From NCBI GenBank assembly GCA_021775005.1, contig JAJFIK010000075.1:11086-75085 (forward strand): a stretch of DNA of 64,000 bases. The letters run 5' to 3'. The translations under genes and the position numbers were made by a program. Shown piece after piece: positions 1 through 64,000 of the stretch (the stretch's first letter is position 1; each line of letters starts with the position of its first letter). The notes beneath the pieces were generated by a model. It was not told the DNA's origin and made no database searches. It saw only the letters and a list, made by a program, of their open reading frames with translations. The stretch comes from Rhodospirillales bacterium. Lineage in GTDB: Bacteria > Pseudomonadota > Alphaproteobacteria > JAJFIK01.

Positions 1-188
1 GCGGTGCATGAGCGCGATTTGCCCCGCTGGCCCGCCGAAACTAAGCAATCCAATTTTTGCCCACGTCGCTGTCGCTTCGCGATAGCTCGGCGACGCATTC
101 AGCTCTGACGCCGGAACTGCTGATTCTCCTATGTCTACGCTATCGCCCATCTGACCACCCGCCCGATTCTTCGCCCCATCTCAAGTCG

Positions 189-1178
189 CTATTTCTTGGC
201 CCGGAAGTACTGGTAGAGATCGTCAAAGATCGCCCCGCCCCGTTCAATGCGCTCATCGTCCCCATCAATATTGAAGCTTAGGCCTGTCAAAAGGTGCTCG
301 ATGCCGAGCGTTTCCTCATGGCCATATTTGGAATCTTTGAGATCAATATCATGGATAATCTCACCAATTCTCTTTAATGATGGATCATTGAGCTTCGCGC
401 GCGAGAGCAACACCTCAAATGTGCAATTGTCGCCCTCGTGGGTGACTTCTGCTTCGAACATATCGAACCGCAGTTCATTTTCTTGCGGCTCGTAGCGCTT
501 TGAGGCGGTGAACTTGAATTTGGCGTCAGCGTCGATCCAGCGTTGGATCAACCAGGCACTGGCAATGCGGTCGACATGTACGTTTTGCCTCGTCACCCAA
601 GTTTTGCCGATGAGATCGATTTCTTGTGTATCTAGCATCGCTTGTTCGTCCTTTTGAGTTTCTTGCTGGGCTAAGGCGATTTTCTCCGCGAGGGAGGTAA
701 CAACACCGCCAGCCGCCTCGCGACCGTTGGCGCCAAAAAAATCGATCTTGTCAACCTCATAAAGGCGCATCTTGAACTTGGTCATTTGACTCTTTGCGTC
801 TTCCAATAGCGCGGCATCGGTCGCCAACGTTTCTGGAAGCTCCTCGTGATAAGCTCTGACTTCATCCGCAAGCGCGCCGTAATCTTCATCACGCGCTGCA
901 TCAAACAACTGATGGAGCTGGTGATCGTCCATGCCATCAACGAAATTGGCTTCCAAAATCATCCCTTCAGCGCCGCCTGAAATGATTTCCTGAAGAATCC
1001 ATTCGAAGTCTTCCTGCGTCTGCTCATTTCTGGGTAGGACGTACACAGAGTTTTTGACCGCCACCGCGCCAATGCGCTGCAGCCGCCGCCAGATCTTCAT
1101 CCGCAACGAACCGGGCTTTTGGGGAAACTGGTAGAGCAGCGCCAACCACCGACACCCGCTGTCACCCTCACCTGCCAT
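189..1178 (-). CDS. ChrB-like protein (chromate resistance regulator domain)
   Basis: 329 aa ORF. The N-terminus WLALLYQFPQKPGSLRMKIWRRLQRIGAV...VYVLP matches my memory of the ChrB N-terminal domain signature. No chrA is visible in the window. Confidence 0.55.
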   Translation of the reverse strand: MAGEGDSGCRWLALLYQFPQKPGSLRMKIWRRLQRIGAVAVKNSVYVLPRNEQTQEDFEWILQEIISGGAEGMILEANFVDGMDDHQLHQLFDAARDEDYGALADEVRAYHEELPETLATDAALLEDAKSQMTKFKMRLYEVDKIDFFGANGREAAGGVVTSLAEKIALAQQETQKDEQAMLDTQEIDLIGKTWVTRQNVHVDRIASAWLIQRWIDADAKFKFTASKRYEPQENELRFDMFEAEVTHEGDNCTFEVLLSRAKLNDPSLKRIGEIIHDIDLKDSKYGHEETLGIEHLLTGLSFNIDGDDERIERGGAIFDDLYQYFRAKK

Positions 1179-1200
1179 CTAGCGCCTCATCAAGCCATTT

Positions 1201-1218
1201 ATGTTACATATGTAACAT
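1201..1218. promoter_or_regulatory. 18-bp perfect palindrome ATGTTACATATGTAACAT in a divergent intergenic region (candidate operator)
   Basis: Read directly: the sequence equals its reverse complement. It lies between the ChrB-like gene (-) and the OCD-like gene (+), just upstream of a TTGACT -35-like hexamer. Confidence 0.5.
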
Positions 1219-1265
1219 CTATTGACTCTGATTGAAATACCTTTATTTTTTGCGCCTCCCTAACA

Positions 1266-2270
1266 ATGGAAGTGGCCATGAAAAGCAGAAAAACCGTTAT
1301 TTTGCCTCGCGAAATGATCCGCGAAGTGATCACCTTCGGCGACTATGTGGAGGCTGTGGAGGGCGCTTTTGGGCGCTATGCCGCCGGAAAAGTGATGGTT
1401 CCGGAGGTGGTTCACATCCCCCAGGTCGGCGGCGCGTTTCACATCAAGTCAGCCGGATTTGTGGATGATCCAGCCTATGTCGCGGTGAAGGTCAACGGGA
1501 ATTTTCCGGACAATAAAGCCACAACCGGCCTGCCGACCATCCAAGGGGCCATCACGCTTTGCGATGGACGTAATGGGTTTCCCCTCGCCATTATCGATTC
1601 CATTGAAGTGACCGCCCAGCGCACCGCCGCGGCGACCGCCGTCGCCGCCAAGTATTTGGCGGACGGGTCAGCCCATACCGCCACCATTATAGGCTGCGGC
1701 GTGCAGGGCGAAATCCAACTCCAAGCCATTCTTCATGTTCTTCCCATCAAGAAGATTTTCGCCTTCGACAAGGATGCAGAACTCTGCAAGTCGTTTGCAG
1801 CGCAGATGACCAAATCTACCGGCATTTCAGTGGTGCCACTCTCGGACTTCCGAAAAGGCACACGAAGAAGCCAGGTCATTGTCACCTGCACATCCGCCCG
1901 GTCGTGGTTTCTGGGGCAAAAGGACGTTCAGCCTGGAACGTTCATTGCCGCTGTTGGCTCAGACAATGATGACAAGCAGGAACTTGATCCAAACCTTTTA
2001 GGAGCGGCAATTGTGGTCACGGATATTACAGACCAATGCGCTCACATTGGCGAGCTCCACCATGCATTGGAAGAGAATGTTTTCACCAAAGGCGATGTTT
2101 ATGCAGAGCTGGGTGAAATCGTGGTTGGTGAAAAACCCGCGCCCAAGCCCGATAACAACATCATCGTTTTTGACTCCACTGGCTCAGCAATTCAGGACGT
2201 CGCGGCCGCCGGCGTGATTTATGAACGCGCTATCGCCCAAGGCACCGGGTTCGTTATCGACTTTGCATGA
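1266..2270 (+). CDS. ornithine cyclodeaminase/mu-crystallin family protein
   Basis: 334 aa. Rossmann motif IIGCGVQGEIQLQA and overall OCD/mu-crystallin-like sequence. An alternative start is MKSRK at 1278. Confidence 0.75.
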   Translation: MEVAMKSRKTVILPREMIREVITFGDYVEAVEGAFGRYAAGKVMVPEVVHIPQVGGAFHIKSAGFVDDPAYVAVKVNGNFPDNKATTGLPTIQGAITLCDGRNGFPLAIIDSIEVTAQRTAAATAVAAKYLADGSAHTATIIGCGVQGEIQLQAILHVLPIKKIFAFDKDAELCKSFAAQMTKSTGISVVPLSDFRKGTRRSQVIVTCTSARSWFLGQKDVQPGTFIAAVGSDNDDKQELDPNLLGAAIVVTDITDQCAHIGELHHALEENVFTKGDVYAELGEIVVGEKPAPKPDNNIIVFDSTGSAIQDVAAAGVIYERAIAQGTGFVIDFA

Positions 2271-2362
2271 AACGAGGAAGACGGCCTGCCCACAAAAACA
2301 CCGCCAGCAACAAAATGTGCAAGACCAGCCCTGACGGAAGCATCAAGAGAGGACCATACGCC

Positions 2363-3739
2363 ATGACGAAGATTTTCAAAACGCGATCTGACAGAGCCAT
2401 TCCGATTTTTCTTAGCAGCCAGGACAAATGGAAAGAGATCTCAAAGACCTTACCCAAATCTGCTGCAGCTTACGCGGCGGCCGTTGGGTTCAAGGGGCAA
2501 AGCGGAAAATTAATTATGGCAGCGGGATCTTCCGGGGCGATCGAGACCGTGATCTTGGGGTTAGGTGCTGGTGATAACCCATTCATTTGCGGCACATTGG
2601 TGACGTCCCTCCCCAGCGGTACTTATGCATTTGCTGATCAGACAGAGCTAGATCCAACACTTATGGCACTTGGCATGGGATTGGATAGCTATGTCTTTGA
2701 TCAGTACCTTGATGCCGATGACAGCACTCAAAAGCCCAATTTCGTTTGGCCGAAAGGATGCGACCGCACCGAGATCACAGAAATTCTGAAGGGTGTTTTC
2801 CTCACCCGCGATCTCATCAATGTGCCTGCGAACGACATGGGGCCCAACAATCTTGCTGATGCAGCTTCAAAGCTGGGTGAGGAATTTGGTGCGAAAGTTG
2901 CGATCACTAAGGGTGAGCAACTCTTGGCCCAAAACTTCCCATTGATCCACGCGGTCGGGCGCGCCAGCACTCAAGCGCCCTGCCTGATCGATATGACTTG
3001 GGGCAAAGCGAATGCACCGAAGGTGACGATCATTGGCAAGGGCGTTTGCTACGATACCGGCGGGCTGAGCATTAAACCGACCGCTGGTATGCTGCTCATG
3101 AAAAAAGATATGGCCGGCGGCGCCAATGCCCTTGGATTAGCCTCCATGATCATGGCCAGAAAATTGAATGTGCGATTGCGCGTTATTATTCCTGCGGTGG
3201 AGAATTCGATTTCCGGTAATTCATTCCGCCCCGGTGATGTGTTGCGAAGCCGGAAGGGCCTGAGTGTGGAGATCGGCAACACCGATGCCGAGGGGCGGCT
3301 CGTGTTGGCCGATGCGCTGGCACTCGCCGACGAAGAAAGCCCCGAATTGATGATTGATATGGCCACGTTGACTGGGGCCGCCCGCGTCGCCCTGGGGGTG
3401 GAGCTGCCTGCGTTTTATTGCGATGATGACAGCTTTGTTGCAGAAGTCTCAGAGGCGGGATTGAAAGTCGCCGACCCGGTTTGGCGCATGCCCCTTTGGA
3501 AGCCATATCTAGAACAACTCTCTTCAAAGATCGCCGACGTTAGCCAGATCGCGGCTGGGCCCCTGGCGGACTCGGTTATGGCGGCGCTCTTTTTGCAGGA
3601 GTTCGTGAAGGAGACAAAAGTTTGGGCACACATCGACCTGATGTCGTGGAATGCCGCGGCAAAACCGGGCAGGCCTTTTGGCGGAGATTCCCAAACCATC
3701 CGCGCGCTCTATGACGTACTGAAACGGCGCTATACTTGA
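2363..3739 (+). CDS. pepA: leucyl aminopeptidase (peptidase M17)
   Basis: M17 signatures NVPANDMGP, GKGVCYDTGGLSIKP and NTDAEGRLVLADAL. The ORF runs from 2267, but ATG at 2363 with AGAGAGGA upstream avoids overlap with the OCD gene. Confidence 0.85.
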   Translation: MTKIFKTRSDRAIPIFLSSQDKWKEISKTLPKSAAAYAAAVGFKGQSGKLIMAAGSSGAIETVILGLGAGDNPFICGTLVTSLPSGTYAFADQTELDPTLMALGMGLDSYVFDQYLDADDSTQKPNFVWPKGCDRTEITEILKGVFLTRDLINVPANDMGPNNLADAASKLGEEFGAKVAITKGEQLLAQNFPLIHAVGRASTQAPCLIDMTWGKANAPKVTIIGKGVCYDTGGLSIKPTAGMLLMKKDMAGGANALGLASMIMARKLNVRLRVIIPAVENSISGNSFRPGDVLRSRKGLSVEIGNTDAEGRLVLADALALADEESPELMIDMATLTGAARVALGVELPAFYCDDDSFVAEVSEAGLKVADPVWRMPLWKPYLEQLSSKIADVSQIAAGPLADSVMAALFLQEFVKETKVWAHIDLMSWNAAAKPGRPFGGDSQTIRALYDVLKRRYT

Positions 3740-3902
3740 ATGGCCGCCACCTCGGCGGCGGACTCGGGGAAGTGGCGAAAACCGCTCTTCATGCCTTCCC
3801 GACGCGCCCGCGTTGCAAACTCTTGACGCCAATCTAGTCAAATTGACATTGCTTGTGTCATAATCAGCCCCAGACGCAACTAATGAGCAGGAGCTGGGGC
3901 AA

Positions 3903-5678
3903 ATGAAGCGCGTTCAACGACTTCTTATTGGAACAGGCGCATTGGCGCTACTGGGCTTATTAGTCGCCCCCATGGCAAGCGCCCAGGTTGATCGCGACAC
4001 CACCCGCCCCAACTTCCTGGTTGTTCTGATTGATGATGCCGCCTTTATGGATCTGAGCGCCTATGGCGGTGAGGCCCGCACGCCGCATATTGACGCTTTG
4101 GCGGCACGGGGGTCTTTGTTCACGAATTACCACACCTCGCCACTCTGCGCGCCAACCCGGGCCATGCTGCTTACAGGCCTGGACAATCACCTCACCGGCG
4201 TGGCCACAATCCCCGAAGTGTTGCCACCAGAACATGTGGGCCAACCGGGATACAGCATGCGGCTTGAACCTGGTGTGACGACGGTTGCCTCGCGTCTTTC
4301 GCAAGCGGGCTATCGCACCTATATGGCGGGTAAATGGCACCTGGGTCACGGCGAAGGAGACCTGCCCAGCGATCACGGCTTTGATCGCACGTTTATCTTA
4401 GATGCGTCCGGCGCAGACAACTGGGAACAGCGCGCCTATATGCCCTATTACGCAACAGCTGATTGGTTTGAAGACGGCGCGCCCGCGCGTCTGCCCGATG
4501 ATTTTTATTCTTCTGAATTTCTTGTCGATCAGATCATGGGCTATCTTGAGGACAGCGAGAGTAGCGACGATCCGTTTTTTGCCTACCTTGCGTTTCAGGC
4601 GATCCATATTCCCATCCAGGCACCGCGCGAATTTACCGAGCACTATAGGGCGCTTTATCAAATGGGCTGGGATGAGTTGCGTGTTGCGCGCTGGGAGCGG
4701 GCCCGTGCCATGGGATTCATTCCAGATGATGCCGCCCTCGGCGATATGCCCGGTGATGTGCGCCCATGGGACTCCCTAACCGATGAAGAGCGCGCGCTCT
4801 ATGCAGAAAGCATGGCCGTCAATGCCGGCATGCTGGAAGCGATGGATCACCATTTGGGCAGGCTCATTGATTACCTTGAGGCAAACGGCACGTTAGAGAA
4901 CACCATCATTATACTCGCGTCCGATAACGGGCCGGAGCCAAACCACCCGGTCGGCATGCGCGGGTTCGGGCTTTGGATGGCCATGAACGGTTATAGCCAA
5001 GACCTTGAAACACTGGGGGAGCGCGGCACCTATGCCTTCATCGGCACCGAATGGGCGCTCGCGGCGGCATCGCCGTTTAATCTCTTTAAATTCTATGCCT
5101 CCGAGGGCGGGTTGCGTGCGCCGTTCATCATAGCGGGCCCCGGTGTCAGCCAAGGAGTGCGCGTGGACACGCCTGCTTATGTCACAGACATCACCCCAAC
5201 CATGCTTGATTTTGGCGGCGTGGCCGCGCCCGCTGATCAGTTCACCGGCCGCAGCTTGCGCGCGGTGCTCGCAGGCGAGGCAGCATCGGCATATGGCGCG
5301 GACGATTCTGTTGGCATGGAAGTTTCCGGCAACGCGGCGCTTTATCGCGGGAGCTGGAAATTGGCGCGTAACTTACCGCCCTGGGGCGATGGCACCTGGC
5401 ACCTTTATGATCTATCGCTCGATCCCGGCGAGACTAATAATATTGCAGGCGATCACCCCGAGATTCTGGCAAGCCTGCGCGCTGACTATGAAAGCTATGC
5501 TACCGCCAACGGCGTTTTGGAATTGCCCGCGGGCTATGACCCCCTGGCCCAAGTGGCAACCAACACGCTGGCGCGAGTTCATGCGCGGTATATGTGGCTT
5601 TACATCACTGCGGCCGTACTGGCGCTTGCGCTTGTCGGGATCATCGGCCGCATCGGATGGCGCATTTTTGCCCGATGA
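3903..5678 (+). CDS. sulfatase (arylsulfatase family), secreted with a C-terminal TM anchor
   Basis: Signal peptide, sulfatase N-terminal motif LVVLIDDAAFMD...TPHIDALA and formylglycine motif C-A-P-T-R (SPLCAPTRAMLLTG). A C-terminal hydrophobic helix is present. Confidence 0.85.
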   Translation: MKRVQRLLIGTGALALLGLLVAPMASAQVDRDTTRPNFLVVLIDDAAFMDLSAYGGEARTPHIDALAARGSLFTNYHTSPLCAPTRAMLLTGLDNHLTGVATIPEVLPPEHVGQPGYSMRLEPGVTTVASRLSQAGYRTYMAGKWHLGHGEGDLPSDHGFDRTFILDASGADNWEQRAYMPYYATADWFEDGAPARLPDDFYSSEFLVDQIMGYLEDSESSDDPFFAYLAFQAIHIPIQAPREFTEHYRALYQMGWDELRVARWERARAMGFIPDDAALGDMPGDVRPWDSLTDEERALYAESMAVNAGMLEAMDHHLGRLIDYLEANGTLENTIIILASDNGPEPNHPVGMRGFGLWMAMNGYSQDLETLGERGTYAFIGTEWALAAASPFNLFKFYASEGGLRAPFIIAGPGVSQGVRVDTPAYVTDITPTMLDFGGVAAPADQFTGRSLRAVLAGEAASAYGADDSVGMEVSGNAALYRGSWKLARNLPPWGDGTWHLYDLSLDPGETNNIAGDHPEILASLRADYESYATANGVLELPAGYDPLAQVATNTLARVHARYMWLYITAAVLALALVGIIGRIGWRIFAR

Positions 5679-6739
5679 CTGATCGCTACATTCTCCATGG
5701 TCTGAAAATTTCCTACTTTACCGGCAAGTTGGAGAGCTATTTTCGCATCAAGGGCATTCCCTTCGACTTTGTGGAAATGGATACGGTCGACTTTCGCGCC
5801 TGCGCAGCGCACACTGGCGTATTGCAAATGCCGCAAGTGGAATGCCCGGACGGCACTTGGCTCGCTGACACAACCGCAATCATTGCAAAGTTCGAGGATC
5901 AGGGCAGCGCACCGCAATTGCGACCAGAAGCGCCTGCTGCCGCATTTATCAGCATTCTGCTTGAAGATTATTTCGATGAATGGCTGTGGCGGCCAGCGCT
6001 TTATTACCGTTGGGCGTTTCCTGAGGACGCCCAACTCATGTCCCGCCGCATAGCAAAGACCATGCTGCGGGATATGCGCGCGCCGCTCCCCTTGCGCACA
6101 CTCTTTATCCGGGCACGTCAACAACGCGAATTCCTGAAGGGTGATGGGGTCACTAGGGCGACCGCACCATTGGTGGAAGATTTATTTCTGGAAACCCTGG
6201 ATGCGCTGGAGTCCATTTTCTCAACGCGACCGTTTTTAATGGGCATGCGCCCTTGCGAAGCAGACTTCGGGCTAATGGGGCCGTTCTTCCGCCACTTCTC
6301 TATCGACCCGACACCTGCGGCGATCATGCGGGAGCGCAGCCCCCACACCCTTGCCTGGGTCGCGCGCATGTGGGCGACAACGCCAAATGATCTGGCGGCC
6401 GCCGCTCCTATCGTCGATGTGCCGGGCGACCTTGCGCCGCTGCTCAGCCATGTGCGGGCTGAGTACTTGCCTTATCTTGCCAGTAATGCCGCTGCCTGCG
6501 CGCAACATCTGAAGCAAACAGGTTTTGCGTCGCGCGGCGCTGAATGGCGTGTTCCTTCTGCGCCCTACCGCGCCTCCTGCCTTGATCGGTTGCGGCAGAG
6601 CTTTCAGGCGCTGTCACCGGCAGATCAGGACAAAGTATCGAACATGTTGGAGGGTGACGTCACCGTGCTGCGGCAGGAACCGGCCGCCCCCTTGCCGGAG
6701 CCAGATGGCAAACCTGTTGATCGTCTTTGGCGAGCCTAG
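5675..6739 (+). CDS. glutathione S-transferase-like protein (GST N-terminal thioredoxin-like fold)
   Basis: MTDRYILHGLKISYFTGKLESYFRIKGIPFDFVEM is GST-N-like. The start ATG overlaps the sulfatase stop (ATGA), which indicates translational coupling. Confidence 0.5.
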   Translation: MTDRYILHGLKISYFTGKLESYFRIKGIPFDFVEMDTVDFRACAAHTGVLQMPQVECPDGTWLADTTAIIAKFEDQGSAPQLRPEAPAAAFISILLEDYFDEWLWRPALYYRWAFPEDAQLMSRRIAKTMLRDMRAPLPLRTLFIRARQQREFLKGDGVTRATAPLVEDLFLETLDALESIFSTRPFLMGMRPCEADFGLMGPFFRHFSIDPTPAAIMRERSPHTLAWVARMWATTPNDLAAAAPIVDVPGDLAPLLSHVRAEYLPYLASNAAACAQHLKQTGFASRGAEWRVPSAPYRASCLDRLRQSFQALSPADQDKVSNMLEGDVTVLRQEPAAPLPEPDGKPVDRLWRA

Positions 6740-7344
6740 CTGAGAAGGCGAAGGGCGCCAAATTTCAGCGCGTCGATTGCTTTGGCGACGGAACATTTTT
6801 GATCTACCCGTAGATGCTCCCAAGATTCAAACGACAAAAGGGATTCCAAGGCGTGTTGGGCTTCTGCCGATTTGCCTTCAAGTTCGGGAATAGCATGAAA
6901 TAACCGCCCACGGAGAAGGCGGGCGTTGCGCGCACGCTTGGAGCGCAGAAAAGCTGATGACCATTGCCGGATGACCGTCGCCCGTTTGAACATCTTCACT
7001 TGCTCAAAGATGCGCGCACGAGTTTCCACAATTTTGTCAATCCGGCTTTTGAGCGAGCCGCTGGGGGCGATGGGTGCCACCGCTGCGAAAACACGCACGT
7101 CCAATCGTGTATCAATTTCCCGATAGAGCGCGTCCATGTCCTGGAAATGGCGAAATACCGTGCGGTGACCGACAGCCGCGCGCTGCGCAACCGCTTCGCT
7201 GGTGGGTTGAAGGTCCCCCTCCGCAATCAATTTCATAAGCGCCTCAACAATGAGCCCGCGCGTCTTTTCGCTACGTGCCCGGCGACCATCGATCGGCTCT
7301 ATCCCTTGGTCTGCGGCTGCGCGTCCCATAAATCGGTTACCCAT
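6736..7344 (-). CDS. TetR/AcrR family transcriptional regulator
   Basis: N-terminal HTH: RSEKTRGLIVEALMKLIAEGDLQPTSEAVAQRAAVGHRTVFRHFQDMDALY. Confidence 0.85.
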   Translation of the reverse strand: MGNRFMGRAAADQGIEPIDGRRARSEKTRGLIVEALMKLIAEGDLQPTSEAVAQRAAVGHRTVFRHFQDMDALYREIDTRLDVRVFAAVAPIAPSGSLKSRIDKIVETRARIFEQVKMFKRATVIRQWSSAFLRSKRARNARLLRGRLFHAIPELEGKSAEAQHALESLLSFESWEHLRVDQKCSVAKAIDALKFGALRLLS

Positions 7345-7348
7345 GTTT

Positions 7349-7365
7349 TGACACTGTGACTGTCA
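7349..7365. promoter_or_regulatory. inverted repeat TGACA-N7-TGTCA (candidate TetR operator)
   Basis: Read directly from the sequence, 5 nt upstream of the tetR start codon. It lies in the tetR-sulfatase divergent region. Confidence 0.35.
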
Positions 7366-7406
7366 TTATATACATTTACTCCAGAAATCAAACAGGCGGG
7401 CGCACG

Positions 7407-7425
7407 AATGACAATCGCAGTCATT
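7407..7425. promoter_or_regulatory. inverted repeat AATGAC-N7-GTCATT (second candidate operator)
   Basis: Perfect 6-bp arms read directly. It shares the TGAC/GTCA half-site with 7349..7365. Confidence 0.35.
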
Positions 7426-7456
7426 TGGATCATTGCCGCACTGAGGAACAACACCG

Positions 7457-9142
7457 ATGAATTTAGGTATCATGAAATGGGTAGCGGGAATCGCCGGGGC
7501 AATCGGGTTGGTTTTGATCGCCGCCTATGTGTTTCGGGTGGAACTCATCCTTCACTACATCCGCTATCAAACGGACACGCGCACACCGGTTGGTGAACAT
7601 CAAAGTGTCACATGGGGCGGCGCAGCGGCAGGCCAGCTTGAGGTGCCGCGCAGCGACGGCCCACCAAATGTTATTCTGATTGTCGCCGACGATCTGGGCT
7701 GGAATGATTTGACGTTCAATGGCGGCGGCGTTGCGGGCGGTTCTGTGCCCACACCGAACATTGATCGCATTGCCCATGAGGGCGCGATCTTCAGGAACGG
7801 CTATGCGGCCAATGGCACCTGTGCGCCCTCTCGCGCTTCGCTTATGTCGGGGCGGTATTCCACCCGCTTTGGCTTTGAGTTCACGCCCACACCGCCCGGC
7901 ATGTTGCAGAACCTGACGCGCCTTGTGCCGCGCCCCGCCGGAGAGCCCGAATTCTTCACTTACTTCGGCGACGAGGGCCGTGCCGCGGTTCCGTTTGAAG
8001 ATATGGGCATGCCCCCGTCCGAAATTACGTTGGCGGAAACCATGCGCGATGCGGGCTACTACACCGCCCATATCGGCAAATGGCATTTGGGCCGATCGCC
8101 GGGGATGATGCCCCATGAGCAAGGCTTTGACGACAGCTTGCTGATGCACTCGGGATTCTACCTGCCTGAAGACAGCCCGGATGTTGTGAATTCGCGCCAG
8201 GATTTCGATCCCATTGACCGGTTCCTATGGGCGGGGATGCAATATGCCGCCAGCTTTAACGGCAGCGACGCGTTCGAGCCCGATGGCTACATCACTGACT
8301 ACTATACCGACGAAGCTATCAACGTGATTGAACAGAACCGCCAACGCCCTTTCTTTATGTATCTTGCCCATTGGGCACCGCACACGCCATTGCAAGCCAG
8401 CCGTGAAGACTATGAGGCGCTGTCCCATATCGAAGATCACCGCTTGCGCGTTTACGCAGCGATGATCCGCGCGCTGGATCGCGGCGTGGGGGAGGTCTTG
8501 GACGCGCTGGAAGAAAACGGCATCGCGGACAATACGCTGGTCATCTTCACCTCAGACAATGGCGGCGCGGACTATGTGGGCCTGCCTGAGATCAACGAGC
8601 CCTTCCGCGGATGGAAGATCACCTTCTTTGAGGGCGGCATTCACGTGCCCTACTTTATGCGTTGGCCGGGCACTATTCCGGCGGGCACGCGGGTGAATGA
8701 CCCGGTGCATCACTTTGACATCTACGCCACTGCCGCTGATGCAGGCGGCGCGACCCTGTCGCAGGACCGGGTGGTGGACGGGGTTTCGCTCCTGCCTTAT
8801 GTGACCGGCGATGAACCCGTGACGCTGGATGCGCCCCATGATCGCCTGTTCTGGCGCGAAGGCGGCTATCAGGTCGTGATGGCGGAGGGCTGGAAATTGC
8901 AGCGGGATGCCCGCCAGCAACGAACATGGCTGTTCAACATGACCGATGATCCCACTGAGCAGTACAATGTGGCGGACGCTCACCCCGAACGCGTGGCGGC
9001 CATGCACGACATGCTGGACGCCCATAATGCGGAGCAGATGGACCCGATCTGGCCCGCGCTGGTAGAGGCCCCGATTCGCATTGATGTAACTGTGGATCAG
9101 CCATGGGAAGAGGACGACGAGTATATTTACTGGCCAAACTAG
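7457..9142 (+). CDS. sulfatase (arylsulfatase family) with an N-terminal TM/signal anchor
   Basis: NVILIVADDLGWND...PTPNIDRIA and the C-A-P-S-R formylglycine motif (GTCAPSRASLMSGR), plus other conserved sulfatase blocks. Confidence 0.85.
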   Translation: MNLGIMKWVAGIAGAIGLVLIAAYVFRVELILHYIRYQTDTRTPVGEHQSVTWGGAAAGQLEVPRSDGPPNVILIVADDLGWNDLTFNGGGVAGGSVPTPNIDRIAHEGAIFRNGYAANGTCAPSRASLMSGRYSTRFGFEFTPTPPGMLQNLTRLVPRPAGEPEFFTYFGDEGRAAVPFEDMGMPPSEITLAETMRDAGYYTAHIGKWHLGRSPGMMPHEQGFDDSLLMHSGFYLPEDSPDVVNSRQDFDPIDRFLWAGMQYAASFNGSDAFEPDGYITDYYTDEAINVIEQNRQRPFFMYLAHWAPHTPLQASREDYEALSHIEDHRLRVYAAMIRALDRGVGEVLDALEENGIADNTLVIFTSDNGGADYVGLPEINEPFRGWKITFFEGGIHVPYFMRWPGTIPAGTRVNDPVHHFDIYATAADAGGATLSQDRVVDGVSLLPYVTGDEPVTLDAPHDRLFWREGGYQVVMAEGWKLQRDARQQRTWLFNMTDDPTEQYNVADAHPERVAAMHDMLDAHNAEQMDPIWPALVEAPIRIDVTVDQPWEEDDEYIYWPN

Positions 9143-9161
9143 AATTCTGCTTTTTGGCGGA

Positions 9162-10073
9162 GTGGTTGTCGCTACCGTTGCCATTGGTGCCTGGTTCTTT
9201 CTGGGGCAACTGAACGGCGCTGGCGTGACGTCTGCGGCGGCTTGCGGCGATACGCCAGCAAACACGTTTGTCTTTGTGCCCGGCGGCGGCTTCCAGATGG
9301 GGTCCAATGACTACTATCCGGACGAAGCCCCGATCCGCGATGTGGTGATGGAGGGGTTTTGGATTCGCCGCACCGAAATCACCAATGCTGAGTTCCGCGC
9401 CTTTGTTGCCGCGACCGGCTACGTCACTGTTGCCGAGCGCGCGCCCCCCGAAGGGGTTGCGCCAGGATCGGCAGTCTTCGTTCCGGCCCAGCGCGGCGAG
9501 CCCATTCGGCCGATGAGTTGGTGGCATTGGGTGCCCGGTGCCGATTGGCGCCATCCCGAGGGGCCGGGCAGTTCAATCGACGGCAGGGACGGCTATCCCG
9601 TCACGCAAATTGCCTATGAAGATGCGCTCGCCTTTGCGGAATGGGCCGGTGAGACCCTGCCCAATGAAGCGCAATGGGAATATGCCGCCAGTGCGGGCGG
9701 CACGGTGTCCGACAGTCCCTATCGCATAGAAGACGGCGCGCCCCACCCCATCGCCAACACATGGCAAGGTTTGTTCCCGGTCCTCAACACCGGCGAGGAT
9801 GGGTTTTTGGGCACCTCTCCCGCTGGATGTTTTGAGGCCAATGCTTTTGAGCTGCATGACATGATCGGCAATGTGTGGGAGTGGACGGCAACGCCTGCGA
9901 CCGGCACTGCGCGCGGCGTCATCAAAGGCGGATCGTATCTCTGCGCACCAAATTACTGCATGCGCTATCGCCCTGCCGCCCGCGAAGCGCAAGAAACCGG
10001 CCTTGGCACGAACCACATCGGCTTCCGCACCATCCGCACTGCGCCGCCGCCGCAACCTGCACAGAGTCAATAA
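9162..10073 (+). CDS. formylglycine-generating enzyme (FGE/SUMF1 family)
   Basis: FGE-sulfatase domain motifs: RTEITNAEFRAFV, YPVTQIAYEDALAFAEWAG, HDMIGNVWEWT and GGSYLC. It lies 20 nt downstream of the sulfatase. Confidence 0.85.
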   Translation: MVVATVAIGAWFFLGQLNGAGVTSAAACGDTPANTFVFVPGGGFQMGSNDYYPDEAPIRDVVMEGFWIRRTEITNAEFRAFVAATGYVTVAERAPPEGVAPGSAVFVPAQRGEPIRPMSWWHWVPGADWRHPEGPGSSIDGRDGYPVTQIAYEDALAFAEWAGETLPNEAQWEYAASAGGTVSDSPYRIEDGAPHPIANTWQGLFPVLNTGEDGFLGTSPAGCFEANAFELHDMIGNVWEWTATPATGTARGVIKGGSYLCAPNYCMRYRPAAREAQETGLGTNHIGFRTIRTAPPPQPAQSQ

Positions 10074-10208
10074 TGACCAGTTCCGATCGCCTTGAGTTTC
10101 TGGGGGCGATACCAAGGCTGCCTATTTGAGGTAAATAAGATGATCGATCAGGATCGTGCGGCCGCCATTTAGTCGTATCACCGTGACTCGCAACTGTGAA
10201 AGATCGCC

Positions 10209-10763
10209 ATGCGTCATGCGCTTGTTCATCATCCCAGGACCCCTTGCCCCAGCGTTGGGGCGCTTGAGGTAGCGGTCGCCCGGGGGCCTGGGTGTGACCT
10301 CAAGCTGGGGTTTTTTCTCAGCGGACAGATCTCAAATCTCCGCCTTCCGCCCGCCGGGGCGATTGCGCGGGAGGATGGACTGTGGCAGCACACTTGTTTT
10401 GAAGTCTTCGTCTGCAACCCCACAACAGGGGCTTATGTTGAGTTCAACTTTGCGCCGTCGCGGCAATGGGCTGGCTATCACTTTAGTGGGTATCGGCAAG
10501 ACATGCGCCCTCTGAGCGAAATCCCCGCGCCGCAGCTGGAGATCAAGACAGGCGACAAAGGGCTCCAGCTTCACGCCGCGCTGTCACTTGAAGGTTTGGC
10601 GGAATTCGAGCAACCAACCCCGTGGCACCTCGGTCTTTCGGCTGTGATCGAAGACACTCAGGGGCGCGTGTCATATTGGGCGCTCACCCACCCGCCAGGC
10701 CGTGCGGATTTTCATTGTGCCGATTGCTTTGCTCTCGAACTTGGCGCAGAAATGAAATCATGA
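10209..10763 (+). CDS. hypothetical protein, possibly CBM9/DOMON-like
   Basis: 184 aa. The pattern CFEVFV...YVEFNFAPS resembles the family-9 carbohydrate-binding-like fold. This is a weak call from memory only. Confidence 0.4.
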   Translation: MRHALVHHPRTPCPSVGALEVAVARGPGCDLKLGFFLSGQISNLRLPPAGAIAREDGLWQHTCFEVFVCNPTTGAYVEFNFAPSRQWAGYHFSGYRQDMRPLSEIPAPQLEIKTGDKGLQLHAALSLEGLAEFEQPTPWHLGLSAVIEDTQGRVSYWALTHPPGRADFHCADCFALELGAEMKS

Positions 10764-11962
10764 AATTTGGTATCGATAGACTTCTCCATGAGCCGGGATT
10801 GCGCGGGCCCCTCATTGGCAAGCGCTTGGCGCTGCTTGCCCATCCGGCCTCTGTCACTGAGGACCTGACCCATTCGCTTGATGCCCTGGCCGCTTGTGAT
10901 GACTTAAAGCTCAGCGCTGCGTTTGGGCCCCAGCATGGCTTGCGCGGCGACAAGCAAGACAACATGGTCGAATCGCCTGACTTCAACGATTTGGCGCACA
11001 ACATCCCTGTCTTCAGTCTTTACGGCGAGGTGCGGCGACCAACAGATGAAATGATGGAGGGTTTTGACGTTCTTCTTGTCGACCTGCAGGATTTGGGCTG
11101 CCGCATATACACATTTGTCACCACACTTCTTTATGTGCTCGAAGCTGCGGCGCGGCACAACAAAGCGGTCTGGGTTCTTGATCGTCCCAATCCCGTTGGT
11201 CGCCCCATCGAGGGCCTGACGCTTGAAGCGGGATGGGAGAGTTTTGTTGGTGCGGGACCCATGCCCATGCGCCACGGCCTTACGCTTGGGGAAATGGGCG
11301 CGTGGTTCATCAAGACATTTGGGCTCGACGTGGACTATCGCGTGATCGAGATGGAAGGGTGGCAGCCGGAAACCGGGCCGGGCTTTGGCTGGCCGCTGGG
11401 CCAGCGCCCGTGGATTAACCCAAGCCCCAATGCCCCGAATCTCTCAATGGCGCGCGCTTATGGGGGAACGGTGATGCTGGAAGGCACGGAGCTTTCTGAG
11501 GGTCGCGGCACAACGCGGCCGCTTGAGCTTTTCGGCGCCCCCGACATTGATGCCCGCCGCGTGATTGCGAAAATGCGCAAGCTGGCCCCGAACTGGCTTG
11601 CGGGCGCAACCTTGCGAGACTGTTGGTTCGAACCAACATTCCATAAACATGCAGGCCAGCTTTGCAACGGTGTCCAGATTCATGTGGAAGGTCCCAGCTA
11701 TGACCATACCGCATTTAAGCCCTGGCGCCTTCAAGCGCTGGCCTTCAAGGCCATTCGGTCGCTCTACCCGGACTACCCCCTGTGGCGCGACTTTGCCTAT
11801 GAATACGAGCACGGCAAGCCCGCCATCGACGTGATCAACGGGGGCCCGCGCTTGCGCACATGGGTCGACGATGGTGCTGCTACGCCAAGTGATCTTGATG
11901 AACTGGCGGGCGCGGACGAAGCGGCTTGGAAAAGCGAGCGCCAAGAGTTTTTGATGTACTGA
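10760..11962 (+). CDS. DUF1343 family protein (NamZ-like putative exo-glycosidase)
   Basis: N-terminal MKFGIDRLL...GKRLALLAHPASV, with length and composition typical of DUF1343. ATGA overlap with the upstream ORF. Confidence 0.6.
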   Translation: MKFGIDRLLHEPGLRGPLIGKRLALLAHPASVTEDLTHSLDALAACDDLKLSAAFGPQHGLRGDKQDNMVESPDFNDLAHNIPVFSLYGEVRRPTDEMMEGFDVLLVDLQDLGCRIYTFVTTLLYVLEAAARHNKAVWVLDRPNPVGRPIEGLTLEAGWESFVGAGPMPMRHGLTLGEMGAWFIKTFGLDVDYRVIEMEGWQPETGPGFGWPLGQRPWINPSPNAPNLSMARAYGGTVMLEGTELSEGRGTTRPLELFGAPDIDARRVIAKMRKLAPNWLAGATLRDCWFEPTFHKHAGQLCNGVQIHVEGPSYDHTAFKPWRLQALAFKAIRSLYPDYPLWRDFAYEYEHGKPAIDVINGGPRLRTWVDDGAATPSDLDELAGADEAAWKSERQEFLMY

Positions 11963-12129
11963 TCACCAGCGAAGCACCGCGGAACCTCATACCACTTGCC
12001 ATCACTCAATGATTGGCTTGATGCTCAAGCGGTTCGATAAAAAAGGGTACACCGCAGCTCTCGCGGCACCTTACTCATCGGTTGGTGGAACTGTAACGCC
12101 CCTAACAAGCGATGAACAGTTACTCTGAG

Positions 12130-12687
12130 TTACTGGGCCATGCTTGCAGCGACGGCCGCCAAGCCAGACTCATAAACTCCCGTTAGGGCATCGATGACAT
12201 CTTGCTCGTGGCCTTCATTTGCATTGTAGACACTGGTCCAGGTGACTGTGGACACTCCTGATCCATCATCATCAACGCTTAACGTGCTGGTGTAATCGGT
12301 GAACGGCAGCGGGCTGGACAGGATTGTGTAAGTATAAGTGTACGCCCCATCGTCTCTGGCGGTCTGCAGTTCAACAAACGTTGCTTGACCATCTGCGGTC
12401 ACAAGCGTCCGGGTCGGCGGCGTATTCCCGTCTTCTTCACAGGTGCCGATGGCGGGGTGCCAATCTTGCACCGAGCAGAACGAGCCAATCATTGCCCACA
12501 CGGCAGATGGCGCGGCCTCAACATCGACGGTACGCGTAAAGGATTCTGACGGCCCGGGTGCGGCGCACGCGCTTAGCACAACAAAGATGCCGACGGACGC
12601 TGCTACCTTCAACGAGCCAAAACCTAATGACTGCTTCCGCGAGGATGTTTCAACTTTTCCTGACAGGATTTTTTGATTCATATTCAT
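12130..12687 (-). CDS. SRPBCC (Bet v1/polyketide cyclase-like) family lipoprotein
   Basis: Signal peptide with lipobox VVLSAC. The C-terminal 140 aa are paralogous to the neighbouring SRPBCC protein. Confidence 0.55.
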   Translation of the reverse strand: MNMNQKILSGKVETSSRKQSLGFGSLKVAASVGIFVVLSACAAPGPSESFTRTVDVEAAPSAVWAMIGSFCSVQDWHPAIGTCEEDGNTPPTRTLVTADGQATFVELQTARDDGAYTYTYTILSSPLPFTDYTSTLSVDDDGSGVSTVTWTSVYNANEGHEQDVIDALTGVYESGLAAVAASMAQ

Positions 12688-12852
12688 GCTGTGATCCCCA
12701 TGATTGTTGGGCTCCCTGATAATTTAAAGGGGCCGGTGAGTAAACATAACACATTGACAGTACCTGCAAGCAAGGCGAGTGCTCCTGAGAAAGCAACTGG
12801 TGTATTTTTTAGCATCGGGTAACCTCTTGCTCAGGATTGTACTTAGGACGGA

Positions 12853-13287
12853 CTAGTTGAATTTTTTGGCCAACAGGCCCAACAGACCCGCGTAAAGCGG
12901 GTCGCAAAAGCCTTTGACATCGCCCTTCGCACGCTCCCAATCTGATGACCACTCGACGAAACATTGTCCGGTGGCGGTAATTGGCGCGACGCGCGCTTTG
13001 CCGATATATCCCCACACCTGATCTGCAGATAGAACATCGGGTCCATCATCGATCGAATAGCTAAATGCCATTGAATCATCGTCAAAACTTTGAAGCGTTT
13101 CGGTGATGGCACCATTGACCAGACGCACGGCACCGACTTCTGTGCCGTTCTTTCCGTTCAAATTTTCAACGCTTTCTATGACGCCCTCGGCCCAGAACAT
13201 GTCATTGAAATTGCGCAACGCCGACCAAACCTGATCGGCTGATGCATTCACAATGATCGAGTTGTACGTTCCCATTTTCAACCTCAT
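12853..13287 (-). CDS. SRPBCC family protein (polyketide cyclase/dehydrase-like)
   Basis: 144 aa beginning MGTYNSIIVNASADQVWSALRNF, typical of the SRPBCC ligand-binding fold. Confidence 0.6.
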   Translation of the reverse strand: MRLKMGTYNSIIVNASADQVWSALRNFNDMFWAEGVIESVENLNGKNGTEVGAVRLVNGAITETLQSFDDDSMAFSYSIDDGPDVLSADQVWGYIGKARVAPITATGQCFVEWSSDWERAKGDVKGFCDPLYAGLLGLLAKKFN

Positions 13288-13387
13288 TTCACGGTTCCCT
13301 AGGCTTTGTCGCGTTGGGATGTGTCAAGGTTGCCTGAAATGAAGTTCCCTATGTATCGGGAGTTCTCCCTATTTTCTCAAGAAACGG

Positions 13388-14917
13388 TCAGTCCATTACA
13401 ATGCCATGCTCAAGCGCGAGCAACGCCAATGCGGGACGAGCATTTACGCCGGTTTTCCTATAGATTTTCTGGATGTGATGGTCGGCGGTTTTGGGCGAGA
13501 TGTTCAATACTTCTGCAATTTGCGCTGTCGATTCAGACATCGCCAGCCGGGCTAATACTTGAACCTCACGCCGCGTCAGATCAAATGGATAGGCCGCCAT
13601 GACGTCCTTGACCTTGTGGCCAGCCGCTTGCAAGACGGCAGTCACGGCGGCAGGTAGGAATTTTTTATCGACCGCAGCAGCCGTCATCCGTTTTGCGGCT
13701 TCTTTGGGATCCAGCGCCTTGCTTGCGGGAGTGGAATTTGTCAGCTCATCATATTCGTTTGCGACGGCCAGAATGTTGCAGGCCAAGTCCGGTAATGCCA
13801 CGCGGCGATGATAGCCACTGCCGTCCGCACGTTCCTGCACGCAAGATGCAATTCGTGACCAAGCGGCAAATGGCTCACCATGAGACAGTACATACTCTGT
13901 TTGGAACGAGTGTCTTTGCATCTCAATTCGCTCTGATACGCTGAGCTCAGCGGCCTTGTACCAAATGCGGTTCGAAATCGCACATTTTCCAATGTCATGA
14001 ACTAACGCGGCGAGCCGCAAAGTCTCCACCTGATCGTTAGGAAGTCCTGCCAATTTCGCCGCCGAAGCAGTTAGGCTCGCAACCCGGCGCGAATGGCTGC
14101 GGAAGTGGCTCGCCTTGTGGTCGGTCATATCCGCACCGACCTCAGCCAGAGTCTGCCGGCAGGTTGGCGTCATTTTGATCGGCTCGCCGGGCTCGGCGGC
14201 AATAAATGACTCGAACTCTGGCGTCCTGCTTGCGGTCGCAAAAATGTCGTCAGCATGGTCCAAAAATGCCTGCCCAAGTTCGGGGTCCAACTCCACACCC
14301 CGTTTCGCCGCTACCACTTTTTTTGCTTGCTCGGCGTCTTCCAGGCGCCTGACCAACTCGGCCATCTCAGTGATCCGCACCAGGCGCGACAGAGATGGTA
14401 CGTCGGGACCGCCAAAGGGCAGTACTTTGCCGTCCCACCTGGCATAGTAATAGGGGATGCACTCAAGCACCGCCTCGGAGACTGGTAGCCGCCGGGCCAG
14501 TAAATAGGACTGCCGGCAATGGGCCGCTGTAAAATCGGGCGCAGCGCCCGGCAGGATATCGCAAATGTGGTTGAATGCTTTGTCCCTGTCTTCGGTCGTG
14601 GCATCTTGCGCGATGTACTGGCTCAAGAACTTTTTCAAATCCTCGCGGTCGGTCCAGTCGCCTAGCATGGTGGCCACAGCGAAGCCCTGATCATCGCCAA
14701 TCGATAGCAGCCCAGTTTCGTGACTGGTGATCGTGCAGCCAATAAACCTGACGGTGGCCAGAAAATATGCATCCTTTTGGGTTTGGAGATCCAAGCCTAG
14801 CTTCTTAGCAAACTCCGCAGTTACGATGGCTGCGGTTAGACCGGAACCACTGGGCCGGCCTGTGGCCATGTCAGCGGCCAAGGCCAACACGCCCAAGCCT
14901 TCAGAAATAGTCGGCAT
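13388..14917 (-). CDS. LuxR-family transcriptional regulator with two tandem degenerate HD-GYP-like domains
   Basis: The second domain has LAALVHDIGK (HD motif) and ERADGSGYHRR (HHExxDGxGYP with GYP changed to GYH). The first domain is degenerate (LALAADMATGRP; YYARWDGKVLPFGG). The C-terminal LuxR HTH reads REVQVLARLAMSESTAQIAEVLNISPKTADHHIQKIYRK. Confidence 0.7.
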   Translation of the reverse strand: MPTISEGLGVLALAADMATGRPSGSGLTAAIVTAEFAKKLGLDLQTQKDAYFLATVRFIGCTITSHETGLLSIGDDQGFAVATMLGDWTDREDLKKFLSQYIAQDATTEDRDKAFNHICDILPGAAPDFTAAHCRQSYLLARRLPVSEAVLECIPYYYARWDGKVLPFGGPDVPSLSRLVRITEMAELVRRLEDAEQAKKVVAAKRGVELDPELGQAFLDHADDIFATASRTPEFESFIAAEPGEPIKMTPTCRQTLAEVGADMTDHKASHFRSHSRRVASLTASAAKLAGLPNDQVETLRLAALVHDIGKCAISNRIWYKAAELSVSERIEMQRHSFQTEYVLSHGEPFAAWSRIASCVQERADGSGYHRRVALPDLACNILAVANEYDELTNSTPASKALDPKEAAKRMTAAAVDKKFLPAAVTAVLQAAGHKVKDVMAAYPFDLTRREVQVLARLAMSESTAQIAEVLNISPKTADHHIQKIYRKTGVNARPALALLALEHGIVMD

Positions 14918-15155
14918 GCCTACCTCCCTTGGTCTTGTGCAAATCGACCTGTCGGCACGGCCTAACGAGGATCAAATTCATTGCAACGTCACACCCAACA
15001 GAGAATGTAAATTTAAACGGCCGCTCTATCCATACACACATTTCGGGCCGCCAGTGCCCAAAAAAATACCCCCTAGAGATCAGGCCCGCAACAAACTAGC
15101 ATTGGAGCGGGCTCAATGATCGGCAACAAGCTGAAGATCGGCCGGGGAAAGGGCG

Positions 15156-17783
15156 GTGGATGTCATAGGCGACAAACTGATTTCATTGCCTGAAGGCGCG
15201 AGCGATACCGTCCCCACCAAGTATTGGGAGCGGCTGGATGATGGGCGCGTGATGTGCACCCTGTGCCCGCGCGCATGCAAAATGAAAGACGGCCAGCGCG
15301 GCCTGTGCTTTGTCCGCAAGGCGCAAGGCGGCGAAGTTGTCATGACCAGCTATGGCCGCTCATCTGGATTTTGCATCGACCCGATTGAGAAAAAGCCCCT
15401 CAACCACTTTCTGCCCGGCACGCCGGTGCTTTCCCTTGGCACCGCGGGGTGTAACCTTGCCTGCAGCTTCTGCCAAAACTGGGATATTTCCAAAGCACGG
15501 CAGATGGACCGGGTGCAGGACCTCGCCCAACCGGAAATGATTGCAAAGGCCGCCAAGGAAACCGGCTGTCGCTCAGTTGCGTTTACCTATAACGACCCGG
15601 TTATTTTCATGGAGTACGCGATTGATATCGCACAGGCCTGCCGGGAATTGGACATCAAAACGGTAGCAGTGACCGCTGGATACATGAACGATGCGCCCCG
15701 GGCTGAGTTCTTTAAGTATATGGATGCGGCGAATGTCGATCTGAAAGCCTTTACCGAGGATTTCTATTGGCGCCAAACCAAGGGCGCGCTCAAACCCGTT
15801 CTGGATACGCTCACATACCTCAAGGAGCACACCAATGTCTGGTTCGAGGTCACCACCCTTTTGATCCCGGATGAAAATGATAGCTCGAAGGAATTACGCG
15901 CACAGTGCGAATGGATGATGAAAAATCTGGGGCCCGACGTGCCGCTGCATTTTTCAGCCTTTCATCCCGATTATCGCATGCGAGATAAATCCCGCACGCC
16001 GCCCGAAACGCTTAAACGCGCCCGCGGCATCGCCCGGGAAATCGGGTTGCGCCACGTCTATACGGGCAATATCCACGATGAAGAAGGCGGCACCACCTAT
16101 TGCCACAGTTGCGCTGAGACGCTCATCGTGCGGGATTGGCATCTCATTAAACACTGGGCGTTAAGCGATGACGGCAAATGCAAAAAATGTGACACGGCCC
16201 TGGCAGGGGTGTTTGATGGCCCGCCGGGCAAGTGGGGCCGCAAGCGTACGCCCATCCGCATCGGGCCCGCTGGCGCAATGGTGGCTCAACCTGTCAGTCC
16301 GCGCACCATGGCCGCAAAGAATGCCACAAAGGAAGAGCTCAGCCGCAGCTATCAACCGATGAAGAATACCAACTACAGTATCAAGCAGCCGCAGGTGGCC
16401 GGAAAGTTCTATCCATCAGACGCGGGGACTCTGGCCAATACTGTTGACCAGCTATTGCAGTCTGCGCCGTCTCCGCAAATGCAGCCCAAGGCCATTATCG
16501 CGCCCCATGCCGGATACCAGTATTCCGGCAAGATCGCCGCGCGGGCCTTTAACAGTCTAGGCAACCGAAAGTCCGACATTCGCCGCGTGGTTTTGTTCGG
16601 CCCGCCCCACCGCAAAGCTGTGAAGGGCATTGCAGTGCCCAGCTACCAGATCTTTGCCACACCGCTTGGCCCCGTCAGCGTCGACCGCGGCGCGATTGAG
16701 AAACTCAAAGTTCTCCCATTTGTCGCCGAGGACGATAGCCCGTTCGAAAATGAACACGGGCTGGAAGTGCATCTGCCATTCCTGCAGCGCGTATTTGAAA
16801 ATGTCGAAATCGTCCCCGCCCTTGTGGGCGGAATTTCGCCGGGGCAAGCTGCCCAGGCCCTGCGCACGGTTTGGGGCGGTGATGAAACGCTGATCCTGAT
16901 CTCATCGGACCTCAGTCACTTTCACGACTACGACAAAGCCTCGAAAACGGACAATGCGGCGGCGGCGGCGATTGAAACATTACGCTCCGGCCAGTTGGGC
17001 GAAGACCAGGCCTGCGGTCGCCACGCCGTACGCGGGCTTCTGCTCGAATCCATCCATCACAATCTGCGCGCCACCACTATCGATTTGTGCAATTCAGGCG
17101 ACACTGCAGGCAACAAGGATCGCGTGGTCGGCTATGGCGCGTTTGTGTTTGAGCCTTCTGACAAGGCCCGCCTCCCGGAGGCTTCGGCCAAGGTCCTGCT
17201 GGATGTTGCCAGGCGTGTGGTCATCAAGGGCGCTGAGATCGGCGAGATGCCGAAACTCAATGTCCGCGACATGCCGCGATTGTTAATGGCATGGCGGCCA
17301 ACTTTTACCACCATCACAAATGGCGGCAAACTGCGCGGATGCTACGGCAGCTTTGTCGCGACCCAACCCTTGATCAATGACGTGGCCAAAAGTGCATACG
17401 CGGCCGCGTTTAAGGACTCCCGTTTCAAACCGATGACAATGGCGGAGCTGGCGCGGGCGGAACTGGGCCTGTCGATCCTTTCGGTCGCCTACCGCTTCCC
17501 GGTCAAGGACGAGGATGATTTGCTTGGCCAAGTGCGCCCAGGGATAGACGGACTGATTATGCGCGATGGGGGGCAACAGGGCCTGTTCTTGCCGTCGGTC
17601 TGGGAGCAGTTGAAGACCCCCGAGGCCTTTATCAAAGGCCTTAAACGTAAAGCGGGGCGGCCTGAGAATTACTGGTCAGACTCGCTGGAAATCTATCGCT
17701 TCACGGCAGAGAAAATCAGCGCTGTTCCGATTGTAACAGAGGCATTGGCACCTGCCGCTACTGTCCCTTCGGCGACAAAGTAG
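15156..17783 (+). CDS. AmmeMemoRadiSam system tri-domain fusion: radical SAM enzyme + MEMO1-like (protein B) + AMMECR1 domain
   Basis: The N-terminal part has CX3CX2C (GCNLACSFCQNW) plus an upstream Cys cluster CTLCPRACK. The middle part has the MEMO1 signature IIAPHAGYQYSG, beginning around 16359. The C-terminal part has the AMMECR1 signature GGKLRGCYGSF. The 875-aa ORF has no internal stops. Confidence 0.8.
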   Translation: MDVIGDKLISLPEGASDTVPTKYWERLDDGRVMCTLCPRACKMKDGQRGLCFVRKAQGGEVVMTSYGRSSGFCIDPIEKKPLNHFLPGTPVLSLGTAGCNLACSFCQNWDISKARQMDRVQDLAQPEMIAKAAKETGCRSVAFTYNDPVIFMEYAIDIAQACRELDIKTVAVTAGYMNDAPRAEFFKYMDAANVDLKAFTEDFYWRQTKGALKPVLDTLTYLKEHTNVWFEVTTLLIPDENDSSKELRAQCEWMMKNLGPDVPLHFSAFHPDYRMRDKSRTPPETLKRARGIAREIGLRHVYTGNIHDEEGGTTYCHSCAETLIVRDWHLIKHWALSDDGKCKKCDTALAGVFDGPPGKWGRKRTPIRIGPAGAMVAQPVSPRTMAAKNATKEELSRSYQPMKNTNYSIKQPQVAGKFYPSDAGTLANTVDQLLQSAPSPQMQPKAIIAPHAGYQYSGKIAARAFNSLGNRKSDIRRVVLFGPPHRKAVKGIAVPSYQIFATPLGPVSVDRGAIEKLKVLPFVAEDDSPFENEHGLEVHLPFLQRVFENVEIVPALVGGISPGQAAQALRTVWGGDETLILISSDLSHFHDYDKASKTDNAAAAAIETLRSGQLGEDQACGRHAVRGLLLESIHHNLRATTIDLCNSGDTAGNKDRVVGYGAFVFEPSDKARLPEASAKVLLDVARRVVIKGAEIGEMPKLNVRDMPRLLMAWRPTFTTITNGGKLRGCYGSFVATQPLINDVAKSAYAAAFKDSRFKPMTMAELARAELGLSILSVAYRFPVKDEDDLLGQVRPGIDGLIMRDGGQQGLFLPSVWEQLKTPEAFIKGLKRKAGRPENYWSDSLEIYRFTAEKISAVPIVTEALAPAATVPSATK

Positions 17784-17791
17784 GAACCGCA

Positions 17792-18241
17792 ATGGTCGAG
17801 ATTTACGTGGACGCGGATGCCTGCCCAGTAAAGGATGAGGTTGTGCGCGTGGCGGATCGATATGATCTCCCCGTTCACATGGTCTCCAACGCCTATATGC
17901 GTTTGCCACAGGGCAAGTCAGTCAGCCAGGTCATTGTGTCTGATGGCTTCGATGCCGCAGACGATTGGATTGCCGAAAACATCAAACCCAAAGACATTGC
18001 CATCACCGCCGATGTGCCGCTTGCCGCCCGCTGCGTGGAAAACGGGGCCTTTGTCATTGGGCCCACGGGCAAGGATTTCTCAAACACATCCATTGGTATG
18101 GATTTGGCCATGCGTAATCTCAATGCGCATTTGCGGGAGACCGGCGAGATCACAGGCGGAGGCGCAGCGTTCTCAAAGAAGGATCGCTCAAACTTTCTCT
18201 CGGTCTTGGATAGAATGGTCAACAAAGCCAAGCGGGCCTAA
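17792..18241 (+). CDS. YaiI/YqgV family protein (UPF0178/DUF188)
   Basis: MVEIYVDADACPVKDEVVRVADRY matches the UPF0178 N-terminus. It lies 9 nt after the AmmeMemoRadiSam gene. Confidence 0.7.
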   Translation: MVEIYVDADACPVKDEVVRVADRYDLPVHMVSNAYMRLPQGKSVSQVIVSDGFDAADDWIAENIKPKDIAITADVPLAARCVENGAFVIGPTGKDFSNTSIGMDLAMRNLNAHLRETGEITGGGAAFSKKDRSNFLSVLDRMVNKAKRA

Positions 18242-19443
18242 TCTGGGCGGCGAGATTGCCTGGGGCGAACAAGCATCGGCCCATAGCGGATTGCAAAGAG
18301 GCCAAAAGCTCCCGCCCAGGCGACAGACGACGCCGTAATCCATGTTGAATAGAGCTCCGGGGTGAAAAGACTAGCGCCAACACGGATCAATGCGGCGGCA
18401 ATCACCAGCAGATATATGGCGGCGGTCCAGGCATCTGCTTCGCGCGCCCTTCCTGTATGGCCAAGGGTTGATCGCGTCATAATGCCAAGGGTCATGACAC
18501 CGACCGCCCCCGCCGTCAGGGCGTGTATCGCCGCGCTCTCTGGCACATGGCGGGGCCAAAGCGCCGCAGAGCCCATGAGCAGGAACGACAGGACCAACCA
18601 TGCGTAACCCACATGCAAAATCCAAACGAGCGCTTCCGCCCCCGTCTGCCAGCCTTGCCAACGCAACAGCCGCATAAAGTGAAGGGTGCCTGCGATCAAC
18701 AGCAAGACCCCTGTCCACGGCGCATCGGGAGCCAGGACCCAAGCCGCCAGCGCAAGCGCTGCCGTGCCAAGGGCCAGTTGATCAAAACGACCCGCAGGCG
18801 CGGGCAAAGCCTCCGCGCCGCGCGCCGCAAGCCAATTGCGCGTGAAACTTGGCACAACGCGGCCGCCGATCACGGCGATCAAAAGCGCCGGGACAGCCAG
18901 CGCTGCATGCTCAGTGATTTCAAAAGCCCCTGAGCCGCTCGCCGTCAGGTGAAAGCAGATGTTGGCAATGGCGAGCAGCGCGGCGAGCCCGCAAACCGGA
19001 ATATTGCGGGTGTTGCCACTTGCCAGAATTTCGCGCCAGACGAGGGCGGCAAAGACCACAAGGAAGGCGCTGTCGATAACAATAGCGATCCCATGCAGCT
19101 CCGCCGGCATCAGCATGGCAACGCGTCCTGCCAGCCAAATCCCGAACAATGCAGCGAGCCGCATCCCCGAAACTGGTAGGCGTCCGGTCCAGTTCGGCAC
19201 GGCGGTCAACAGAAACCCAACGGCAATGGCCGCGAAAAACCCGAATAGCATTTCATGAATATGCCAGATCAGCGCCGCACGGCCCCCGATCATGCCTGCG
19301 CCTATGGCATAGGCATAAGCCCACGCAACAATGCTTAGCGCGGCGAATATCGATCCACCGAGAAAAAAGGGGCGAAATCCAAAACTGAAAAACGCGGGCC
19401 CGCTATAGGTACGGCGGGAGGGATCTGCATCGGCTGCCATCAC
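18238..19443 (-). CDS. NnrS family membrane protein
   Basis: About 400 aa and polytopic. The N-terminus FFSFGFRPFFLGGSIFAALSI is typical of NnrS. Confidence 0.7.
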   Translation of the reverse strand: MMAADADPSRRTYSGPAFFSFGFRPFFLGGSIFAALSIVAWAYAYAIGAGMIGGRAALIWHIHEMLFGFFAAIAVGFLLTAVPNWTGRLPVSGMRLAALFGIWLAGRVAMLMPAELHGIAIVIDSAFLVVFAALVWREILASGNTRNIPVCGLAALLAIANICFHLTASGSGAFEITEHAALAVPALLIAVIGGRVVPSFTRNWLAARGAEALPAPAGRFDQLALGTAALALAAWVLAPDAPWTGVLLLIAGTLHFMRLLRWQGWQTGAEALVWILHVGYAWLVLSFLLMGSAALWPRHVPESAAIHALTAGAVGVMTLGIMTRSTLGHTGRAREADAWTAAIYLLVIAAALIRVGASLFTPELYSTWITASSVAWAGAFGLFAIRYGPMLVRPRQSRRPD

Positions 19444-19728
19444 GAAACCTCAGGGTCAGTTGTACGGTGGCGTGGAACGGCGACGACATCGCATCAATGG
19501 AGTTCATCATTGTACCGAGGATCCGGTTCAAGCGTTCTATTGTCTTGTGATTCTCAGCCACTTTTCGGTCGCGACAGCCCTTTCTGCAGTACGGTCTCGA
19601 TGCTGCCAGCGCGGTAAACTATCGATTCATTGAGTAGTACCTAATTTTCGTATAGTACTTTTCCGTCTCCCATTGGCAAGCCATACCATTGTGTGGGTAA
19701 AATCCCTTCAAGCCGCAAGGAGCAGAAA

Positions 19729-20403
19729 ATGGATGACTACGTTGCCCGAGCGAGGGACAAGTTCCGCAGGGAACAAGTCTCACCTCATTATTCCGGGCGC
19801 CTGCACTTTGCCCTCACCTTGATCGTAACCCTTGCCGTGATTTCAGCCTCTCTGTGGTTCCTGAAAAGCCCCACATGGCTGGAATGGCTGACCGTGCCGA
19901 TCACCTTCGCCTATGCGAACCTGTCGGAATATTTTGGTCATCGCGGGCCCATGCACCACCCAACAAAGGGGCTGGGCCTGATCTACCGCCGCCACACGAT
20001 CGAACACCATTCGTTCTTTACCGACACTGAAGATACGATCGAAACGCCCGACGATTTTAAGGCCGTGATGTTCCCGCCCATCATGCTGCTCTTTTTCTTT
20101 GGCGCTTTCGCAACACCTGTGGCCGTCCTGATCTACTTCGTCTTGGGGCAGAATGTTGCGCTACTATTCGTTTTCACGTCGACAAGCTATTTTCTCATCT
20201 ACGAGCTTCTGCACCTTTGTTATCATCTGGACAAGACCTCATGGCCCGCCCGGCTGCCCTTTCTGAGCAAACTGCGCCATCATCACACGGTTCATCACAA
20301 CCGAGACCTCATGGCGGATTACAATTTCAATATTACGTTCCCGATCTGCGATGCAATCTTTGGAACGACCTACAGCCCCGATACAGCAGGCGATGAGAGC
20401 TGA
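19729..20403 (+). CDS. fatty acid hydroxylase / sterol desaturase superfamily membrane protein
   Basis: Histidine boxes HRGPMHH, HTIEHH and HHHTVHH. AAGGAG lies 6 nt upstream of ATG 19729; the ORF extends to 19693. Confidence 0.7.
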   Translation: MDDYVARARDKFRREQVSPHYSGRLHFALTLIVTLAVISASLWFLKSPTWLEWLTVPITFAYANLSEYFGHRGPMHHPTKGLGLIYRRHTIEHHSFFTDTEDTIETPDDFKAVMFPPIMLLFFFGAFATPVAVLIYFVLGQNVALLFVFTSTSYFLIYELLHLCYHLDKTSWPARLPFLSKLRHHHTVHHNRDLMADYNFNITFPICDAIFGTTYSPDTAGDES

Positions 20404-20478
20404 TCGATTTTCGATCACCAATTGGGCATCGCGCGCCTTGAGGCAGCCAAGAGAATCGGAGTTGGCTTATGGGATAGT

Positions 20479-20561
20479 GAAGCGCTACCCAAAGCTGGAC
20501 CAGTTGGCGGTAGATTCTCCACACTGTTGAAGTGCTCCCCGAATTTGGACCACCCGGCTGG
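20479..20561. repeat. short intergenic repeat, two diverged ~33-nt units (copy 1)
   Basis: The units are GAAGCGCTACCCAAAGCTGGACCAGTTGGCGG... and GAAGTGCTCCCCGAATTTGGACCACCCGGCTGG. The same units recur at 40810..40902 in the opposite orientation and order. Confidence 0.6.
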
Positions 20562-20895
20562 AGTATTTTCCGGGGTTATAGCTCAGGGCATTTGTGTGCC
20601 ATCGGAGCGGTTTATCAGTGATACCGGCGGTGCAGCCCAAGCCCTATGCAAGTCCAATCAGCTCCAAGCGGCGGCCATGGCGCAACCATAATGCTGACAA
20701 AGGGGCGGCAAACGGCAGCTTACCGCCTTTTTCCTGGAAAACATAACGCGCGTTAACGCGGCGCGCCCTCGGGCTGCAATTCTAATTAATCTTTATCATT
20801 TATCCTGACGGCAACCGATCAATTTGCGTGGCGAATATTTTTCACTGCAACAGAATTCACTGCAGGCGCCTGAAGCGCGCCCCAAGGAGGCGAAC

Positions 20896-23800
20896 GTGCA
20901 AACAGAACCGCGCGGTACACAAAAAAAGTATTTCAGCCCGCATCTACTGTCACTGCTTTCGAATCCACTCAGCGTTTTCTGCATATTATCGACCATTGGC
21001 ACGGTCGTTCTCCTTGCTGCGGTTTATTTTGTCGACACCGAACGCAAGCATGAGGCTGAACAGCTTGCGCGTCTTGCGCTATCAACTGTTTCCAACAGCT
21101 TCGCCGCAGAAATGGGCTCCTACTACGACGATATTATGATAATGTCGCGCACGGTTTCGACTTTGGACTTCATCAGAGAGCCGTCCGTTGAGTCGCGTCG
21201 ACATGCGGAACTTTCGCTCTTTGCTCTTGCCCAATCACACGTTGATTATATGCAACTTCGCTACATTGATGCGAGCGGACAAGAACAGATACGCGTCGAT
21301 AGAACTGGTGATAGGGTTGAAGTCGTTTCCGGTTCAGACCTTCAGAACAAGTCTAGCCGCGCGTATTTTCAGCACTCAGTCAATCTTGACCGCGGCGAAA
21401 TTTTTGTTTCCGAGTTGGATCTAAACGTTGAGCAAGGGGCCGTTCAGGTGCCCTGGCATCCTACGTTACGCATCGCAACTCCCATCTTTGCCGAAAGCGG
21501 CGAGCGTACCGGCGTCGTCGTTTTGAACATTTCAACTGCGGGCATTATTGGACAGATTCAGAACCCGCTGGTGAACCCGCATGTGCAAGTTTATCTCGCC
21601 AACGACCAAGGGTATTGGATCGGCGGGCGGGCGGACGAAGAGCTGTGGGGATTCATGTTTGGGCGGGAAGCCGTCGCGCAACAAGCCTTTGAGGGTGAAG
21701 TATGGCAGGCCGCACAAAACAGTCGCAGCGGCCTGGTGTGGCAAGGTGCCTCCCTGTTTTCCCATACCTGGCTTGACCCCGTTACACCCGAAACAAACAC
21801 GCCAGATGCGGTTGAAATTTTACCGGTTGAACGTTGGTTGCGGATCGCAAAGTTTCCCAACGTGGGACAATCGATTCTCGTCACGCCGGTGGTTTGGGGT
21901 ATCTGGCTGGTCATGCTTTTCGCCTTCGCCCTGACAAGCTGGAAAGTCAAGGAGGTAAATGACCAGCGCCGTGAAGTTTTGCTGCGGGAGCGCTTCCTAC
22001 AAACACTGATCGACAGCGCACCCGACGCGGTGATCACCATTGATGAAGCCGGGAAAATCACATCTTTCAGCCGCGCGGCGGAAAATATGTTCGGCTATTC
22101 CGAGCAAGAAGTAATTGGGCAGCCGGTGTCAATGCTGATGCCCGATGCCCTGGCGCAAAATCATCAGTCCTATATTACCAAGTATCTCAGCGCCCCCAGC
22201 TTTGCGCCCTCGGCAACGCGCCAAGCGCGCGAACTCATCGCGCAGCAAAAAAGCGGCAAGCAGATGCCGATTGGCCTGAACCTCGGCGACCTTGGTAGCG
22301 GCCAGGTCGGCCGTTTTGTTGCTATTATCCGCGACATTACCGAGCAGAAACAAGCCGAAGCGGATCTGACCCTCCGGCAACGTGAAGCGGAGATTGCCAA
22401 CAAGGCCAAATCCGCATTTCTTGCCAATATGAGCCACGAATTGCGAACACCGCTTAATGCGATCATCGGTTACAGCGAGATGCTGCTTGAAGAGGCCGAG
22501 GACGAAGAACAGAACGCGTTCGCTCCCGATCTGCAGCGCATCCGGCGCGCCGGGCGGCACTTGCTGGCCCTGATCAACGACGTGCTTGATCTTTCCAAGA
22601 TCGAAGCCGGAAAACTGGAACTCACTCCGGTAGATTTCAATCTTTCCGCGCTGGTGGAAGAAATCGAGAGCACATCAAAGTTCCTCGCCGACAAAAACAA
22701 TAATGTCCTGAATATCCAACAAGACCTATGCGGCCTCGCCACAGTTCGCGCCGATGAAATGAAGGTACGGCAGATCCTGTTCAATCTGGTCAATAATGCC
22801 TGCAAGTTCACCGTTGATGGCGAAATTTCCGTGATGATCAGCGCTGATCCCGCCGCGTCCAGGCTGAATTTTTCCGTGTCCGACACGGGGATTGGCATGA
22901 GCGAAGATTACCTCAAGAAACTCTTCACCGAGTTCTCCCAGGAAGAAAACCACATGCGCAAACAATTCGAGGGGACGGGCCTCGGACTCGCGATCTGCAA
23001 GAAGTTCGTCGAAATGATGGGTGGTGAGATCGCGGTCCAATCCACGAAAGACAAAGGCACGACTTTCTCCATCTGGGTGCCGTTTGAAGAGGCATCCGAA
23101 AAAGGTTCCGGCGCTCGTTCCAAATTCACCGCTTACCCCGCTCATGCCCCGCTTTTGGAGGGGCGCGAAGAACTCTTTGACGGACTTACGGTGCTTGTGG
23201 TCGATGACGACCCGAACGCGCGCGATCTTGTGACGCGCTATCTCATGCGCGAGGGGCTTCAGGTGGCGACCGCGTCCAGCGGCCGCGAAGGCCTGGCAAT
23301 GGCTGAAAAACTCCAACCCGATGCCATCGTTCTTGATCTAATGATGGATGATATGACGGGCTTTGAGGTTCTTGGGCGGCTCAAAAGCTCTTCCGATCTA
23401 AACGCCATTCCCGTTGTCATTTGTTCAATCATGGATGAGAAGGAACATGGCATTGCACTTGGCGCCGTGGATTATATGACCAAGCCCTTCGATGGGGATC
23501 AATTGATGATCACGCTCGAAAGGCACCTATTACCTGATTCAAACGCATCGATTCTGATCATCGAGGATGATAGGGATGCGCGGGATATTATGTCCCGCCA
23601 AGTGGCAAGCCTGGGGTTTGACGTCGTTGCCGCAGAGAACGGGGTCGTCGCCTTTGAACGGCTGCAGAACATGGACATCCCCGCGCTTATTCTTCTTGAT
23701 CTGATGATGCCGGAAATGAACGGATTTTCATTCCTGAATAATTTGCGAGACATTCCCGCGTATGACGACGTTCCCGTCATCGTCGTTTCCGCAAAGGAAT

Positions 23801-23955
23801 TGAGCGAGGAGGAGCGGCAACAACTCGTCTTGGATACCGAGCAAATCATCGAGAAGGGATCGGGCGACTTGAACGACTCGCTACGCAAGCTCCGCGGGTA
23901 TCTCTTCAAGAGTCTCAAAAACACAGGAAAAAAATCCAGGAAGGACGCAGCATGA
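20896..23955 (+). CDS. hybrid sensor histidine kinase (periplasmic Cache-like sensor, PAS, HisKA/HATPase, two C-terminal REC domains)
   Basis: Two TM segments flank a periplasmic domain of about 280 aa. PAS and the H-box MSHELRTPLN are followed by HATPase G-boxes and two receivers. AAGGAGG lies 5 nt upstream of GTG 20896; the ORF extends to 20824. Confidence 0.8.
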   Translation: MQTEPRGTQKKYFSPHLLSLLSNPLSVFCILSTIGTVVLLAAVYFVDTERKHEAEQLARLALSTVSNSFAAEMGSYYDDIMIMSRTVSTLDFIREPSVESRRHAELSLFALAQSHVDYMQLRYIDASGQEQIRVDRTGDRVEVVSGSDLQNKSSRAYFQHSVNLDRGEIFVSELDLNVEQGAVQVPWHPTLRIATPIFAESGERTGVVVLNISTAGIIGQIQNPLVNPHVQVYLANDQGYWIGGRADEELWGFMFGREAVAQQAFEGEVWQAAQNSRSGLVWQGASLFSHTWLDPVTPETNTPDAVEILPVERWLRIAKFPNVGQSILVTPVVWGIWLVMLFAFALTSWKVKEVNDQRREVLLRERFLQTLIDSAPDAVITIDEAGKITSFSRAAENMFGYSEQEVIGQPVSMLMPDALAQNHQSYITKYLSAPSFAPSATRQARELIAQQKSGKQMPIGLNLGDLGSGQVGRFVAIIRDITEQKQAEADLTLRQREAEIANKAKSAFLANMSHELRTPLNAIIGYSEMLLEEAEDEEQNAFAPDLQRIRRAGRHLLALINDVLDLSKIEAGKLELTPVDFNLSALVEEIESTSKFLADKNNNVLNIQQDLCGLATVRADEMKVRQILFNLVNNACKFTVDGEISVMISADPAASRLNFSVSDTGIGMSEDYLKKLFTEFSQEENHMRKQFEGTGLGLAICKKFVEMMGGEIAVQSTKDKGTTFSIWVPFEEASEKGSGARSKFTAYPAHAPLLEGREELFDGLTVLVVDDDPNARDLVTRYLMREGLQVATASSGREGLAMAEKLQPDAIVLDLMMDDMTGFEVLGRLKSSSDLNAIPVVICSIMDEKEHGIALGAVDYMTKPFDGDQLMITLERHLLPDSNASILIIEDDRDARDIMSRQVASLGFDVVAAENGVVAFERLQNMDIPALILLDLMMPEMNGFSFLNNLRDIPAYDDVPVIVVSAKELSEEERQQLVLDTEQIIEKGSGDLNDSLRKLRGYLFKSLKNTGKKSRKDAA

Positions 23956-24341
23956 GCACCCTGTTGATCGTCGAAGACAATGAAATGAACCGGGATATGC
24001 TGACGCGGCGACTTGCGCGGCGCGGGTACGGGATTGCTCATGCGGAAAACGGGCAGGAAGCAGTTGACTACGTGAAGGGCCAATCTGTGGATTTAATTCT
24101 GATGGATGTCAGCCTGCCGGTCCTTGATGGCCTGCAGGCCACGCGGCTGATCAAGGCTGACCCTGGAACGAGCGGCATTCCCATCATTGTCATAACTGCA
24201 AATGCGACAACAGAGGATCGGACAAAGGCGTTCGAAGCCGGTTGCGACGACTACCAAACCAAGCCCGTGGATTTAGACGAGTTACTGGCAAAGTTATCAA
24301 AATACTTGCCGAGCGAACCGGGCAAGGCAGCAAATGCCTGA
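23952..24341 (+). CDS. single-domain response regulator (CheY-like receiver)
   Basis: LLIVEDNEMNRDML...DLILMDVSLPVLDG...TKP. ATGA overlap with the upstream kinase. Confidence 0.85.
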   Translation: MSTLLIVEDNEMNRDMLTRRLARRGYGIAHAENGQEAVDYVKGQSVDLILMDVSLPVLDGLQATRLIKADPGTSGIPIIVITANATTEDRTKAFEAGCDDYQTKPVDLDELLAKLSKYLPSEPGKAANA

Positions 24342-26784
24342 GGCGCTGCCCAACATACTGGTCGTTGATGATAACCCCGACAACCGCGATTTAATCTCTC
24401 GGCGCCTGCTCCGGTACGGCTACACCGTCCAAACCGTTGACGATGGGTGGGCCGCGCTTGAGGCCATAAAAAGCGGTCGATTTGACGCCGTTTTGCTGGA
24501 CGTCATGATGCCAGGTATCGATGGATTTGAAGTTCTGCGCCGCATTCGGACCACCACATCGAAGACTGACTTGCCGGTTATCATCGTCACCGCAAAGCAC
24601 GACAGTGACAGTGTCGTCACCGCCCTTGAAACGGGCGCAAACGATTACACCTCCAAGCCAATCAACTTTAAGATCCTGCGCGCGCGGCTTGAAAATCAGG
24701 TCGCCTTAAAGCGCGCCGAGGACGGGCTGAAAGCGCTAAACGAATCCTTGGAAATCACTGTTCTCAAGCGGACCACAGATCTTGTGGAGACGAACGAGAA
24801 GCTTACCGAAGTGATCCAGGAACGGACACGCGCGGCGGACGAGCTGGAGAAAAAGGAGCGACAGCTTCAGGGGTTGATCGATTGCGTGCCGGACGGTGTT
24901 ATTACCATCACCGAGGACCGCCTTATTTCAGGGTTCAGCCCGGCCGCTCAAAAAATGTTTGGCTACAACGAACAAGAGATTCTGGGTCAGCCGGTTACCG
25001 CGTTGATCGCGCCGGATGACTGCGAGGGATATGCCCAACACCTTGAACACTTTCTTTCCAAACCCCAAACGGCGCAACCCATCACCATAGCGCCGTACGA
25101 CCTGCTGGCCATGAAATCCGACGGCCGCACTCTTCCCATCGACATCAGTCTGGGTGATCTGGGCTCCGGCCGGGACAGCCGCCTTGTTTTAGTTGTCCGC
25201 GACATCACAGAACGTAAGCGCTCGGAAGCGGAACTGCGCGAGGCGCACCAGCGGACCCGGCTCCTACTTGCCTCCGTCGCCGATGGCGTTGTCGGCCTGG
25301 ATGAAGAGGGCGAAACCACCTTCATGAACAGCGCAGCGCTGGATATTCTGAAACTCAAGGTAGACGCATCCGTCGGAAAACCTTTTCGCAATTTCATTAA
25401 GCCGACCAACATCGATCATGACTCCCACGGTGATGCCGGGGCATTGATCGAAGACGCATTCCGGAGCGGTGGGCGCAGCTCCCGTCAGCGCGCCCAGTTC
25501 CTCGATTCAGGAGGCACACCCATCGACGTTGAATTCGTTGCGGCGCCCCTCAACCAAGGTAATGCTCTGGTCGGTGCCGTGATTGCCTTCAACGACGTGA
25601 CCACCCAATTGAAAACTGAGGCGCAGCTTCGCCAGGCCGTAAAGATGGAAGCGATCGGACGACTCACGGGGGGCGTTGCCCATGATTTCAACAATGTGCT
25701 GACGATCATTATTGGTAATCTTCAGCTTCTCGAACGGCGCCTGTCATCGGACGAGAACTCGCTTTCGCGCATCGAAAGAATTCTGGCCGCTGCCAACAGC
25801 GCCGGCGATCTGACTAAACGGTTGCTCGGCCTTTCGCGGCAAGAGGTTATTGAGACGAAAGCAGTGGACGTCAATGAAATTGTTACGAGAATGACGGCGC
25901 TTCTTGAACGTAGTCTCGGCCCCAACATCAAGATAGAGACGGCGCTCGCGGCCGATCTCGTTCCGGCCTTGACCGACCCAAGCGAGTTCGAAAACGCCCT
26001 TCTCAATCTCTGCGTCAACGCGCGCGACGCCATGCCGGATGGTGGTACGCTGATTATTGAGACCAAATTGAACGACCACATGGTTTCCTCCCATGAATCC
26101 GGCGATATACCGAGCGGGCAATTCATCGAGCTTGCTGTAACGGACAACGGCTGCGGCATGGACGCCGAAACGAGGGAAATGATCTTCGAGCCCTTCTTCA
26201 CCACCAAGGCACCTGGCAAGGGAACGGGCCTTGGCCTGGCCTCTACCTTCGGTTTTGTGAAGCAGTCAGGCGGTCATATGACGGTCTATAGTGAACTCGG
26301 CCAAGGCACCACCTTCCGGCTCTACTTCCCGCTCGCTGATAAGAACGCTCCTGTTGAAACCGGAAGCCTTACCCCCGTAGAGACACAATCCTCTGAGGGT
26401 TTGACCGTGCTCGTGGTCGATGATGAGCCTGGCGTGCGCGAGTTCGCCGTGGCTGCACTCCAAGAGATGGGTTGCATCACGCTGGAAGCCGCCAACGCAG
26501 AAGCTGCGCTTGAAATCTTCGCCAAACGGCCGGGCATCGATGTCGTCCTCAGTGACATCATCATGCCCGGCAGCATGGATGGCGTCGCGCTGGCACATCA
26601 TCTCCGCGCCCAGCGGAAAGATCTCGGCATCATGCTGGTATCCGGCTTCACCGAACACCGCATCAAGAACAATAACGACCTGCCGGAAGGGTGCGTCTTC
26701 CTGCCCAAGCCCTATCGCTTTGAGGATATTGCAAAGCATCTGCCGCAAGTGTCCGGAGGCGTTGCACGCGCCACCGCGCGTTGA
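24334..26784 (+). CDS. hybrid histidine kinase (REC, 2x PAS, HisKA with AHDFNN H-box, HATPase, C-terminal REC)
   Basis: N-terminal receiver, then an H-box [14 protein letters not shown] of CckA/LuxQ type, G-boxes and a C-terminal receiver. An 8-nt overlap with the upstream RR. Confidence 0.8.
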
Positions 26785-27031
26785 CGCGGGCACCGCCCTT
26801 CAAAAAAATCCAATAAGTCTTAATGCGGCTTAACCTTGACCACTTCGGTGCGCCTCGCGCACCGGAAATTATCGGCATCGGGTCGCGCCTTTCGCGACGG
26901 ACTTTAAGACCAACTTAATGGGGCACAGTTAAACTTGTAATAATTGGGACACATGGGGTGCCTTATTGACCCCAGCAGAGATTTCGCTCTTCGCTACAAT
27001 CCGAGTGCCATTTAGCGACTGACGAAATGAA

Positions 27032-28264
27032 TTGGTGGAGTTTTTTGTGGGAAACACATCGCCTTCAGCTCGTGCACTCATCTTGGATGATGAGTTCGAG
27101 ATTCGGGAGCTCCTGAATGAAGTGGTTTCTGAGGTCGGGTACGACGTGGTCGAAACCGATAGTGCGGAAGTGTTTTTTTCCCAGATCGAAGAGTTCGATC
27201 CCACCATCGTTTTCGTCGACCTGATGATGCCGGACATCGACGGTGTAGAGATTCTGCGGCAGCTCGGTGAGCGGCGCGTCAAATGCGGCATCGTCATCAT
27301 GAGCGGCGCGCATTCCAAAATCCTCTCGACCGCCAGTGACCTTGGCAAGAAGCATGGGCTTCAGATCAAGAAGTGCCTCAGCAAACCGATTGACGTGAAC
27401 AGCCTGCAAAACGATCTGCTGCAGTGGCGCGGATCGGAACTCACCCCGACAATACAAGAGATACGGTCAGGCCTGGCAAAAGGCGAATTCGAACTGCACT
27501 TGCAGCCCAAGATTCAGGTCAAACGCGCCTTTGGCTTTCCCATCGACTCCGCCGAAGGGCTGATACGTTGGCACCACCCCGCGCAGGGGACGCTTCTGCC
27601 CGCCAAATTCCTCGGCTTGATGGAGGAAAGCGGCCTGATGGGCGAGCTCACGGATTATGTGCTGAAACAGGCCATCGGAATCGCTAAAGCGCTAAAGGAA
27701 GTCAATTCCGATATTTCCCTCGCCGTCAATATTCCCGCAGAGTCGTTCGAGGAGAGCGGCTTTGTCGACAACCTGACGACCGATGTTGTCGCAGCTGGCC
27801 TTCAACCTCAGGCGTTCACGCTGGAGGTAACGGAGCGGGCACGGGTTTCGGAGAACGCGGATACGCTTGAGAATCTGACAAGGTTTCGCCTCAAAGGCTT
27901 CGGCCTTTCCATGGATGACTTTGGTACGGGATTTTCGTCCCTTGTCGATCTTCACCGCCTTCCCTTCAACGAGCTGAAGATGGATCGCGCCTTCATCGCG
28001 TTGATCGATGAAAGCAAAGAGTCCCGGGCCATCGTGAGTGCCCTCACCGGCCTTGCCAGGACTCTGGGGCTTTCTGTCTGTGCCGAGGGGGTCGAGACCT
28101 ATGGAACGCTCGAGTTTCTCGAAAATATTGATTGCCATTCCGCACAGGGGTTCTTCATATCAAAAGCGCTTCCCTTTGAAGATTTTCTCGCCTTCAAGAG
28201 ACATTGGGAAAGCCGCTGGGCTAATACCGACTTCCAACCAAATGAAATCGAAGCCACGCAATAG
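27032..28264 (+). CDS. response regulator with EAL domain (putative c-di-GMP phosphodiesterase)
   Basis: REC domain ALILDDEFEIRELL...VFVDLMMPDIDG, then EAL-type motifs ELHLQPKIQ and DDFGTGFSSL. The ORF begins with TTG at 27032. GTG at 27035 or 27050 is also a possible start. Confidence 0.75.
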   Translation: MVEFFVGNTSPSARALILDDEFEIRELLNEVVSEVGYDVVETDSAEVFFSQIEEFDPTIVFVDLMMPDIDGVEILRQLGERRVKCGIVIMSGAHSKILSTASDLGKKHGLQIKKCLSKPIDVNSLQNDLLQWRGSELTPTIQEIRSGLAKGEFELHLQPKIQVKRAFGFPIDSAEGLIRWHHPAQGTLLPAKFLGLMEESGLMGELTDYVLKQAIGIAKALKEVNSDISLAVNIPAESFEESGFVDNLTTDVVAAGLQPQAFTLEVTERARVSENADTLENLTRFRLKGFGLSMDDFGTGFSSLVDLHRLPFNELKMDRAFIALIDESKESRAIVSALTGLARTLGLSVCAEGVETYGTLEFLENIDCHSAQGFFISKALPFEDFLAFKRHWESRWANTDFQPNEIEATQ

Positions 28265-28393
28265 ATGTGCCGGCGGTAGCGGCAGTCAGAAACAAGTGAA
28301 CCTCTTAGATCCTTTGAGGCAGAAAATCTTGACGTCCTATGGGGCGGATAGTGTTTGGTAAGGGCAGGGATTACCGAAGCCTCGAAACGAGCT

Positions 28394-29095
28394 TTAGTAT
28401 TTAGTTGGATATGTCTCATCAAACGCATAGCCGGCGGAGCGCACAGTACGGATGGGATCTTTCTCGCCCGGCTCATTAAGTGCCTTGCGCAAGCGGCCCA
28501 CATGAACATCAACGGTTCGGTCTTCGACATAGATGTCTGAGCCCCAAGCTGCGTCAAGTAGTTGTTCCCGCGTAAAAACACGCCCCGGATGACCAAGGAA
28601 GTGTTCGAGCAAGCGATATTCGGTTGGGCCGAGACGAATGTTGCGCGCACCCCGCCGCACCCGATGACAGGAGCGGTCGAGTTCGATATCGCCAAAGGTA
28701 ATCAAATCCTCAGCGGCAGCCGGTCGCACGCGGCGCATGATGGCGCGGATGCGCGCCAAAAATTCCGGCATCGAAAACGGCTTGGTGATATAGTCATCCG
28801 CACCAATGTCCAGCCCCCGCACACGGTCCGCTTCTTCACTACGCGCCGTCAGCATGATGATGGGAAGGTTGGCGGTCTCAGTTCGTTGCCGCAGGCGGCG
28901 GCAAATTTCCAGACCCGAGAACTGCGGCAGCATCCAGTCCAGGACGGCGAGGTTCAGCTCTTCTTCTTCCGCCAGCAGCATGGCTTCCTCACCACCACCG
29001 GCTTGCAAGACGCGGTAGCCCTCGCTTTCCAGATTGTAGACAAGCAGCGTCATCAAATCCGTATCGTCTTCAACCACAAGCACATTGGGTTTCAT
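28394..29095 (-). CDS. phoB: phosphate regulon response regulator PhoB (OmpR family)
   Basis: REC plus winged-helix domain, positioned after phoU in the pst operon. Confidence 0.85.
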   Translation of the reverse strand: MKPNVLVVEDDTDLMTLLVYNLESEGYRVLQAGGGEEAMLLAEEEELNLAVLDWMLPQFSGLEICRRLRQRTETANLPIIMLTARSEEADRVRGLDIGADDYITKPFSMPEFLARIRAIMRRVRPAAAEDLITFGDIELDRSCHRVRRGARNIRLGPTEYRLLEHFLGHPGRVFTREQLLDAAWGSDIYVEDRTVDVHVGRLRKALNEPGEKDPIRTVRSAGYAFDETYPTKY

Positions 29096-29100
29096 GGCGG

Positions 29101-29835
29101 CTACCCGTTCTGATCTTCGGCATCAGGCGAAGGGTGCACGCCTGCGAAATCTTCAGGTGCCCCTTTGGGGCGGCTCTCAGCCAGGTACTGCCCTTCTTGA
29201 ATGAAATAAATCGTTTCGGCAATCTTGGTTGCGTGATCGCCGATGCGTTCCAAATTCTTGGCAATGAACAAAAGATGGGTACACAGACCAATCGTGCGCG
29301 GGTCTTCCATCATATAGGTCAAAAACTCCCGCAACAAAGAATTGTACAGCTCGTCAATGTCTTCATCCTGCGCCCAGACGTTCATCGCCGCGGCCACGTC
29401 GCGCGTGACATAAGCGTCGAGCACATCCTTGAGCTGGACGAGCGATTGCCGCCCCATGCGCACAAGACCTTTGGTCAGGCTAACGGGTTCCTGCCGGTTC
29501 AGCACCAGCGCACGCTTGGCGACGTTTTTGGCCAAATCACCGATGCGTTCCAGATCTGAGGCGATTTTGATCGGTCCCATGATCTCTCGTAAATCCCGGC
29601 CCATGGGTTGGCGGAGCGCCAAAGTTTGCACTGCGGCGGCATCGACCTCCTGTTGGAGAAGGTTGATCTGATCATCTTTCTCAACAGTCTTTGAAGCCAG
29701 GGCCGAATCTCTGCGTGAGATAGCACTCAAGGCGTTTGCCACTTGTTCCTCGGCAAGCCCGCCCATTTGCGCGATCTGCGCGGACAGGCTTTCCATTTCA
29801 TCATCAAGCGTTATGTGAGGCGTGTTGACCATCAA
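29101..29835 (-). CDS. phoU: phosphate signalling complex protein PhoU
   Basis: Two PhoU repeats with RIGDHATKIAE/RIGDLAKNVA motifs. Confidence 0.85.
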   Translation of the reverse strand: MMVNTPHITLDDEMESLSAQIAQMGGLAEEQVANALSAISRRDSALASKTVEKDDQINLLQQEVDAAAVQTLALRQPMGRDLREIMGPIKIASDLERIGDLAKNVAKRALVLNRQEPVSLTKGLVRMGRQSLVQLKDVLDAYVTRDVAAAMNVWAQDEDIDELYNSLLREFLTYMMEDPRTIGLCTHLLFIAKNLERIGDHATKIAETIYFIQEGQYLAESRPKGAPEDFAGVHPSPDAEDQNG

Positions 29836-29856
29836 AGGCCTCCTTCGTTGCGCACT

Positions 29857-30723
29857 CTACCCAAACCGGCCGGAGATGTAATCTTGCGTTTTTTGCTGAA
29901 GCGGATTTGAAAACACATCTGCCGTATCCCCCGCCTCGATCAACGTTCCCATATGGAAGAATGCCGTGCGCTGTGATACCCGCGCTGCCTGCTGCATGGA
30001 ATGGGTCACAATGACAATGCAATAGTTTTCTCTGAGCTCATGAATCAGCTCTTCGATGCGGCCAGTGGCAATGGGGTCGAGCGCGGAGGCGGGCTCATCC
30101 ATCAAAATCACTTCGGGGCTGACGGCGATGGCTCGGGCAATCACCAAGCGCTGTTGCTGACCACCCGAAAGACTGGTGCCTGAGTCTTGTAGCCGGTCTT
30201 TAACTTCATCCCAGAGACCGGCTTTTTGCAAGCTGATCTCAACGATCTCATCCAACGCCTCTTTGGAGAGGGCAATGCCGTGGATGCGCGGGCCATAGGC
30301 CACATTGTCGTAAACCGATTTTGGAAAGGGGTTGGGTTTTTGAAAAACCATTCCTACCTGCGCGCGCAATTGCACCGGGTCGACATTTCCTTTGTAGATG
30401 TCTGTGCCGTCGAAAAGGATATCCCCCTCCATACGCGCGCCGAGAATAGCGTCATTCATGCGGTTCATGGTGCGCAGGAAGGTTGACTTGCCGCATCCGC
30501 TGGGGCCGATGAGCGCGGTCACCGTTCTGTCCGGGATTTCCAGATCCACATCGAACAACGCCTGTTTGCTGCCGTACCACATGTTCACACCGCGTGCGCT
30601 GATCTTGATTTCGGCTATCGCCTCCGCACGACCTGCTGGCCGATCAATGAGAAGAGGGGCCACATTGGATAGCTTCCCAGATGCGGACAAGTCGAGGTTC
30701 AGGTCCGTCAACATATCTACCAC
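29857..30723 (-). CDS. pstB: phosphate ABC transporter ATP-binding protein PstB
   Basis: Walker [13 protein letters not shown] signature LSGGQQQR, Walker B ILMDEP. The start is uncertain; M48 MWYGSK is an alternative. Confidence 0.85.
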
Positions 30724-32024
30724 TTCCGTTCTAGCTTCGAGCGTATGAAGATCGCTGTAGCATTCATCATCAAAAGAAAACCCAGGAGAACAATAATTGC
30801 AGCGGCGGTGCGGCTGACAAAGCCAAGCTCGGGACTGTCAAACCACATAAAGATTTGTGTCGGCAGGGCGGTCGCCTGATCAAAAACACTGCCGGGCAAA
30901 TCAGTTGAGAACATATTCATGCCGATAAGAAGCAATGGCGCTGTCTCGCCCAGCGCAGCCGCCATGCCAATAATTGTGCCCGTAAGGATCCCCGGCATGG
31001 CCAGGGGCAGCACGTGATGCGTGACCACTTGCATCGGTGAGGCACCGATACCCATTGCTCCTTCGCGAATGGAAGGGGGCACAGCTTTTAAGGCCGCGCG
31101 GGTGGCAATGATGATTGTGGGCAGGGTCATCAAGGCAAGCACCATCCCGCCGACCAAGGGTGCTGATCGCGGCAATCCAAAAAAGTTCAGAAGAACGGCC
31201 AGTCCCAATAGACCGAAAACAATGGATGGCACGGCGGCGAGATTATTGATGTTCACCTCGATCATATACGTCAGCCAATTCTTTGGCGCGAACTCCTCAA
31301 GATAAATCGCCGTCCCGATGCCAATTGGAAACGATATGATGAGACAAACCATCAGCGCCATGGCGGAGCCTCTTAGTCCCGCGGCAAGACCCGCCATTTC
31401 TGGAAAGCGGCTATCCCCGTTCGTAAAAAGCCAGGTGTTGAACACGCGGCTGATGCGGCCCTCTGCGACGAGGCCGTCATACATCGCAATCTCATCATTG
31501 GTAATGCGGCGCATATCCTCTGGCGTATCGCGTCGCACGACGCCTTTCGCAAACTGATCAAAGGGATCGCTGAGCTGAACCGAAACACGGACACTTTGCC
31601 CCACCAAAGATGGGTCGGCGATGACTTGTTCTTCGATGGCCCCGCGCACCGCATTAAGCCCACCTCGGCTAAGGATATTGCGATAACGCTGGTCACGACG
31701 GCCTGTGGCGTCATCCGGATAAAGCGTTGCAACACCATCTTGGGCAAGACGCGTCCAATTGCTGTCTTCTAGATTTTCGAGATCAACATACTCAGTGCTA
31801 ATTGGTACATCGATTTCAGCAACGGTCTGACTGAAGGCCTTAAGGCCGATGCTCAGGATCGACCCCAGCAGCAACGCAAGCAGCCCCAAGGCAATGGCGA
31901 TGGCCACGATACCCCCCAGGCGCAATAAGGAGGCCCCCCGATGGCGGCGCTTCAAGCGGCCCTGTATCGCAGGATCATTCCAATTTGGCGCTGCCATGCC
32001 ATCCAGTGATTGGCGATCAGTCAT
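30717..32024 (-). CDS. pstA: phosphate ABC transporter permease PstA (long form)
   Basis: Polytopic permease with the EAA-like loop region. It overlaps pstB and pstC. Confidence 0.8.
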
Positions 32025-33546
32025 AGCTTTCTCGATATTTTTGAACGATGCGAAGAGCCATGACGTTCAGCATCAATGTGAACACAAACAAGAAAAGCCC
32101 CAGGCCGAAGGCTGACAGCGTCTTGGGACTGTCAAACTCGCTGTCACCGATTAGCAATGTGACAATCTGAACCGTCACGGTGGTCACGCTGTCCAACGGG
32201 TTGATTGTCAGCGATGCGAAAATACCCGCCGCCATGACCACAATCATGGTTTCGCCAATGGCGCGGCTAACGGCCAGCAGCATTCCCCCAGCAATGCCGG
32301 GAAGGGCGGCGGGCAGAACCACCTGCAATACCGTTTCCGACTTGGTCGCCCCCAATGCTGTGGCACCGTCTTTCAAGGCTTGCGGCACCGCCCCGATGGC
32401 GTCGTCCGAAAGCGACGAAACAAAGGGGATGATCATGATCCCCATCACCAACCCGGCAGCCAGGGCCGAGCCCGGCGCCGTATCAAGACCCAGCATGTTT
32501 CCAAAGACGTTGCGAATTGCGGGAGCGATCACCAGTACAGCAAAAAAGCCGTACACAATCGTGGGCACCCCCGCGAGGATTTCCAGCATGGGCTTTACAA
32601 AACCTCGCACGCGGGTGCTGGCAAACTCCGAAAGATAAATGGCGGCGGGCAGCCCCAGTACCGAGGCCACGAATATGGCAATGCCGCTGATGAGGATGGT
32701 ACCGAGAAAAACAGGAACGGCACCAAACGCCCCAAGGGATGCCACTTGATCCGAACGGATCGCGACCTGCGGCTCCCAACGTGTTCCAAACAGAAACTCT
32801 GTCACCGGGACGTGTTGGAAAAAGCGCAGCGCCTCAAAGATCAATGAGCCGATGATGCCGATAGTGGTAAAGATGGCAATGGTTGAGCACGCAATCATCA
32901 GCCCGATGATAATACGCTCAACACCTTGCCGGGCCCGAAAAGCAACAGTGATCCTTGATCGCGAATAAGAAAGGCCAAGTAGCCCGATGGCGGCGATGAC
33001 GGCAATCTTTGCAAGTTCCGCAATGTGCATCCATGCGCCATAGCGCTCTGCCGCCGCCACCATGTAGTCAGCCGGTTCGCCAAAGCGAACGCCCGCAGCC
33101 AAGTTTTTTATCTCGCTGAGGAGCAGACTGATTTGATCAGAGCTTAAGCCGTCTAAAACTTCCGATGGCAGGGCGCTGATCGAAAGCTGGTCGATGATCG
33201 GCCCCTGCAACGCGACCCACAAAAGTAAAAGAACGAACGCCGGAAGCCCGGTCCACATGGCGACATAGGCCGTATGGTGATGGACCAGAGAATGCGCGCG
33301 TTCGGTCGCGGCTGCGCGGGCGTTGCGAATACGCCAATAGCCCGCACCTGCGCCGGCAACCGCCAAACTCGCTACGGTCAGCGCAGGCCAAAAACCCAGC
33401 AGCGTCATGGCAATGCCCAGGCCGGCCGCCATAACAACAGCAATCACGGCCAAATGCAGCCCAAGCCGCGCGGCCTTATTACCTGCAGAGATCGTTGATT
33501 TTTTTGAAACTGAAGGGACCCTCTGGCCCATTTGCCCCTGCCCCAC
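32017..33546 (-). CDS. pstC: phosphate ABC transporter permease PstC (long form)
   Basis: Polytopic permease of 509 aa, positioned between pstS and pstA. Confidence 0.8.
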   Translation of the reverse strand: MGQGQMGQRVPSVSKKSTISAGNKAARLGLHLAVIAVVMAAGLGIAMTLLGFWPALTVASLAVAGAGAGYWRIRNARAAATERAHSLVHHHTAYVAMWTGLPAFVLLLLWVALQGPIIDQLSISALPSEVLDGLSSDQISLLLSEIKNLAAGVRFGEPADYMVAAAERYGAWMHIAELAKIAVIAAIGLLGLSYSRSRITVAFRARQGVERIIIGLMIACSTIAIFTTIGIIGSLIFEALRFFQHVPVTEFLFGTRWEPQVAIRSDQVASLGAFGAVPVFLGTILISGIAIFVASVLGLPAAIYLSEFASTRVRGFVKPMLEILAGVPTIVYGFFAVLVIAPAIRNVFGNMLGLDTAPGSALAAGLVMGIMIIPFVSSLSDDAIGAVPQALKDGATALGATKSETVLQVVLPAALPGIAGGMLLAVSRAIGETMIVVMAAGIFASLTINPLDSVTTVTVQIVTLLIGDSEFDSPKTLSAFGLGLFLFVFTLMLNVMALRIVQKYRESYD

Positions 33547-33593
33547 TTCAATGGGCCAATGCCCAAGTTTTCTATTCCGGGAGATACGACGAT

Positions 33594-33614
33594 TCCATGA
33601 ACCTTTGATGACAC
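33594..33614 (-). promoter_or_regulatory. Pho box-like direct repeat (TGTCATCAAAGGTTCATGGAA on the - strand) upstream of pstC
   Basis: A 21-mer identical to the element upstream of pstS. It reads TGTCAT-N5-GTTCAT with 11-bp periodicity, 48-68 nt upstream of the pstC start. Confidence 0.55.
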
Positions 33615-33639
33615 GATGCCAGGGGCCTGAAAGCGCTTC

Positions 33640-33680
33640 GGAAAAGAGATTACCGGCGAACCGTGTTGGGGTCCGCCGGT
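33640..33680 (-). terminator. possible partial terminator/attenuator hairpin after pstS
   Basis: A 7-bp stem ACCGGCG/CGCCGGT with a 15-nt loop, followed on the - strand by a T-containing stretch. The call is weak. Confidence 0.25.
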
Positions 33681-33702
33681 GACATCAATTTGTTGGTTAA
33701 GC

Positions 33703-34773
33703 CTAGTTGCTGATGTAGCGCGTCATTCCTGCGCCATTCATCGCTTCCGCATGCTCCTCGGCACGGGCCGCATCTGAGAGAGCAACAAGCCCCCGTTCCA
33801 CCAGAAAACCATCCGGGCCGAATGTGTCTTCGCTGGTGTAAAGCGCGAGATATTCTTCAAGGCCTGGCGTGACACCGCGGTGGCCGTTCTTCACATACAC
33901 AAAGAGCGGACGCGACACGGTGTAAGATCCATCGCCGATCGCCGCCTGGCTTGGCGCCACGCCTTCCACTGTCACCGCTTGCAGGGCGCTAAGATTTTCA
34001 TAGAGGAACGAATAGCCAAAGATGCCATAGGCTGTCGGGTCAGCATTGAGACGTTGAACAATCAAGTTGTCGTTCTCGCCTGCTTCGATGAACTTGCCGT
34101 CGGTACGCATACGCTGGCAAACTTCTTCCATGCGGCCTTCTTCAAGGGCTTCAACTTCTGAAAACGACTCGCAGCCTTCTTCCATCACCAGCTCAACCCA
34201 CGCATCGCGGGTGCCGGACGTGGGCGGAGGGCCAAAAACCTGGATTTCCACGTCCGGGAACGATGCGTCGATCTCACTCCACCGCTCATAGGGATTGGCG
34301 GCAATCTGGCCGTTCACGGGTACTTCGGCTGCGAGGGCCAAAAATAGTTGTGCCCGGCTGATGTCAAAGCTTTCACCTTGACGCGAAACTGAAAGCGAAA
34401 TGCCGTCCGAGCCAATTTGGAGTTCGGTAATGTCGGTAACGCCGTTGTTCTGGCAGTTATCCCATTCGGATTGTTTCATAGCGCGGGATGCGCGGGTGAT
34501 GTCCGGGTAAGCCAATCCAAGCCCGCCGCAGAAGAGGCGCATGCCCCCGCCGGTTCCCGTCGATTCAATGGAAGGTGATGAGAAACCATCCGTATAACTG
34601 AATTCTTCAGCAACAGCCTGGCTGTAGGGAAACACTGTTGAGGAACCAACACTCCACACATTATCGCGCGGGGACTGCGCCAACGCTGAAGTCGAGGAGG
34701 CGACAGTCATAACCGCCAACGCGGCGAAAGCTGTCCATTGTCGGGTTGTAGTCATGGTGAAATAATTCTCCAC
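33703..34773 (-). CDS. pstS: phosphate ABC transporter substrate-binding protein PstS
   Basis: Signal peptide plus the PstS-family periplasmic binding fold. It is the first gene of the pst operon. Confidence 0.85.
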   Translation of the reverse strand: MENYFTMTTTRQWTAFAALAVMTVASSTSALAQSPRDNVWSVGSSTVFPYSQAVAEEFSYTDGFSSPSIESTGTGGGMRLFCGGLGLAYPDITRASRAMKQSEWDNCQNNGVTDITELQIGSDGISLSVSRQGESFDISRAQLFLALAAEVPVNGQIAANPYERWSEIDASFPDVEIQVFGPPPTSGTRDAWVELVMEEGCESFSEVEALEEGRMEEVCQRMRTDGKFIEAGENDNLIVQRLNADPTAYGIFGYSFLYENLSALQAVTVEGVAPSQAAIGDGSYTVSRPLFVYVKNGHRGVTPGLEEYLALYTSEDTFGPDGFLVERGLVALSDAARAEEHAEAMNGAGMTRYISN

Positions 34774-34852
34774 ATCATTGGCCCCTGCACCTTGATTGGT
34801 CAGCCGGGCATGACGCGCTTATGGGTCAGGTTTGCTGCGGAGTTGCGACGCT

Positions 34853-34873
34853 TCCATGAACCTTTGATGACAG
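34853..34873 (-). promoter_or_regulatory. Pho box-like direct repeat upstream of pstS
   Basis: The same 21-mer, TTCCATGAACCTTTGATGACA on the + strand, 80-100 nt upstream of the pstS start. Confidence 0.55.
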
Positions 34874-34933
34874 CGATCATGTTGCTGGTTTTGTTGGGGG
34901 AATTTCAATATTTGGAGATGTCTGAGGCTGAAA

Positions 34934-36238
34934 TCAGTCCGATGATTCGGCCGAAAATACGGGAATCACTACGGAGAACGTACTGCCTTTCCCCAGCGTG
35001 CTTTGAATGGAAAATTCGCCTCGGTGCCGGGCTACTATATGTTTTACGATTGCTAAACCCAGCCCTGTTCCGCCGCTGGTACGGGATTGGTTTTCGTCAA
35101 CCCGATAAAAGCGCTCGGTCAGTCGGGGAATATGTTCGCGCGCGATTCCGGGGCCGTGATCGGTAACGTCCACGCGAATCGCTTCCTCGTCACTTTCGTC
35201 CTGAACTTTGTGTTCGAGATAAACCGATACTTCGACGCGGTTGTTGCTACCACCATATTTCACCGCATTCATAATCAGGTTCTGGAACACCTGAAACATT
35301 TGGTCACGAGAAGCCAGCATGTTCGGCAGATCTTCCTCCGTGTGGAAAGCAATGCTCACCTTGCGCTCCTCGGCAACCGGCCTGACATTGGAAATGACCT
35401 CGGTGATCACCTCGTTTGTTTGAACGGTGTCGGAAGGTGGCACATGTTCATCAAGCTCAATGCGGCTCAAGGACAAGAGATCATCCACCAGCCGGCCCAT
35501 GCGCGTGGACTGCTTTTGCATAATTTCAAGAAACTTCTCGCGCGCTTCTTCATCATCGCGCGCAGGACCTTGCAGAGTTTCTATGAATCCAGCCAAAGAC
35601 GTCAGTGGTGTTTTTAGTTCGTGGCTTACATTGGCGATGAAATCCACGCGCATCTGGTCCACTCGTCGCGCCGCGGTCAAATCATGCAAAATGATCAACA
35701 CAAAAAGCCGCAGATCATCGCCCTTGCCAATCTGCATGGGAAGGCAATGGGCATGGGAATGGCTTTCCGTGGCCCCCGGCGTTTCAAACTCGACGGTTTC
35801 CGCCTCGCCACCATCATAAATCCGGGCGACCGCATCCAGTACCGCCGGTGTCCGCATCACCGCAGAGAGGATGCGGCCCGGCGCGGCATTGGCTATCGAT
35901 TGGTGGATATCTGCGTTTGATAAAACAACACGGCCATCCCCATCGAGAACAATCAGCGGATCGGGAAACTGCAAAAGAACGGCGCCTGCAACCTCATTCA
36001 CATGCGCCGCGGATCCCTCATCTTCGTCTTGCTTTGCAGCTGAGAAAATTCTACGGCTCTTGGATACCTGCAAAACGAAGGTAAGTGCCGAGAGGCCTAC
36101 AGCGCTGATAAGCAATGGCAGAAACGGCAACGCAGCAATCCAATAAAGGCCCAGATGCGCTGCGACTATGGCCCCGATCAAGAGCCACTCCCGTTGGAAA
36201 ATCGCATCCCGAAGAATGTTTTGCTTTGACTGTGCCGC
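34934..36238 (-). CDS. phoR: phosphate regulon sensor histidine kinase PhoR
   Basis: TM region, PAS, HisKA (VSHELKTPL) and HATPase. The start was chosen at MAAQSKQNIL; the ORF extends to 36424. Confidence 0.8.
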   Translation of the reverse strand, partial: AAQSKQNILRDAIFQREWLLIGAIVAAHLGLYWIAALPFLPLLISAVGLSALTFVLQVSKSRRIFSAAKQDEDEGSAAHVNEVAGAVLLQFPDPLIVLDGDGRVVLSNADIHQSIANAAPGRILSAVMRTPAVLDAVARIYDGGEAETVEFETPGATESHSHAHCLPMQIGKGDDLRLFVLIILHDLTAARRVDQMRVDFIANVSHELKTPLTSLAGFIETLQGPARDDEEAREKFLEIMQKQSTRMGRLVDDLLSLSRIELDEHVPPSDTVQTNEVITEVISNVRPVAEERKVSIAFHTEEDLPNMLASRDQMFQVFQNLIMNAVKYGGSNNRVEVSVYLEHKVQDESDEEAIRVDVTDHGPGIAREHIPRLTERFYRVDENQSRTSGGTGLGLAIVKHIVARHRGEFSIQSTLGKGSTFSVVIPVFSAESSD

Positions 36239-36371
36239 CATGCGCGTTGCCCGATGGCCCCTTGGTTTGAACCGCGCCGAATGGTGCGCCTTCATTCCTT
36301 GATAGCGGATTTCGCGAGCAGTGGCATCCCTTTTGCGCCAAATCGTCATTGGGTACTTGCCGTCTAGCCCA

Positions 36372-36405
36372 CAAAAAAGGAGGCGACCTGATACGCAGGC
36401 CGCCC
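36372..36405 (-). terminator. rho-independent terminator after the porin gene
   Basis: On the - strand: stem GGCGGCCTG...CAGGTCGCC followed by TCCTTTTTTGTG. Confidence 0.6.
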
Positions 36406-36432
36406 CTTCGCGAGGGTCATCCAAGTAGGGGC

Positions 36433-37593
36433 TTAGAAGACCAAACTATTTTCGATAAAGACTGCGGTTCCATCGAATTCATCTCGCACGGAATAAACAC
36501 CTGGATCTAGCTCGTAATAGTCACCATCAAGGGTCGTTATGCCAAAGCCAATTTGCATCCCAGGACCGTAGGCATAGGTCACACCGGCAATCAAACTTTG
36601 CGCCTCACGATCCATGTAGACGTCATCGCCATTATCGTAGGCGCTCCACTCGCGATCACCATAAGCAACGTTGAAAGACCAGGGACCTGTCTCATACGAT
36701 ACACCCACATCAAAACTGGTGTCGTCCTGATTAGAAGCATCGTCACCCAAGGTGGTCGAATCTTTGTAAGATCCCCCTAGGGTAAAACCGCCAAAGGCAA
36801 TCTGTGCTCCCAATGTCCACTCAGAGGGATCTTCATAGCCCGGGCCTTGTTCGCCTTGGCCGTAGCCACCCGAAAGGCCAAGGGCGACATTGTTTAGATC
36901 AATCTCCCATGTTCCAGATACTTCCCAATAGTTCCGGGCATACTCGGTCGTAACGCAGCCGGAAAACCCTGTGTCGTTTTTGCATGGGTTAGGGGTATAG
37001 GAAAATCCAAGCTGTAGTCCATTCATCTCAGGCGTGAAATAAATGAGCTTGATATCATCGCTTGAAAAGTCACCAACCGTGTCGATCGGATTGCGAAATC
37101 CGATAGGCCCGAACGGATCCAGATCCGCGTCGCTATGACCGTGTTCCTTGAAGATCAACGGTGCCACAACCGCCATCTGATCCATCGCGCCATCGTTTTG
37201 ACCAAACTGAAGGCGGCCAAAGCCACCGTCGAGCTGGATGTAAACTTCATCGATGGAATCTGCGTCGCCATCAACATCAGCATCATCTTCCAGTTCCAGC
37301 TCCGCCTTGAAGGAAACCCTCAAGCCGTTATCGAGTGTGGTCGAGCCACGGAAATGAACTTCTGAATCTGAACCAAAGTTGATTTCGTTATAGTCACCGA
37401 CAAGATCGTCCGAAAAATTGTTCATCGGATCTACTAAATCAGTGAACTGTTCCGTCCCGCTCACATCCGTGTAGGAGATACCGCCCACGTGATAACCACG
37501 CACGGTCAATTGAATCGGTTCTGCCGCAGCAGCCGGAAGAGCAATGGCCGCGACGGCGACCAATGCTGTTGTCCCTAGAAGTAGGTGTTTCAT
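36433..37593 (-). CDS. outer-membrane porin (beta-barrel, C-terminal F), possibly Pho-regulated
   Basis: Signal peptide MKHLLLGTTALVAVAAIALPAAA, a Gly/Asp/Tyr-rich beta-barrel-like sequence and a terminal F. RBS GGGAAATGAGGGG. The ORF extends to 37641. Confidence 0.7.
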   Translation of the reverse strand: MKHLLLGTTALVAVAAIALPAAAAEPIQLTVRGYHVGGISYTDVSGTEQFTDLVDPMNNFSDDLVGDYNEINFGSDSEVHFRGSTTLDNGLRVSFKAELELEDDADVDGDADSIDEVYIQLDGGFGRLQFGQNDGAMDQMAVVAPLIFKEHGHSDADLDPFGPIGFRNPIDTVGDFSSDDIKLIYFTPEMNGLQLGFSYTPNPCKNDTGFSGCVTTEYARNYWEVSGTWEIDLNNVALGLSGGYGQGEQGPGYEDPSEWTLGAQIAFGGFTLGGSYKDSTTLGDDASNQDDTSFDVGVSYETGPWSFNVAYGDREWSAYDNGDDVYMDREAQSLIAGVTYAYGPGMQIGFGITTLDGDYYELDPGVYSVRDEFDGTAVFIENSLVF

Positions 37594-37703
37594 AAGCCCC
37601 TCATTTCCCTTTTTGGAATTGTATTCTGGCTGCCTCGCCAAATTTGCCCTAGGCGATGGCCTCCGTTAGCAATTCGTTAATAGGCCGTCCGCATTTCAGT
37701 TTT

Positions 37704-37720
37704 GTGACGCTTGCATGACG
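37704..37720 (-). promoter_or_regulatory. Pho-box-like direct repeat CGTCAT-N5-CGTCAC upstream of the porin gene
   Basis: 11-bp periodicity, about 110 nt upstream of the porin start. The call is weaker than for the pst boxes. Confidence 0.3.
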
Positions 37721-37904
37721 TTTGTGAAATGCAGGCGAAATTACATCTGAAGTTGCCCCTCTCACTGCCCATGGGAGATCATTGGAAGCGGGATTCCGGC
37801 GGATTCGCGGTGCAATCCCCTGAAGTGTGAAACCCGCTGACCGCCACCCTGCCGTTGAACCAAGCTGCCGAACACTTGGCAAGTGATGGCAAGTTCTGGT
37901 CCTG

Positions 37905-38303
37905 TCAGCGGCAGGCAGCGGTTCCATAAGGTGCTGTCAGACTAAAGTGAACGGGTCTCCAAAATCTAAAGTAATCTCGAGACAATGCGCCAAGTTGACG
38001 CCATTCAGCCAAGGCTGTCGCGCGAGCTGATTTGAATGCTATTCGATGATTCAGATGGCGGTCATGATTGCAATGATTGTGTACGGACGAATGGATAGAG
38101 ATAAATTTCTGAAGCGACTTGCCGCTTCGAAACTTTGCCATCGCTCGCTCTCGTCGGCGGAAGGGCTGGTGCGCATTCTCCGCCCTGTTGTTATACCACC
38201 GTCCTGTTTCCTGGGCTTTCTCGTTACCGATAATCTTCAAGGCAGCGCGGTATGATCTAAACAGGCCGATCGCAATCGTTTTTGGTTGGCCGTACCGTTT
38301 CAT
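37905..38303 (-). pseudogene. IS6-family transposase C-terminal fragment (remnant)
   Basis: RSYRAALKIIGN...WYNNRAENAHQPFRRRERAMAKFRS...FISIHSSVHNH matches the IS6 (IS26-like) C-terminal pattern NNxxExxHxxxxRR...FKS. The N-terminal ~125 aa are missing. GC is locally lower. Confidence 0.6.
37930..37960. repeat. 31-bp repeat GGTGCTGTCAGACTAAAGTGAACGGGTCTCC (copy A)
   Basis: 32/35 identity to copy B at 40090..40120 in the same orientation. It sits at the 3' end of the IS6 fragment and begins GGTGCTGT, reminiscent of the IS6 IR GGCACTGTT. Confidence 0.55.
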
Positions 38304-38361
38304 AGCTTTCTTCAGAACCTTGAGAGCTGCCCATCACGCCACTCTGTTTATGCACGGCTCT

Positions 38362-40017
38362 TCACCTGGATGGTGGCAGTGCGCGATCCACAAGCGCTCT
38401 CGTTTCGATGCCATCGGGCAATGTGCCGTAGCAATCACCGCTACTCCCCGCGAGCCGGGTAGCGATATATGCATCTGCGATGAAGCCCGGACATCCCTCC
38501 AAAAGGATTGCGGCGGCAGCGAGTTTTGCAAGATCCTCCGTCAAGCGGCGGCAGCCGGCTTCACTCGCGGCATGCAATTGTTCCTTTACGCGGATCCACA
38601 TGGCATCAAAGTCTGAATGGCTTCCACGATGTTGGGCGAGCTCCTCCATCACCAGCTCGACCGCCTCCGGCTCGCGCTCCAAGACGCGCAAAACGTCAAG
38701 GCACATGACGGTGCCGGAGCCTTCCCAGATGGCATTGACCGGCATGTCGCGATAGATGCGCGCCATAAGTCCTGATTCCACATAGCCGTTGCCGCCCCAC
38801 ACCTCGATCGCTTCATAAGCCAGATTGGGTCCGCGCTTGGTCACCCAATACTTGATGGTCGGCGTCATCAATCGGAGATAGGCCGCCTCATGTTCGGAGG
38901 ATTGCCAACACTCCTGCGCACGGCAGAGGCGCAACGAGAGGGCGGTCGCGGCTTCGGATTCCAATGCCAAATCGGCGAGGACTGCACCCATTGCAGGCTG
39001 GTCCACAAGCGTCTTTTGAAACACCCGACGCCCGCGCGCATGATTTATGGCTTGCGCCACGGCTTGACGCATCAAACCTGCGGAGCCGAGCGCGCAATCG
39101 ATGCGGGTTAGATTGGCCATCACCATAATATTCGGTATGCCGCGACCTTCCTCCCCGATCAAAACCCCATAGGCGTCCCGAAACTGAACTTCGGACGAGG
39201 CGTTGGAGCGGTTGCCCAGCTTGTCTTTCAGCCTGACAAAATGAATGTTGTTGATCTCTCCGTCAGGGCCAAAGCGCGGGACAAGAAAAACTGAAAGGCC
39301 TGATGGGGCTTGCGCAAGAACAAGAAACGCATCGCACATGGGCGCGGACATAAACCACTTGTGCCCTGTAATGCGATAAGCAGCACCTGAGCCGCCGGCA
39401 CCTTCGGGTGTCGCGCGCGTTGTGTTGGAGCGAACGTCTGTTCCCCCTTGAACCTCCGTCATCCCCATGCCAAGCGTAACACCGGCCTTTTGGACATGCG
39501 GTTTTAACTCACCATCGTAATTGCGATTGATGACCTTGGGCAGCCATGTCTGAGCAAGGGATGGTTCGAGCTTAAGAGTGGGGATGGCTGCATGCGTCAT
39601 CGTAATGGGGCAGATGTGCCCACCTTCCACCTGTGACATGAGAAATAGCTTTGCCCCGCGCGCCACATGGGAACCCGGAGCTGCGCTCGCTTCGAAGCTC
39701 TGACAATGAATGCCCGCTCTTTTGCTCACTTCCATGAGGCGGTGATAAGCGGGATGAAACTCAACCGTGTCACTGCGCTGTCCGAAGCGATCAAGACTAT
39801 GGAGTGAGGGTGTGTGTGTATTAGCCTGCCGCCCCAGCTCATACATCGCCGCCGTTCCGACCTCCGCGCCGAAAGCCGTCAGCTCCTGTTCATACGTACT
39901 TGCCCCTTCGCGGGCGACGGCGGCCTGTAGCGCGGCATCGCTCGTATAGAGGTTCACATCTTCAAAGGTGGGAGGCTGGTTGAAAACCTCGTGCGTATCG
40001 AACTCGTCGATGGGCAT
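38362..40017 (-). CDS. aidB: AidB-like acyl-CoA dehydrogenase family protein
   Basis: The N-terminus HEVFNQPPTFEDVNLYTSDAALQAAVAREGA resembles E. coli AidB. An ACAD core follows, total 551 aa. Confidence 0.7.
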   Translation of the reverse strand: MPIDEFDTHEVFNQPPTFEDVNLYTSDAALQAAVAREGASTYEQELTAFGAEVGTAAMYELGRQANTHTPSLHSLDRFGQRSDTVEFHPAYHRLMEVSKRAGIHCQSFEASAAPGSHVARGAKLFLMSQVEGGHICPITMTHAAIPTLKLEPSLAQTWLPKVINRNYDGELKPHVQKAGVTLGMGMTEVQGGTDVRSNTTRATPEGAGGSGAAYRITGHKWFMSAPMCDAFLVLAQAPSGLSVFLVPRFGPDGEINNIHFVRLKDKLGNRSNASSEVQFRDAYGVLIGEEGRGIPNIMVMANLTRIDCALGSAGLMRQAVAQAINHARGRRVFQKTLVDQPAMGAVLADLALESEAATALSLRLCRAQECWQSSEHEAAYLRLMTPTIKYWVTKRGPNLAYEAIEVWGGNGYVESGLMARIYRDMPVNAIWEGSGTVMCLDVLRVLEREPEAVELVMEELAQHRGSHSDFDAMWIRVKEQLHAASEAGCRRLTEDLAKLAAAAILLEGCPGFIADAYIATRLAGSSGDCYGTLPDGIETRALVDRALPPSR

Positions 40018-40089
40018 GGAAGGCCTCCTTGGCTTGCCGATGGCAGCAAACTGTAGCTTAGACCACCACGAGACATTCGTCCAAGCGAC

Positions 40090-40120
40090 GGTGCTGTCAG
40101 ACCAAAGCGAACCGGTCTCC
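40090..40120. repeat. 31-bp repeat (copy B) in the aidB promoter region
   Basis: GGTGCTGTCAGACCAAAGCGAACCGGTCTCC, a direct repeat of copy A. Confidence 0.55.
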
Positions 40121-40156
40121 TCTGACCATGCCTCACCACCCGTTTATGCCTTCGTC

Positions 40157-40687
40157 CTACCCTTCGTTGAAGAAGGGATCGGGGATGGCAGGGTTCCTAA
40201 GCTTTGCTGCGGCTCCAGCGCCGGAGACCGGGAGGCCTGCCGGGTCAAGGAGCCCGATCTGGACCAGAACATTCGCCTGGTCCCACATGATATGCTCATA
40301 GCTGACTTTGCCCTCGTCAATGCCAACGATCACCACAAAGACCACTTCGACAAATTTGCCGGTGGGTTTGATACCGGGAAGCATCCAATCGATCGTTGTC
40401 GTGTGGGTAAAGGAAATCACCAGTTCGTCGACGAGCTGCTCCTCGCTATAGGTGCGCGAGATCGTTTCAAATTTTACGTCAGGCGGGAAAAACTGACCGA
40501 CCAGCCGCTTTGAATAAAACGTTCGCACAGCGCCCGGCCCCTGCCCTCCCACCATTGTGGGTACATTTACGATGTGCGGGTTGGGCGACATAGTGGCCAG
40601 CGTCTTGTCGAGGTCGCCGGCGAGTTCGGCGTCCATATGGGCACCGAAGATGGCGTCGAGTTTTTCGATAAGGGCAGGGTCGGTCAT
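40157..40687 (-). CDS. SnoaL-like/NTF2-like domain protein
   Basis: About 176 aa. The start was chosen at MTDPALIEKL. The ORF extends to 40771. Confidence 0.45.
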   Translation of the reverse strand: MTDPALIEKLDAIFGAHMDAELAGDLDKTLATMSPNPHIVNVPTMVGGQGPGAVRTFYSKRLVGQFFPPDVKFETISRTYSEEQLVDELVISFTHTTTIDWMLPGIKPTGKFVEVVFVVIVGIDEGKVSYEHIMWDQANVLVQIGLLDPAGLPVSGAGAAAKLRNPAIPDPFFNEG

Positions 40688-40809
40688 TGAAAATATCCCC
40701 CTAAAATTGCAAGCACTTGTCACACGTGGTGCCCCGAGCCTAGCACCAATTCTGTACAGCGCACAGCACACACCTGCCCCTTCAGAATTAGATCTAGCGT
40801 AGTCCTGGC

Positions 40810-40902
40810 GGAGAATCTACCGCCAACTGGTCCAGCGTTGGGTAGCGCTTCAGGTTTTTGGTCGGGACACCAGCCGGGTGGTCCAAATTCGGGGAGCACT
40901 TC
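40810..40902. repeat. short intergenic repeat (copy 2; units in opposite orientation and order relative to 20479..20561)
   Basis: GGAGAATCTACCGCCAACTGGTCCAGCGTTGGGTAGCGCTTC...CCAGCCGGGTGGTCCAAATTCGGGGAGCACTTC are reverse complements of the copy-1 units. Confidence 0.6.
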
Positions 40903-40961
40903 ACTGGGTTGTTGTGCTGTGCTCGTTTGAGACAATTTGGTTCGGAGTGCATGATCACCGA

Positions 40962-42692
40962 TCAAGTTGAAGCTGCAACACTACCGGTGTTGCCCTTAAC
41001 CGAATCGTGATCGATTTTCCTGCGCCACCAATCTAGGAAAGGCTTTGGTGCCAACGGTCGACAATAATGAAAACCCTGTGTGCCGGAACATCCAAAATCA
41101 TGCAGCACTGTTGATAGGTCCGAACTCTCGATTCCCTTTACTATGACGTCCATCTCAAATGCCTTACCGAGTCCAATCAATGCCCCAACTATGGAATCGT
41201 CTGAATCGCCTTCGCGATTCCATTTATGGTTGATCTTTACACGGTCAAACGGAAGGCTTTTTTGATCCACTAAGGATATTGCGCCCATACCAAAGTTATC
41301 CAACACAAGTTTAACTCCAAGCGTTTTTAGCCGCAAAAGTTCTGCGGTCACAATATCATTGTGACCCGTAATTGTGTCTTCAGAAAACTCCAATTCCAAG
41401 CAATTCAGGTTTACGTCGGAGTCAAAGACAGAGCCTCTTATGACTTCATAAAGATCACCCTTGCGAAGTTGAACTAACGAAATATTTATCGATACAAATA
41501 TTTTTGGAAGAGACATTTCATTCCACTCTCGAATGTGTTGGCACACTTGCTGGATTAGCCACGCGCCAATGGGGTGCACGAGACCGCTGTTCTCCGCAAC
41601 TTCCAAAAATTCAACTGGAAGTATCAAACCCCTTTCCGGGTGTTCCCATCGTAGTAGCGCTTCAACACCAATTACACTTCCACTCATTGGGTCAACAACC
41701 GGTTGAAAATGGACACGCAATTCGTCAGAATTGATTGCCTTAGCCAAGTCAGAAGCCAGTTCTTTTTGCATCTGCAATTTAGCGTTCATTTCACTCTCAT
41801 GAAATTGGACGGTTCCGCGGCAAATGTCCTTTGCGCGATAGAGTGCCATGTCCGCTTGTTTCAAAAGTAGATCCGAATTCTTATCGCCATGAGAGTACAT
41901 CGAAATCCCCACGCTAGCACCTGACTGAATTGACAAACCCTGAATGTCATATGGGTCACTCAATGCAGAAATAATTTTCCCCGCGAGAACTTCAGCACCG
42001 TGCGCATTATCTAAGTTGGTCGCCAAGACTGCAAACTCGTCACCACCCAAACGGGCGACGGTGTCTGTCTCCCGAACACACTTTTTCAATCGGTTCGATA
42101 CCTCAACGAGTAACGCATCCCCGACCAAATGGCCGTGCACGTCGTTGACATTTTTGAAATGATCCAAATCCAGAAGCAAAATGGCCAATGACCGCCCAAT
42201 GCGGTCCGCCTGTGATATCCCCTCATTCAACTGAGCCGCAAAATACGACCGATTTGCTAGACCGGTTAAGACATCATGTCGAGAAAGCTTTGTGAGCCGC
42301 TCCTCGTGGAAATGTCTTTCTTTCGCATAACGAATTGCACGCTCCAATAACGGAGCGTCTAGCCTTCCTTTGACTAAGTAGTCCGCTACACCAACCTCAG
42401 ATGCCTGAAGGTCCAGTTCAAAATTCTCCATGCCCGTAAGTATAATGAAAGGTGGTTGGTTTCCGAGGCGAATGGCTTCTCTCACCAAATCAAGGCCACT
42501 TCTCTCCCCGAGATGGTGGTCAACAAGGCATACATCAAAATCAAATTGATTCAGGGCTTCTTTAGCATCGCCCCAATCACTGATCCATTTAAGTTTAAAA
42601 TTTCCACCAAAGGCGTCACTCAACAAGCTTTTTGTAAGAAGAAAATCGTCTTCGTCATCCTCAATTAACAGAATTTTGTTTGAGCCTTTCAT
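40962..42692 (-). CDS. response regulator with GGDEF and EAL domains
   Basis: REC (ILLIEDDEDD), then GGDEF (RLGGDEF) and EAL (EALLRW) motifs. Low GC. Confidence 0.8.
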   Translation of the reverse strand: MKGSNKILLIEDDEDDFLLTKSLLSDAFGGNFKLKWISDWGDAKEALNQFDFDVCLVDHHLGERSGLDLVREAIRLGNQPPFIILTGMENFELDLQASEVGVADYLVKGRLDAPLLERAIRYAKERHFHEERLTKLSRHDVLTGLANRSYFAAQLNEGISQADRIGRSLAILLLDLDHFKNVNDVHGHLVGDALLVEVSNRLKKCVRETDTVARLGGDEFAVLATNLDNAHGAEVLAGKIISALSDPYDIQGLSIQSGASVGISMYSHGDKNSDLLLKQADMALYRAKDICRGTVQFHESEMNAKLQMQKELASDLAKAINSDELRVHFQPVVDPMSGSVIGVEALLRWEHPERGLILPVEFLEVAENSGLVHPIGAWLIQQVCQHIREWNEMSLPKIFVSINISLVQLRKGDLYEVIRGSVFDSDVNLNCLELEFSEDTITGHNDIVTAELLRLKTLGVKLVLDNFGMGAISLVDQKSLPFDRVKINHKWNREGDSDDSIVGALIGLGKAFEMDVIVKGIESSDLSTVLHDFGCSGTQGFHYCRPLAPKPFLDWWRRKIDHDSVKGNTGSVAAST

Positions 42693-42708
42693 AGGTATCT
42701 CTATTCCT

Positions 42709-43155
42709 TCAACTGGGAGGCATCTCTACAACTTGCAGCCAATAATTCTTCAAAGCCTTGATTACATCAACTAACCCTTCAAATGTAACCGGTTTGGCAA
42801 TAAAGGAATTTGCCCCCAAATTGTATGTATGCAGAAGATCTTCTTCCGACTTGGAAGTAGTTAGTATCACTAAAGGAATGTGTCGGAGCGCGGGGTTTGA
42901 TTTAATTTCTGCCAATGCTTCACGACCATCCATGCGCGGCATATTGAGGTCCAGCAGGATTAATCCAGGTTGAGCGCGCTTTGGAGGTTTTGCATAGCTG
43001 CCCTGCTTGAGAAGATAATCCAACAATTCAACCCCGTCCTCAACAAACTCAATCGGATTGGCAAGTTTGGCTTCTTCAAATGCTTCCTTGATCAGGAATC
43101 GATCATCCGGATCGTCCTCAGCGATCAATATTGTCAAACCGATTTTATTCTGCAT
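42709..43155 (-). CDS. single-domain response regulator
   Basis: ILIAEDDPDDRFLI...ILLDLNMPRMDG. The start was chosen at MQNKIG. The ORF extends to 43230 and would overlap the kinase. Confidence 0.75.
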   Translation of the reverse strand: MQNKIGLTILIAEDDPDDRFLIKEAFEEAKLANPIEFVEDGVELLDYLLKQGSYAKPPKRAQPGLILLDLNMPRMDGREALAEIKSNPALRHIPLVILTTSKSEEDLLHTYNLGANSFIAKPVTFEGLVDVIKALKNYWLQVVEMPPS

Positions 43156-45463
43156 CAATTTTCTCTTGTTTTTCTGATTCGGTTTCAATTGGTAATGATA
43201 CTGTAAACGAGCTCCCCTCTCCAGACGCACTCGAAGCGAAAATCAAACCCCCATGCTGTTCAACGATCTTCTGACAAATTGCGAGCCCGATACCTGTACC
43301 TTCGTATTTTGACCTTCCATGCAGGCGTTGAAATATTCCGAAAATGCGTGTGACATATTTTTGATCAAAGCCAATACCGTTATCTACAATTGAAATATTA
43401 TAAAAACGAGTTGATCCAGAACCTTGACTCATGTCATTTTGATCAACAATTGCGCTCGATATGCACACCCTACAAGATACATCCTCGCGGCGGTATTTCA
43501 ATGCGTTGCCAATTAGATTTTGGAATAATTGCCGCATTTGAAGGGGAGCAGCTGTCACAACCGGCAATTTTTTGACTTCAACTTCCGCATTAGCTTCAAT
43601 TATTTGAAACTCAAGATCGTTTACCACCTCCCGGACTAAAACATCCAAATCGATGGTTGCGAACTCTTCGCCTTTCGTTCCGATACGAGAGTATTCTAGA
43701 AGATCATTTATCAATTTCTGCATTCGTTTGGTCGCTTGATGCATTCGTGCCAAGTAGTCCAGGCCCTCTTCGTCAAGCGCCGACTCATATTTCGTTCTCA
43801 ACCGGTCTGAGAAAGCTTGAACTTTGCGCAATGGTTCTTGAAGGTCATGGGACGCTACATATGCGAAATGCCCGAGCTCTGCATTGGATTTCTCCAATCG
43901 CAAAACAGTTTGATCAAGTTCCCTTTCCGCCGCCACCTGATCGGCAATATTGCGAACCACACCGGTGATCGTATCCTCACTACCTTGATTGATGATCAGA
44001 TCTATCTCAAAGGTGGCGCCCGTCTTGTGCAGGCCCGTCATAACTCGTCGCTTCCCGATGACTCCCGCGCCCGAACCATTGGCAAACTTTTCCATATGGG
44101 ACGTATGAGCAATTGCATACTTCTTGGGCATAAGCATTTCTACGTTCTTGCCAATGACCTCCTCTGCGGCATATCCAAAGATTGTCTCGGCGCTTGGATT
44201 GAAGCCCAATATGTTGCCTGCTTGATCTGTGGTAATGATACCGTCAGGCACCGTCTCGATTACACTGCGGAGTTTCGCCTCGCTCGCCTGAAGTTGACGT
44301 TCGCGCTCCTGTAATTGCTTTGTCGAACTTTCAAGTTTTTCGTTAGACGATCTGATCCTGGCTGTCATGTCACGGGCGATGCCACGGGCGCGCCTTTGTA
44401 GAGAGGCCTGGGAAGCCACGACATAGAAAAGAAAGATGTTGACGATTACTCCAACCACCCCAATCAGAAGAGGCAATCTTGCCGCAGCAACATCGAGGGC
44501 GCTTTGATCTGCTAGAAAGCGTACAGTCCAGTTCCTGCCTTGCAATGAAATTTGTGTTGTCGCCATATGGACATTGTCTGCCGACACAGCTGACATCTCG
44601 GTGGTCTCCCTGCTATTGAACATGAGGTTATCGGAGGTCGTGTCACCGTCGAAAACTTCAAAGCCAATTGCCCCCGGGTTGTCTCCGAGAATACCCTCCA
44701 TCAAATCGGCCATCCTGAAAGGCGCGTAAACCCATCCCCGAAATGCCGCTCGTCTTTCCTCTACAGAGCTAACTGGCATATCAGATTCATATAGTGGTAC
44801 ATAGGTCAGGAATCCCCGTTGAACATCGTCATCCGTTTCCTGGACAAGCGTAATGATTCCGGAGATTGAGGCTAGACCGGTATCACGTGCACGGGTCATC
44901 GCCGCGCGGCGCATGTCATTGGACCACATATCGTAACCGAACGCACGTTGGTTCCGCCAATCGAAGGGTTCCAAAAAAATGATAGCACTGTATTCCTCAC
45001 GCACTCCCTCTGGCCGTATTAGATAATCCGGGAACCCTTCCGCCCGGATGGCGTTTATATGTGATTGTTTGTCTTCAGGACTAACAGGGATGCTGTAGCC
45101 CAAACCCTGAATACCCGGCCATCTCGTATCAACGTCAAGACGGGCAACATACTGTTGCCATTGGTTCCTATTTACATCTCCAATGACATTCAAGAAACTG
45201 ACACCACCCCAGAGTACGTCTTCATAGACATCCATCCGTTGACGAATGGCCGACGAAATTTCATTTGCTCTTGTGTTGAATCGTAGTTCAGAGACCCTGT
45301 CGACAAGCTTGTCCGACGCCCACCAGGCAACAATTGTCAAGATTATACCGCACAACAGTACTCCCCAGGCCGTATAGGAATTGTGCACCCAATCAGAATC
45401 AGATTGTCTAAAACTCTTTTCCATCCTTAAGCCTTCGCTAGGCTGCTTTTCATATCCTGCCAA
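43145..45463 (-). CDS. sensor histidine kinase with periplasmic CHASE domain, PAS, HisKA and HATPase
   Basis: CHASE-like motifs WPGIQGLGY and EEYSAIIFLEP...AFGYDMWS. TM, PAS, H-box ASHDLQEPLRK and G-boxes follow. Confidence 0.75.
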   Translation of the reverse strand: MAGYEKQPSEGLRMEKSFRQSDSDWVHNSYTAWGVLLCGIILTIVAWWASDKLVDRVSELRFNTRANEISSAIRQRMDVYEDVLWGGVSFLNVIGDVNRNQWQQYVARLDVDTRWPGIQGLGYSIPVSPEDKQSHINAIRAEGFPDYLIRPEGVREEYSAIIFLEPFDWRNQRAFGYDMWSNDMRRAAMTRARDTGLASISGIITLVQETDDDVQRGFLTYVPLYESDMPVSSVEERRAAFRGWVYAPFRMADLMEGILGDNPGAIGFEVFDGDTTSDNLMFNSRETTEMSAVSADNVHMATTQISLQGRNWTVRFLADQSALDVAAARLPLLIGVVGVIVNIFLFYVVASQASLQRRARGIARDMTARIRSSNEKLESSTKQLQERERQLQASEAKLRSVIETVPDGIITTDQAGNILGFNPSAETIFGYAAEEVIGKNVEMLMPKKYAIAHTSHMEKFANGSGAGVIGKRRVMTGLHKTGATFEIDLIINQGSEDTITGVVRNIADQVAAERELDQTVLRLEKSNAELGHFAYVASHDLQEPLRKVQAFSDRLRTKYESALDEEGLDYLARMHQATKRMQKLINDLLEYSRIGTKGEEFATIDLDVLVREVVNDLEFQIIEANAEVEVKKLPVVTAAPLQMRQLFQNLIGNALKYRREDVSCRVCISSAIVDQNDMSQGSGSTRFYNISIVDNGIGFDQKYVTRIFGIFQRLHGRSKYEGTGIGLAICQKIVEQHGGLIFASSASGEGSSFTVSLPIETESEKQEKIDAE

Positions 45464-46075
45464 TCAAGATACGTCGCTTCAATTCCTGCATCCATATACT
45501 TGCTATTTTGCCTGGCAGCTTCCGAGTTTTTCGCCGGTATCCAGATAGCTTTTCATTCTTTGGTCATGCTCTTTATTGTCCGGTTGACCCCTCAGCATGT
45601 TAACGCGTTTGCCAACAACTTCGTCCGATGAATTGCGAATGCAAAACGGCAAGCATCAATCCCACCAAGAGAATCGCCCGTGGCTTTGTCAAATTCCTAG
45701 CAATGGTGATGTCCCAAGTGAGGTTCAAAGCATGTCGCTGTTTTCCTAATCAGCTTGACTATTTCAAGTTAACCGCGCGTTAACTCAATCTAGAAGTTCC
45801 AGGATGCAGATTTGATCAACTGGACAAAGACGTGTCCCTGCCAAAACTAGATTCCGATGTACCGTGGTGCAGTCCGCCCAAATGCGAGAGCGACATGATT
45901 GCACCTAAGAGTCTCACTTCACCCCATCGGGAGAGTTCTTGCTCATTGAGGATTTGGATCGAAACTGCAGCCATATCCACTGACCGATGATCAATATAAC
46001 CCTGAGCATCACGCACAATCATGCGGCAACACCCTAAATTGGCACACGGATAGAGTTTTGATGGGAGCAGGTGCG

Positions 46076-46438
46076 TCAGAAAACGGCAGATGCTGGCGTG
46101 CCAGCTAGCAGGAGCGCACCGCAAGCAACTTCAAAGCCAATATTGATTATGTTTTGGCGGGAAAGGGTCTGGTCAAAGGCAAAAGAAACAAAGCGTCCCA
46201 GCGCTGTGGTGAGCCAAATGATACCCGCCATGGCAAATGCCAAGGGCTCCATTGTGATAAGGGGCACTGCGCCAAGGCCAATCCAGAGCCCGCCAAAAGA
46301 CGCCCGAAATTCTGAACGCCCCTCAAGCCTCGCTGCTTCAAGGCGCACCAACTCGGCAGCTTTGTGAGGAAGCAAGAGTCCGTAAAAGCCAAGGCCGACA
46401 GTCACAACGGCTGCAATAATGTTCAGAGCATCAAACAT
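46076..46438 (-). CDS. small integral membrane protein (DUF4345-like)
   Basis: About 120 aa with 3-4 TM helices. An 8-nt overlap with the upstream DUF1365 gene. Confidence 0.4.
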   Translation of the reverse strand: MFDALNIIAAVVTVGLGFYGLLLPHKAAELVRLEAARLEGRSEFRASFGGLWIGLGAVPLITMEPLAFAMAGIIWLTTALGRFVSFAFDQTLSRQNIINIGFEVACGALLLAGTPASAVF

Positions 46439-47213
46439 GACGAATATTCCCTTTGGCCCCCTGCACTTCAGTGTCCGAACTACCGACGAACGGCACACCT
46501 TTGAGCCACAGCAGCACAGCGTTCCAGTGAATGGAAAAAAGCGTGCCAAACATGGAACTGGGCAGAAGGCCGAAGTGCGAAACGAGTTTTCGGTCCGACA
46601 GGGGTTCCAGTCGGACCCGCAATGAAGTGCTAAGAACCGTTCCTTTCTCAGTTTGATACTGGATCACCAGTTGAAAAATATCGCGCGAAACGGAGAGGCG
46701 GAAGTAATACTCGCCCTCAATGCGGTTGAATGGCGAGACGTGCATTTCCTTGCGCGCGGCAAATAGGTGGGTTTCGGCGTCAGGGTCCGTAACGAGGAAA
46801 CTGTAATGACGCCGCTCCCCAAAGGTTGAATTTACTTCAAAGATGACGCCAATCAGATCGTCCTTTGCATTGCGGCAAAGATAACAACTGATCGGGTTGA
46901 AAGCGATTCCGCAAACGCGCGGGTAAGTCACAAGCTCGACACGGGTAATGTCTGCTGCCGATCCCAATTCAAGCATCTGAGTTCGGACAAACTCACTTAT
47001 GGTTCTACTGTTGTCGTCGCCATAGTCAGAGGGGCGCAGCGAGATAAAATTCGGTCCATCCACGGAAAACAGCATCAGCTTCTGATCGAGCCGGTCGAGT
47101 TCCGTCAGATCGAGACGCACGACCGGGTAGGATACGTTGAGCACGTGCACGCGCGGCGACACACGCCGATGCATAACTTTCCCTTTCCCAATGGCACTGC
47201 GCAGTTCGCTCAT
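46431..47213 (-). CDS. DUF1365 family protein
   Basis: The start region GKVMHRRVSPRVH is typical of DUF1365. It follows the FAD oxidoreductase, as in Rhodobacter singlet-oxygen operons. Confidence 0.6.
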   Translation of the reverse strand: MSELRSAIGKGKVMHRRVSPRVHVLNVSYPVVRLDLTELDRLDQKLMLFSVDGPNFISLRPSDYGDDNSRTISEFVRTQMLELGSAADITRVELVTYPRVCGIAFNPISCYLCRNAKDDLIGVIFEVNSTFGERRHYSFLVTDPDAETHLFAARKEMHVSPFNRIEGEYYFRLSVSRDIFQLVIQYQTEKGTVLSTSLRVRLEPLSDRKLVSHFGLLPSSMFGTLFSIHWNAVLLWLKGVPFVGSSDTEVQGAKGNIRHV

Positions 47214-48610
47214 CAGTTCGCCAAATTCAATCGGGCCTGCGATGCGCCCAGAGATGACGGGTGATTGGGCCAGTAGATGCGATCCATCGCCCTTTCGCTG
47301 GCCCAGGGGCGCGCGGGTGCCCCCAAGGCTTCGGCCACAGCAAGACCCGACTGAAGGCCATCTTCGTGAAATCCGTATCCCCAATAGGCGCCGCAGAACC
47401 ATGTGTTTTGCACGCCTTGCAAGGTCCAAAGCTTACGCTGAGCTTTCATGGCGGCGGCGTCAAAGACGGGGTGGGTGTAAGTGAAGCTATTGAACACGTG
47501 CTCTGGGGCGGGCGGTGTTGAGGGGTTCAAGGTGACCAGGAGCGGCGTTTTGGTGGGTATCGATTGGAGCCGATTCATCCAATAGGTCAGACTGATGCTG
47601 CTCTCCTCCGTATCACCCTCACCGCTTAGATAATTCCAGCTCGACCATGCGTTACGGCGCTGGGGCATGAAATCTGTATCGCGGTGCAAGTAAACCATAT
47701 TCTCCTGATACCCTATAGCGCCGAGAAGGTTTTTCTCATCGCACGTGGGGCGATCCAAAAGAGCCAAAGCTTCATCGCTGTGACAGGCGAAGATGACGTG
47801 ATCAAATTCCTGTGGTGGTCGGGCCTCAAAGTGAATGATGTGTTTGTCGCCTGTCCGCTCGACAGTGACGATACGGGCATTAAGAACGGTATCACACCTC
47901 GTATCTTTAATCAGTCTACTGACATATTCGCGGCTGCCGCCAAATACTGTGCGCCATTCAGGCCGCCCACCGAAACGCATCAGGCCATGGTTTTCGAAAA
48001 ACTTGAGGAAGGACCGCGCCGGAAACTGCCGCATGGTCTCCACCGGCGATGACCAAATCGCCGCACACATGGGTAGAATATGATCGTGCCGAAATGTCCG
48101 GGAGAAACCTTTGTCATCGAGATAGTTTTCAAGGGACTTGTGCTCATCATCACCCGATAGCGCCGCCAAATCTTGTGGCCCATCGCGGTAAAGCCGCAGA
48201 AGGTCGGCAATCATGCGCCACATGCGGTGGCGAACCACATTTCGTCGCTGGGCAAAAAGGCCGCTTAAGCCCGATCCGGAATATTCAAAACTGCCGTCGC
48301 CCAAGGACGCTGCAAAACTCATGTCACTGGGGATTGTGGGGACGCCAAGGGTTTTGAAAAGCCCCGTCAAGTTGGGATAGTTCGTCTCGTTATAGACAAT
48401 GAACCCCGTATCAACAGGGAATACACCGTTCTCGCATTCCACTTCCGTGGTGTGAGAGTGGCCTCCAAGCCGGTCATTACGCTCAAACAGCGTCACATCA
48501 TAAAGAGTGCCCAAACGCCAGGCCGCCGCAAGGCCGGAGATGCCGGAGCCCACAATAGCCAGGCGCGGTCGGCGGCCTTGTGACGTGGGGAATGAGATGA
48601 CTTCGGCCAT
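47213..48610 (-). CDS. NAD(P)/FAD-dependent oxidoreductase (amine oxidase-like)
   Basis: Dinucleotide-binding motif LAIVGSGISGLAAAWRL...ERNDRLGGHSHT. AGAGGA lies 8 nt before the ATG at 48610. Confidence 0.75.
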   Translation of the reverse strand: MAEVISFPTSQGRRPRLAIVGSGISGLAAAWRLGTLYDVTLFERNDRLGGHSHTTEVECENGVFPVDTGFIVYNETNYPNLTGLFKTLGVPTIPSDMSFAASLGDGSFEYSGSGLSGLFAQRRNVVRHRMWRMIADLLRLYRDGPQDLAALSGDDEHKSLENYLDDKGFSRTFRHDHILPMCAAIWSSPVETMRQFPARSFLKFFENHGLMRFGGRPEWRTVFGGSREYVSRLIKDTRCDTVLNARIVTVERTGDKHIIHFEARPPQEFDHVIFACHSDEALALLDRPTCDEKNLLGAIGYQENMVYLHRDTDFMPQRRNAWSSWNYLSGEGDTEESSISLTYWMNRLQSIPTKTPLLVTLNPSTPPAPEHVFNSFTYTHPVFDAAAMKAQRKLWTLQGVQNTWFCGAYWGYGFHEDGLQSGLAVAEALGAPARPWASERAMDRIYWPNHPSSLGASQARLNLAN

Positions 48611-48645
48611 GTGCGGCATCCTCTTTGGGGTAACTGATGCCTCTT

Positions 48646-48672
48646 CTACGGATGCGAGCCGTCATCGGATCA
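48646..48672 (-). promoter_or_regulatory. candidate sigma-E-type promoter TGATCC-N16-CGTAG for the FAD-oxidase/DUF1365 operon
   Basis: On the - strand, TGATCCGATGACGGCTCGCATCCGTAG, about 30 nt upstream of the oxidase start. Confidence 0.5.
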
Positions 48673-48684
48673 AAAGAAAAAAGG

Positions 48685-48711
48685 TGATCCAATTGGCAAC
48701 GCCTTTCGTAT
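48685..48711 (+). promoter_or_regulatory. candidate autoregulatory sigma-E promoter TGATCC-N16-CGTAT upstream of rpoE
   Basis: TGATCCAATTGGCAACGCCTTTCGTAT. I recall this as matching the TGATCC -35 / CGTA-containing -10 of Rhodobacter RpoE promoters. Confidence 0.5.
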
Positions 48712-48788
48712 GGGTTTGTATGTACGCGCAAGACCTACATTTCACGCCGAGCCCATTTGGCGTTGCCCCCCAAGGGAAGGGAGCCTCT

Positions 48789-49373
48789 GTGCCGCCTGAA
48801 GACTCTGATGCGCAGGATCAGGACGTTGCGAGCGAGCAACGGTCTTGCGTGCAAAGGATCGCCGTTGCACGGGATCAGGCCGCATTCACGACACTTTTTG
48901 ATTATTTTGGGCCGCGGGTGAAAAGCTTTTTGATGTCGCGGAGGCTGAACCCCCAGACGGCTGACGATCTGGCCCAGGAAGTGATGCTCACCATCTGGCG
49001 CAAGGCCCATCAGTATCAACCGGACAAGGCAAGTGTATCTACCTGGGTCTATACAATCGCCCGGAACCGTATGATCGATGACCGGCGCGTGGAAGCCAAG
49101 CGCGCACGGCTCGACACGAGCGATCCCAGTCAGGAACAGCCCGCACCCCCAACACCCGAAGAAGTTCTTCAGCGGTCTTCTGACGCATTGATCGTCACAT
49201 TAGCCCTTCAAAGCCTGCCGCAATCGCAGGAAGAAATTATGCGCCTGTCGTTTATGGATGGGCAAAGCCACCATGAGATTGCCGAACGATTGGGATTGCC
49301 TTTGGGGACCGTAAAATCTCGAATTCGTCTCGCCCGACAACGACTTTCTGATTATTTTGGAGCTCGCTCATGA
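48789..49373 (+). CDS. rpoE: ECF RNA polymerase sigma factor (RpoE-like, group IV sigma-70)
   Basis: Sigma-70 region 2 (AQEVMLTIWRKAHQYQ) and region 4 (EEIMRLSFMDGQSHHEIAERLGLPLGTVKSRI). GTG 48789 was chosen because GGGAAGGGAG lies 6 nt upstream. The ORF extends to 48507. Confidence 0.75.
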   Translation: MPPEDSDAQDQDVASEQRSCVQRIAVARDQAAFTTLFDYFGPRVKSFLMSRRLNPQTADDLAQEVMLTIWRKAHQYQPDKASVSTWVYTIARNRMIDDRRVEAKRARLDTSDPSQEQPAPPTPEEVLQRSSDALIVTLALQSLPQSQEEIMRLSFMDGQSHHEIAERLGLPLGTVKSRIRLARQRLSDYFGARS

Positions 49374-50023
49374 CCCACCAAACCGCCCACACAGCGCTTG
49401 GCGAAGAATGGTTCGTGGACTATGCCGCGGGAAACCTGTCGCCAGCCTATGCCGCAGTTGCCGAGTGCTTTCTTGATCTCAATGAGGATTGCCGAGAAAC
49501 CGTCGATGAGCTTGAACGCGTTGGCGGTGCACTGCTTGATACGGCGGATGCGGGTGCGGGTCTTTCTGTTGTCGCGGCTGACTTGCTTGCGCGAGAAGAC
49601 GATGCACCGGAATCCCAAGGGCAGGAAAGCCAATGCCCTGATTACATCCCAAACTCTTTGCGCGAGAAATTTGATCTGGACCGCAATGGCGTCAAATGGA
49701 CATTCCTGGGGCCAGGCCTGCAAAAGGCGCTTTTGTGGAAGGGCAGCAATGATGATCGTCTTTGGCTTTTAAAAGCAGAACCCGGCGTTGCCATTCCCAA
49801 TCACACCCATCGCGGCGCGGAGCTTACCCTCGTGCTGAAAGGTGAATTCAGGGATGGCGAGGATGTCTATGGCGTGGGTGACGTGGAAGAGGCCGACCAT
49901 GACCTGACCCACACCATCAAAATCTCGTCGGAAGAGAGTTGCATTTGCCTTGCCGCCACCAAAGGGCGCCTGATATTTCCAGCGCCTCTTATCAAGCTGA
50001 TGCAAGTATTCCTGGACATCTGA
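49370..50023 (+). CDS. chrR: ChrR-family anti-sigma-E factor (N-terminal zinc-binding ASD, C-terminal cupin)
   Basis: ATGA overlap with rpoE. The C-terminal cupin reads LWLLKAEPGVAIPNHTHRGAELTLVLKGEFRDGEDVY. Confidence 0.75.
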   Translation: MTHQTAHTALGEEWFVDYAAGNLSPAYAAVAECFLDLNEDCRETVDELERVGGALLDTADAGAGLSVVAADLLAREDDAPESQGQESQCPDYIPNSLREKFDLDRNGVKWTFLGPGLQKALLWKGSNDDRLWLLKAEPGVAIPNHTHRGAELTLVLKGEFRDGEDVYGVGDVEEADHDLTHTIKISSEESCICLAATKGRLIFPAPLIKLMQVFLDI

Positions 50024-50544
50024 TGGCGCGAAAAGCCTTTCAAGTCGGAGATGTCATCACTGTCGATGACACGATGCAGTCGGACTATTGCTATCGGCTG
50101 GATGCTCCTATGGGGGAGATATCCAATACAGAATTTCAACCACACCTAACGCCGGTTGAAATGTTGGAAATGGGATGCTTCGAAGGCAAGTACCTGAACG
50201 ACTGCCGCAATGAATTCCCCGCTGAATGGTTCACGAAGGCAAAGCTGAGTGATACGCCCCGACCCGAGCTCAATTACTTCGGGATCAAGAGCCGCCAACC
50301 CCTGTCTCACTGGCGGGAAAAAGGCTGGATCATTGCGCCTGATCCGCGTGGCTGGTTTCAGTGGTATTGCCGGTACTACCTTGGGCGCCGCCTGCCGCAG
50401 GTGGATGCGGTACAGATCAAACGGTGGAAGGGGTTTGCGCGGCATGCCGGGCAAATTCGCGCGAACTGCGAGCCCGGCGATGTGTTTTGTAGGCCAAGGC
50501 AGCGCCAGGCCCTTCTCCAATGGGCGCATGACCCTTTGGTTTGA
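50023..50544 (+). CDS. conserved hypothetical protein, third gene of the rpoE-chrR operon
   Basis: The start ATG overlaps the chrR stop (TGATG). 173 aa, Trp/Cys-rich (GWFQWYCRYYLGRR). Family not recognised. Confidence 0.5.
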   Translation: MARKAFQVGDVITVDDTMQSDYCYRLDAPMGEISNTEFQPHLTPVEMLEMGCFEGKYLNDCRNEFPAEWFTKAKLSDTPRPELNYFGIKSRQPLSHWREKGWIIAPDPRGWFQWYCRYYLGRRLPQVDAVQIKRWKGFARHAGQIRANCEPGDVFCRPRQRQALLQWAHDPLV

Positions 50545-50584
50545 TCGAGAAATTCGGATCCCTCAAAATTTGCCCCTTCACTGG

Positions 50585-50611
50585 TGATCCAAGTCGGTGC
50601 GCCTTACGTAA
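50585..50611 (+). promoter_or_regulatory. candidate sigma-E-type promoter TGATCC-N16-CGTAA upstream of blc
   Basis: TGATCCAAGTCGGTGCGCCTTACGTAA, about 57 nt upstream of the blc ATG. Confidence 0.45.
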
Positions 50612-50667
50612 AAGAAACAACAAAGGCCACGCGCAAATTTCGTTAGCGCCCCATTTGGTGAGTTGTC

Positions 50668-51237
50668 ATGCATAGCCTTACAAGTGCCCTGGTGAAAGTT
50701 GCCCGCCTCCCCTTACTCCTGGGTCTTTTTCTTGGTGTCTCCGGATGCACCGAAGCCCCGTCTGGCATTGAGCCCGTTGCCGGTTTTGAACCGGAGCGCT
50801 ATCTCGGCCAATGGTATGAAATCGCCCGCCTTGATCATTCATTTGAGCGCGGACTTTCCAATGTCACGGCAAATTATGCGGCGCGTGACGACGGCAAAAT
50901 TGGTGTAGTCAATCGCGGCTTTGATCAAGAGACATGCATGTGGGATGAGGCCAAAGGATCTGCCCGCTTTCTCGGTTCGCGCGATGTGGGCAGCCTGGCC
51001 GTTACGTTCTTTTGGCCCTTTGCCGGGGGCTATCACATCGTTGAGCTGGACAGGGACGAATACCAATACGCATTGGTCTCTGGTCCATCTCGCGACTACC
51101 TCTGGATCCTCGCCCGCAATCCCACGTTGCCCGACGACACCGAAGCGATGCTGATTGATCGCGCGGCGAGGCTGGGGTTTCCGACGGAAGATCTGATTTT
51201 CGTGGATCACTCTGATCCTGATTGTTCGCAGTCATAA
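50668..51237 (+). CDS. blc: bacterial lipocalin Blc (outer-membrane lipoprotein)
   Basis: Lipobox LFLGVSGC and lipocalin motif ERYLGQWYEIARLD. Confidence 0.8.
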   Translation: MHSLTSALVKVARLPLLLGLFLGVSGCTEAPSGIEPVAGFEPERYLGQWYEIARLDHSFERGLSNVTANYAARDDGKIGVVNRGFDQETCMWDEAKGSARFLGSRDVGSLAVTFFWPFAGGYHIVELDRDEYQYALVSGPSRDYLWILARNPTLPDDTEAMLIDRAARLGFPTEDLIFVDHSDPDCSQS

Positions 51238-51278
51238 ATCAACACCACCACAAACCTATTCATCAAGGCATCCGCTCC

Positions 51279-52064
51279 ATGACCCGCAAACTTACTGTGC
51301 TCCCTTCAGTCTTGCTGATTGCTCAACTTGGTTTGGCCATTCCGTCCATCGCCCAGCCTCGTGAATCAGGAAACGGCAATGACCTTTCCATTTCGCTGGG
51401 GGCATTGGCTCTTTACGCGCCTTCTTACGAGGGCTCCGACGAATACGAGTTTCGCGGTTTCCCTTTGATCGATATTGAATACCGGGATCGGTTCTTTCTC
51501 GATGGCCGAAACGGCGCCGGTGTGCACCTGATCAATGAAGGTGCGGTAACGCTTTCGACTTCCATTGGCTATGCCTTTGGCCGCGATGAAGATGATTCAA
51601 GCACACTTCGCGGCATGGGTGATATTGACGGCGGGGCTCTGGCCATCGTGCAAGGCGGGCTGAAGGTGGGCATGTTCAGCGTTGACATGCGGGCACGCCA
51701 TCAATTCAGCGGTACGGGTACAGGCACATTGTTTGATCTGGGGCTAAGCACATTCCAACGCTATGACAGTGGCCTTTTCATTCGTCCAGCAGCCTCCCTG
51801 AGCTATGGAACGGATGACTACATGCAAGCCCATTTCGGCGTGACGGGGATGCAGGCGATCAGCAGCGGTTTGCCAAGTTACCTAGCCTCTTCGGGCATCA
51901 AATCTGTTGGGGCATCAGCCGTTATCGGCTATGCGCTTGACCGGAACTGGTCATTATCGGCGCGCGTTTCCTGGGATCGGTTGCTTAAGGATGCTGAAGC
52001 CAGCCCGCTTACTAACGATGCCAATCAATTCACGTTTGGCGCAGGCTTTTCTCGCAGATTTTAG
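51279..52064 (+). CDS. MipA/OmpV family outer-membrane protein
   Basis: Signal peptide, a Gly/Tyr/Asp-rich beta-barrel-like sequence and a C-terminal F (FGAGFSRRF). Confidence 0.6.
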   Translation: MTRKLTVLPSVLLIAQLGLAIPSIAQPRESGNGNDLSISLGALALYAPSYEGSDEYEFRGFPLIDIEYRDRFFLDGRNGAGVHLINEGAVTLSTSIGYAFGRDEDDSSTLRGMGDIDGGALAIVQGGLKVGMFSVDMRARHQFSGTGTGTLFDLGLSTFQRYDSGLFIRPAASLSYGTDDYMQAHFGVTGMQAISSGLPSYLASSGIKSVGASAVIGYALDRNWSLSARVSWDRLLKDAEASPLTNDANQFTFGAGFSRRF

Positions 52065-52067
52065 GGT

Positions 52068-52514
52068 TTACTTTAGTCTGACAGTACCATCTGCAAAACT
52101 AATCCCAGCCGCTGGAAATGTTCTTCTGATGCCTGCATCACGATTACACAAGAATCTAGTTATTGGTAGGGACACCGAGCCGGACGTCTTGTCGATTAGC
52201 CGATTGGTCAACTTGAGCAGGGTTGTCTTGCCGCATCTGGGGGGGGTGAGATGAACGATTGTCCCTCCATCCTCGACATTGGGCGTGATATTTCGAACGG
52301 CCCATGTCTCAGCCCCACTCGGATCAATCGCATTCATCGGATCATTACCCACATAGGCATACATGTTCATCTGATCCTCGTAGCCGATGGGGTCCGTCTG
52401 ATAGAAGCGCCCCAGGGGGCCGGAGTACATCCGCGCGCGGTAGTAATAAAGATTGGTTTCTGCGTCATAGCGCCGCCCGGTAAAGCGTAAAGAATCGCCC
52501 CCCGCATCATCCAC
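52068..52514 (-). pseudogene. orphan RHS-repeat-associated core fragment with a variable C-terminal tip
   Basis: [53 protein letters not shown] is the RHS core signature. Only 14 aa precede it and about 80 aa of lower-GC tip follow. No upstream RHS body. Confidence 0.6.
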
Positions 52515-52657
52515 CCGCCCGAAGGTGGAATAGGCAAAGGCACAAAAACCGCTTGTCAGGTGCGATTGGCGCCGCTCTTGTTTTCAAAAATCGCCGGCTT
52601 CTGGTGGAAATTGCGGATGCATGGAGACTGTGTCTCCGGTATGGACAAAAAGACTAC

Positions 52658-52675
52658 GTGGCGGAGAGACAGGGA
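52658..52675. repeat. 18-bp exact direct repeat of the tRNA-Ser 3' end (TGGCGGAGAGACAGGGAT)
   Basis: Identical to 52815..52832, which is the 3' acceptor/T-arm of tRNA-Ser. This att-like duplication lies 139 bp away. Confidence 0.6.
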
Positions 52676-52782
52676 TGTGCTCGGCTTGATAAGCCAAGCC
52701 TGCACTGCCGTTGCTAATCTCGCTGGCGCTCGAAAAGCGTCCGGTCGAACGGCGTTCAAATCCGCCCGGCCCTGCCTCATAA

Positions 52783-52812
52783 CAAAAAGCCGCCCCATGG
52801 GCGGACTTTTGT
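52783..52812. terminator. hairpin terminator downstream of tRNA-Ser (AAAAAGCCGCCCCATGGGCGGACTTTTGTT)
   Basis: Stem GCCGCCC/GGGCGG(A)C flanked by A/T runs. Bidirectional-looking. Confidence 0.55.
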
Positions 52813-52814
52813 TA

Positions 52815-52904
52815 TGGCGGAGAGACAGGGATTCGAACCCTGGGAACGCTCGCGCGCTCAACGGTTTTCGAGACCGCCCCGTTCGACCACTCCGGCATCT
52901 CTCC
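52815..52904 (-). tRNA. tRNA-Ser(CGA): tRNA-Ser (anticodon CGA), class II with a long variable arm, encoded CCA
   Basis: Hand-folded. Acceptor GGAGAGA/TCTCTCC, D-arm CCG-GAGTGGTCGAA-CGG, anticodon stem GCGGT/ACCGT with loop CTCGAAA, long variable arm, T-arm CAGGG-TTCGAAT-CCCTG, discriminator G plus CCA. Confidence 0.85.
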
Positions 52905-53009
52905 GCAGGAAGGCGTGGAGCCAAAGGGCCCGCGCCGGTGAACAGCGGCGCGGACCATAACCAGCCTCGCCCTACGGGGCAAGATGCGGGCGGGCTTGCG
53001 CGCATTATT

Positions 53010-53942
53010 CTACGAGGCGGGAGAGGCTTGCAGCCAAAGCCGTTCAGCCTCTGAATCAATGATGAAATATTGATCCGACAACAGATCACTCCCAAGAATG
53101 ATTGTTGGTGTAGTTTCCTGCCTCAGCATTTGGAATATTGAAACATCGGAGGCGGTCAACGCTTCTTCGGACCATTCCTTCGCACCCAGTGTGATCAGCC
53201 CCACCGGCAAGCTCCACGCCGCAATGGGGTCATCGGTGGCACCGCGAATAGGCTCATCTTCTGCAAGTCCTGCTGTGGTGAGATCTTCCACACCAAGGGC
53301 AGCAGCCCCGGCAGGATTAATGGTGCTGCGCCGCGCGCCGGTATCGATGACCGCATCAAAAGCCACGCCATCAATCTCAACCTGGGCCCACAAGAACAGG
53401 CCATGACGCCGCTCTGTCGAAATACCGATCCAACTGCCACCATAAGCGCTGGCAGGATCAAAGCTGCCGGCATTGCCCACAGCGGCGGCATAGATATCCA
53501 AGCGGTCTTCGCTTGCAGCAAAGCCAACTGGTTGCGCGAAAAGAACGCCAACGCCCAAAACACCGGCGATATCAGAAAAATGTTCCACATCTGGAAGTGC
53601 AATCACCGTATCAATGTCGAAGGTCCAAGTGCTGGCTTCAAGGGTACCCAAGCTCACTTGACGTGCTTCGGTAACGCCGCTGGCCCCCTGGACCATGATG
53701 CGCTCCGCACTTTCCACTTCGCTAAGGCCTGCCTCAACGGCAAAGCTGTCGAACACCATTGTGCTACCTGACGCAGAGTCAACAATGAAAGTGTAAGGCC
53801 CCTCGCCATTGACCATGAAGTCAACAAGAAAATGTCCGTCCTCGGACAATCGCGCGGGCACAGGAATGGGCGATGCCGAGACCGGTGTGCCCAGTGTCGG
53901 CAGTGCCAGAATGAAAATAAAAATTGCTAGTAGTCGTTGCAT
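53010..53942 (-). CDS. secreted pseudo-dimeric retropepsin-like (clan AA) aspartic protease
   Basis: Signal peptide. The second lobe carries VIDTGARRST (D-T-G-A). The first lobe has IVDSASGST in the homologous position. The start was chosen at MQRLLAIF; the ORF extends to 53996. Confidence 0.55.
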   Translation of the reverse strand: MQRLLAIFIFILALPTLGTPVSASPIPVPARLSEDGHFLVDFMVNGEGPYTFIVDSASGSTMVFDSFAVEAGLSEVESAERIMVQGASGVTEARQVSLGTLEASTWTFDIDTVIALPDVEHFSDIAGVLGVGVLFAQPVGFAASEDRLDIYAAAVGNAGSFDPASAYGGSWIGISTERRHGLFLWAQVEIDGVAFDAVIDTGARRSTINPAGAAALGVEDLTTAGLAEDEPIRGATDDPIAAWSLPVGLITLGAKEWSEEALTASDVSIFQMLRQETTPTIILGSDLLSDQYFIIDSEAERLWLQASPAS

Positions 53943-54021
53943 GATGGGCCTCCCTTGGTTGCTCACCATGGAGCGCCCTGAGCGGCGCAGGTTCAACTTA
54001 ACTCTGTGTCATGAACAAGAT

Positions 54022-55008
54022 TTAATCTGCGGCTGCGCTTTGTGAAGTCGTTCCTTGCTCAGCAAAGAAGTTCCCTAAAACCGAAGGGTGCCGCGCTTGC
54101 ACCCAAAGCTGCCGGCCAATGGGATCAATGACAAAATTCTGCTCCGCCAAAAAATCGGCGCCCAGGATCATGACCGGTTGATCATCTGCTTCAAACGACG
54201 CAAAAATGGGCAAATCCGCCAGCGAGATTGTGCGTGCCGCCCAGACCCGCTCGCCCAACTGCAAGGTTGAAACCGGCACAATCCAGGCTGCAACCATGTC
54301 AGGGGAAGCACTTTGAATGGGCGCGTCTTCAGTAAGCGCCACATAGGCCGGATCAATGCCCGCCGCAACAGCAGCAGCAGAGTTGATCGTTGAACGCTGC
54401 GCGCCGGTATCGATTAGGGCCGGAATTGTTACGCCATTGATGGCAACATCAATCCAGTAAAACCCTTGGCCTTCGGCAAAACCTTCACGCTCGGACATTT
54501 CAACAGCAAACCAACTTCCCTCTAGATCGGTTTCGGGATCAATCGCCTCACCGGTGCGATAAAGATGCAAACGCCCTTCGGACAAAGCAAATCCCACCGG
54601 CTGGCGGTAAAGAACGTCCGCGCCCAAAATGCCGTAGCTTGTTTCTTCAAGCGCCAGCCCGGGGCTAAAACTCAAGATATATGGCAGATCAATTTGCTCT
54701 GCGCCGATGCGAACACTGCCCAGCTCAACCACTTCGGCCGCAATGGACCCGCTGGAGGCTTGCAGCGTAATGGTACCTTCGCTCACGACCCGCTCCAGCG
54801 CCATACGGTCTGAAAGATTGTCGAATATAATTGTGCCGCTGGCGGCGCTGTCCACAATAAAGGGATAAGGCCCCTCGTCATTGACCCAGGTGTCGATAAT
54901 GAGGTGATGGTCGCTGGTGAGCCGTACCGGCACGTCAAAGGGGTCCGCGGCCAGCGCCGGAAGGCAGCCAGCTATCCCCATTGCAAGTGCGAGCAAAACG
55001 CGCGTCAT
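54022..55008 (-). CDS. secreted pseudo-dimeric retropepsin-like aspartic protease (tandem paralog)
   Basis: Paralog of the upstream gene with the same length. LIDTGAQRST in lobe 2, IVDSAASGT in lobe 1. Signal peptide MTRVLLALAMGIAGCLPALAA. Confidence 0.55.
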   Translation of the reverse strand: MTRVLLALAMGIAGCLPALAADPFDVPVRLTSDHHLIIDTWVNDEGPYPFIVDSAASGTIIFDNLSDRMALERVVSEGTITLQASSGSIAAEVVELGSVRIGAEQIDLPYILSFSPGLALEETSYGILGADVLYRQPVGFALSEGRLHLYRTGEAIDPETDLEGSWFAVEMSEREGFAEGQGFYWIDVAINGVTIPALIDTGAQRSTINSAAAVAAGIDPAYVALTEDAPIQSASPDMVAAWIVPVSTLQLGERVWAARTISLADLPIFASFEADDQPVMILGADFLAEQNFVIDPIGRQLWVQARHPSVLGNFFAEQGTTSQSAAAD

Positions 55009-55260
55009 GGCTCCCCCTGGAACGCGGTGAATCAGTGCCGGGGCAGTTTCGCGCCCTGCTGCCCCGGCGGCAAGTTAAACGTCGTCCACTATTTGTTGCT
55101 GCAATGCACCCAAAAACCCTCAAAACCCCGGAAAATCGGGCGGTTTATCAGTTGACTTGGGCCCCCGCGCCGTTATATTGCGCGCCTTCGCCGGGCTTTC
55201 GGGCTCCGCGGAGCGCTAATTATTGGCGGAAATCTGCTAAAAACAGGACGGAATAGGCCC

Positions 55261-55575
55261 ATGTTCGCGGTCATTAAGACAGGCGGCAAGCAATACACGG
55301 TCCGCAAGGACGACGTCATCGAGATTGAAAAGCTCGAAGGCGGCGCTGGCGACAAAGTATCGTTTGATGAAGTGCTGCTGGTTGGCGGCGAAGGCACCCC
55401 GAAAGTTGGGACACCTTTACTTGCTGGTGCCACAGTGGCGGGCGAGCTGGTTGACCAAACCCGCGGACCGAAGATTATTGTCTTCAAGAAAAAGCGCCGC
55501 CAGAATTACCGGCGTAAAAAAGGTCACCGCCAAGACCTGACACGCGTGAAGATTACAAATATCGCGGCAGGCTAA
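55261..55575 (+). CDS. rplU: 50S ribosomal protein L21
   Basis: [25 protein letters not shown]. Confidence 0.95.
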
Positions 55576-55609
55576 GGCCTTCCCCGCAAGCTGACGAAGG
55601 ACAAGTACG

Positions 55610-55885
55610 ATGGCACACAAAAAGGCAGGCGGTTCCTCCAGGAACGGACGCGACTCAGCGGGTCGGCGCCTCGGTGTGAAGAAGTATGGCGGAGAACACG
55701 TGATCTCCGGCAACATCATTGTGCGCCAGCGCGGCACCAAAGTTCACCCAGGCCAGAATGTGGGCCTTGGCAGAGACCACACCATTTTTGCGGTGGAAGA
55801 AGGCAACGTCCGATTCCATACCGGCAAACTTGGGCGCACCTATGTATCGGTAGATCCGATTATGGCGGCGACTCCGGCAAAATAA
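55610..55885 (+). CDS. rpmA: 50S ribosomal protein L27
   Basis: [29 protein letters not shown]. Confidence 0.95.
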
Positions 55886-55935
55886 CCAGCGGCAATATAG
55901 GATTGCCACGAAGGTGGTGATCCAAAAAGTTCCGA

Positions 55936-55971
55936 AGGGGGAGATGGATTACCATCTCTCCCTTTTTTCTT
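55936..55971 (+). terminator. rho-independent terminator after rplU-rpmA
   Basis: GGGGGAGATGG-ATTA-CCATCTCTCCC followed by TTTTTTCTT. Confidence 0.7.
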
Positions 55972-56015
55972 CCCCGCATGACCCTTACCCCCCTCCCCGG
56001 AGGGCACCGGGGTCG

Positions 56016-56606
56016 ATGGAGGCCGACATGCTTCAGACAGAGGACCTGAAGCTTGAAACGAGGCGGCTCATTTTGTGCCGCCCTAGCATTGCAGATGCTG
56101 ACGCAACCCAGCACTTGATCAACAATTGGAATGTTGTGAAGTGGCTTGGTCGCGTGCCGTATCCTTATCCGGAAACTGGCGCGCACGACTGGATTGAACG
56201 AATGTCGATTGAGGTCGCTAAAGGCACCAAATACGCCTTTGGTCTCTATCCGAAATCGCTCTCGCAAGACGGCGTCATTGGCAATGTTAGCCTTGAGATC
56301 AATCAAAATGATCAATGGGAAATCGGCTATTGGCTGGGTGAGCCCCATTGGGGCCGCGGGCTTATGAGCGAAGCGGTAACGCGCGTGGTTCAGTTTGCGT
56401 TTGAAGATGCGAACCTGCCGCGCATCACCTCCGGCCACTTTATTGGTAATGCGGGGTCGGCGCGGGTGCTGTTGCGCTGCGGCTTTGAATATACCGGCGA
56501 GGGCCGCCGCTGGTGTGAAGCCCGCAGCCATGACGTCGACGCCATGGAAATGGAACTTAGCGCTGAGAAGTGGCGCGCTTATCACCCCGCCATTGCGGCT
56601 GAGTAG
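56016..56606 (+). CDS. GNAT family N-acetyltransferase (RimJ/RimL-like)
   Basis: GNAT motifs IGYWLGEPHWGRGLMSEAV. The start was chosen downstream of the terminator. The ORF extends to 55914. Confidence 0.65.
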   Translation: MEADMLQTEDLKLETRRLILCRPSIADADATQHLINNWNVVKWLGRVPYPYPETGAHDWIERMSIEVAKGTKYAFGLYPKSLSQDGVIGNVSLEINQNDQWEIGYWLGEPHWGRGLMSEAVTRVVQFAFEDANLPRITSGHFIGNAGSARVLLRCGFEYTGEGRRWCEARSHDVDAMEMELSAEKWRAYHPAIAAE

Positions 56607-56699
56607 GAAAATGCACCGGATGCTCACGCGTCCGGTGCATTGGCCAATGGTGCCACCTAAGGTTAAACTCCTGTCCAATTGTGCAGCGGAGGAATGACC

Positions 56700-57749
56700 A
56701 TGTTTCGGCGACTTGGGTTTGCATTTTTCATCTTGCTACTAAGCATCGGATCGGTTGCTGCTCAGAAGGATGTTGAAGACCTCGGGGCGTCCTACTACTA
56801 CAACCGCGCATTGATCGAGGCCGACCACGGACAACATGACCGGGCTATCGATAATTTCACGCAAGCCATTGAGCGCAACCCAAATCGCGGCGACTTCTTC
56901 TACTACCGCGGGATATCAAACCAAGCGTTGGCAAATTATGAAGCTGTCGTGTCAGACCTGACCGAAGCTTTGCGGCTGACTCCGACGGCAAGTCCCCTAA
57001 GGCGATTTGATATGCTCGGACGCCGCGGACATGCATATATGCAGCTACGTGAATTTGACCTTGCTCATCGCAACGTCGAAGAAATGATCTCTCTCAATCC
57101 TACGACGATCGACACTATTGGCGAGGAACCAATACTTTATGGTCTTGCTTTTGACAAACAAGTTGATCAATACACAGAGTATCTCGCAGAGCGACCTGAC
57201 AGCTTCGTTATCCTTGCCTCGCGCGGTCGCTTGTACCAACAGCAAGAAGACTGGAATCGTGCAATCGTCGATTTTACCCGTGCAATCGAAATCAGGTCAG
57301 ACCATTGGAATGCCCGCTTGCAACGCGCTAAGTCAAACCAAGAATTGGGCAACTTCGAAAGCGCAATCGCTGACCTTGATGTCTTGGTTGAAAGCGCAGA
57401 CCATCCGTCGATATACCTGAATGAACGGTGCCGCGCACATGCGCGATGGGGAATCGATTTGGATCAGGCATTAGCGGACTGCACAGCCGCTATGAGGCTT
57501 GAAACCTATGCCATCTATGTTGAAAGCCGAGGCCTGGTCTACCTACTTCAAGGTAATTTTGATGCGGCAATATCCGACTACTCATTGGTGATCGATTACG
57601 ACCCGCAACTGCCGGAATCCCATTTCGGCCGAGGCATTGCCCATCTGCGCAACGGACAGACAGAGCAAGGCGAGGCAGATATCGCTCGTGCCCTCGAGCT
57701 CGACCCCGATGTTGAAGCCAAATTCGCGCCATATGGCATAACGCGCTAG
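56700..57749 (+). CDS. secreted tetratricopeptide (TPR) repeat protein
   Basis: Signal peptide MFRRLGFAFFILLLSIGSVAA, then multiple TPR-like repeats (YYRGISNQALANYEAVVSDLTEALRL and others). Confidence 0.6.
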   Translation: MFRRLGFAFFILLLSIGSVAAQKDVEDLGASYYYNRALIEADHGQHDRAIDNFTQAIERNPNRGDFFYYRGISNQALANYEAVVSDLTEALRLTPTASPLRRFDMLGRRGHAYMQLREFDLAHRNVEEMISLNPTTIDTIGEEPILYGLAFDKQVDQYTEYLAERPDSFVILASRGRLYQQQEDWNRAIVDFTRAIEIRSDHWNARLQRAKSNQELGNFESAIADLDVLVESADHPSIYLNERCRAHARWGIDLDQALADCTAAMRLETYAIYVESRGLVYLLQGNFDAAISDYSLVIDYDPQLPESHFGRGIAHLRNGQTEQGEADIARALELDPDVEAKFAPYGITR

Positions 57750-57825
57750 AAAAAGTGGTTGTGCGGGCGGGGCCATTGGCCAGGACGGATTGCTTTTTCT
57801 GCCCATTTCCTGAGATAACCCGCCC

Positions 57826-58860
57826 ATGAAATTCTTGGATCAAGCCAAAGTCTATATCCGTTCCGGCAATGGCGGCGGCGGAAGTGTCTCCTTCCGGCGG
57901 GAGAAATTTGTCCAATTCGGCGGCCCGGACGGGGGCGATGGCGGCCGCGGCGGCGACGTCTGGGTGGAAGCGGTGGATGGCCTCAACACCCTGATCGATT
58001 TCCGCTACCAGCAGCATTACAAAGGTGCCACGGGAACCCATGGCATGGGCCGCAATCGCTCCGGCCCCAATGGCGCCGATGCCATCTTGCGCGTTCCCGA
58101 AGGCACGCAGGTTTTTGACGATGACGGCGAAACTCTTATTGCTGATCTTGAGCATATTGGCGACAAGGTCCTGCTTGCGCGCGGCGGCAACGGCGGCTTT
58201 GGCAATACCCATTTTAAGGGACCCGCCAATCAGGCCCCGCGCCATGCCAATCCGGGACTGCCCGGTGAGGAGCGCACGATATTCCTGCGTCTGAAACTCA
58301 TCGCCGACACCGGGCTTGTAGGTTTGCCTAATGCTGGCAAGTCAACTTTTCTGGCGGCGGTGAGCGCGGCCAAGCCAAAGATTGCGGATTACCCCTTCAC
58401 GACACTTCATCCCGGCCTTGGCACTGTGCCTATCGACAATGATGCCATCGTCATCGCAGACATTCCCGGCCTCATCGAAGGGGCGCACGAAGGCGCCGGC
58501 CTTGGTGATCGCTTTCTGGGCCATGTGGAACGCTGCACCGTGCTGCTGCATTTGGTGGACGGCACCTCTGAAGACGTGGCCGCAGCATATCGCACGGTGC
58601 GTCATGAGCTGGATGAATATGGTCATGGCCTGCGGCGGAAGCGCGAGGTTGTGGCGCTCAACAAGGTCGATGCCTTGACACCTGACGTGATCGAAGAACG
58701 CGCCGCGGCCCTTGAAGAAGCATGCGGATCATCCGTGTACCGCCTATCGGGGGTTTCCGGCGAAGGCACCCGCGAGGTCTTACGTGTGCTCTACCGCATC
58801 ATCAGCAGCGAACGCGCAGCGAAGAAACGCCCGGAGGAAAAGGTCGAGTGGCACCCCTAA
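57826..58860 (+). CDS. obg: GTPase Obg/CgtA
   Basis: Obg fold [29 protein letters not shown]1 [10 protein letters not shown]3 DIPG, G4 NKVD. Confidence 0.95.
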
Positions 58861-58892
58861 ACACACCTTTGCCGCCGGACTTGGACGCCCTA

Positions 58893-59495
58893 ATGGGCGA
58901 GCCGATTTCAGATCATGCACGCATTGGGCTTTTGGGGGGCTCGTTCAATCCTGCCCATGAGGGCCATCTTCACATCACTCTTGAAGCGCTGGAGCGCCTG
59001 GGCCTGGACCAAGTGTGGTGGCTGGTCTCGCCACAAAACCCGCTGAAGCCCAAAGCTGAGATGGCTGAGCTTGAAGCGCGCACTGAGAGTGCCGAAAAAA
59101 TTGCCACGCATTCTGCCATCCGAGTTTCAAATCTGGAGAGCACCCTTGGCACGCGCTATACCGTGGACACGGTGGAAGCCCTTTTGAAGCTTGGGCCGCG
59201 TGTCGATTTTGTCTGGCTCATGGGCGCAGATAATTGGCAGCAACTGCCCCAATGGCATCGCTGGCAGGATCTGATGCAATTGGTTCCCGTGGCCATATTG
59301 GATCGCACGCCCCAGAAGGAGGCGACCATTTCGGAGGAGGCAGCGCGGATTTTCGCCAAATCCCAATGGACTGAGGCCAAAGCCAAGCAATTAGCGGGGG
59401 CCCCCGCGCCCGCCTGGGTCTTCCTTGAAACCCCGCGTCACCCCCAATCTGCCAGCGAAATCCGCGCAAAAGGCAAATGGCCGGTCAAGCGTTGA
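58893..59495 (+). CDS. nadD: nicotinate-nucleotide adenylyltransferase
   Basis: RIGLLGGSFNPAHEGH, the (H/T)xGH nucleotidyltransferase motif. A GTG at 58848 is also possible as the start. Confidence 0.8.
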   Translation: MGEPISDHARIGLLGGSFNPAHEGHLHITLEALERLGLDQVWWLVSPQNPLKPKAEMAELEARTESAEKIATHSAIRVSNLESTLGTRYTVDTVEALLKLGPRVDFVWLMGADNWQQLPQWHRWQDLMQLVPVAILDRTPQKEATISEEAARIFAKSQWTEAKAKQLAGAPAPAWVFLETPRHPQSASEIRAKGKWPVKR

Positions 59496-59576
59496 ACCCA
59501 GCGGCCTCCCCCCCTATGGTGCCGCCTCTCAATCACCCAAGACTGATTCAAAAAACCCGCCGGGACGCAAATTCAT

Positions 59577-60584
59577 ATGACCTTATTGCCCGAAACCAGG
59601 CAGCCACACGAAAGCGACGAGAAACATCTGCACTATTTTGCAGACTACGAGCCGTCCACGGGCGACTTCCTGACAGACACTTTGGCGGGCTTGGCGCGAT
59701 CGCCCAAATCAATCTCACCAAAATACTTCTACGATCAAAAAGGCTCGGCACTGTTTGATGAGATCTGTCGTACGCCGGAATATTATGTCACCCGCACGGA
59801 ACTGGCTTTGCTCGATAGCATCGGGCCAGAGATCGCCAGCCTTACGGGGCCGGACGCCGTTGTGGTGGAATGGGGGTCGGGTTCAAGTTGGAAAGTGCGC
59901 AAACTGCTTGATGCCTTGGATCGACCGGCGGAATACATTGCCATCGATATCAGCCGCGAGCATTTGTTGGCCGCTGCCGCCGACATTGCCAAAGATTATC
60001 GGGATGTAAAAATCGGCGCGGTTTGCGCTGACTTTCTAGAGCACATCACGCTGCCGGATAAGGCCATTTTCGGGAAGGGCCGCAAGCTCGGGTTCTTGCC
60101 GGGCTCAACCATTGGCAATTTTGCCCCCGACACGGCCGCACGCATCCTGCGCCGCATTGCCGAAGTTGTGGGGTCAGGGGGCGCACTTTTGATTGGCGCG
60201 GATCTGCAAAAAGACGAATCGCGGCTTCTTGCAGCCTATGACGACGCCGGTGGCGTGACGGCTGAGTTCAATCTCAATGTACTGGATCGCATGACAGTTG
60301 AGCTGGGGGCGAAGCTGGACCGCGACGCCTTTGCCCACGAGGTGCGCTATAACAAAGACGCCCATCGGATTGAAATGCACCTCCGGGCCAAATACGCCAC
60401 CACCATTGAAGTCAGCGGCAAATCCTTCGCCTTTGCTGAAGGCGAGACGATCCACAGCGAAAACAGTCACAAATTTACCCCGGACAGCTTTCAGGCCATC
60501 GCCGCCCAGGCCGGGTTTGAACGTCAAAAAGTGTGGACTGACGCCGATAATCTGTTTTCTTTGCATTATCTCGTGCTGCCATAG
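59577..60584 (+). CDS. EgtD-like SAM-dependent histidine N-alpha-methyltransferase family protein
   Basis: SPKYFYDQKGSALFDEICRTPEYYVTRTELALL...VEWGSGSS matches the EgtD/Methyltransf_33 N-terminal pattern. No egtB is adjacent. Confidence 0.6.
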   Translation: MTLLPETRQPHESDEKHLHYFADYEPSTGDFLTDTLAGLARSPKSISPKYFYDQKGSALFDEICRTPEYYVTRTELALLDSIGPEIASLTGPDAVVVEWGSGSSWKVRKLLDALDRPAEYIAIDISREHLLAAAADIAKDYRDVKIGAVCADFLEHITLPDKAIFGKGRKLGFLPGSTIGNFAPDTAARILRRIAEVVGSGGALLIGADLQKDESRLLAAYDDAGGVTAEFNLNVLDRMTVELGAKLDRDAFAHEVRYNKDAHRIEMHLRAKYATTIEVSGKSFAFAEGETIHSENSHKFTPDSFQAIAAQAGFERQKVWTDADNLFSLHYLVLP

Positions 60585-60742
60585 CCCGCGACGCTTTGCG
60601 GCAATGGCAGTATTGGGCATGGCCGCTAAGCCATGTTAGAATAACTAGGTCAGACCCTGTGCCGACATAGATATGCGGCCATGACCTCAAGGAGTTAAAG
60701 CTGGCACTACAGCCTAATCCCGACCAAGACGGCGACACGCCC

Positions 60743-61111
60743 TTGGCCGAAGCGGAAGTAAAAGGCCCCAGTGGGGACGAAATTCTTCCGATCATCCTCA
60801 ACTCCCTCGACGATGACCAAGCTCAAGATGTGGTGACAATCGACCTAAGCGGTAAAAGCGCCATGGCCGATGCGTTGGTCATTTGCACCGGGCGAAGTCA
60901 ACGGCATGTGGGCGCAATTGCCGATCACTTGCAACGCAAACTCAAAGAGGCGGGCGCGGGACGCGTACGCGTGGAAGGCCTGCCCCATTGCGATTGGGTG
61001 CTGCTGGATGCCGGCGACGTGGTGATACATGTGTTCCGTCCCGAAGTGCGCGACTTCTATAAGATTGAGCGCATGTGGTCTGTTGATGCGCCGACGGAAG
61101 AGCCTGTTTAG
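60743..61111 (+). CDS. rsfS: ribosomal silencing factor RsfS (Iojap)
   Basis: DVVTIDLSGKSAMADALVICTGRSQRHVGAIADHLQRKLKEAG. The start is TTG 60743. No upstream in-frame ATG, but CTG 60701 is a possible alternative. Confidence 0.75.
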   Translation: MAEAEVKGPSGDEILPIILNSLDDDQAQDVVTIDLSGKSAMADALVICTGRSQRHVGAIADHLQRKLKEAGAGRVRVEGLPHCDWVLLDAGDVVIHVFRPEVRDFYKIERMWSVDAPTEEPV

Positions 61112-61119
61112 CCCAAGCC

Positions 61120-61605
61120 ATGCAGCTCCTGATCTCAGCCGTTGGCCGCGCCAAGCCGTCGCCAGAAAAAGACCTCACTGAGATGTTTCTCACCCGCGCG
61201 CGCGGGGCGGGTGGGTCGCTGGGTTTTGGCGCCATCGACTTGCGCGAAGTGGAAGAGCGCAAACGATTGCCAAACGATCAGTTAAAAGCGCGCGAGGCAG
61301 AATTGCTGTTGGGCACCGTGCCCCCCGGCAGCGTGATTGTTGCCCTTGATGAACGCGGCCAGGACATGAGCAGCGACGCCTTTGCCCAGATGCTGGCACG
61401 CACGCGGGACAATGGCGCACCCTCTTTGTGCTTTCTCATTGGCGGGGCAAATGGCCATAGCGATACCCTCCGTGCCCAGGCCACCAAGATTCTTTCCTTT
61501 GGCAAAGCCACCTGGCCTCACATGATGGTGCGCGCCATGCTGGCTGAGCAAATCTACCGCGGGCTGAGTATTCTTTCTGGGCATCCCTACCATCGCGGTG
61601 ATTGA
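61120..61605 (+). CDS. rlmH: 23S rRNA (pseudouridine1915-N3)-methyltransferase RlmH
   Basis: SPOUT-type protein of about 160 aa in conserved position after rsfS. Motifs FLIGGANGH and IALDERGQ. Confidence 0.8.
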   Translation: MQLLISAVGRAKPSPEKDLTEMFLTRARGAGGSLGFGAIDLREVEERKRLPNDQLKAREAELLLGTVPPGSVIVALDERGQDMSSDAFAQMLARTRDNGAPSLCFLIGGANGHSDTLRAQATKILSFGKATWPHMMVRAMLAEQIYRGLSILSGHPYHRGD

Positions 61606-61684
61606 CCCCCGCCCGGACATACAACGCGTGGACGCGAGAGGCCCAACGGCCTATCTTCAAGCCCAGATATAGCCAGGAAGACAG

Positions 61685-63256
61685 ATGACATCACCCCTTG
61701 CCAAACGCCCTACGGTTCTTTGCATCCTTGATGGCTGGGGGCTGCGGGATGAAACCGAAAATAACGCTATCGCCCTCGCCACGACGCCCCATTGGGATGC
61801 CATGTGGGCGCACGCACCTCACGCGCGGATCAAAACGTCTGGCCTTAGTGTGGGGTTGCCCGACGGGCAAATGGGTAATTCCGAAGTGGGCCATATGAAC
61901 ATTGGCGCAGGCCGGGTGGTGATGCAGGACCTGCCTCGCATCGACGCCGCTATCGCAAATGGCAGTTTCGCCATAAACGAAAACCTCCAAGCTTTTATCG
62001 CCAAGGTCAAAGCTGTGAGCGGTGCGGTCCATATTATGGGGCTCCTGTCCCCCGGCGGTGTGCACTCCCATCAAGATCATATGGTCGCGGTCGCCAATGC
62101 CGCCGCTGCCGCCGGGCTTGAGGTCTGGATCCACGGCTTTCTTGATGGCCGCGATACGCCGCCCAAAAGTGCAGGAGGATTCTTGGAGAAACTGCAAGGC
62201 GACTTGATGGGCGCGCCGACGGTGCGCATAGCAACTATCTCCGGGCGATACTTTGCCATGGATCGGGACAGCAATTGGGACCGGATCGCGAAAGCCCACA
62301 CCGCAATAGTTGAAGCCGTTGGCGAAACCGCACCAAACGGCCCTGCCGCCATCGACAATGCCTATGCGCGCCATGAGACCGATGAGTTCGCAACGCCTAC
62401 GGTGATCCAGGGGTATGAAGGCATTGCGGACGGGGACGGCGTGCTGATGATCAACTTTCGCGCTGATCGGGCGCGCGAAATTTTGACCGCGGCCGCGGAC
62501 CCACACTTTGCAGAATTTGAGCGGCGGCTACCAAAGTTTTCCGCCCTTGCAGGCATGGTTGAATATTCATCCACGCTGAACTCCCACTTCCCGGCATTGT
62601 TTGCAACGGAACCTCTTTCCAACACTTTGGGCGAATGGGTGGCGGCAAACGGTCTGCATCAGTTGCGCATTGCCGAAACAGAGAAATACGCCCACGTCAC
62701 GTTTTTCCTGAACGGCGGACGCGAGGAAACTTTTGCCGGTGAGGATCGCAACTTGGTGCCAAGCCCCAAAGTCGCCACCTATGACCTGAAGCCGGAAATG
62801 TCCGCACTAGAGCTTACCGACGAATTGGTTAACGCCGTGAAAAGCGGCACCTATGATCTTATTGTGGTCAATTACGCCAATCCGGACATGGTGGGACACA
62901 CCGGCATTCTGCCCGCCGCCATCAAAGCAGCGGAGACAGTTGATACCTGCTTAGGGCGCCTTGCCGATGCAGTGACGCAGGCGGGCGGTGCCCTGATGAT
63001 TTCCGCCGACCACGGCAATTTGGAACTCATGCGCGACCCTGCCAGCAACGACCCCCACACAGCGCACACGACCCTGGAAGTGCCATTGGTGGTGTTGGGC
63101 GTTGCAGATGTAGCACTTAAGGATGGCAGCCTTTGTGATCTTGCTCCGACAGCGCTTGCGCTCATGGGGTTGCCGCAACCTGCTGAGATGACGGGCCGGT
63201 CGCTTCTGGCCGAAAGCGCGACCTCAAAAAACGAGCCCGATCGTGCTGCGCAATAG
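61685..63256 (+). CDS. gpmI: 2,3-bisphosphoglycerate-independent phosphoglycerate mutase
   Basis: iPGM motifs VLCILDGWG, NSEVGHMNIGAGR, DGRDTPP and VNYANPDMVGHTG. Confidence 0.9.
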   Translation: MTSPLAKRPTVLCILDGWGLRDETENNAIALATTPHWDAMWAHAPHARIKTSGLSVGLPDGQMGNSEVGHMNIGAGRVVMQDLPRIDAAIANGSFAINENLQAFIAKVKAVSGAVHIMGLLSPGGVHSHQDHMVAVANAAAAAGLEVWIHGFLDGRDTPPKSAGGFLEKLQGDLMGAPTVRIATISGRYFAMDRDSNWDRIAKAHTAIVEAVGETAPNGPAAIDNAYARHETDEFATPTVIQGYEGIADGDGVLMINFRADRAREILTAAADPHFAEFERRLPKFSALAGMVEYSSTLNSHFPALFATEPLSNTLGEWVAANGLHQLRIAETEKYAHVTFFLNGGREETFAGEDRNLVPSPKVATYDLKPEMSALELTDELVNAVKSGTYDLIVVNYANPDMVGHTGILPAAIKAAETVDTCLGRLADAVTQAGGALMISADHGNLELMRDPASNDPHTAHTTLEVPLVVLGVADVALKDGSLCDLAPTALALMGLPQPAEMTGRSLLAESATSKNEPDRAAQ

Positions 63257-64000
63257 AGCCGTCATTGCCCTTTCATTGGGCCTCTTTTCCGGGGCCGCGC
63301 TGGCGCAATCCGATGGCACAAGTTCAGAGCGCCTTGATGAGCTGGAGCAAGCCGTTGAGCATGGCGAGGCGCGGATCACCGAACAAGAAGCAGAGGTTAT
63401 GCACCTTCTGGCTGAGCAGGAGGCAATGCGGCGGCGCTCCATTGAAATTGTGGCTGAAGTCCAGGCCCAGGAAATCCGCTTACTGGAAATCGAAGATCGC
63501 ATTGCAGAGCTGCGTCTGGAGGAAGCCCCCATTGTTGCAGACTTGAATGCGCGCCGCGTCGCCCTTACTGATATTTTGGCTGCGCTTCAAAGTGTCGAGC
63601 GCAACAAGCCGCCTGCCCTTTTGGTGCGCCCCGACGATGCCGTGGGGGCTGCGCGCACCGCCATGTTGCTTGGAGCCGTGGTGCCGGAATTGGAAACCCA
63701 GGTCACGGGCCTGCGTCGCCAGTTGGACGCTTTGACCACCCTTCGCGATCAAATTGAAACCGAGCAGGCCTTGCTGTTCAGCACCGGCGAACAATTGGCC
63801 ATAGAACAATTTGAGCTTGATCAACTGCTCCCTGAACGCGCGGCCCTTGCCACAGCCATCGCCGCTGCTGTTGAATCCGAGCGCGCCCAGGTCGCTGAAT
63901 TTGCCGCCGCCGCCGATGATATGCGCGAGCTGATCGGACGCCTTAGCCGCCGCTTTCGTGAGGCCCGCCCCACTTTGCGACCTGATCCAGATGCGCCCCC
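63243..64000 (+). CDS. EnvC-like murein hydrolase activator / M23 peptidase, N-terminal coiled-coil part (partial, runs off the window)
   Basis: GTG start overlaps the gpmI end. Signal peptide LRNRAVIALSLGLFSGAALAQS is followed by a long heptad-rich coiled coil. This is not in the supplied ORF table because no stop precedes the window end. Confidence 0.5.
   Translation, partial: MLRNRAVIALSLGLFSGAALAQSDGTSSERLDELEQAVEHGEARITEQEAEVMHLLAEQEAMRRRSIEIVAEVQAQEIRLLEIEDRIAELRLEEAPIVADLNARRVALTDILAALQSVERNKPPALLVRPDDAVGAARTAMLLGAVVPELETQVTGLRRQLDALTTLRDQIETEQALLFSTGEQLAIEQFELDQLLPERAALATAIAAAVESERAQVAEFAAAADDMRELIGRLSRRFREARPTLRPDPDAP

Follow-up and report, generated by a model that had tools for sequence, protein, structure and literature searches.

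It is well known that degenerate GGDEF and EAL domains act as c-di-GMP receptors, and among regulators with a LuxR/GerE-type HTH output VpsT is a direct c-di-GMP effector; VpsT/CsgD-type regulators sense through a REC-like domain with a W[F/L/M][T/S]R motif, not through an HD-type domain. Receptors based on HD-GYP domains have only just been shown, with DvhD of Desulfovibrio vulgaris in 2026 (PMC13090378): its HD-GYP domain (PDB 9rbz), in which HD has become SQ and HH has become MN, binds c-di-GMP without metal, does not hydrolyse it and switches conformation. The motif contacts that give HD-GYP domains their specificity for c-di-GMP are those of R314/K317 of PmGH, the backbone contacts of KPG and the metal-bound phosphates (10.1101/2021.11.05.467447, 10.1101/600031). 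Alanine substitutions in GYP scarcely affect activity in other enzymes; Bd1817, which has Asn at the position of the last Asp, binds iron and is inactive (PMC8177086).

Three further systems frame the regulator described here. V-cGAP3 (VCA0931, PDB 5z7c), an HD-[HD-GYP] phosphodiesterase of Vibrio cholerae, is its nearest solved relative. PdeL (YahA) of E. coli carries a LuxR HTH and an EAL domain in one polypeptide and binds an imperfect palindrome (PMC5052742). SLUN_31535 of Streptomyces lunaelactis, called unique among 93 Streptomyces genomes, was described as an 'HD-GYP-LuxR domain protein' with an N-terminal HD-GYP domain lacking GYP and with HTH_LuxR at its C-terminus (PMC6205966); it is the only published mention of the architecture that we found, in a genome-survey note only, and it is probably a member of one clade (clade C) of the family defined below. 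A characterised HD-GYP-HTH protein was not found in the literature, nor was the palindrome described below, and the LuxR-HTH layout is missing from the main census of architectures with HD-GYP domains.

The regulator and the features around it, within a window of 64 kb (the whole stretch of DNA analysed), are as follows.

13388..14917, minus strand: regulator coding sequence, 509 aa, with the layout pseudo-HD, HD-GYH, LuxR/GerE HTH (ORF list, Pfam, AF2 model)
14222..14917, minus strand: domain 1, residues 1-232, pseudo-HD, homologue of the V-cGAP3 N-terminal domain (phmmer, Foldseek, hhalign, conservation)
13673..14170, minus strand: domain 2, residues ~250-415, HD-GYP-derived, predicted non-catalytic (V-cGAP3/PmGH alignment, Pfam, PDB matches)
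13415..13579, minus strand: LuxR/GerE-type HTH, residues 447-501, recognition helix SPKTADHHIQKIY (474-486) (Pfam GerE, PDB matches)
13355..13372, minus strand: predicted operator, inverted repeat A-TAGGGA-GAAC-TCCCGA-T (conservation, position, co-variation with the helix)
13346..13351, minus strand: third TAGGGA half-site, set two helical turns (20 bp) downstream of the palindrome's first arm (hexamer positions)
13296..13301, minus strand: fourth TAGGGA half-site, lying ~21 bp before the point where SRPBCC_a probably starts, of uncertain significance (hexamer positions)
12853..13287, minus strand: SRPBCC_a, cargo gene 1, longest ORF 144 aa (Pfam Polyketide_cyc2, 2.8e-15)
12130..12687, minus strand: SRPBCC_b, cargo gene 2, 185 aa, XoxI/MxaD-like, with a lipoprotein-type N-terminal signal (…VVLSAC…) (Pfam Polyketide_cyc2, 4.6e-24; PDB 3cnw, XoxI, 1.9e-17)
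12049..12069, minus strand: terminator-like hairpin and T-run after SRPBCC_b (consensus scans)
15156-17783, divergent from the regulator: AmmeMemoRadiSam triple fusion (Pfam/NCBIfam)

The regulator ORF occupies exactly 13388..14917, starts with ATG, and has a 100% identical counterpart in NCBI (P0001). Pfam places an HD-GYP-type HD_5 model on it in two stretches (E 8.4e-25, best 262-415), together with HD (9e-10) and GerE at residues 447-501 (E 6.6e-13; 48.5 bits against a cutoff of 23.5), and the AF2 model has pLDDT 93.2 and pTM 0.89. No Response_reg match was returned by Pfam at E<=1, leaving a receiver (REC) domain without support; an NCBIfam match named 'NosR-family response regulator PDE' covers only the HD-GYP portion of that model, and NarL/NarP-type NCBIfam matches are confined to the HTH. 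The protein is not a two-component response regulator of the RpfG/NarL type, as REC is absent. We read it as a one-component transcription factor with the layout pseudo-HD, HD-GYH and LuxR HTH, an explanation that, taken whole with its operator, its control of the cargo genes and its dead sensor, we consider somewhat probable.

Alignment and model trace the sensor half to V-cGAP3-like cyclic-dinucleotide phosphodiesterases with tandem HD-[HD-GYP] domains. V-cGAP3 aligns over query residues 5-408 (phmmer E 1.4e-24), matches the fold of the pLDDT 93 model over 443 columns (Foldseek E 2e-13, TM 0.71) and likewise has a degenerate N-terminal HD-type domain followed co-linearly by an HD-GYP domain. 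It differs in being active, with HHE, GYP, KPG, RPYR and the last Asp where the regulator has VQE, GYH, KAA, TPAS and Asn, and in lacking a DNA-binding domain, whereas the regulator has the LuxR HTH. Judged from these alignments, the regulator has the tandem HD-[HD-GYP] architecture without a catalytically competent C-terminal domain.

Domain 1 has no HD dyad, with RFIGC where HDIGK is expected. By itself it stays below the HD_5 threshold (E 0.075, 13 bits); profile-profile comparison of the two domains with hhalign gives a weak similarity in the correct register (P 0.0025), and BLAST of the N-terminal against the C-terminal half of the regulator gave no match. The tandem-domain call thus rests on the V-cGAP3 alignment, in which phmmer places domain 1 on residues 23-230 of 5z7c, on the fold match and on the sub-threshold Pfam match, direct sequence comparison being weak or null. 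Conserved residues common to domain 1 and V-cGAP3 are A14, D16, G60, C61, C134, G163, R178, D211 and P212, and C61 and C134 are invariant across the regulator family.

Domain 2 is recognizable without ambiguity, with PDB matches to 4mcw, 4r8z and 9rbz by phmmer and Foldseek, and its alignment with V-cGAP3 and PmGH separates what was kept from what was lost. Kept are H275, H307-D308, K311, H336, E362-R363, D365-G366 and G368-Y369; changed are HH to V360/Q361, GYP to GYH370 (Pro in both V-cGAP3 and PmGH), the last Asp to N387, KPG to K321-A-A and RxxK to T396-P-A-S399. Set against the di-metal ligands of PmGH (H189, H221, D222, H250, H276, H277, D305), H276/H277 have become V360/Q361 and D305 has become N387, the rest being present as H275, H307, D308 and H336. 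Domain 2 is predicted to be non-catalytic, since it retains neither the second-metal ligands HH and the last Asp nor KPG and Rxx(K/R). We infer that the regulator is not an active phosphodiesterase and that in its marine alphaproteobacterial clade domain 2 would be unable to hydrolyse anything; with its active site incomplete, it does not fall under the definition of a trigger phosphodiesterase. The geometry of its pocket is derived from alignments only.

A sequence-only reading of this DNA had proposed two degenerate HD-type domains and a LuxR HTH without a receiver, and Pfam, phmmer and Foldseek bear this out. Every motif that it quoted is present in the translation (LALAADMATGRP at residues 11-22, YYARWDGK at 157-164, LVHDIGK at 305-311 and ERADGSGYHRR at 362-372). 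Its two domain calls also hold: domain 1 has lost HD, and domain 2 keeps HD with GYH in place of GYP, the degeneracy of the latter going further than it had noted, to V360/Q361, N387, KAA and TPAS. It had named two findings that would overturn the call, retention of all metal ligands together with phosphodiesterase activity in domain 2, and a failure of the domains to align with HD-GYP; HH and the last Asp are gone, and domain 2 aligns unambiguously, domain 1 doing so jointly with domain 2 on V-cGAP3.

By its sequence the regulator falls in a family of HD-GYP-derived transcription factors that is widespread and experimentally uncharacterised. A word-indexed search found 214 homologues with the HD_5+GerE layout, 467 representatives at 50% identity were collected at E<=1e-30, and at least 587 genome stretches carry the ERxDGSGYH pattern, from Actinomycetota, Chloroflexota, Acidobacteriota, Gemmatimonadota, Myxococcota and Alphaproteobacteria. 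The family, of at least 467 clusters at 50% identity, is mostly from Actinomycetota and Chloroflexota; the nearest named relatives of the regulator are from Thalassovita, Yoonia, Boseongicola, Actibacterium, Pararhizobium sp. IMCC21322 and Maricaulis, and a metagenome scan for close relatives gave two useful loci only.

Per-column counts across this family show a graded active site. The His of GYH is found in 115 of 116 members and is, across these sequences, an invariant signature of the family, not a lesion of this gene; H275, H307, D308, H336, E362, R363, D365, G366, G368, Y369 and H370 are all near-invariant. In clades A and B the first His of HH is absent (0/60) and N387 is fixed (60/60), with the G of KPG and R396 both at 0/53 in clade A and R396 at 1/7 in clade B. 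Of the 56 clade-C members, 41-42 retain HH, 51 D/E387, 46-47 KPG, 56 R396 and 55 R399; at the R399 position, otherwise 93% conserved, the regulator is the sole family member with Ser. Residues invariant in a clade-specific manner are K311, R330, Q339, H346, N381, N387 and D390. We infer from this pattern that selection has preserved domain 2 and reshaped it into a receptor pocket.

The HTH matches the DNA-binding domains of LiaR, DegU, VraR and GerE at an rmsd of about 1.1-1.8 A (Foldseek), with R450, E451, T477, H481, K488 and R494 invariant across the family. The palindrome ATAGGGA-N4-TCCCGAT lies 17 bp after the regulator stop codon and ~88 bp upstream of the SRPBCC_a start codon; TAGGGA-N4-TCCCKAT is matched exactly nowhere in the window except at 13355-13372. 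Alignment of the spacers of 10 clade-A loci shows it as their only invariant block, with arms invariant in sequence and a variable centre. The same site is found behind the regulator gene in different phyla: loci totalling 1.13 Mb contain 49 copies, of which 33 lie 0-250 bp after the regulator stop and five more overlap the stop, and at L082/83 the site is found 2.1 kb from the regulator, having moved with the SRPBCC gene to 95 bp before it. The class of recognition helix is associated with presence of the operator at a locus (33/39 against 5/45, p=4e-12, in a test that ignores shared ancestry), and within the helix class His/Asn goes with TA and Arg with TG (25/26 against 0/7, p=2e-6, in a test that likewise ignores shared ancestry). 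On these grounds the palindrome is likely to be the regulator's operator.

TAGGGA hexamers number 13 in the window, three of them in the 100-bp spacer after the regulator. The extra half-site nearest the palindrome (CATAGGGA / CATGGGGA) is present in five loci (L001, L002, L081, L088 and L089), and the fourth is unconserved in the spacer alignment. A consensus scan of the spacer found no convincing sigma-70 promoter, and upstream of the regulator no operator site was found in the window or in the 1.13 Mb of loci. The LuxR HTH, presumably as a dimer, would bind the palindrome ATAGGGA-N4-TCCC(G/T)AT 3' of its own gene, and ligand occupancy would shift how the two HD-type domains are arranged and, through them, HTH dimerisation on the operator. 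With its centre ~88 bp ahead of the cargo gene's start codon, the operator would suit an activator better than a core-promoter repressor.

The SRPBCC genes stand next to the regulator, as had been proposed, at 12853-13287 and 12130-12687, and we consider them its likely targets on the basis of gene order and operator position. A GAGG ribosome-binding site and agreement with the starts of homologues make the ATG at 13275 the probable true start of SRPBCC_a; a 76% identical orthologue directly follows the regulator in L002, with the same arrangement in L088 and L089, and the PDB match of SRPBCC_a is an uncharacterised protein (3p51, E 7e-31). Homologues of SRPBCC_b, whose lipobox is read from the translation, directly follow the operator in L004, L008 and L013. 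The hairpin at 12049..12069 is the only terminator-like call on this strand across the three-gene block. The regulator would control SRPBCC_a, and probably the co-oriented SRPBCC_b, rather than the divergent AmmeMemoRadiSam gene. Across the family the cargo types are SRPBCC, ABM/DUF1330, SnoaL, flavin monooxygenases and hydrolases. Such genes are atypical c-di-GMP outputs.

A palindrome that comes straight after a stop codon might also act at the 3' end of the regulator mRNA as a hairpin or terminator, or be bound by another factor, and the symmetric changes from TAGGGA/TCCCTA to TGGGGA/TCCCCA would preserve a stem just as they would an operator. Yet the stem measures 4-8 bp around a 4-nt loop, its U-tract is inconsistent and several minimum-energy folds skip it, whereas the arms stay invariant as the spacer varies and the L082/83 site lies far from the regulator and close to SRPBCC; both the presence of the site and its second base track the recognition helix. 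That the palindrome is not the regulator's binding site is hence highly improbable in our view; as a terminator or RNA element it was rejected, with no terminator call, no Rfam family and weak folds. We give just as little credence to a regulator that is still an active 'trigger enzyme', like PdeL, coupling c-di-GMP/cGAMP hydrolysis to DNA binding, even if the HD dyad, H275, H336, E362 and Tyr369 are kept, V-cGAP3 is active and Ala changes in GYP barely matter elsewhere (PMC8177086). PdeL does establish the logic of a LuxR domain joined to a phosphodiesterase, and Hengge suggested that HD-GYP proteins could do likewise (PMC5052742); among known systems it comes closest in function, above all to the clade-C relatives whose sites are complete and for which the active reading is plausible. 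Its EAL fold, however, is unrelated to HD-GYP, its HTH is N-terminal, it is active and its known target is its own promoter, whereas the regulator has a C-terminal HTH, a dead enzyme and a predicted operator downstream, before the cargo gene. In the regulator neither HH ligand survives, Asn replaces the last Asp as in inactive Bd1817, KPG and both Rxx(K/R) residues are lost, and HnoD, ECA3548 and DvhD, with comparable HH losses, are inactive. Unlikely, if less so, is that the HD-type domains are blind to any signal and serve as a dimerisation scaffold or a protein-protein surface, the GYH loop contacting a partner as the GYP of RpfG contacts GGDEF proteins. Catalytically inactive HD-GYP proteins are known to work through protein-protein contacts, the GYP loop is implicated in GGDEF binding (PMC8177086), and GYH is invariant even where the remaining site erodes; against this, the deep pocket residues H275, H307, D308, H336, E362 and D365 are near-invariant and new polar pocket residues have become fixed, which would be unexpected for a scaffold, and no conserved partner gene accompanying the cassette was found.

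The claim that this protein is a c-di-GMP sensor stands as to a transcription factor built on degenerate HD-GYP domains and is weakened as to the sensing: binding of c-di-GMP is plausible, but it is unsupported by residue conservation in the regulator's clade, which has lost precisely the canonical contacts to guanine and phosphate; only distant family members have them intact. A VpsT-type W[FLM][TS]R motif was absent on inspection of the regulator by eye, similarity to VpsT and CsgD being weak and limited to the HTH. The ligand that best fits the ancestry, in an assignment by analogy with DvhD to which we give low confidence, would be a guanine dinucleotide (c-di-GMP or pGpG) bound without a di-metal centre. 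DvhD, the second-best structural match, has likewise lost HH and has Asn at the last-Asp position; of the residues holding c-di-GMP in it (Y523, L577, K582, Y621, M646, R650, Y652 and E668) four are retained, L577, K582, Y621 and M646 mapping to the conserved L325, R330, Y369 and L392, with R330 basic in the query clade only and W in PmGH and V-cGAP3. R650 and Y652 map to T396 and A398, and Y523 to the variable H271; DvhD also differs in having lost HD itself (SQ) while keeping GYP, KPG, R650 and Y652, and in being a membrane receptor (dCache-PAS-HD-GYP) that acts on a periplasmic protease rather than a transcription factor. Possible, though we doubt it, is that the same transcription factor and operator serve a sensor remodelled for a cue linked to the cargo instead of a cyclic dinucleotide, either a hydrophobic or aromatic metabolite, or redox state or metal through H275/H307/D308/N387 or C61/C134. 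In one-component systems adjoining enzyme or binding-protein genes are usually related to the ligand, and the cargo here is almost wholly small-molecule-binding or oxygenase-type proteins. The loss of guanine and phosphate contacts is accompanied by new clade-invariant polar residues (H346 and D390 at 100%, with Q339, N381, R330 and H394), the two cysteines are invariant family-wide and common to V-cGAP3, the neighbourhood shows no enrichment in GGDEF/EAL genes (4 of 89 loci, 1.14 Mb), and a single-metal H..HD..D/N site remains; Bd1817 binds iron with Asn at the D/N position (PMC8177086). Distant members that share operator, HTH and cargo types with the regulator nevertheless keep a complete c-di-GMP-type site (HH, D, KPG, RPxR), and parsimony for this reason favours a nucleotide ligand for the family; DvhD, moreover, shows that a degenerate HD-GYP domain can bind c-di-GMP free of metal, with four of its contacts conserved here. 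Binding of a non-nucleotide ligand is not known for any HD-GYP domain.

Should the family be novel in the fuller sense, which we likewise regard as doubtful, the marine alphaproteobacterial branch would be a pseudoenzyme reading a ligand other than c-di-GMP through R330, Q339, H346, N381, N387, D390 and/or Cys61/Cys134, the clade with intact sites would consist of HD-GYP trigger phosphodiesterases, and the whole, as the first recognisable transcription-factor family derived from HD-GYP, would form a portable three-part cassette in at least six phyla, made up of the regulator, an operator right behind its stop codon and an exchangeable cargo gene for a small-molecule-binding or oxygenase-type protein. 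If so, that clade would supply the HD-GYP 'trigger phosphodiesterases' predicted by Hengge in 2016 (PMC5052742), and nucleotide-enzyme ancestry would be linked to the control of SRPBCC, ABM or SnoaL-type proteins. The family is large and phylogenetically broad, its active sites range on one regulatory chassis between seemingly complete and plainly dead, and it is well suited to the question of how a phosphodiesterase becomes a sensor. Its operator and target gene can be predicted from sequence, its pairs of recognition helix and operator include specificity-switch variants, and it offers a regulatory handle on SRPBCC, ABM/DUF1330 and SnoaL proteins that are widespread in marine and soil bacteria.

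Two further observations concern the surroundings of the gene. The divergent AmmeMemoRadiSam fusion is indeed found at 15156-17783, as the sequence-only reading had it, in an arrangement that is not conserved (adjacent in 0 of 80 family loci). The divergent region 14918-15155, which that reading had put forward for EMSA, contains neither an operator copy nor a half-site, its sole inverted repeat (15084-15112) being unrelated to the operator found instead at 13355-13372, and AmmeMemoRadiSam was rejected as a partner or target. Of the c-di-GMP-related genes listed for the window, REC-EAL (27032-28264) and REC-GGDEF-EAL (40962-42692) are confirmed, and the kinase at 20824-23955 matches HK_sensor_dom_bact/PAS, with no CHASE model at the threshold used. 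The c-di-GMP enzymes of the window lie 12-26 kb from the regulator.

The regulator gene lies where the sequence-only reading had placed it, at 13388..14917 (-), encoding 509 aa in the ORF list. Pfam matches the HD-GYP-type model HD_5 in two stretches (E 8.4e-25; the best at residues 262-415) and GerE at residues 447-501 (E 6.6e-13), with no receiver domain, bearing out the proposed LuxR-type HTH without a receiver. No NCBIfam model reached its cutoff; the best was a 'NosR-family' REC-HD-GYP model, matched over the HD-GYP part only. The motifs quoted earlier were all found, LALAADMATGRP (residues 11-22) and YYARWDGK (157-164) in domain 1 (residues 1-232), and LVHDIGK (305-311) and ERADGSGYHRR (362-372) in domain 2 (residues ~250-415). 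A word-indexed search gave 214 proteins of the same ~510-aa HD_5+GerE layout, and an exhaustive profile-free search gave 467 cluster representatives at 50% identity (E<=1e-30), nearly all full length. In reference genomes, the ERxDGSGYH pattern recovers at least 587 relatives, mostly from Actinomycetota and Chloroflexota, with some from Acidobacteriota, Gemmatimonadota, Myxococcota and a marine alphaproteobacterial branch.

Features of the regulator locus
12130..12687 (-): SRPBCC_b
12853..13287 (-): SRPBCC_a; probable start ATG 13275, with a GAGG ribosome-binding site
13355-13372: predicted operator, 17 bp after the regulator stop and ~88 bp before the probable SRPBCC_a start
13388..14917 (-): regulator
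15156-17783 (+): AmmeMemoRadiSam, one 875-aa ORF with all three components fused

DNA comparison of homologous loci points to a binding site downstream of the gene. In clade A (53 of the 60 aligned proteins of the regulator's own clade, the other seven forming clade B), the sole invariant block after the stop codon is A-ATAGGGA-N4-TCCC(G/T)AT-C, with fixed arms and a variable centre. The palindrome has no second exact match anywhere in the 64-kb window. Of the 13 TAGGGA hexamers in the window, three fall in the 100-bp spacer between the regulator and SRPBCC_a, with none in the divergent region 14918-15155 and none in the gap separating the SRPBCC genes. A survey of 88 loci (1.13 Mb) gave 49 sites that agree with the arms at 10 or more of 12 positions; of these, 33 fall 0-250 bp after the regulator stop, a zone making up 1.9% of the sequence, and a further five overlap the stop codon. 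Two others belong to L082/83; there the SRPBCC gene lies 2.1 kb from the regulator and the site has moved along, 95 bp upstream of SRPBCC. Sites occur in Alphaproteobacteria, Actinomycetota, Chloroflexota, Gemmatimonadota, Acidobacteriota and one Bacteroidota-labelled MAG.

The site also follows the recognition helix, which in the regulator (SPKTADHHIQ) is of the KTxDxx[IVT]Q type. Loci with such helices carry the site in 33 of 39 cases, against 5 of 45 for other helices (p=4e-12, shared ancestry ignored). Among helices of this type, those with His or Asn after the Asp are paired with TAGGGA (25/26) and those with Arg there with TGGGGA (7/7; p=2e-6, again ignoring shared ancestry); a KTVEHHVGH helix goes with TAGGGG. 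The pairing is seen again in two or more Arg-helix lineages that differ in cargo, the cargo being the gene after the predicted operator. We conclude from these comparisons that the palindrome is the family's predicted operator, and the link between transcription factor, operator and cargo is well supported by comparative evidence and, in our view, likely to hold. A terminator or RNA element was considered and rejected: as a hairpin the palindrome is poor and has no U-tract, and it gave neither a terminator call nor an Rfam match.

About half of the family has other recognition helices (RTAEHHVQH, KTAGNHIER, KTVGRHVEN, DTVKHHIQH and others). Such members in clade C (distant members, <42% identity) lack a TAGGGA-N4-TCCC site after the gene (L011, L014, L017, L020, L023, L025-L030, L033-L036 and others), and presumably use other operators.

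The two SRPBCC genes, downstream of the regulator on the same strand as had been described, had been named as its possible targets, a suggestion strengthened by the predicted operator in front of SRPBCC_a and by conservation of the regulator, operator and cargo as a unit.

Cargo at the compared loci
SRPBCC: 10 loci, the window among them
ABM/DUF1330/EthD: 5; also the second gene in L088 and in L089
SnoaL: 3
FMO-type flavin monooxygenase: 2 or more
Seen once each: acyl-CoA ligase, amidase, methyltransferase, DsrE, 1611-aa cadherin-like protein
Without Pfam match: about 11

The genes upstream differ in every locus. The AmmeMemoRadiSam triple fusion (radical SAM enzyme TIGR04337, 637 bits; protein B/Memo TIGR04336; protein A/AMMECR1 TIGR04335) does diverge upstream as reported, but the pairing is not conserved, as it adjoins 0 of 80 homologs, which leaves regulator, operator and cargo as the conserved unit. 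Across the three-gene block of the window, a terminator-like hairpin is seen on this strand only after SRPBCC_b (12069-12049), so the regulator, SRPBCC_a and SRPBCC_b may share one transcript, to which an operator-controlled internal promoter may be added. In 24 of 36 loci the cargo start codon follows the operator centre at a distance of 55-101 bp, a placement more typical of an activator site, although a read-through roadblock or a repressor is also conceivable. No sigma-70 consensus was found in the regulator-SRPBCC_a spacer. SRPBCC_a resembles the uncharacterised structural-genomics protein 3p51 and has no export signal; in SRPBCC_b, XoxI/MxaD-likeness (PDB 3cnw) and an N-terminal lipoprotein signal with the lipobox VVLSAC make export probable.

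A second semi-conserved block, CCTGAnnTCAACGGCGGCAAC...GCCnCCGGG, lies between the predicted operator and the ribosome-binding site (13302-13340 (-)), and is also present in the spacers of L001, L002, L005, L081, L084, L088 and L089, including loci with differing cargo (ABM versus SRPBCC). It can fold as a short GC-rich stem, apparently compensated in L084, and could be a promoter or leader structure. At 12500-13500, a stretch that takes in SRPBCC_a and the operator spacer, GC content dips mildly to 0.49-0.51 (flanks 0.56-0.61); together with the fully variable upstream neighbours in other genomes and the integrase or transposase fragments that L087 and L082 have beside the cassette, this hints at its horizontal movement.

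The best solved relative of the sensor part is V-cGAP3 of Vibrio cholerae (5z7c), which phmmer aligns over both HD-type domains (5-408 with 23-432, E 1.4e-24). An AlphaFold model built from 49 homologs (pLDDT 93.2, pTM 0.89) has 5z7c as its top Foldseek match in the PDB (E 2e-13, 443 columns, TM 0.71), followed by single HD-GYP domains (DvhD with c-di-GMP, PmGH, PA4781 and Bd1817), while its C-terminus matches LuxR-type DNA-binding domains. Domain 1 has no BLAST similarity to domain 2; hhalign pairs them at P 0.0025 in the register ADMATG...RFIGC / ADMTDH...HDIGK, and HD_5 matches only its C-terminal half, at E 0.075. Domain 1 is too diverged to pass alone. It shares the signature residues of the V-cGAP3 N-domain, including C61 (100% conserved in the family alignment) and C134 (97%), and the description as two tandem HD-GYP-type domains therefore stands, with domain 1 a pseudo-domain of the V-cGAP3 / HD-[HD-GYP] kind. 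Both cysteines (codons ~14735-14737 and ~14516-14518) also occur in the V-cGAP3 N-terminal domain; C61 is at the site of the HDIGK Lys and C134 adjoins a His aligned with a metal ligand, and together they could make up a redox or metal site.

For domain 2, columns were counted in an alignment of 116 family members with V-cGAP3 and PmGH. The GYH in place of GYP is real but not the lesion it had been taken for: it is present in 115 of 116 members and is therefore a family signature. H275, H307-D308, H336, E362, R363, D365-G366 and G368-Y369 are near-invariant; other positions separate the clades.

Domain 2 positions by clade (A, n=53; B, n=7; C, n=56)
HH pair: clade C 41-42/56; clades A/B first His 0/60; second His 16/53 in clade A
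Last Asp (387): clade C D or E 51/56; clades A/B Asn 60/60
KPG: clade C 46-47/56; clade A Gly 0/53
R396: clade C 56/56; clade A 0/53, clade B 1/7
R399: clade C 55/56; clades A/B 53/60

With R396 and R399, clade C therefore bears the canonical c-di-GMP-type contact motif of HD-GYP domains, Rxx(K/R) (10.1101/2021.11.05.467447; 10.1101/600031). In the regulator itself, the HH pair and the last Asp are lost as metal ligands, which supports the proposed catalytic death of domain 2; similar losses in HnoD, ECA3548, DvhD (PMC13090378) and Bd1817 with its Asn (PMC8177086) give proteins that are inactive by experiment, and catalysis has very probably been lost here. Nor is the pocket decayed: K311, R330, Q339, H346, N381, N387 and D390 are fixed polar residues in clade A, and the two HD-type domains are about equally conserved. 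Ser399 of the regulator (codon ~13721-13723), equivalent to PmGH K317 of the guanine-reading Rxx(K/R), is unique among the 116 homologs, 93% of which have Arg; Lys400 directly follows it.

For this protein, c-di-GMP or a related dinucleotide is the single likeliest ligand, yet a tentative one, possible rather than probable. Domain ancestry favours it, as does clade C, where the same chassis carries the c-di-GMP-type site intact, and so does the new structural precedent of DvhD, whose HD-GYP domain without HD and HH binds c-di-GMP metal-free, without hydrolysis and with a shift in conformation (PMC13090378). The DvhD contacts L577, K582, Y621 and M646 correspond to the conserved L325, R330, Y369 and L392 (mapped through the phmmer alignment, with the offset checked on five residues), and R330 is basic in the regulator's clade only, PmGH and V-cGAP3 having Trp. 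However, DvhD R650 and Y652 and the guanine-reading pair R314/K317 of PmGH are replaced by T396/A398/S399, KPG is absent, the cargo genes are atypical as c-di-GMP outputs, and GGDEF/EAL genes near family members are at background density (4 of 89 loci, 1.14 Mb). The REC-EAL and REC-GGDEF-EAL genes reported in the window are indeed there, 12-26 kb from the regulator. The supposed CHASE kinase at 20824-23955 (+) is a hybrid histidine kinase (HK_sensor_dom_bact, PAS, HisKA, HATPase and two REC domains), but at the threshold applied it matched no CHASE model. A 183-aa ORF (28562-29113 (+)) that closely follows the REC-EAL gene carries an HDxG[KR] motif and has no Pfam match at E<=1e-5.

In the literature searched, neither a characterised HD-GYP-HTH protein nor any mention of the palindrome came up, and the Galperin & Chou census says nothing of LuxR, HTH, GerE, DNA-binding or tandem HD-GYP forms. 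The same architecture was noted once, as 'unique' and with no function given, in SLUN_31535 of Streptomyces lunaelactis (PMC6205966). New here are the family-wide GYH signature, the clade-level gradient of active-site loss and the predicted operator with its helix co-variation. The regulator is a pseudoenzyme or effector domain fused to a transcription factor. Its closest homolog, V-cGAP3, shares the architecture of the sensor but lacks an HTH and is catalytically active; for the mechanism of the sensor, the closest precedent is DvhD, a degenerate HD-GYP domain serving as a c-di-GMP receptor. For the whole regulator, the closest analogy is PdeL, a trigger phosphodiesterase combining a LuxR HTH with EAL, and Hengge suggested that HD-GYP proteins might act likewise (PMC5052742).

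Follow-up and report, generated by a model that had tools for sequence, protein, structure and literature searches.

The gene described here lies at positions 15,156 to 17,783 on the plus strand of the window, the whole 64,000-nucleotide stretch of DNA that was analysed. It is uninterrupted and encodes an 875-aa protein made of 3 domains: a radical SAM (rSAM) domain, a Memo domain (protein B), and an AMMECR1 domain (protein A), in that order. The start codon is GTG, with GGGGAAAGGG just ahead of it, and the stop codon is TAG (17,781 to 17,783). The product is 100% identical to an 875-aa protein deposited at NCBI (P0001). Directly downstream, on the same strand, is a YaiI/YqxD (DUF188) gene of 149 aa (17,792 to 18,241); upstream, and divergent, is a gene for a regulator with HD_5 (HD-GYP-type) and GerE/LuxR domains (13,388 to 14,917, minus strand).

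Family models account for the protein from one end to the other. In NCBIfam, the rSAM segment (aa 21-369) matches TIGR04337, AmmeMemoSam_rS, over the full model (1-349) with 636.7 bits and an E-value of 7.6e-192, against a cut-off of 220. The B segment (aa 410-665) matches TIGR04336, AmmeMemoSam_B (234.9 bits, E 9.9e-70, cut-off 26), and the A segment (aa 680-853) matches TIGR04335, AmmeMemoSam_A (165.8 bits, E 6e-49, cut-off 99). The Pfam models Radical_SAM, Memo (PF01875, 159.3 bits), and AMMECR1 (PF01871, 127.5 bits) are passed as well. A preliminary description had read rSAM, MEMO1, and AMMECR1 parts in one 875-aa ORF; these searches bear it out, and the motifs it quoted are in place: GCNLACSFCQNW at aa 98-109, IIAPHAGYQYSG at aa 447-458, and GGKLRGCYGSF at about aa 723-733. 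The hallmark of AmmeMemoRadiSam, that the 3 components are encoded together, thus takes the form of a single ORF. Judged by alignment, the predicted catalytic residues of all 3 domains are intact; they are invariant in 22 rSAM-B-A proteins, and nearly so in some 190-230 domains drawn from all architectures.

The rSAM domain is PflA-like and spans positions 15,216 to 16,262 (plus strand). Its canonical CX3CX2C motif for a [4Fe-4S] cluster and SAM (C99, C103, and C106; 15,447 to 15,482) is invariant in 22/22 rSAM-B-A proteins and present in almost all of 192 rSAM domains. Upstream of it lies the extra cysteine cluster that had been noticed at the outset, C34-x2-C37-x3-C41-x9-C51 (15,255 to 15,308), to which C73 (15,372 to 15,374) can be added. 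Whatever the architecture, every aligned sequence keeps the cluster, apart from truncated ones that have gaps there; it is a candidate auxiliary metal or Fe-S site. A further invariant set, CxxC-x22-CxxC (C316, C319, C342, and C345; 16,101 to 16,190), forms zinc-ribbon-like hairpins near the C-terminal end of the domain, with beta hairpins at aa 322-334 in the predicted structure. The closest characterised families are the activases of glycyl-radical enzymes (GREs): PFLA at 2.3e-13, followed by PFLE_PFLC, YjjW, and NrdG. The fold, too, matches PflA (3c8f and 3cb8; Foldseek TM 0.66-0.70). Assignment to PflA itself was rejected: the equivalog model TIGR02493 scores 50.1 bits against a cut-off of 231.75, as in a related but separate family.

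The Memo domain (16,383 to 17,150, plus strand) can be aligned over its whole length with human MEMO1 (3bcz; E 1.4e-45, Foldseek TM 0.76), a member of the PCAD-Memo superfamily. The residues of its metal site, H451, H485, D585, H588, and C620, are invariant and align with PHAGY, GPSH, SSDFCH, and ICG of 3bcz. The AMMECR1 domain (17,193 to 17,714, plus strand) superimposes on 1vaj with a TM of 0.82 and an rmsd of 1.8 A (Foldseek). Its motifs, L-R727-G-C729-x-G731, where x is Y, and D754-S-R756-F757, are invariant; they follow the RGChG and DxRa definitions of PMC2034487.

Two linkers of different character join the domains. Linker 1 (aa 370-409; 16,263 to 16,382, plus strand) is predicted to be disordered, with pLDDT below 50 for aa 378-400, and across 22 homologues it varies in length and sequence, always in frame. 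Linker 2 (aa 666-679; 17,151 to 17,192, plus strand) is short, and in the AF2 model B, linker 2, and A all have a pLDDT above 90. In the model, then, B-A behaves as a rigid unit to which the rSAM domain is flexibly tethered; the model gives no docking of rSAM on B-A, because linker 1 is disordered and pTM is 0.56. Among 80 related loci, 29 have an rSAM gene with neither an A nor a B gene in the fetched flanks, some of these being on short contigs, so tight coupling of rSAM, A, and B is not universal. Given these loci and the modelled tether, the earlier argument for an obligate 1:1:1 complex is plausible, but overstated.

One conserved feature of the Memo domain lies outside its metal site. 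In the last strand is an unexplained motif, R656-V-V-G659-Y660 (17,121 to 17,135, plus strand). Across about 225 B domains, G, Y, and V658 are 100% conserved, V657 97%, and R about 83%. The GRE fingerprint, in full RVxG[FWY]x6-8[FL]x4Qx2[IV]x2R (PMC13450708), opens with the pattern RVxG[FWY]. Of 227 B-domain proteins, 182 have this opening pattern, at a single fixed position, compared with 2% of shuffles. At this site human MEMO1, unlike prokaryotic B domains, has SSVSY.

Among its relatives the gene stands as a self-contained unit. When neighbouring ORFs of the 80 loci were clustered, no ORF family recurred in more than 10 of them, and the leading clusters either reflect local synteny or consist of high-GC shadow ORFs. 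The GerE/LuxR domain of the divergent upstream gene, reported earlier as a putative c-di-GMP-responsive LuxR regulator, is confirmed; at the 80 loci, this HD_5 and GerE/LuxR regulator is not conserved beside the AmmeMemoRadiSam system. The downstream gene is a clear YaiI (PF02639, 152.8 bits; NF001095, 183.7 bits with a cut-off of 139). A promoter scan of the locus found no match to the sigma-70 consensus; terminator-like sites are about as frequent as chance would give, every one of them on the minus strand and none on the plus strand, and both scans are uninformative. A mobile element or insertion was considered and rejected, there being no notable flanking repeats, composition anomaly, or nearby RNA element.

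How might such a protein work? The PflA-like rSAM domain would bind a [4Fe-4S] cluster at C99, C103, and C106 and cleave SAM, with the 5'-deoxyadenosyl radical so formed removing one hydrogen atom. Two further active sites would come from the rigid B-A module, namely the metal centre (His/Asp/Cys) in Memo and, in AMMECR1, the cleft cysteine C729. There the same substrate would undergo subsequent redox or group-transfer chemistry, and the rSAM domain would reach these sites through a flexible tether of about 30-40 residues. Eukaryotes have Memo and AMMECR1 but are not known to have this rSAM partner; since the eukaryotic proteins work without rSAM, the chemistry of B-A may not need radical initiation. 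The cleft cysteine of RGChG and a role in RNA modification were put forward by Balaji and Aravind in 2007 (PMC2034487), and following them we tentatively favour a nucleotide or RNA base as the substrate, with a small metabolite, for example an isoprenoid, a little behind. The preliminary description held that no biochemical function had been assigned to the 3 partners; the searchable literature agrees, as we found in it neither a biochemical activity of the prokaryotic three-component system nor an experiment on any member.

A different use of the radical is suggested by the RVVGY motif. Here the rSAM domain would abstract hydrogen from Gly659 of Memo, and the radical would be relayed to C620 or C729 within a fold unlike that of GREs, so that the tri-fusions would activate themselves. 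The proposal gains from the kinship of the rSAM domain with GRE activases in both sequence and structure, from the fixed placement of RVxG[FWY] with its fully conserved Gly and Tyr, and from the SSVSY of human MEMO1, a protein that goes without rSAM; because MEMO1 has SSVSY there, Gly659 is dispensable for the fold. In rSAM-A-B fusions, moreover, the motif lies 10-12 residues before the C-terminus, and covalent fusion would suit self-activation. Several observations nevertheless make this reading very unlikely. [quoted passage not shown] In the model, the motif sits in a confidently predicted core beta strand (aa 657-667), not in a finger loop. Aerobic Planctomycetes and marine Alphaproteobacteria are among the hosts, and oxygen destroys glycyl radicals (PMC13450708); the same review of GREs mentions neither Memo nor AMMECR1. 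Finally, the likeness was spotted post hoc and comprises 4 fixed residues only.

Less likely again is that YaiI was recruited in the source lineage as a fourth component, perhaps nuclease-like, in an echo of the archaeal pairing of AMMECR1 with a PIN RNase. The 2 genes share a strand, an AGGA overlaps the stop codon of the fusion, and no terminator-like site separates them; YaiI is probably co-transcribed with the fused gene in the source genome. The preliminary description, which proposed YaiI as a possible fourth operon member, was right to place it directly downstream, although the gap measures 8 nt (17,784 to 17,791), not 9. In archaea, a PIN-fold RNase adjoins AMMECR1 genes, in the AMMECR1-NFACT-Mut7-C RNase neighbourhood (PMC4075521). 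The proposal fails, however, on co-occurrence: a YaiI homologue is absent from all 80 related loci (about 1.0 Mb), in a search whose positive control worked. Close relatives, at 84%, 79%, and 71% identity, are flanked by other genes. In 4 of the 5 contexts examined, including the nearest relative genome, orthologues of YaiI itself (85-93% identity) come after a 4HBT thioesterase gene, and in none of the 5 do they adjoin the fusion; in the MAG with the nearest tri-fusion (GCA_021774965.1) and in sample ERZ27251191, fusion and YaiI are on different contigs. A PIN-like fold also goes without support, since no structure in the PDB matches the YaiI model (pLDDT 87) at E <= 1e-3; the sole NYN-type hit, Rae1/YacP, comes 11th, with an E-value of 0.025 and an rmsd of 14 A. 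The adjacency is a recent positional accident, and YaiI is no component of the system. Least probable of all, to the point of being negligible, is that errors of assembly or sequencing produced the single ORF from separate genes. That idea draws on general possibility, the source being apparently a 91-kb draft assembly contig. Against it, the rSAM-B-A ORF is continuous in 22 clusters of independent origin (44-100% identity; 44-84% in the independent NCBI, ENA, JGI, and Logan assemblies), with linkers that are variable but in frame; standalone B-A bifusions span linker 2; and composition across the junctions is without anomaly. The frameshift of which the preliminary description had warned is thereby dismissed.

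The fusion is real, but it is not rare. Tri-fusions make up 116/120 of the best homologues when these are clustered at 90% identity, and at 50% identity they account for 25 of the leading 150 clusters, in 4 domain orders. The preliminary description took the partners to be separate as a rule, or joined in pairs at most; these counts contradict it, and JGI already names all 3 components, labelling Planctomycete tri-fusions "radical SAM enzyme/protein B/protein A". That tri-fusions prove common and already described is what the preliminary description itself had said would lower the interest. The fused gene adds one member to a class that is known and annotated in databases. Within that class, rSAM-B-A is a less common permutation, found in 22/120 of the best clusters at 90% identity and in 1/150 of the best representatives at 50%, the latter being an underestimate because the lineage of the fused gene has no full-length representative at that level (best match 617 bits). 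The source organism is a relative, at 83% identity, of the alphaproteobacterial MAG OFTM99.

Planctomycetes provide an alternative order. Their tri-fusions (about 1,060 aa), for example from the cultured genera Gimesia (G. aquarii V144x_50230), Fuerstiella (F. marisgermanici), and Roseimaritima (R. sediminicola), contain the same 3 domains and conserved residues, but in the order rSAM-A-B; in most of them, some 200 additional residues without annotation separate A from B, a spacer that the 874-aa Roseimaritima protein lacks. The commonest bacterial form is the B-A bifusion, with 81 among the same 150 representatives at 50% identity. The B and A domains described here share 40-48% identity with those of B-A bifusions, against 27-39% with B and A of Planctomycetes, and the rSAM domain of the lineage is 63-69% identical to unfused rSAMs, against 56-62% to fused Planctomycete rSAMs. 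This pattern points to independent fusion events here and in Planctomycetes, and the rSAM-A-B form looks like a fusion of its own. At 15/80 loci, including those of Stella and other Alphaproteobacteria, a fused B-A gene is divergent from an rSAM gene. The gene described here would have arisen by the joining of an rSAM gene to an already existing B-A fusion gene; this is the most likely origin on identity comparisons. Fusion of the 3 parts has occurred repeatedly, and in different orders.

On the whole, we conclude with good confidence that the gene encodes a genuine, intact, single-chain AmmeMemoRadiSam that most likely arose from rSAM and B-A, and that its neighbour YaiI is accidental; its chemistry would be of the radical kind. 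Conservation of MEMO1 and AMMECR1 extends from archaea to humans, in whom both are connected with disease. Biochemists could reasonably work with a single-chain version, yet for that purpose the fused gene at this locus offers nothing unique: public databases already hold hundreds of tri-fusions, some in cultured, genetically tractable Planctomycetes. What the locus yields is a YaiI link that can be dropped, repeated fusion in 4 orders, a picture of a rigid B-A module with a tethered rSAM domain, and a testable hypothesis about RVVGY.

Among known systems, the closest is AmmeMemoRadiSam itself, defined by TIGR04337, TIGR04336, and TIGR04335. The fused protein matches all of its models and signature residues; the system is encoded elsewhere by 2 or 3 genes, and here by one polypeptide. 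The neighbourhood of AMMECR1, rSAM, and dioxygenase genes, and fusions of A with B, were noted as early as 2007 (PMC2034487). Bacterial B-A bifusions (about 445-490 aa) align to aa ~408-856 in a single stretch that includes the B-A linker, and differ in having no covalently joined rSAM domain. Human MEMO1 (3bcz, 7kq8) and archaeal AMMECR1 (1vaj, 1zq7, 1wsc) have the same folds, metal-site residues, and RGCxG residues as the fused protein; unlike it, they stand alone. In PflA and the other GRE activases, CX3CX2C occupies the same place, close to where the core begins at its N-terminal end, whereas the rSAM domain of the fused protein adds N-terminal and C-terminal cysteine clusters and has no canonical GRE partner.

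The fused gene encodes a genuine, intact AmmeMemoRadiSam enzyme on a single chain, of a known, already annotated kind. Its uninterrupted ORF (15156..17783, + strand) begins with a GTG start codon that has GGGGAAAGGG just 5', ends with TAG, and encodes 875 aa. We searched the protein with NCBIfam hmmscan against the three models that define the system. The matches are full-length, do not overlap one another, and each exceed the cut-off: the radical SAM enzyme (rSAM; TIGR04337) at aa 21-369 (636.7 bits, cut-off 220), protein B of the Memo family (TIGR04336) at aa 410-665 (234.9 bits, cut-off 26), and protein A of the AMMECR1 family (TIGR04335) at aa 680-853 (165.8 bits, cut-off 99). Pfam is in accord, with Radical_SAM, Memo, and AMMECR1 on the same protein. 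The preliminary description had proposed three hallmark signatures in one ORF, with an extra Cys cluster upstream of the radical SAM motif; this is confirmed, far beyond chance, as all three quoted motifs are found and the cluster is present at the N-terminus.

The fusion is real. Searching 5.8 billion proteins, we found an 875-aa NCBI protein with 100% identity and 21 more clusters of 827-896 aa (44-84% identity) from NCBI, ENA, JGI, and Logan assemblies. When the three query segments are mapped onto these 22, every one has the order rSAM-B-A. In the alignment of these 22 proteins, the linkers (aa 370-409 between rSAM and B, aa 666-679 between B and A) vary in length and sequence while keeping the frame. 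Therefore, a frameshift or assembly artefact is excluded at both junctions, where the preliminary description had suggested re-sequencing or a check of read coverage. The same alignment shows the predicted catalytic residues, without exception, to be invariant or nearly so: C99/C103/C106 of the radical SAM motif; H451, H485, D585, H588, and C620 of Memo; and R727-G-C729-x-G731 and D754-x-R756-F757 of AMMECR1. Equally conserved are two Cys clusters that flank the radical SAM core: an N-terminal group, C34/C37/C41/C51/C73 (window 15255-15374), and a C-terminal CxxC-x22-CxxC, C316/C319/C342/C345 (window 16101-16190). Each is a candidate auxiliary site, Fe-S or zinc, of TIGR04337; PflA has neither.

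An AlphaFold2 model built with the 22-sequence alignment has a mean pLDDT of 82 and a pTM of 0.56. Confidence is above 90 across B, linker 2, and A, and below 50 for residues 378-400; the cluster-binding loops are also low in confidence, as expected without cofactor. Foldseek matches the B domain to MEMO1 (TM 0.76), the A domain to the AMMECR1 protein PH0010 (TM 0.82, rmsd 1.8 A), and the rSAM domain to PflA (TM 0.66-0.70), TIGR04337 itself having no solved structure; no Foldseek entry covers more than one domain. On these grounds, B-A behaves as a rigid module with rSAM on a flexible tether. A docked 1:1:1 assembly is not seen in the model.

Three intact predicted active sites are under strong constraint and have repeatedly been placed on one chain. 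No experimental work on the system was found in the searchable literature. Burroughs et al. (2019) reportedly tied Memo contexts to the modification of nucleotide bases and isoprenoids. In the mechanism that we propose, the PflA-like rSAM domain would generate a 5'-deoxyadenosyl radical that abstracts a hydrogen atom from the substrate; that same substrate would then undergo a redox or group-transfer step completed by the metal centre of Memo and the cleft cysteine of AMMECR1. We tentatively favour a nucleotide or RNA base as this substrate, with a small metabolite rated slightly lower.

A protein-radical role for the Memo domain, as in glycyl-radical enzymes (GREs), was also considered. The last strand of this domain carries R656-V-V-G659-Y660 (window 17121-17135). 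This fits RVxG[FWY], with which the glycyl-radical fingerprint begins (PMC13450708); among relatives of the partner rSAM, glycyl-radical activases come closest. In about 225 prokaryotic B domains, drawn from all architectures, V658, G659, and Y660 are conserved at 100%, V657 at 97%, and R656 at about 83%. Of 227 proteins, 182 have RVxG[FWY] at this one site, compared with 2% of shuffled sequences. In human MEMO1, which lacks an rSAM partner, the position reads SSVSY. However, the full GRE fingerprint occurs in 0 of the 227 proteins, the Memo fold differs from the GRE barrel, the motif is modelled confidently inside a core strand, and many hosts are aerobes, in which glycyl radicals do not survive. 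We consider such a role very improbable.

The preliminary description placed a DUF188/YaiI gene directly downstream, as a possible fourth operon member. The gene is there (17792..18241), although the gap is 8 nt rather than 9, and its AGGA overlaps the stop codon of the fused ORF. A convergent gene, NnrS (18238..19443, - strand; PF05940, 379 bits), shares 4 nt (18238-18241) with the 3' end of yaiI, which leaves no intergenic space for a terminator between the two transcription units. YaiI is probably co-transcribed with the fused gene, since no + strand terminator-like site is found. It is not a member of the system, and the link is incidental. We surveyed 80 loci from species-representative genomes, those nearest the query (about 1.0 Mb in total), and found a YaiI homologue in none, either with a pipeline that recovered the window's YaiI, NnrS, HD-LuxR regulator, and FA_hydroxylase-family gene (19693-20403) as positive controls or by independent tblastn. 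In relatives at 84%, 79%, and 71% identity, the tri-fusion sits amid entirely different neighbours, with a convergent gene next in each. YaiI orthologues (85-93% identity) adjoin the fusion in 0 of 5 contexts examined and follow a 4HBT/acyl-ACP thioesterase gene in 4 of 5, three of these near fixGHIS. In MAG OFTM99 (GCA_021774965.1), the nearest tri-fusion lies on contig JAJFIL010000176 and YaiI on JAJFIL010000039; sample ERZ27251191 also has them on separate contigs. In the four thioesterase-YaiI loci of close relatives (L085 5403-6367, L086 5486-6450, L087 5621-6450, and L088 1206-2035), YaiI directly follows the thioesterase gene or overlaps it by 1-4 nt; fixGHIS lies upstream in 3/4, and the opposite side has a fatty-acid desaturase gene nearby in 4/4. 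The window's genome no longer has this conserved YaiI context. A PIN-like fold for DUF188 would echo an archaeal pairing of AMMECR1 with a PIN RNase, but it found no support: although modelled with confidence (pLDDT 87), YaiI matched no PDB structure at E <= 1e-3. The archaeal gene neighbourhood has been described (PMC4075521).

With all neighbour ORFs clustered, no family occurs in more than 10 of the 80 loci, and none is credible as a partner. The predicted LuxR-type regulator divergent from the fused gene was recovered at 13388..14917 (- strand), with HD_5 (HD-GYP-type) and GerE (LuxR HTH) domains, and is not conserved beside the system in relatives. By eye, its HD signature is degenerate (VHDIGK for HHD, QERADGSGYH for HHExxDGxGYP); the regulator may be a sensor, not an active phosphodiesterase. 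A tRNA-Ser (CGA; 52815-52904, - strand) is the only RNA gene detected in the window.

The preliminary description considered the tri-fusion unusual, its partners being mostly separate or fused in pairs. This did not hold: 116 of the 120 best matches in the 5.8-billion-protein search are tri-fusions, comprising 22 rSAM-B-A, 93 rSAM-A-B (about 1,060 aa), and 1 B-A-rSAM. Cultured Gimesia aquarii, Fuerstiella marisgermanici, and Roseimaritima sediminicola have proteins in the rSAM-A-B group; JGI labels many of the group as 'AmmeMemoRadiSam system radical SAM enzyme/protein B/protein A', and Pfam upholds the order rSAM-A-B. Two Planctomycete members have about 200 residues between AMMECR1 and Memo (P0072, aa ~586-796; P0075, aa ~593-806) with no Pfam match, which could be an extra domain specific to this class. 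Of 1.84 billion representatives at 50% identity, searched exhaustively with HMMER, 24,458 matched. The top 150 hold 81 B-A bifusions, 39 rSAM alone, 3 rSAM-A (with the single A-rSAM: P0266, P0270, P0277, and P0287), 1 A-rSAM, and 1 rSAM-B; their tri-fusions are 19 rSAM-A-B, 3 B-A-rSAM, 2 A-rSAM-B, and 1 rSAM-B-A, the last count being too low because the query's lineage has no full-length member in this set. Thus, all three parts are fused in at least 4 different orders.

Among the 80 loci, tri-fusions number 3, every one rSAM-B-A. In another 15, Stella and several other Alphaproteobacteria among them, B and A are fused in a gene that diverges from rSAM; the three parts are separate ORFs in 23, and 10 have rSAM plus only A or only B nearby. 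In 29 (for example L005-L008, L015, L026, L034, L036, and L053), rSAM is alone inside the fetched flanks, up to 8 kb where contigs are long; some of these loci are short contigs. Clustering of the three genes is therefore not universal. In three Gemmatimonadota loci (L004, L010, and L012), the layout differs: an AMMECR1 gene sits directly upstream of rSAM on its strand, the two frames overlapping or adjacent, and the vicinity has no B gene. Standalone B-A proteins match query aa ~408-856 in a single stretch across linker 2, at 40-48% identity, whereas Planctomycete B and A domains share only 27-39% with the query's. For the query rSAM domain, identity is 63-69% with unfused rSAMs versus 56-62% with Planctomycete fused ones. 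On the simplest reading of these identities, which are not a tree, a radical SAM gene in an alphaproteobacterial lineage would have been joined to a B-A gene that already existed, in an event separate from the Planctomycete fusion. Tri-fusions are thus common, which the preliminary description said would lessen the interest of the locus. As early as 2007, Balaji and Aravind described the AMMECR1, radical SAM, and dioxygenase gene neighbourhood together with A-B gene fusions (PMC2034487).

Follow-up and report, generated by a model that had tools for sequence, protein, structure and literature searches.

The question raised by this locus is how a signal could pass among two hybrid histidine kinases, a lone receiver protein and a predicted c-di-GMP phosphodiesterase that are encoded side by side. 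In the window, by which we mean the whole 64-kb stretch of DNA analysed, the genes and the regions around them are arranged as follows:

20692..20895, plus strand: 5′ intergenic region of the operon (sequence read directly)
20896..23955, plus strand: HK1, membrane hybrid histidine kinase, 1019 aa (Pfam)
23952..24341, plus strand: RR, single-domain response regulator, 129 aa (Pfam, Response_reg only)
24334..26784, plus strand: HK2, soluble receiver-gated hybrid kinase, 816 aa (Pfam)
26785..27046, plus strand: lineage-specific 262-bp spacer from HK2 to the EAL gene
27047..28264, plus strand: REC-EAL response regulator, RocR/PvrR-like, 405 aa (Pfam)
36424 down to 28394, minus strand: pho cluster, phoR-pstSCAB-phoU-phoB

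The first three genes overlap as the initial annotation had proposed, HK1 and RR sharing the ATGA at 23952-23955 and RR and HK2 overlapping by 8 bp (24334-24341), and Pfam returns the same architectures that had been read from the four proteins, with the HisKA of HK2 at 33 bits against a cutoff of 26.9. Upstream of HK1, the 5′ region has a hairpin and T-run resembling a terminator (~20704-20732), probably that of the preceding unit, and no convincing sigma-70 match was found there. HK1 starts at a GTG (20896) preceded by the Shine-Dalgarno sequence AAGGAGG, which gives 1019 aa against 1020 aa in an orthologue. Since the same four genes are kept in the same order in four other alphaproteobacterial lineages (L081-83, L084-85, Kordiimonas pumila L086 and Paremcibacter congregatus L087), overlapping or abutting, with a protein identity of 33-72% and unrelated flanking genes, sequence comparison supports a real, conserved functional unit. 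The operon had also been described as lying immediately upstream of the Pho regulon, which does not hold, as the pho genes are on the minus strand, tail-to-tail with the EAL gene; given this convergent orientation and their absence from every related locus, the adjacency is coincidental.

HK1 has the order TM-dCache-like-TM-PAS-HisKA-HATPase-REC-REC (Pfam: HK_sensor_dom_bact/dCache-like, PAS, HisKA, HATPase_c and two Response_reg), with the following parts:

nt ~21139-21771, plus strand: periplasmic dCache-like sensor, between TM1 and TM2
nt 21988-22368, plus strand: FixL-like PAS (match to BjFixL 1dp6)
22405-22611, plus strand: HisKA, H-box SHELRTPLN
22753-23088, plus strand: HATPase_c
23176-23541, plus strand: REC1
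23530-23910, plus strand: REC2

Its catalytic residues are intact (H-box, N/G1/F/G2) and the kinase core is similar to ShkA/HK853-type cores. The PAS domain aligns over its full length with the BjFixL haem domain 1dp6 (E 1e-21) and keeps equivalents of the proximal His200 and the O2-binding Arg220, as FixL haem-PAS sensors do. Because of this resemblance and the retained proximal histidine, HK1 is a candidate sensor of O2 or of some other gas. Unlike in FixL, however, His214 is replaced by Ser and Arg206 by Lys, and in the paralogous first PAS of HK2, 46% identical to that of HK1, neither key residue is left; haem binding by HK1 is putative. The FixL-like PAS in HK1 is confined to the window and the L081 lineage.

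HK2 is built as REC-PAS-PAS-HisKA-HATPase-REC according to Pfam:

24355-24690, plus strand: N-terminal receiver (N-REC)
24856-25236, plus strand: PAS1, FixL-like without the haem residues
25267-25620, plus strand: PAS2
25657-25845, plus strand: CckA-like HisKA, containing the H-box
25975-26337, plus strand: HATPase_c
26389-26763, plus strand: C-terminal receiver (C-REC)

The HisKA-HATPase-REC core of HK2, with the H-box GGVAHDFNN and PAS domains ahead of it, is closest in similarity to CckA of the CckA-ChpT-CtrA/CpdR systems of Caulobacter and Brucella (E 4.6e-44 against the CckA core 5idj). The NCBIfam CckA models are within its top three matches, yet at 373 bits against an equivalog cutoff of 1000, and unlike CckA, HK2 is soluble, bears an N-terminal receiver and neighbours a REC-EAL gene, with no ChpT gene found. 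The H-box is intact, and in the translation the N, G1, F and G2 boxes for ATP binding are all complete, so HK2 looks like a true kinase.

The fourth protein consists of two domains:

27077-27412, plus strand: REC of REC-EAL
27455-28165, plus strand: EAL of REC-EAL (Pfam, 200 bits)

Its likelier start is the GTG at 27047, with GGTGGAG upstream, since this yields the orthologue length of 405 aa. It matches RocR (3sy8) over its full length (E 1e-44), its EAL domain matches that of MucR (5m1t, E 1e-49), and its best NCBIfam model is PvrR, at 257 bits, short of the cutoff of 580. All the catalytic motifs (QPK, E-G-L-x-R-W, N, EVTE, DDFGTG, ELKMD, AEGVE and QG) are there and are kept in seven orthologues, and the enzyme therefore appears catalytically competent, in agreement with the phosphodiesterase output predicted at the outset. 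In its homologue PvrR the phospho-acceptor Asp is dispensable on overexpression (PMC3842833), and control of the EAL domain by the receiver is therefore not guaranteed.

Relatives of the locus show how the parts are combined. In L088 and L089 HK2, here with two N-terminal receivers, and REC-EAL stand at the 3′ end of a complete Che pathway (CheW-CheR-CheW-MCP-CheA/REC-CheB) that replaces HK1 and RR; in L090 the gene for a REC-PAS-HK-REC protein is overlapped at its start by that for a plain HisKA-HATPase kinase, and L010 (Geobacteraceae) has HAMP-HK, REC, REC-HK-REC and REC-HD-GYP in this order. The N-terminal receiver of HK2 is always present, and its class switches when the upstream module is a Che pathway and not HK1 with RR. 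HK2 and REC-EAL look like a portable output cassette and the invariant core of these loci, and the Che swap at two loci, together with the plain kinase found upstream of a REC-HK-REC protein elsewhere, lends comparative support to the earlier proposal that the HK2 N-receiver is fed by an upstream kinase.

The 262-bp spacer bears on whether the four genes act together at all. By the default rule that kinases pair with regulators through gene adjacency, HK1 could serve RR and HK2 could serve REC-EAL as two independent pairs sharing an operon, with no cross-phosphotransfer, and the gap ahead of the EAL gene, where one hairpin is strong and a stretch at 26781-26809 weakly resembles a promoter, would mark a separate EAL transcription unit. 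A gap with two GC-rich hairpins had indeed been noted, and both features exist, although the length of 247 bp given for it is corrected by the GTG start at 27047 and the hairpins lie 2-3 nt away from where they had been placed. The first (GGTGCGC-CTC-GCGCACC, 26847-26863) extends to a 10-bp stem (26844-26866, dG -17.1), the second is GTCGCG-CCTTT-CGCGAC (26882-26898, dG -9.2), and the Shine-Dalgarno sequence and GTG start of the EAL gene fall within a weak long-range inverted repeat (26801-26819 / 27029-27047). A perfect 7-bp stem arises in ~7% of shuffled gaps, however, as a whole the gap is no more stably folded than its shuffles (z = -0.55), and promoter-like matches are at chance level (4 found, 4.0 expected). 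The spacer has no terminator-like site, U-tract or Rfam match, is not repeated elsewhere in the 64-kb window, and neither gap nor hairpins are conserved even in a 66%-identical relative. Because the HK2 and EAL genes overlap or abut each other in four of the five other lineages, where the gap is missing, gap and hairpins are lineage-specific; the hairpins are not terminator-like, and the suggestion that they act as attenuators finds no backing. The EAL gene could have its own promoter in this genome, given its separation from HK2, but two independent pairs seem very unlikely, since the N-receiver of HK2 needs a donor and changes class with the upstream module.

All six receivers that had been counted are present, and each keeps D12/D13, D57 and K109; many-receiver loci are common among multi-kinase clusters. 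The active site of RR is canonical (ED/D/T/K) and its nearest solved relatives are PleD REC1 and DivK. In the receiver tree the six classes are each monophyletic (197-200 of 200 bootstraps), the HK2 C-REC clusters with the EAL-REC and an extra RR of L084 (177/200), and RR is sister to the HK2 N-REC in 97 of 200 replicates (only 49%). RR and N-REC have the alpha1 signature DNxxNRD(L/M)LxRRL in common, whereas DExxV/I.E and, at the T87 position, SG are common to C-REC and EAL-REC. These groupings and signatures fit a scheme in which RR and N-REC dock to one kinase and C-REC and EAL-REC to another, relatedness among receivers being indirect evidence on the choice of partner. Only 69 of 200 replicates place the N-receivers of the Che-linked (type-B) loci together with the CheB receiver.

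Our leading reading, tentative and somewhat short of an even chance, is a two-kinase chain modelled on CheA3-CheS3 that would set c-di-GMP phosphodiesterase activity; we infer each transfer, with its direction and sign. HK1, as input kinase with a dCache-like sensor and a possibly haem-binding, gas-sensing PAS, would autophosphorylate on its HisKA histidine and pass the phosphoryl group directly to the N-receiver of HK2, and probably also to the closely related RR, which would compete as a sink or buffer, while its own two receivers would be intramolecular sinks or regulators. By its phosphorylation the N-receiver would set HK2 to its kinase or its phosphatase state, the CckA-like histidine of HK2 would then phosphorylate or dephosphorylate the REC-EAL receiver and its own C-REC, and the state of REC-EAL would tune c-di-GMP hydrolysis, an output as in the haem-PAS enzyme DosP, except that sensor and EAL would be linked by a multi-protein phosphorelay and not by fusion. 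In the Rhodospirillum centenum Che3 chain (CheA3-REC to CheS3 REC-PAS-HK to CheY3), CheA3 phosphorylates REC1 of CheS3, a soluble PAS kinase, and turns off its kinase, with its own REC as phosphate sink (PMC3868531), and it is common for ACF Che clusters to have a REC-HK protein as output (PMC3447774). The parallel is one of architecture: the upstream kinase here is a membrane HisKA hybrid with two receivers and not CheA, HK2 adds a C-terminal receiver and a CckA-like core to the CheS3 plan, and the final target would be an EAL enzyme in place of a lone CheY.

RR could also be an allosteric partner, or it could act as a shuttle that takes phosphate from HK1 and delivers it to the HisKA histidine in HK2; HK2 would then be a phosphotransferase, in addition to its kinase role or in place of it, and pass the phosphate on to REC-EAL, with its receivers as regulators or sinks. 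All five type-A (four-gene) loci keep RR, which is translationally coupled to both kinases, no Hpt is encoded nearby, and the DHp and ChpT/Spo0B folds are related. As in Bacillus Spo0F-Spo0B, a single-domain receiver here lies between two histidine-kinase-type proteins without a classical Hpt, and there is an alphaproteobacterial precedent in MrrA, the carrier through which phosphate of kinases reaches PhyK and LovK, which act as HPt proteins (PMC5964349). The second protein of these systems, however, either is a pure phosphotransferase or behaves like one, whereas HK2 keeps its ATP-binding motifs and its own receivers. The alpha1 specificity region of RR moreover resembles that of the HK2 N-REC and not the EAL-REC/C-REC class expected to dock the HK2 DHp, and the cassette persists without RR in the Che-linked and L090 variants, all of which makes the shuttle unlikely.

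A canonical His-Asp-His-Asp phosphorelay through an orphan Hpt or ChpT-like protein encoded elsewhere would run from the HK1 histidine through an HK1 receiver and the Hpt to the HK2 N-REC or RR, and/or from the HK2 histidine through its C-REC and the Hpt to REC-EAL. Both kinases are hybrids with C-terminal receivers, the closest named families of HK1 (TorS, BarA, ArcB, LuxQ and RcsC) and many database relatives of its core carry or use an Hpt (PF01627), the HK2 core resembles CckA, which signals via ChpT, and RocS1, the sensor of RocR, uses an Hpt domain. As noted initially, no Hpt is visible in the four proteins (PF01627, E<=0.01), nor was one found among the 56 ORFs screened in the window, by an Hpt-motif regular expression in all six frames, or as a PF01627 gene within 10 kb of the type-A relatives, although a ChpT-like protein would escape these screens. 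So tightly conserved and self-contained a cluster argues that all partners are present, and we consider this route doubtful.

The two-kinase chain would also have company among known REC-EAL systems. The Pseudomonas aeruginosa Roc system (RocS1/RocR/RocA1) and PvrS-PvrR-RcsC-RcsB of PA14 likewise encode a full-length-homologous REC-EAL with hybrid sensor kinases, and the pvrS-pvrR-rcsC-rcsB operon also has two sensors in series, PvrS acting upstream of RcsC (PMC3842833). They differ in that RocS1 and RcsC have Hpt domains, which this cluster lacks, in that they include a DNA-binding regulator (RocA1/RcsB), and in that neither of their sensors has an N-terminal receiver. Signalling chains of several kinases are known, and this locus is an uncharacterised variant of them, not a system of a new kind.

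The cluster consists of four same-strand genes, defined by ORF listing and Pfam scans. The Pfam run bears out the architectures that the initial annotation had read from the sequence (hybrid kinase, receiver, hybrid kinase, REC-EAL), and overall its observation stands with small corrections. The genes and the downstream pho block lie in the window as follows:

20896-23955, plus strand: HK1, a membrane hybrid kinase of 1019 aa with two C-terminal receivers (REC1 and REC2), GTG start behind AAGGAGG (Pfam)
23952-24341, plus strand: RR, a receiver domain alone (Pfam)
24334-26784, plus strand: HK2, a hybrid kinase without a membrane segment and with receivers at both ends (N-REC and C-REC), REC-PAS-PAS-HisKA-HATPase-REC
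from the GTG at 27047 (likeliest start), plus strand: REC-EAL gene, 405 aa, matching the orthologue in length, with GGTGGAG upstream
36424 down to 28394, minus strand: phoR, pstS, pstC, pstA, pstB, phoU and phoB

Both gene overlaps described initially were found, HK1 and RR sharing ATGA and RR and HK2 sharing 8 bp. The gap reported before the EAL gene also exists, and with the start at GTG 27047 the HK2-EAL spacer measures 262 bp. A literature search returned no paper describing this four-gene cluster.

All six receivers counted at the locus were recovered with CheY-type active sites: in the CheY alignment each keeps D13, D57 and K109, position 12 is occupied by D or E, and position 87 by S or T. 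The N-REC of HK2, whose gene overlaps those upstream, is canonical, and the N, G1, F and G2 boxes are kept in both kinases. A FixT-like Fe-S receiver was considered for the lone RR and rejected, as RR has a single Cys. Of the parts of a classical His-Asp-His-Asp phosphorelay, the window holds the C-terminal receivers (two in HK1, one in HK2) and no Hpt. The earlier statement that none was visible extends to 56 ORFs, with no PF01627 match in the four proteins or in 52 further ORFs scanned across the 64-kb window, and an Hpt-motif regular expression matched nowhere in its six frames. Likewise, in no relative with the same gene order (type-A loci) does an Hpt gene occur within 10 kb of the cluster.

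In HK1, two hydrophobic segments flank a dCache-like periplasmic domain (PF21623, 92 bits), which is followed by a PAS domain, HisKA (H-box SHELRTPLN), HATPase_c and the two receivers; the best models were TorS, HrmK, BarA, LuxQ and ArcB, every score falling under its cutoff. The core of HK2 is a CckA-type HisKA-HATPase-REC (5idj, E 4.6e-44) with a CckA-type H-box. However, its scores against the CckA equivalog models (373 bits for Brucella and 326 bits for Caulobacter) are far under the cutoff of 1000 set for each, and unlike CckA it has no transmembrane segment, carries a receiver at the N-terminus and has no ChpT-like gene in its cluster. A relay through an orphan Hpt encoded elsewhere in the genome is a plausible rival to the kinase cascade proposed below, since the core relatives of HK1 often carry an Hpt and CckA uses ChpT. 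ShkA-like c-di-GMP-binding tandem receivers in HK1 were rejected because neither HK1 receiver is a pseudo-receiver, both being canonical, and 6qrj aligns with the kinase core only.

The PAS domain of HK1 (residues 365-491) resembles, along the entire domain, the haem PAS of Bradyrhizobium FixL (1dp6, E 1.1e-21), the DosP haem PAS being the next family. Compared with BjFixL, it retains the proximal His200 and the Arg220 that binds O2, and has Lys and Ser in place of the propionate-binding Arg206 and His214, respectively. PAS1 of HK2 (24856-25236) is a paralogue of the HK1 PAS (21988-22368) with 46% identity, but it has Tyr at both key positions, so that the haem His and Arg survive in the HK1 copy alone. 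All HK2 homologues carry FixL-like PAS domains, some retaining the His, whereas in HK1 such a domain occurs only in the window and in the related locus L081, the HK1 PAS domains of L084, L086 and L087 being unrelated; a PAS copy between HK2 and HK1 therefore probably took place in the lineage of the window and L081. On these residues HK1 of the window is a candidate gas sensor, with putative haem binding.

The fourth product is related to RocR and PvrR along its whole length. In its receiver, DD, D, S and K align with CheY D12/D13, D57, T87 and K109, and its EAL catalytic set (E of ExL, N, E, DDFGxG, K, E, Q) is complete in comparison with RocR and MucR, the EAL motifs being conserved across 7 orthologues. 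REC-EAL is a predicted c-di-GMP phosphodiesterase under putative receiver control. By its score of 256.9 bits against the PvrR model NF052596 (NCBIfam), for which the cutoff is 580, it is a relative of PvrR and not an equivalog.

In a species-representative genome collection no close relative was present, the best match being 33% identical over its full length. The large protein database yielded an identical copy, located on an NCBI contig of 91 kb, and relatives at 66%, 44% and about 39% identity, the last including the nearest named relatives, Kordiimonas pumila and Paremcibacter congregatus, both Alphaproteobacteria. The type-A contigs carry these four genes in unchanged order, with protein identities to the window of 33%-72% and the following HK2-EAL junctions:

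L081-83: 148-bp gap
L084-85: EAL overlaps HK2
L086: 3-bp gap
L087: EAL overlaps HK2

In L084 (9221-11105), the 44%-identity relative, the cluster runs on with a fifth and a sixth gene, encoding an extra lone receiver (133 aa) that clusters with the C-REC and EAL-REC classes, and a 492-aa protein without a Pfam match.

In two further loci (type-B), L088 (2422-13953, a Bauldia MAG) and L089 (2368-13953), a complete CheW-CheR-CheW-MCP-CheA/REC-CheB series ends with the HK2 homologue and REC-EAL. Here the HK2 homologue has two N-terminal receivers (REC-REC-PAS-PAS-HK-REC) and is followed directly by an overlapping REC-EAL; these pairs appear to be the output of ACF-type chemosensory clusters. Comparable arrangements were found in L090, where the gene of a plain HisKA-HATPase kinase runs into the start of a REC-PAS-HK-REC gene, in L010 of the Geobacteraceae (HAMP-HK / REC / REC-HK-REC / REC-HD-GYP) and in L002 of the Armatimonadota (PAS-HK / REC / REC-PAS-PAS-HK-REC). 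A second kinase with an N-terminal receiver of the phosphorylatable type beside an upstream kinase is kept in all relatives. Since the same pair stands behind either HK1 and RR or a Che pathway, HK2 and REC-EAL are, across these loci, the invariant unit, and the module in front of them is exchangeable.

This arrangement has precedents among known systems. In the Che3 pathway of R. centenum, CheA3 phosphorylates REC1 of CheS3 and thereby turns the CheS3 kinase off, the receiver of CheA3 itself being a sink (PMC3868531), and ACF chemosensory clusters often have REC-HK proteins as outputs (PMC3447774). As in CheA3-CheS3, the cluster has an N-REC-bearing second kinase next to an upstream kinase, with homologues behind ACF pathways in L088 and L089. 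The closest characterised four-gene analogue is pvrS-pvrR-rcsC-rcsB, in which PvrS acts upstream of RcsC; it differs in that the Hpt of RcsC is used and the output is DNA-binding (PMC3842833), whereas the cluster described here is without an Hpt. HmrABCX of Caulobacter was rejected as a homologous system, since it has putative phosphotransferases and no EAL.

In regards to which receiver each kinase might address, a neighbour-joining tree (200 bootstraps) was built from 43 receivers extracted from seven loci. Each of the six receiver classes is monophyletic (197-200/200 bootstraps). The HK2 C-REC, the EAL-REC and the extra receiver of L084 group together (177/200), the lone RR is sister to the HK2 N-REC (97/200), and the N-receivers of type-B group weakly with the CheB receiver (69/200). 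Partner specificity of receivers is carried by the alpha1 segment; this reads DNxxNRD(L/M)LxRRL in RR and N-REC and DExxV/I.E in C-REC and EAL-REC, and the two latter classes also have in common an SG at the T87 position. As indirect evidence, the pattern fits a docking of RR and N-REC by HK1, and of C-REC and EAL-REC by HK2. Two unrelated kinase-regulator pairs sharing one operon are disfavoured as an explanation, because the N-receiver of HK2 is always present and matched to the input.

The best-supported reading of the locus is a receiver-gated kinase cascade. HK1 would transfer phosphate to the N-REC of HK2, in competition with the lone RR and with its own receivers; phosphorylation of the N-REC would gate HK2, and HK2 would in turn control REC-EAL, with C-REC as an internal competitor. 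A rival to this cascade is a shuttle of the MrrA or Spo0F kind, for which MrrA provides a precedent (PMC5964349), where the lone RR would pass phosphate into the DHp histidine of HK2. The phosphorelay interpretation, now backed by synteny and module swapping, is plausible. Only as a tentative proposal that we ourselves find rather doubtful, the relay could be Hpt-free: the N-REC-gated, CckA-like HK2 would make up, together with REC-EAL, a portable cassette that converts phosphorylation into c-di-GMP output, placed by evolution behind different inputs (here a lone RR and a hybrid kinase with haem-PAS and dCache domains, elsewhere complete Che pathways), and phosphate would move reversibly between the DHp histidine of HK2 and receivers of three classes (RR or N-REC, C-REC and EAL-REC).

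The HK2-EAL spacer contains both GC-rich hairpins that had been noted initially, at corrected positions:

26844-26866: hairpin 1, dG -17.1
26882-26898: hairpin 2, dG -9.2

Their proposed function as attenuators was not borne out. The stems are followed by GGAAATTA and GGACTTTA, with no U-tract after either, the terminator scan gave no site inside the spacer, and promoter-like matches were no more than chance level. The spacer folds no better than its shuffles (z = -0.55) and has no Rfam match at E<=1; on alignment with the 148-bp spacer of L081 there is no homology and the hairpins are not conserved. A regulatory role of the hairpins is argued against by these results. Because the spacer is absent from four other lineages, it is, on this distribution, a recent, lineage-specific insertion. 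A riboswitch or other known RNA was rejected, an Rfam scan of 20400-28500 giving one chance-level match on the opposite strand of HK2, as was a REP or MITE origin, there being no second copy in the window and, apart from a weak inverted repeat of 19 nt, no terminal repeat or duplication that was convincing. This repeat (26801-26819 / 27029-27047, 79% complementary, not conserved in L081) brackets the spacer, its left arm lying just past the HK2 stop and its right arm spanning the Shine-Dalgarno and GTG start of the EAL gene; its pairing could occlude the ribosome-binding site, a possibility to which we give little weight.

The operon had also been placed immediately upstream of the Pho regulon, but the pho genes are all on the minus strand and phoB converges on the EAL gene. 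On the other side, the cluster is neighboured by a fatty-acid hydroxylase gene and nnrS. Since the hydroxylase, nnrS and pho neighbours recur in none of the related loci examined, the adjacency is treated as coincidental, and a functional tie to NnrS or Pho was rejected. Just past an 89-aa ORF (20422-20691), a GGCGG...CCGCC followed by TTTTT at 20704-20732 looks like a long-loop intrinsic terminator missed by the terminator scan; it would insulate the cluster from the genes upstream.

The window carries a second c-di-GMP two-component operon (40962-45463, minus strand), built on the plan of the main cluster (kinase, lone receiver, then receiver-enzyme):

43145-45463, minus strand: CHASE-PAS-HK, H-box ASHDLQEPLR
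42709-43230, minus strand: lone REC, scoring best with the RR and HK2 N-REC classes
40962-42692, minus strand: REC-GGDEF-EAL, GGDEF intact, EAL motifs degenerate-looking (LDNFGMG, ELEFSE, FQPV)

As its GGDEF is intact and its EAL motifs look degenerate, the last is probably a cyclase. A possible third c-di-GMP-related gene (13388-14917, minus strand) encodes a 509-aa protein with HD_5 (HD-GYP-type) fused to a LuxR/GerE DNA-binding domain. Elsewhere, 15156-17783 encodes a protein of 875 aa in which three domains, radical SAM, Memo and AMMECR1, are fused; these are usually separate, co-occurring proteins. For a 132-aa ORF (37905-38303, minus strand) the sole match is to the C-terminal part of an IS240-type DDE transposase; the ORF lies between a porin gene and an aidB-like gene and is probably left over from an IS element. 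The stretch 53010-55008 (minus strand) encodes, in tandem, two paralogous proteins of 328 aa, both containing retropepsin-like aspartyl protease domains.

Since its components are soluble or separable domains, the model is directly testable by phosphotransfer profiling. The cluster offers a compact, conserved four-gene model for two questions in two-component signalling: onward phosphate transfer by hybrid kinases that lack an Hpt, and the role of surplus receivers as sink, gate or shuttle. If the Hpt-free reading is true, the six receivers would partition phosphate as a tunable network, connecting O2 and periplasmic signals with the degradation of c-di-GMP. L088 and L089 would be Che pathways lowering c-di-GMP via an intermediate kinase, Wsp in reverse. 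That HK2 and REC-EAL can follow a Che pathway as well as a sensor kinase points to a unit that can be reused in pathway evolution, and further to a class of routes, chemosensory and oxygen-responsive, that would lower c-di-GMP, the opposite of the Wsp type.
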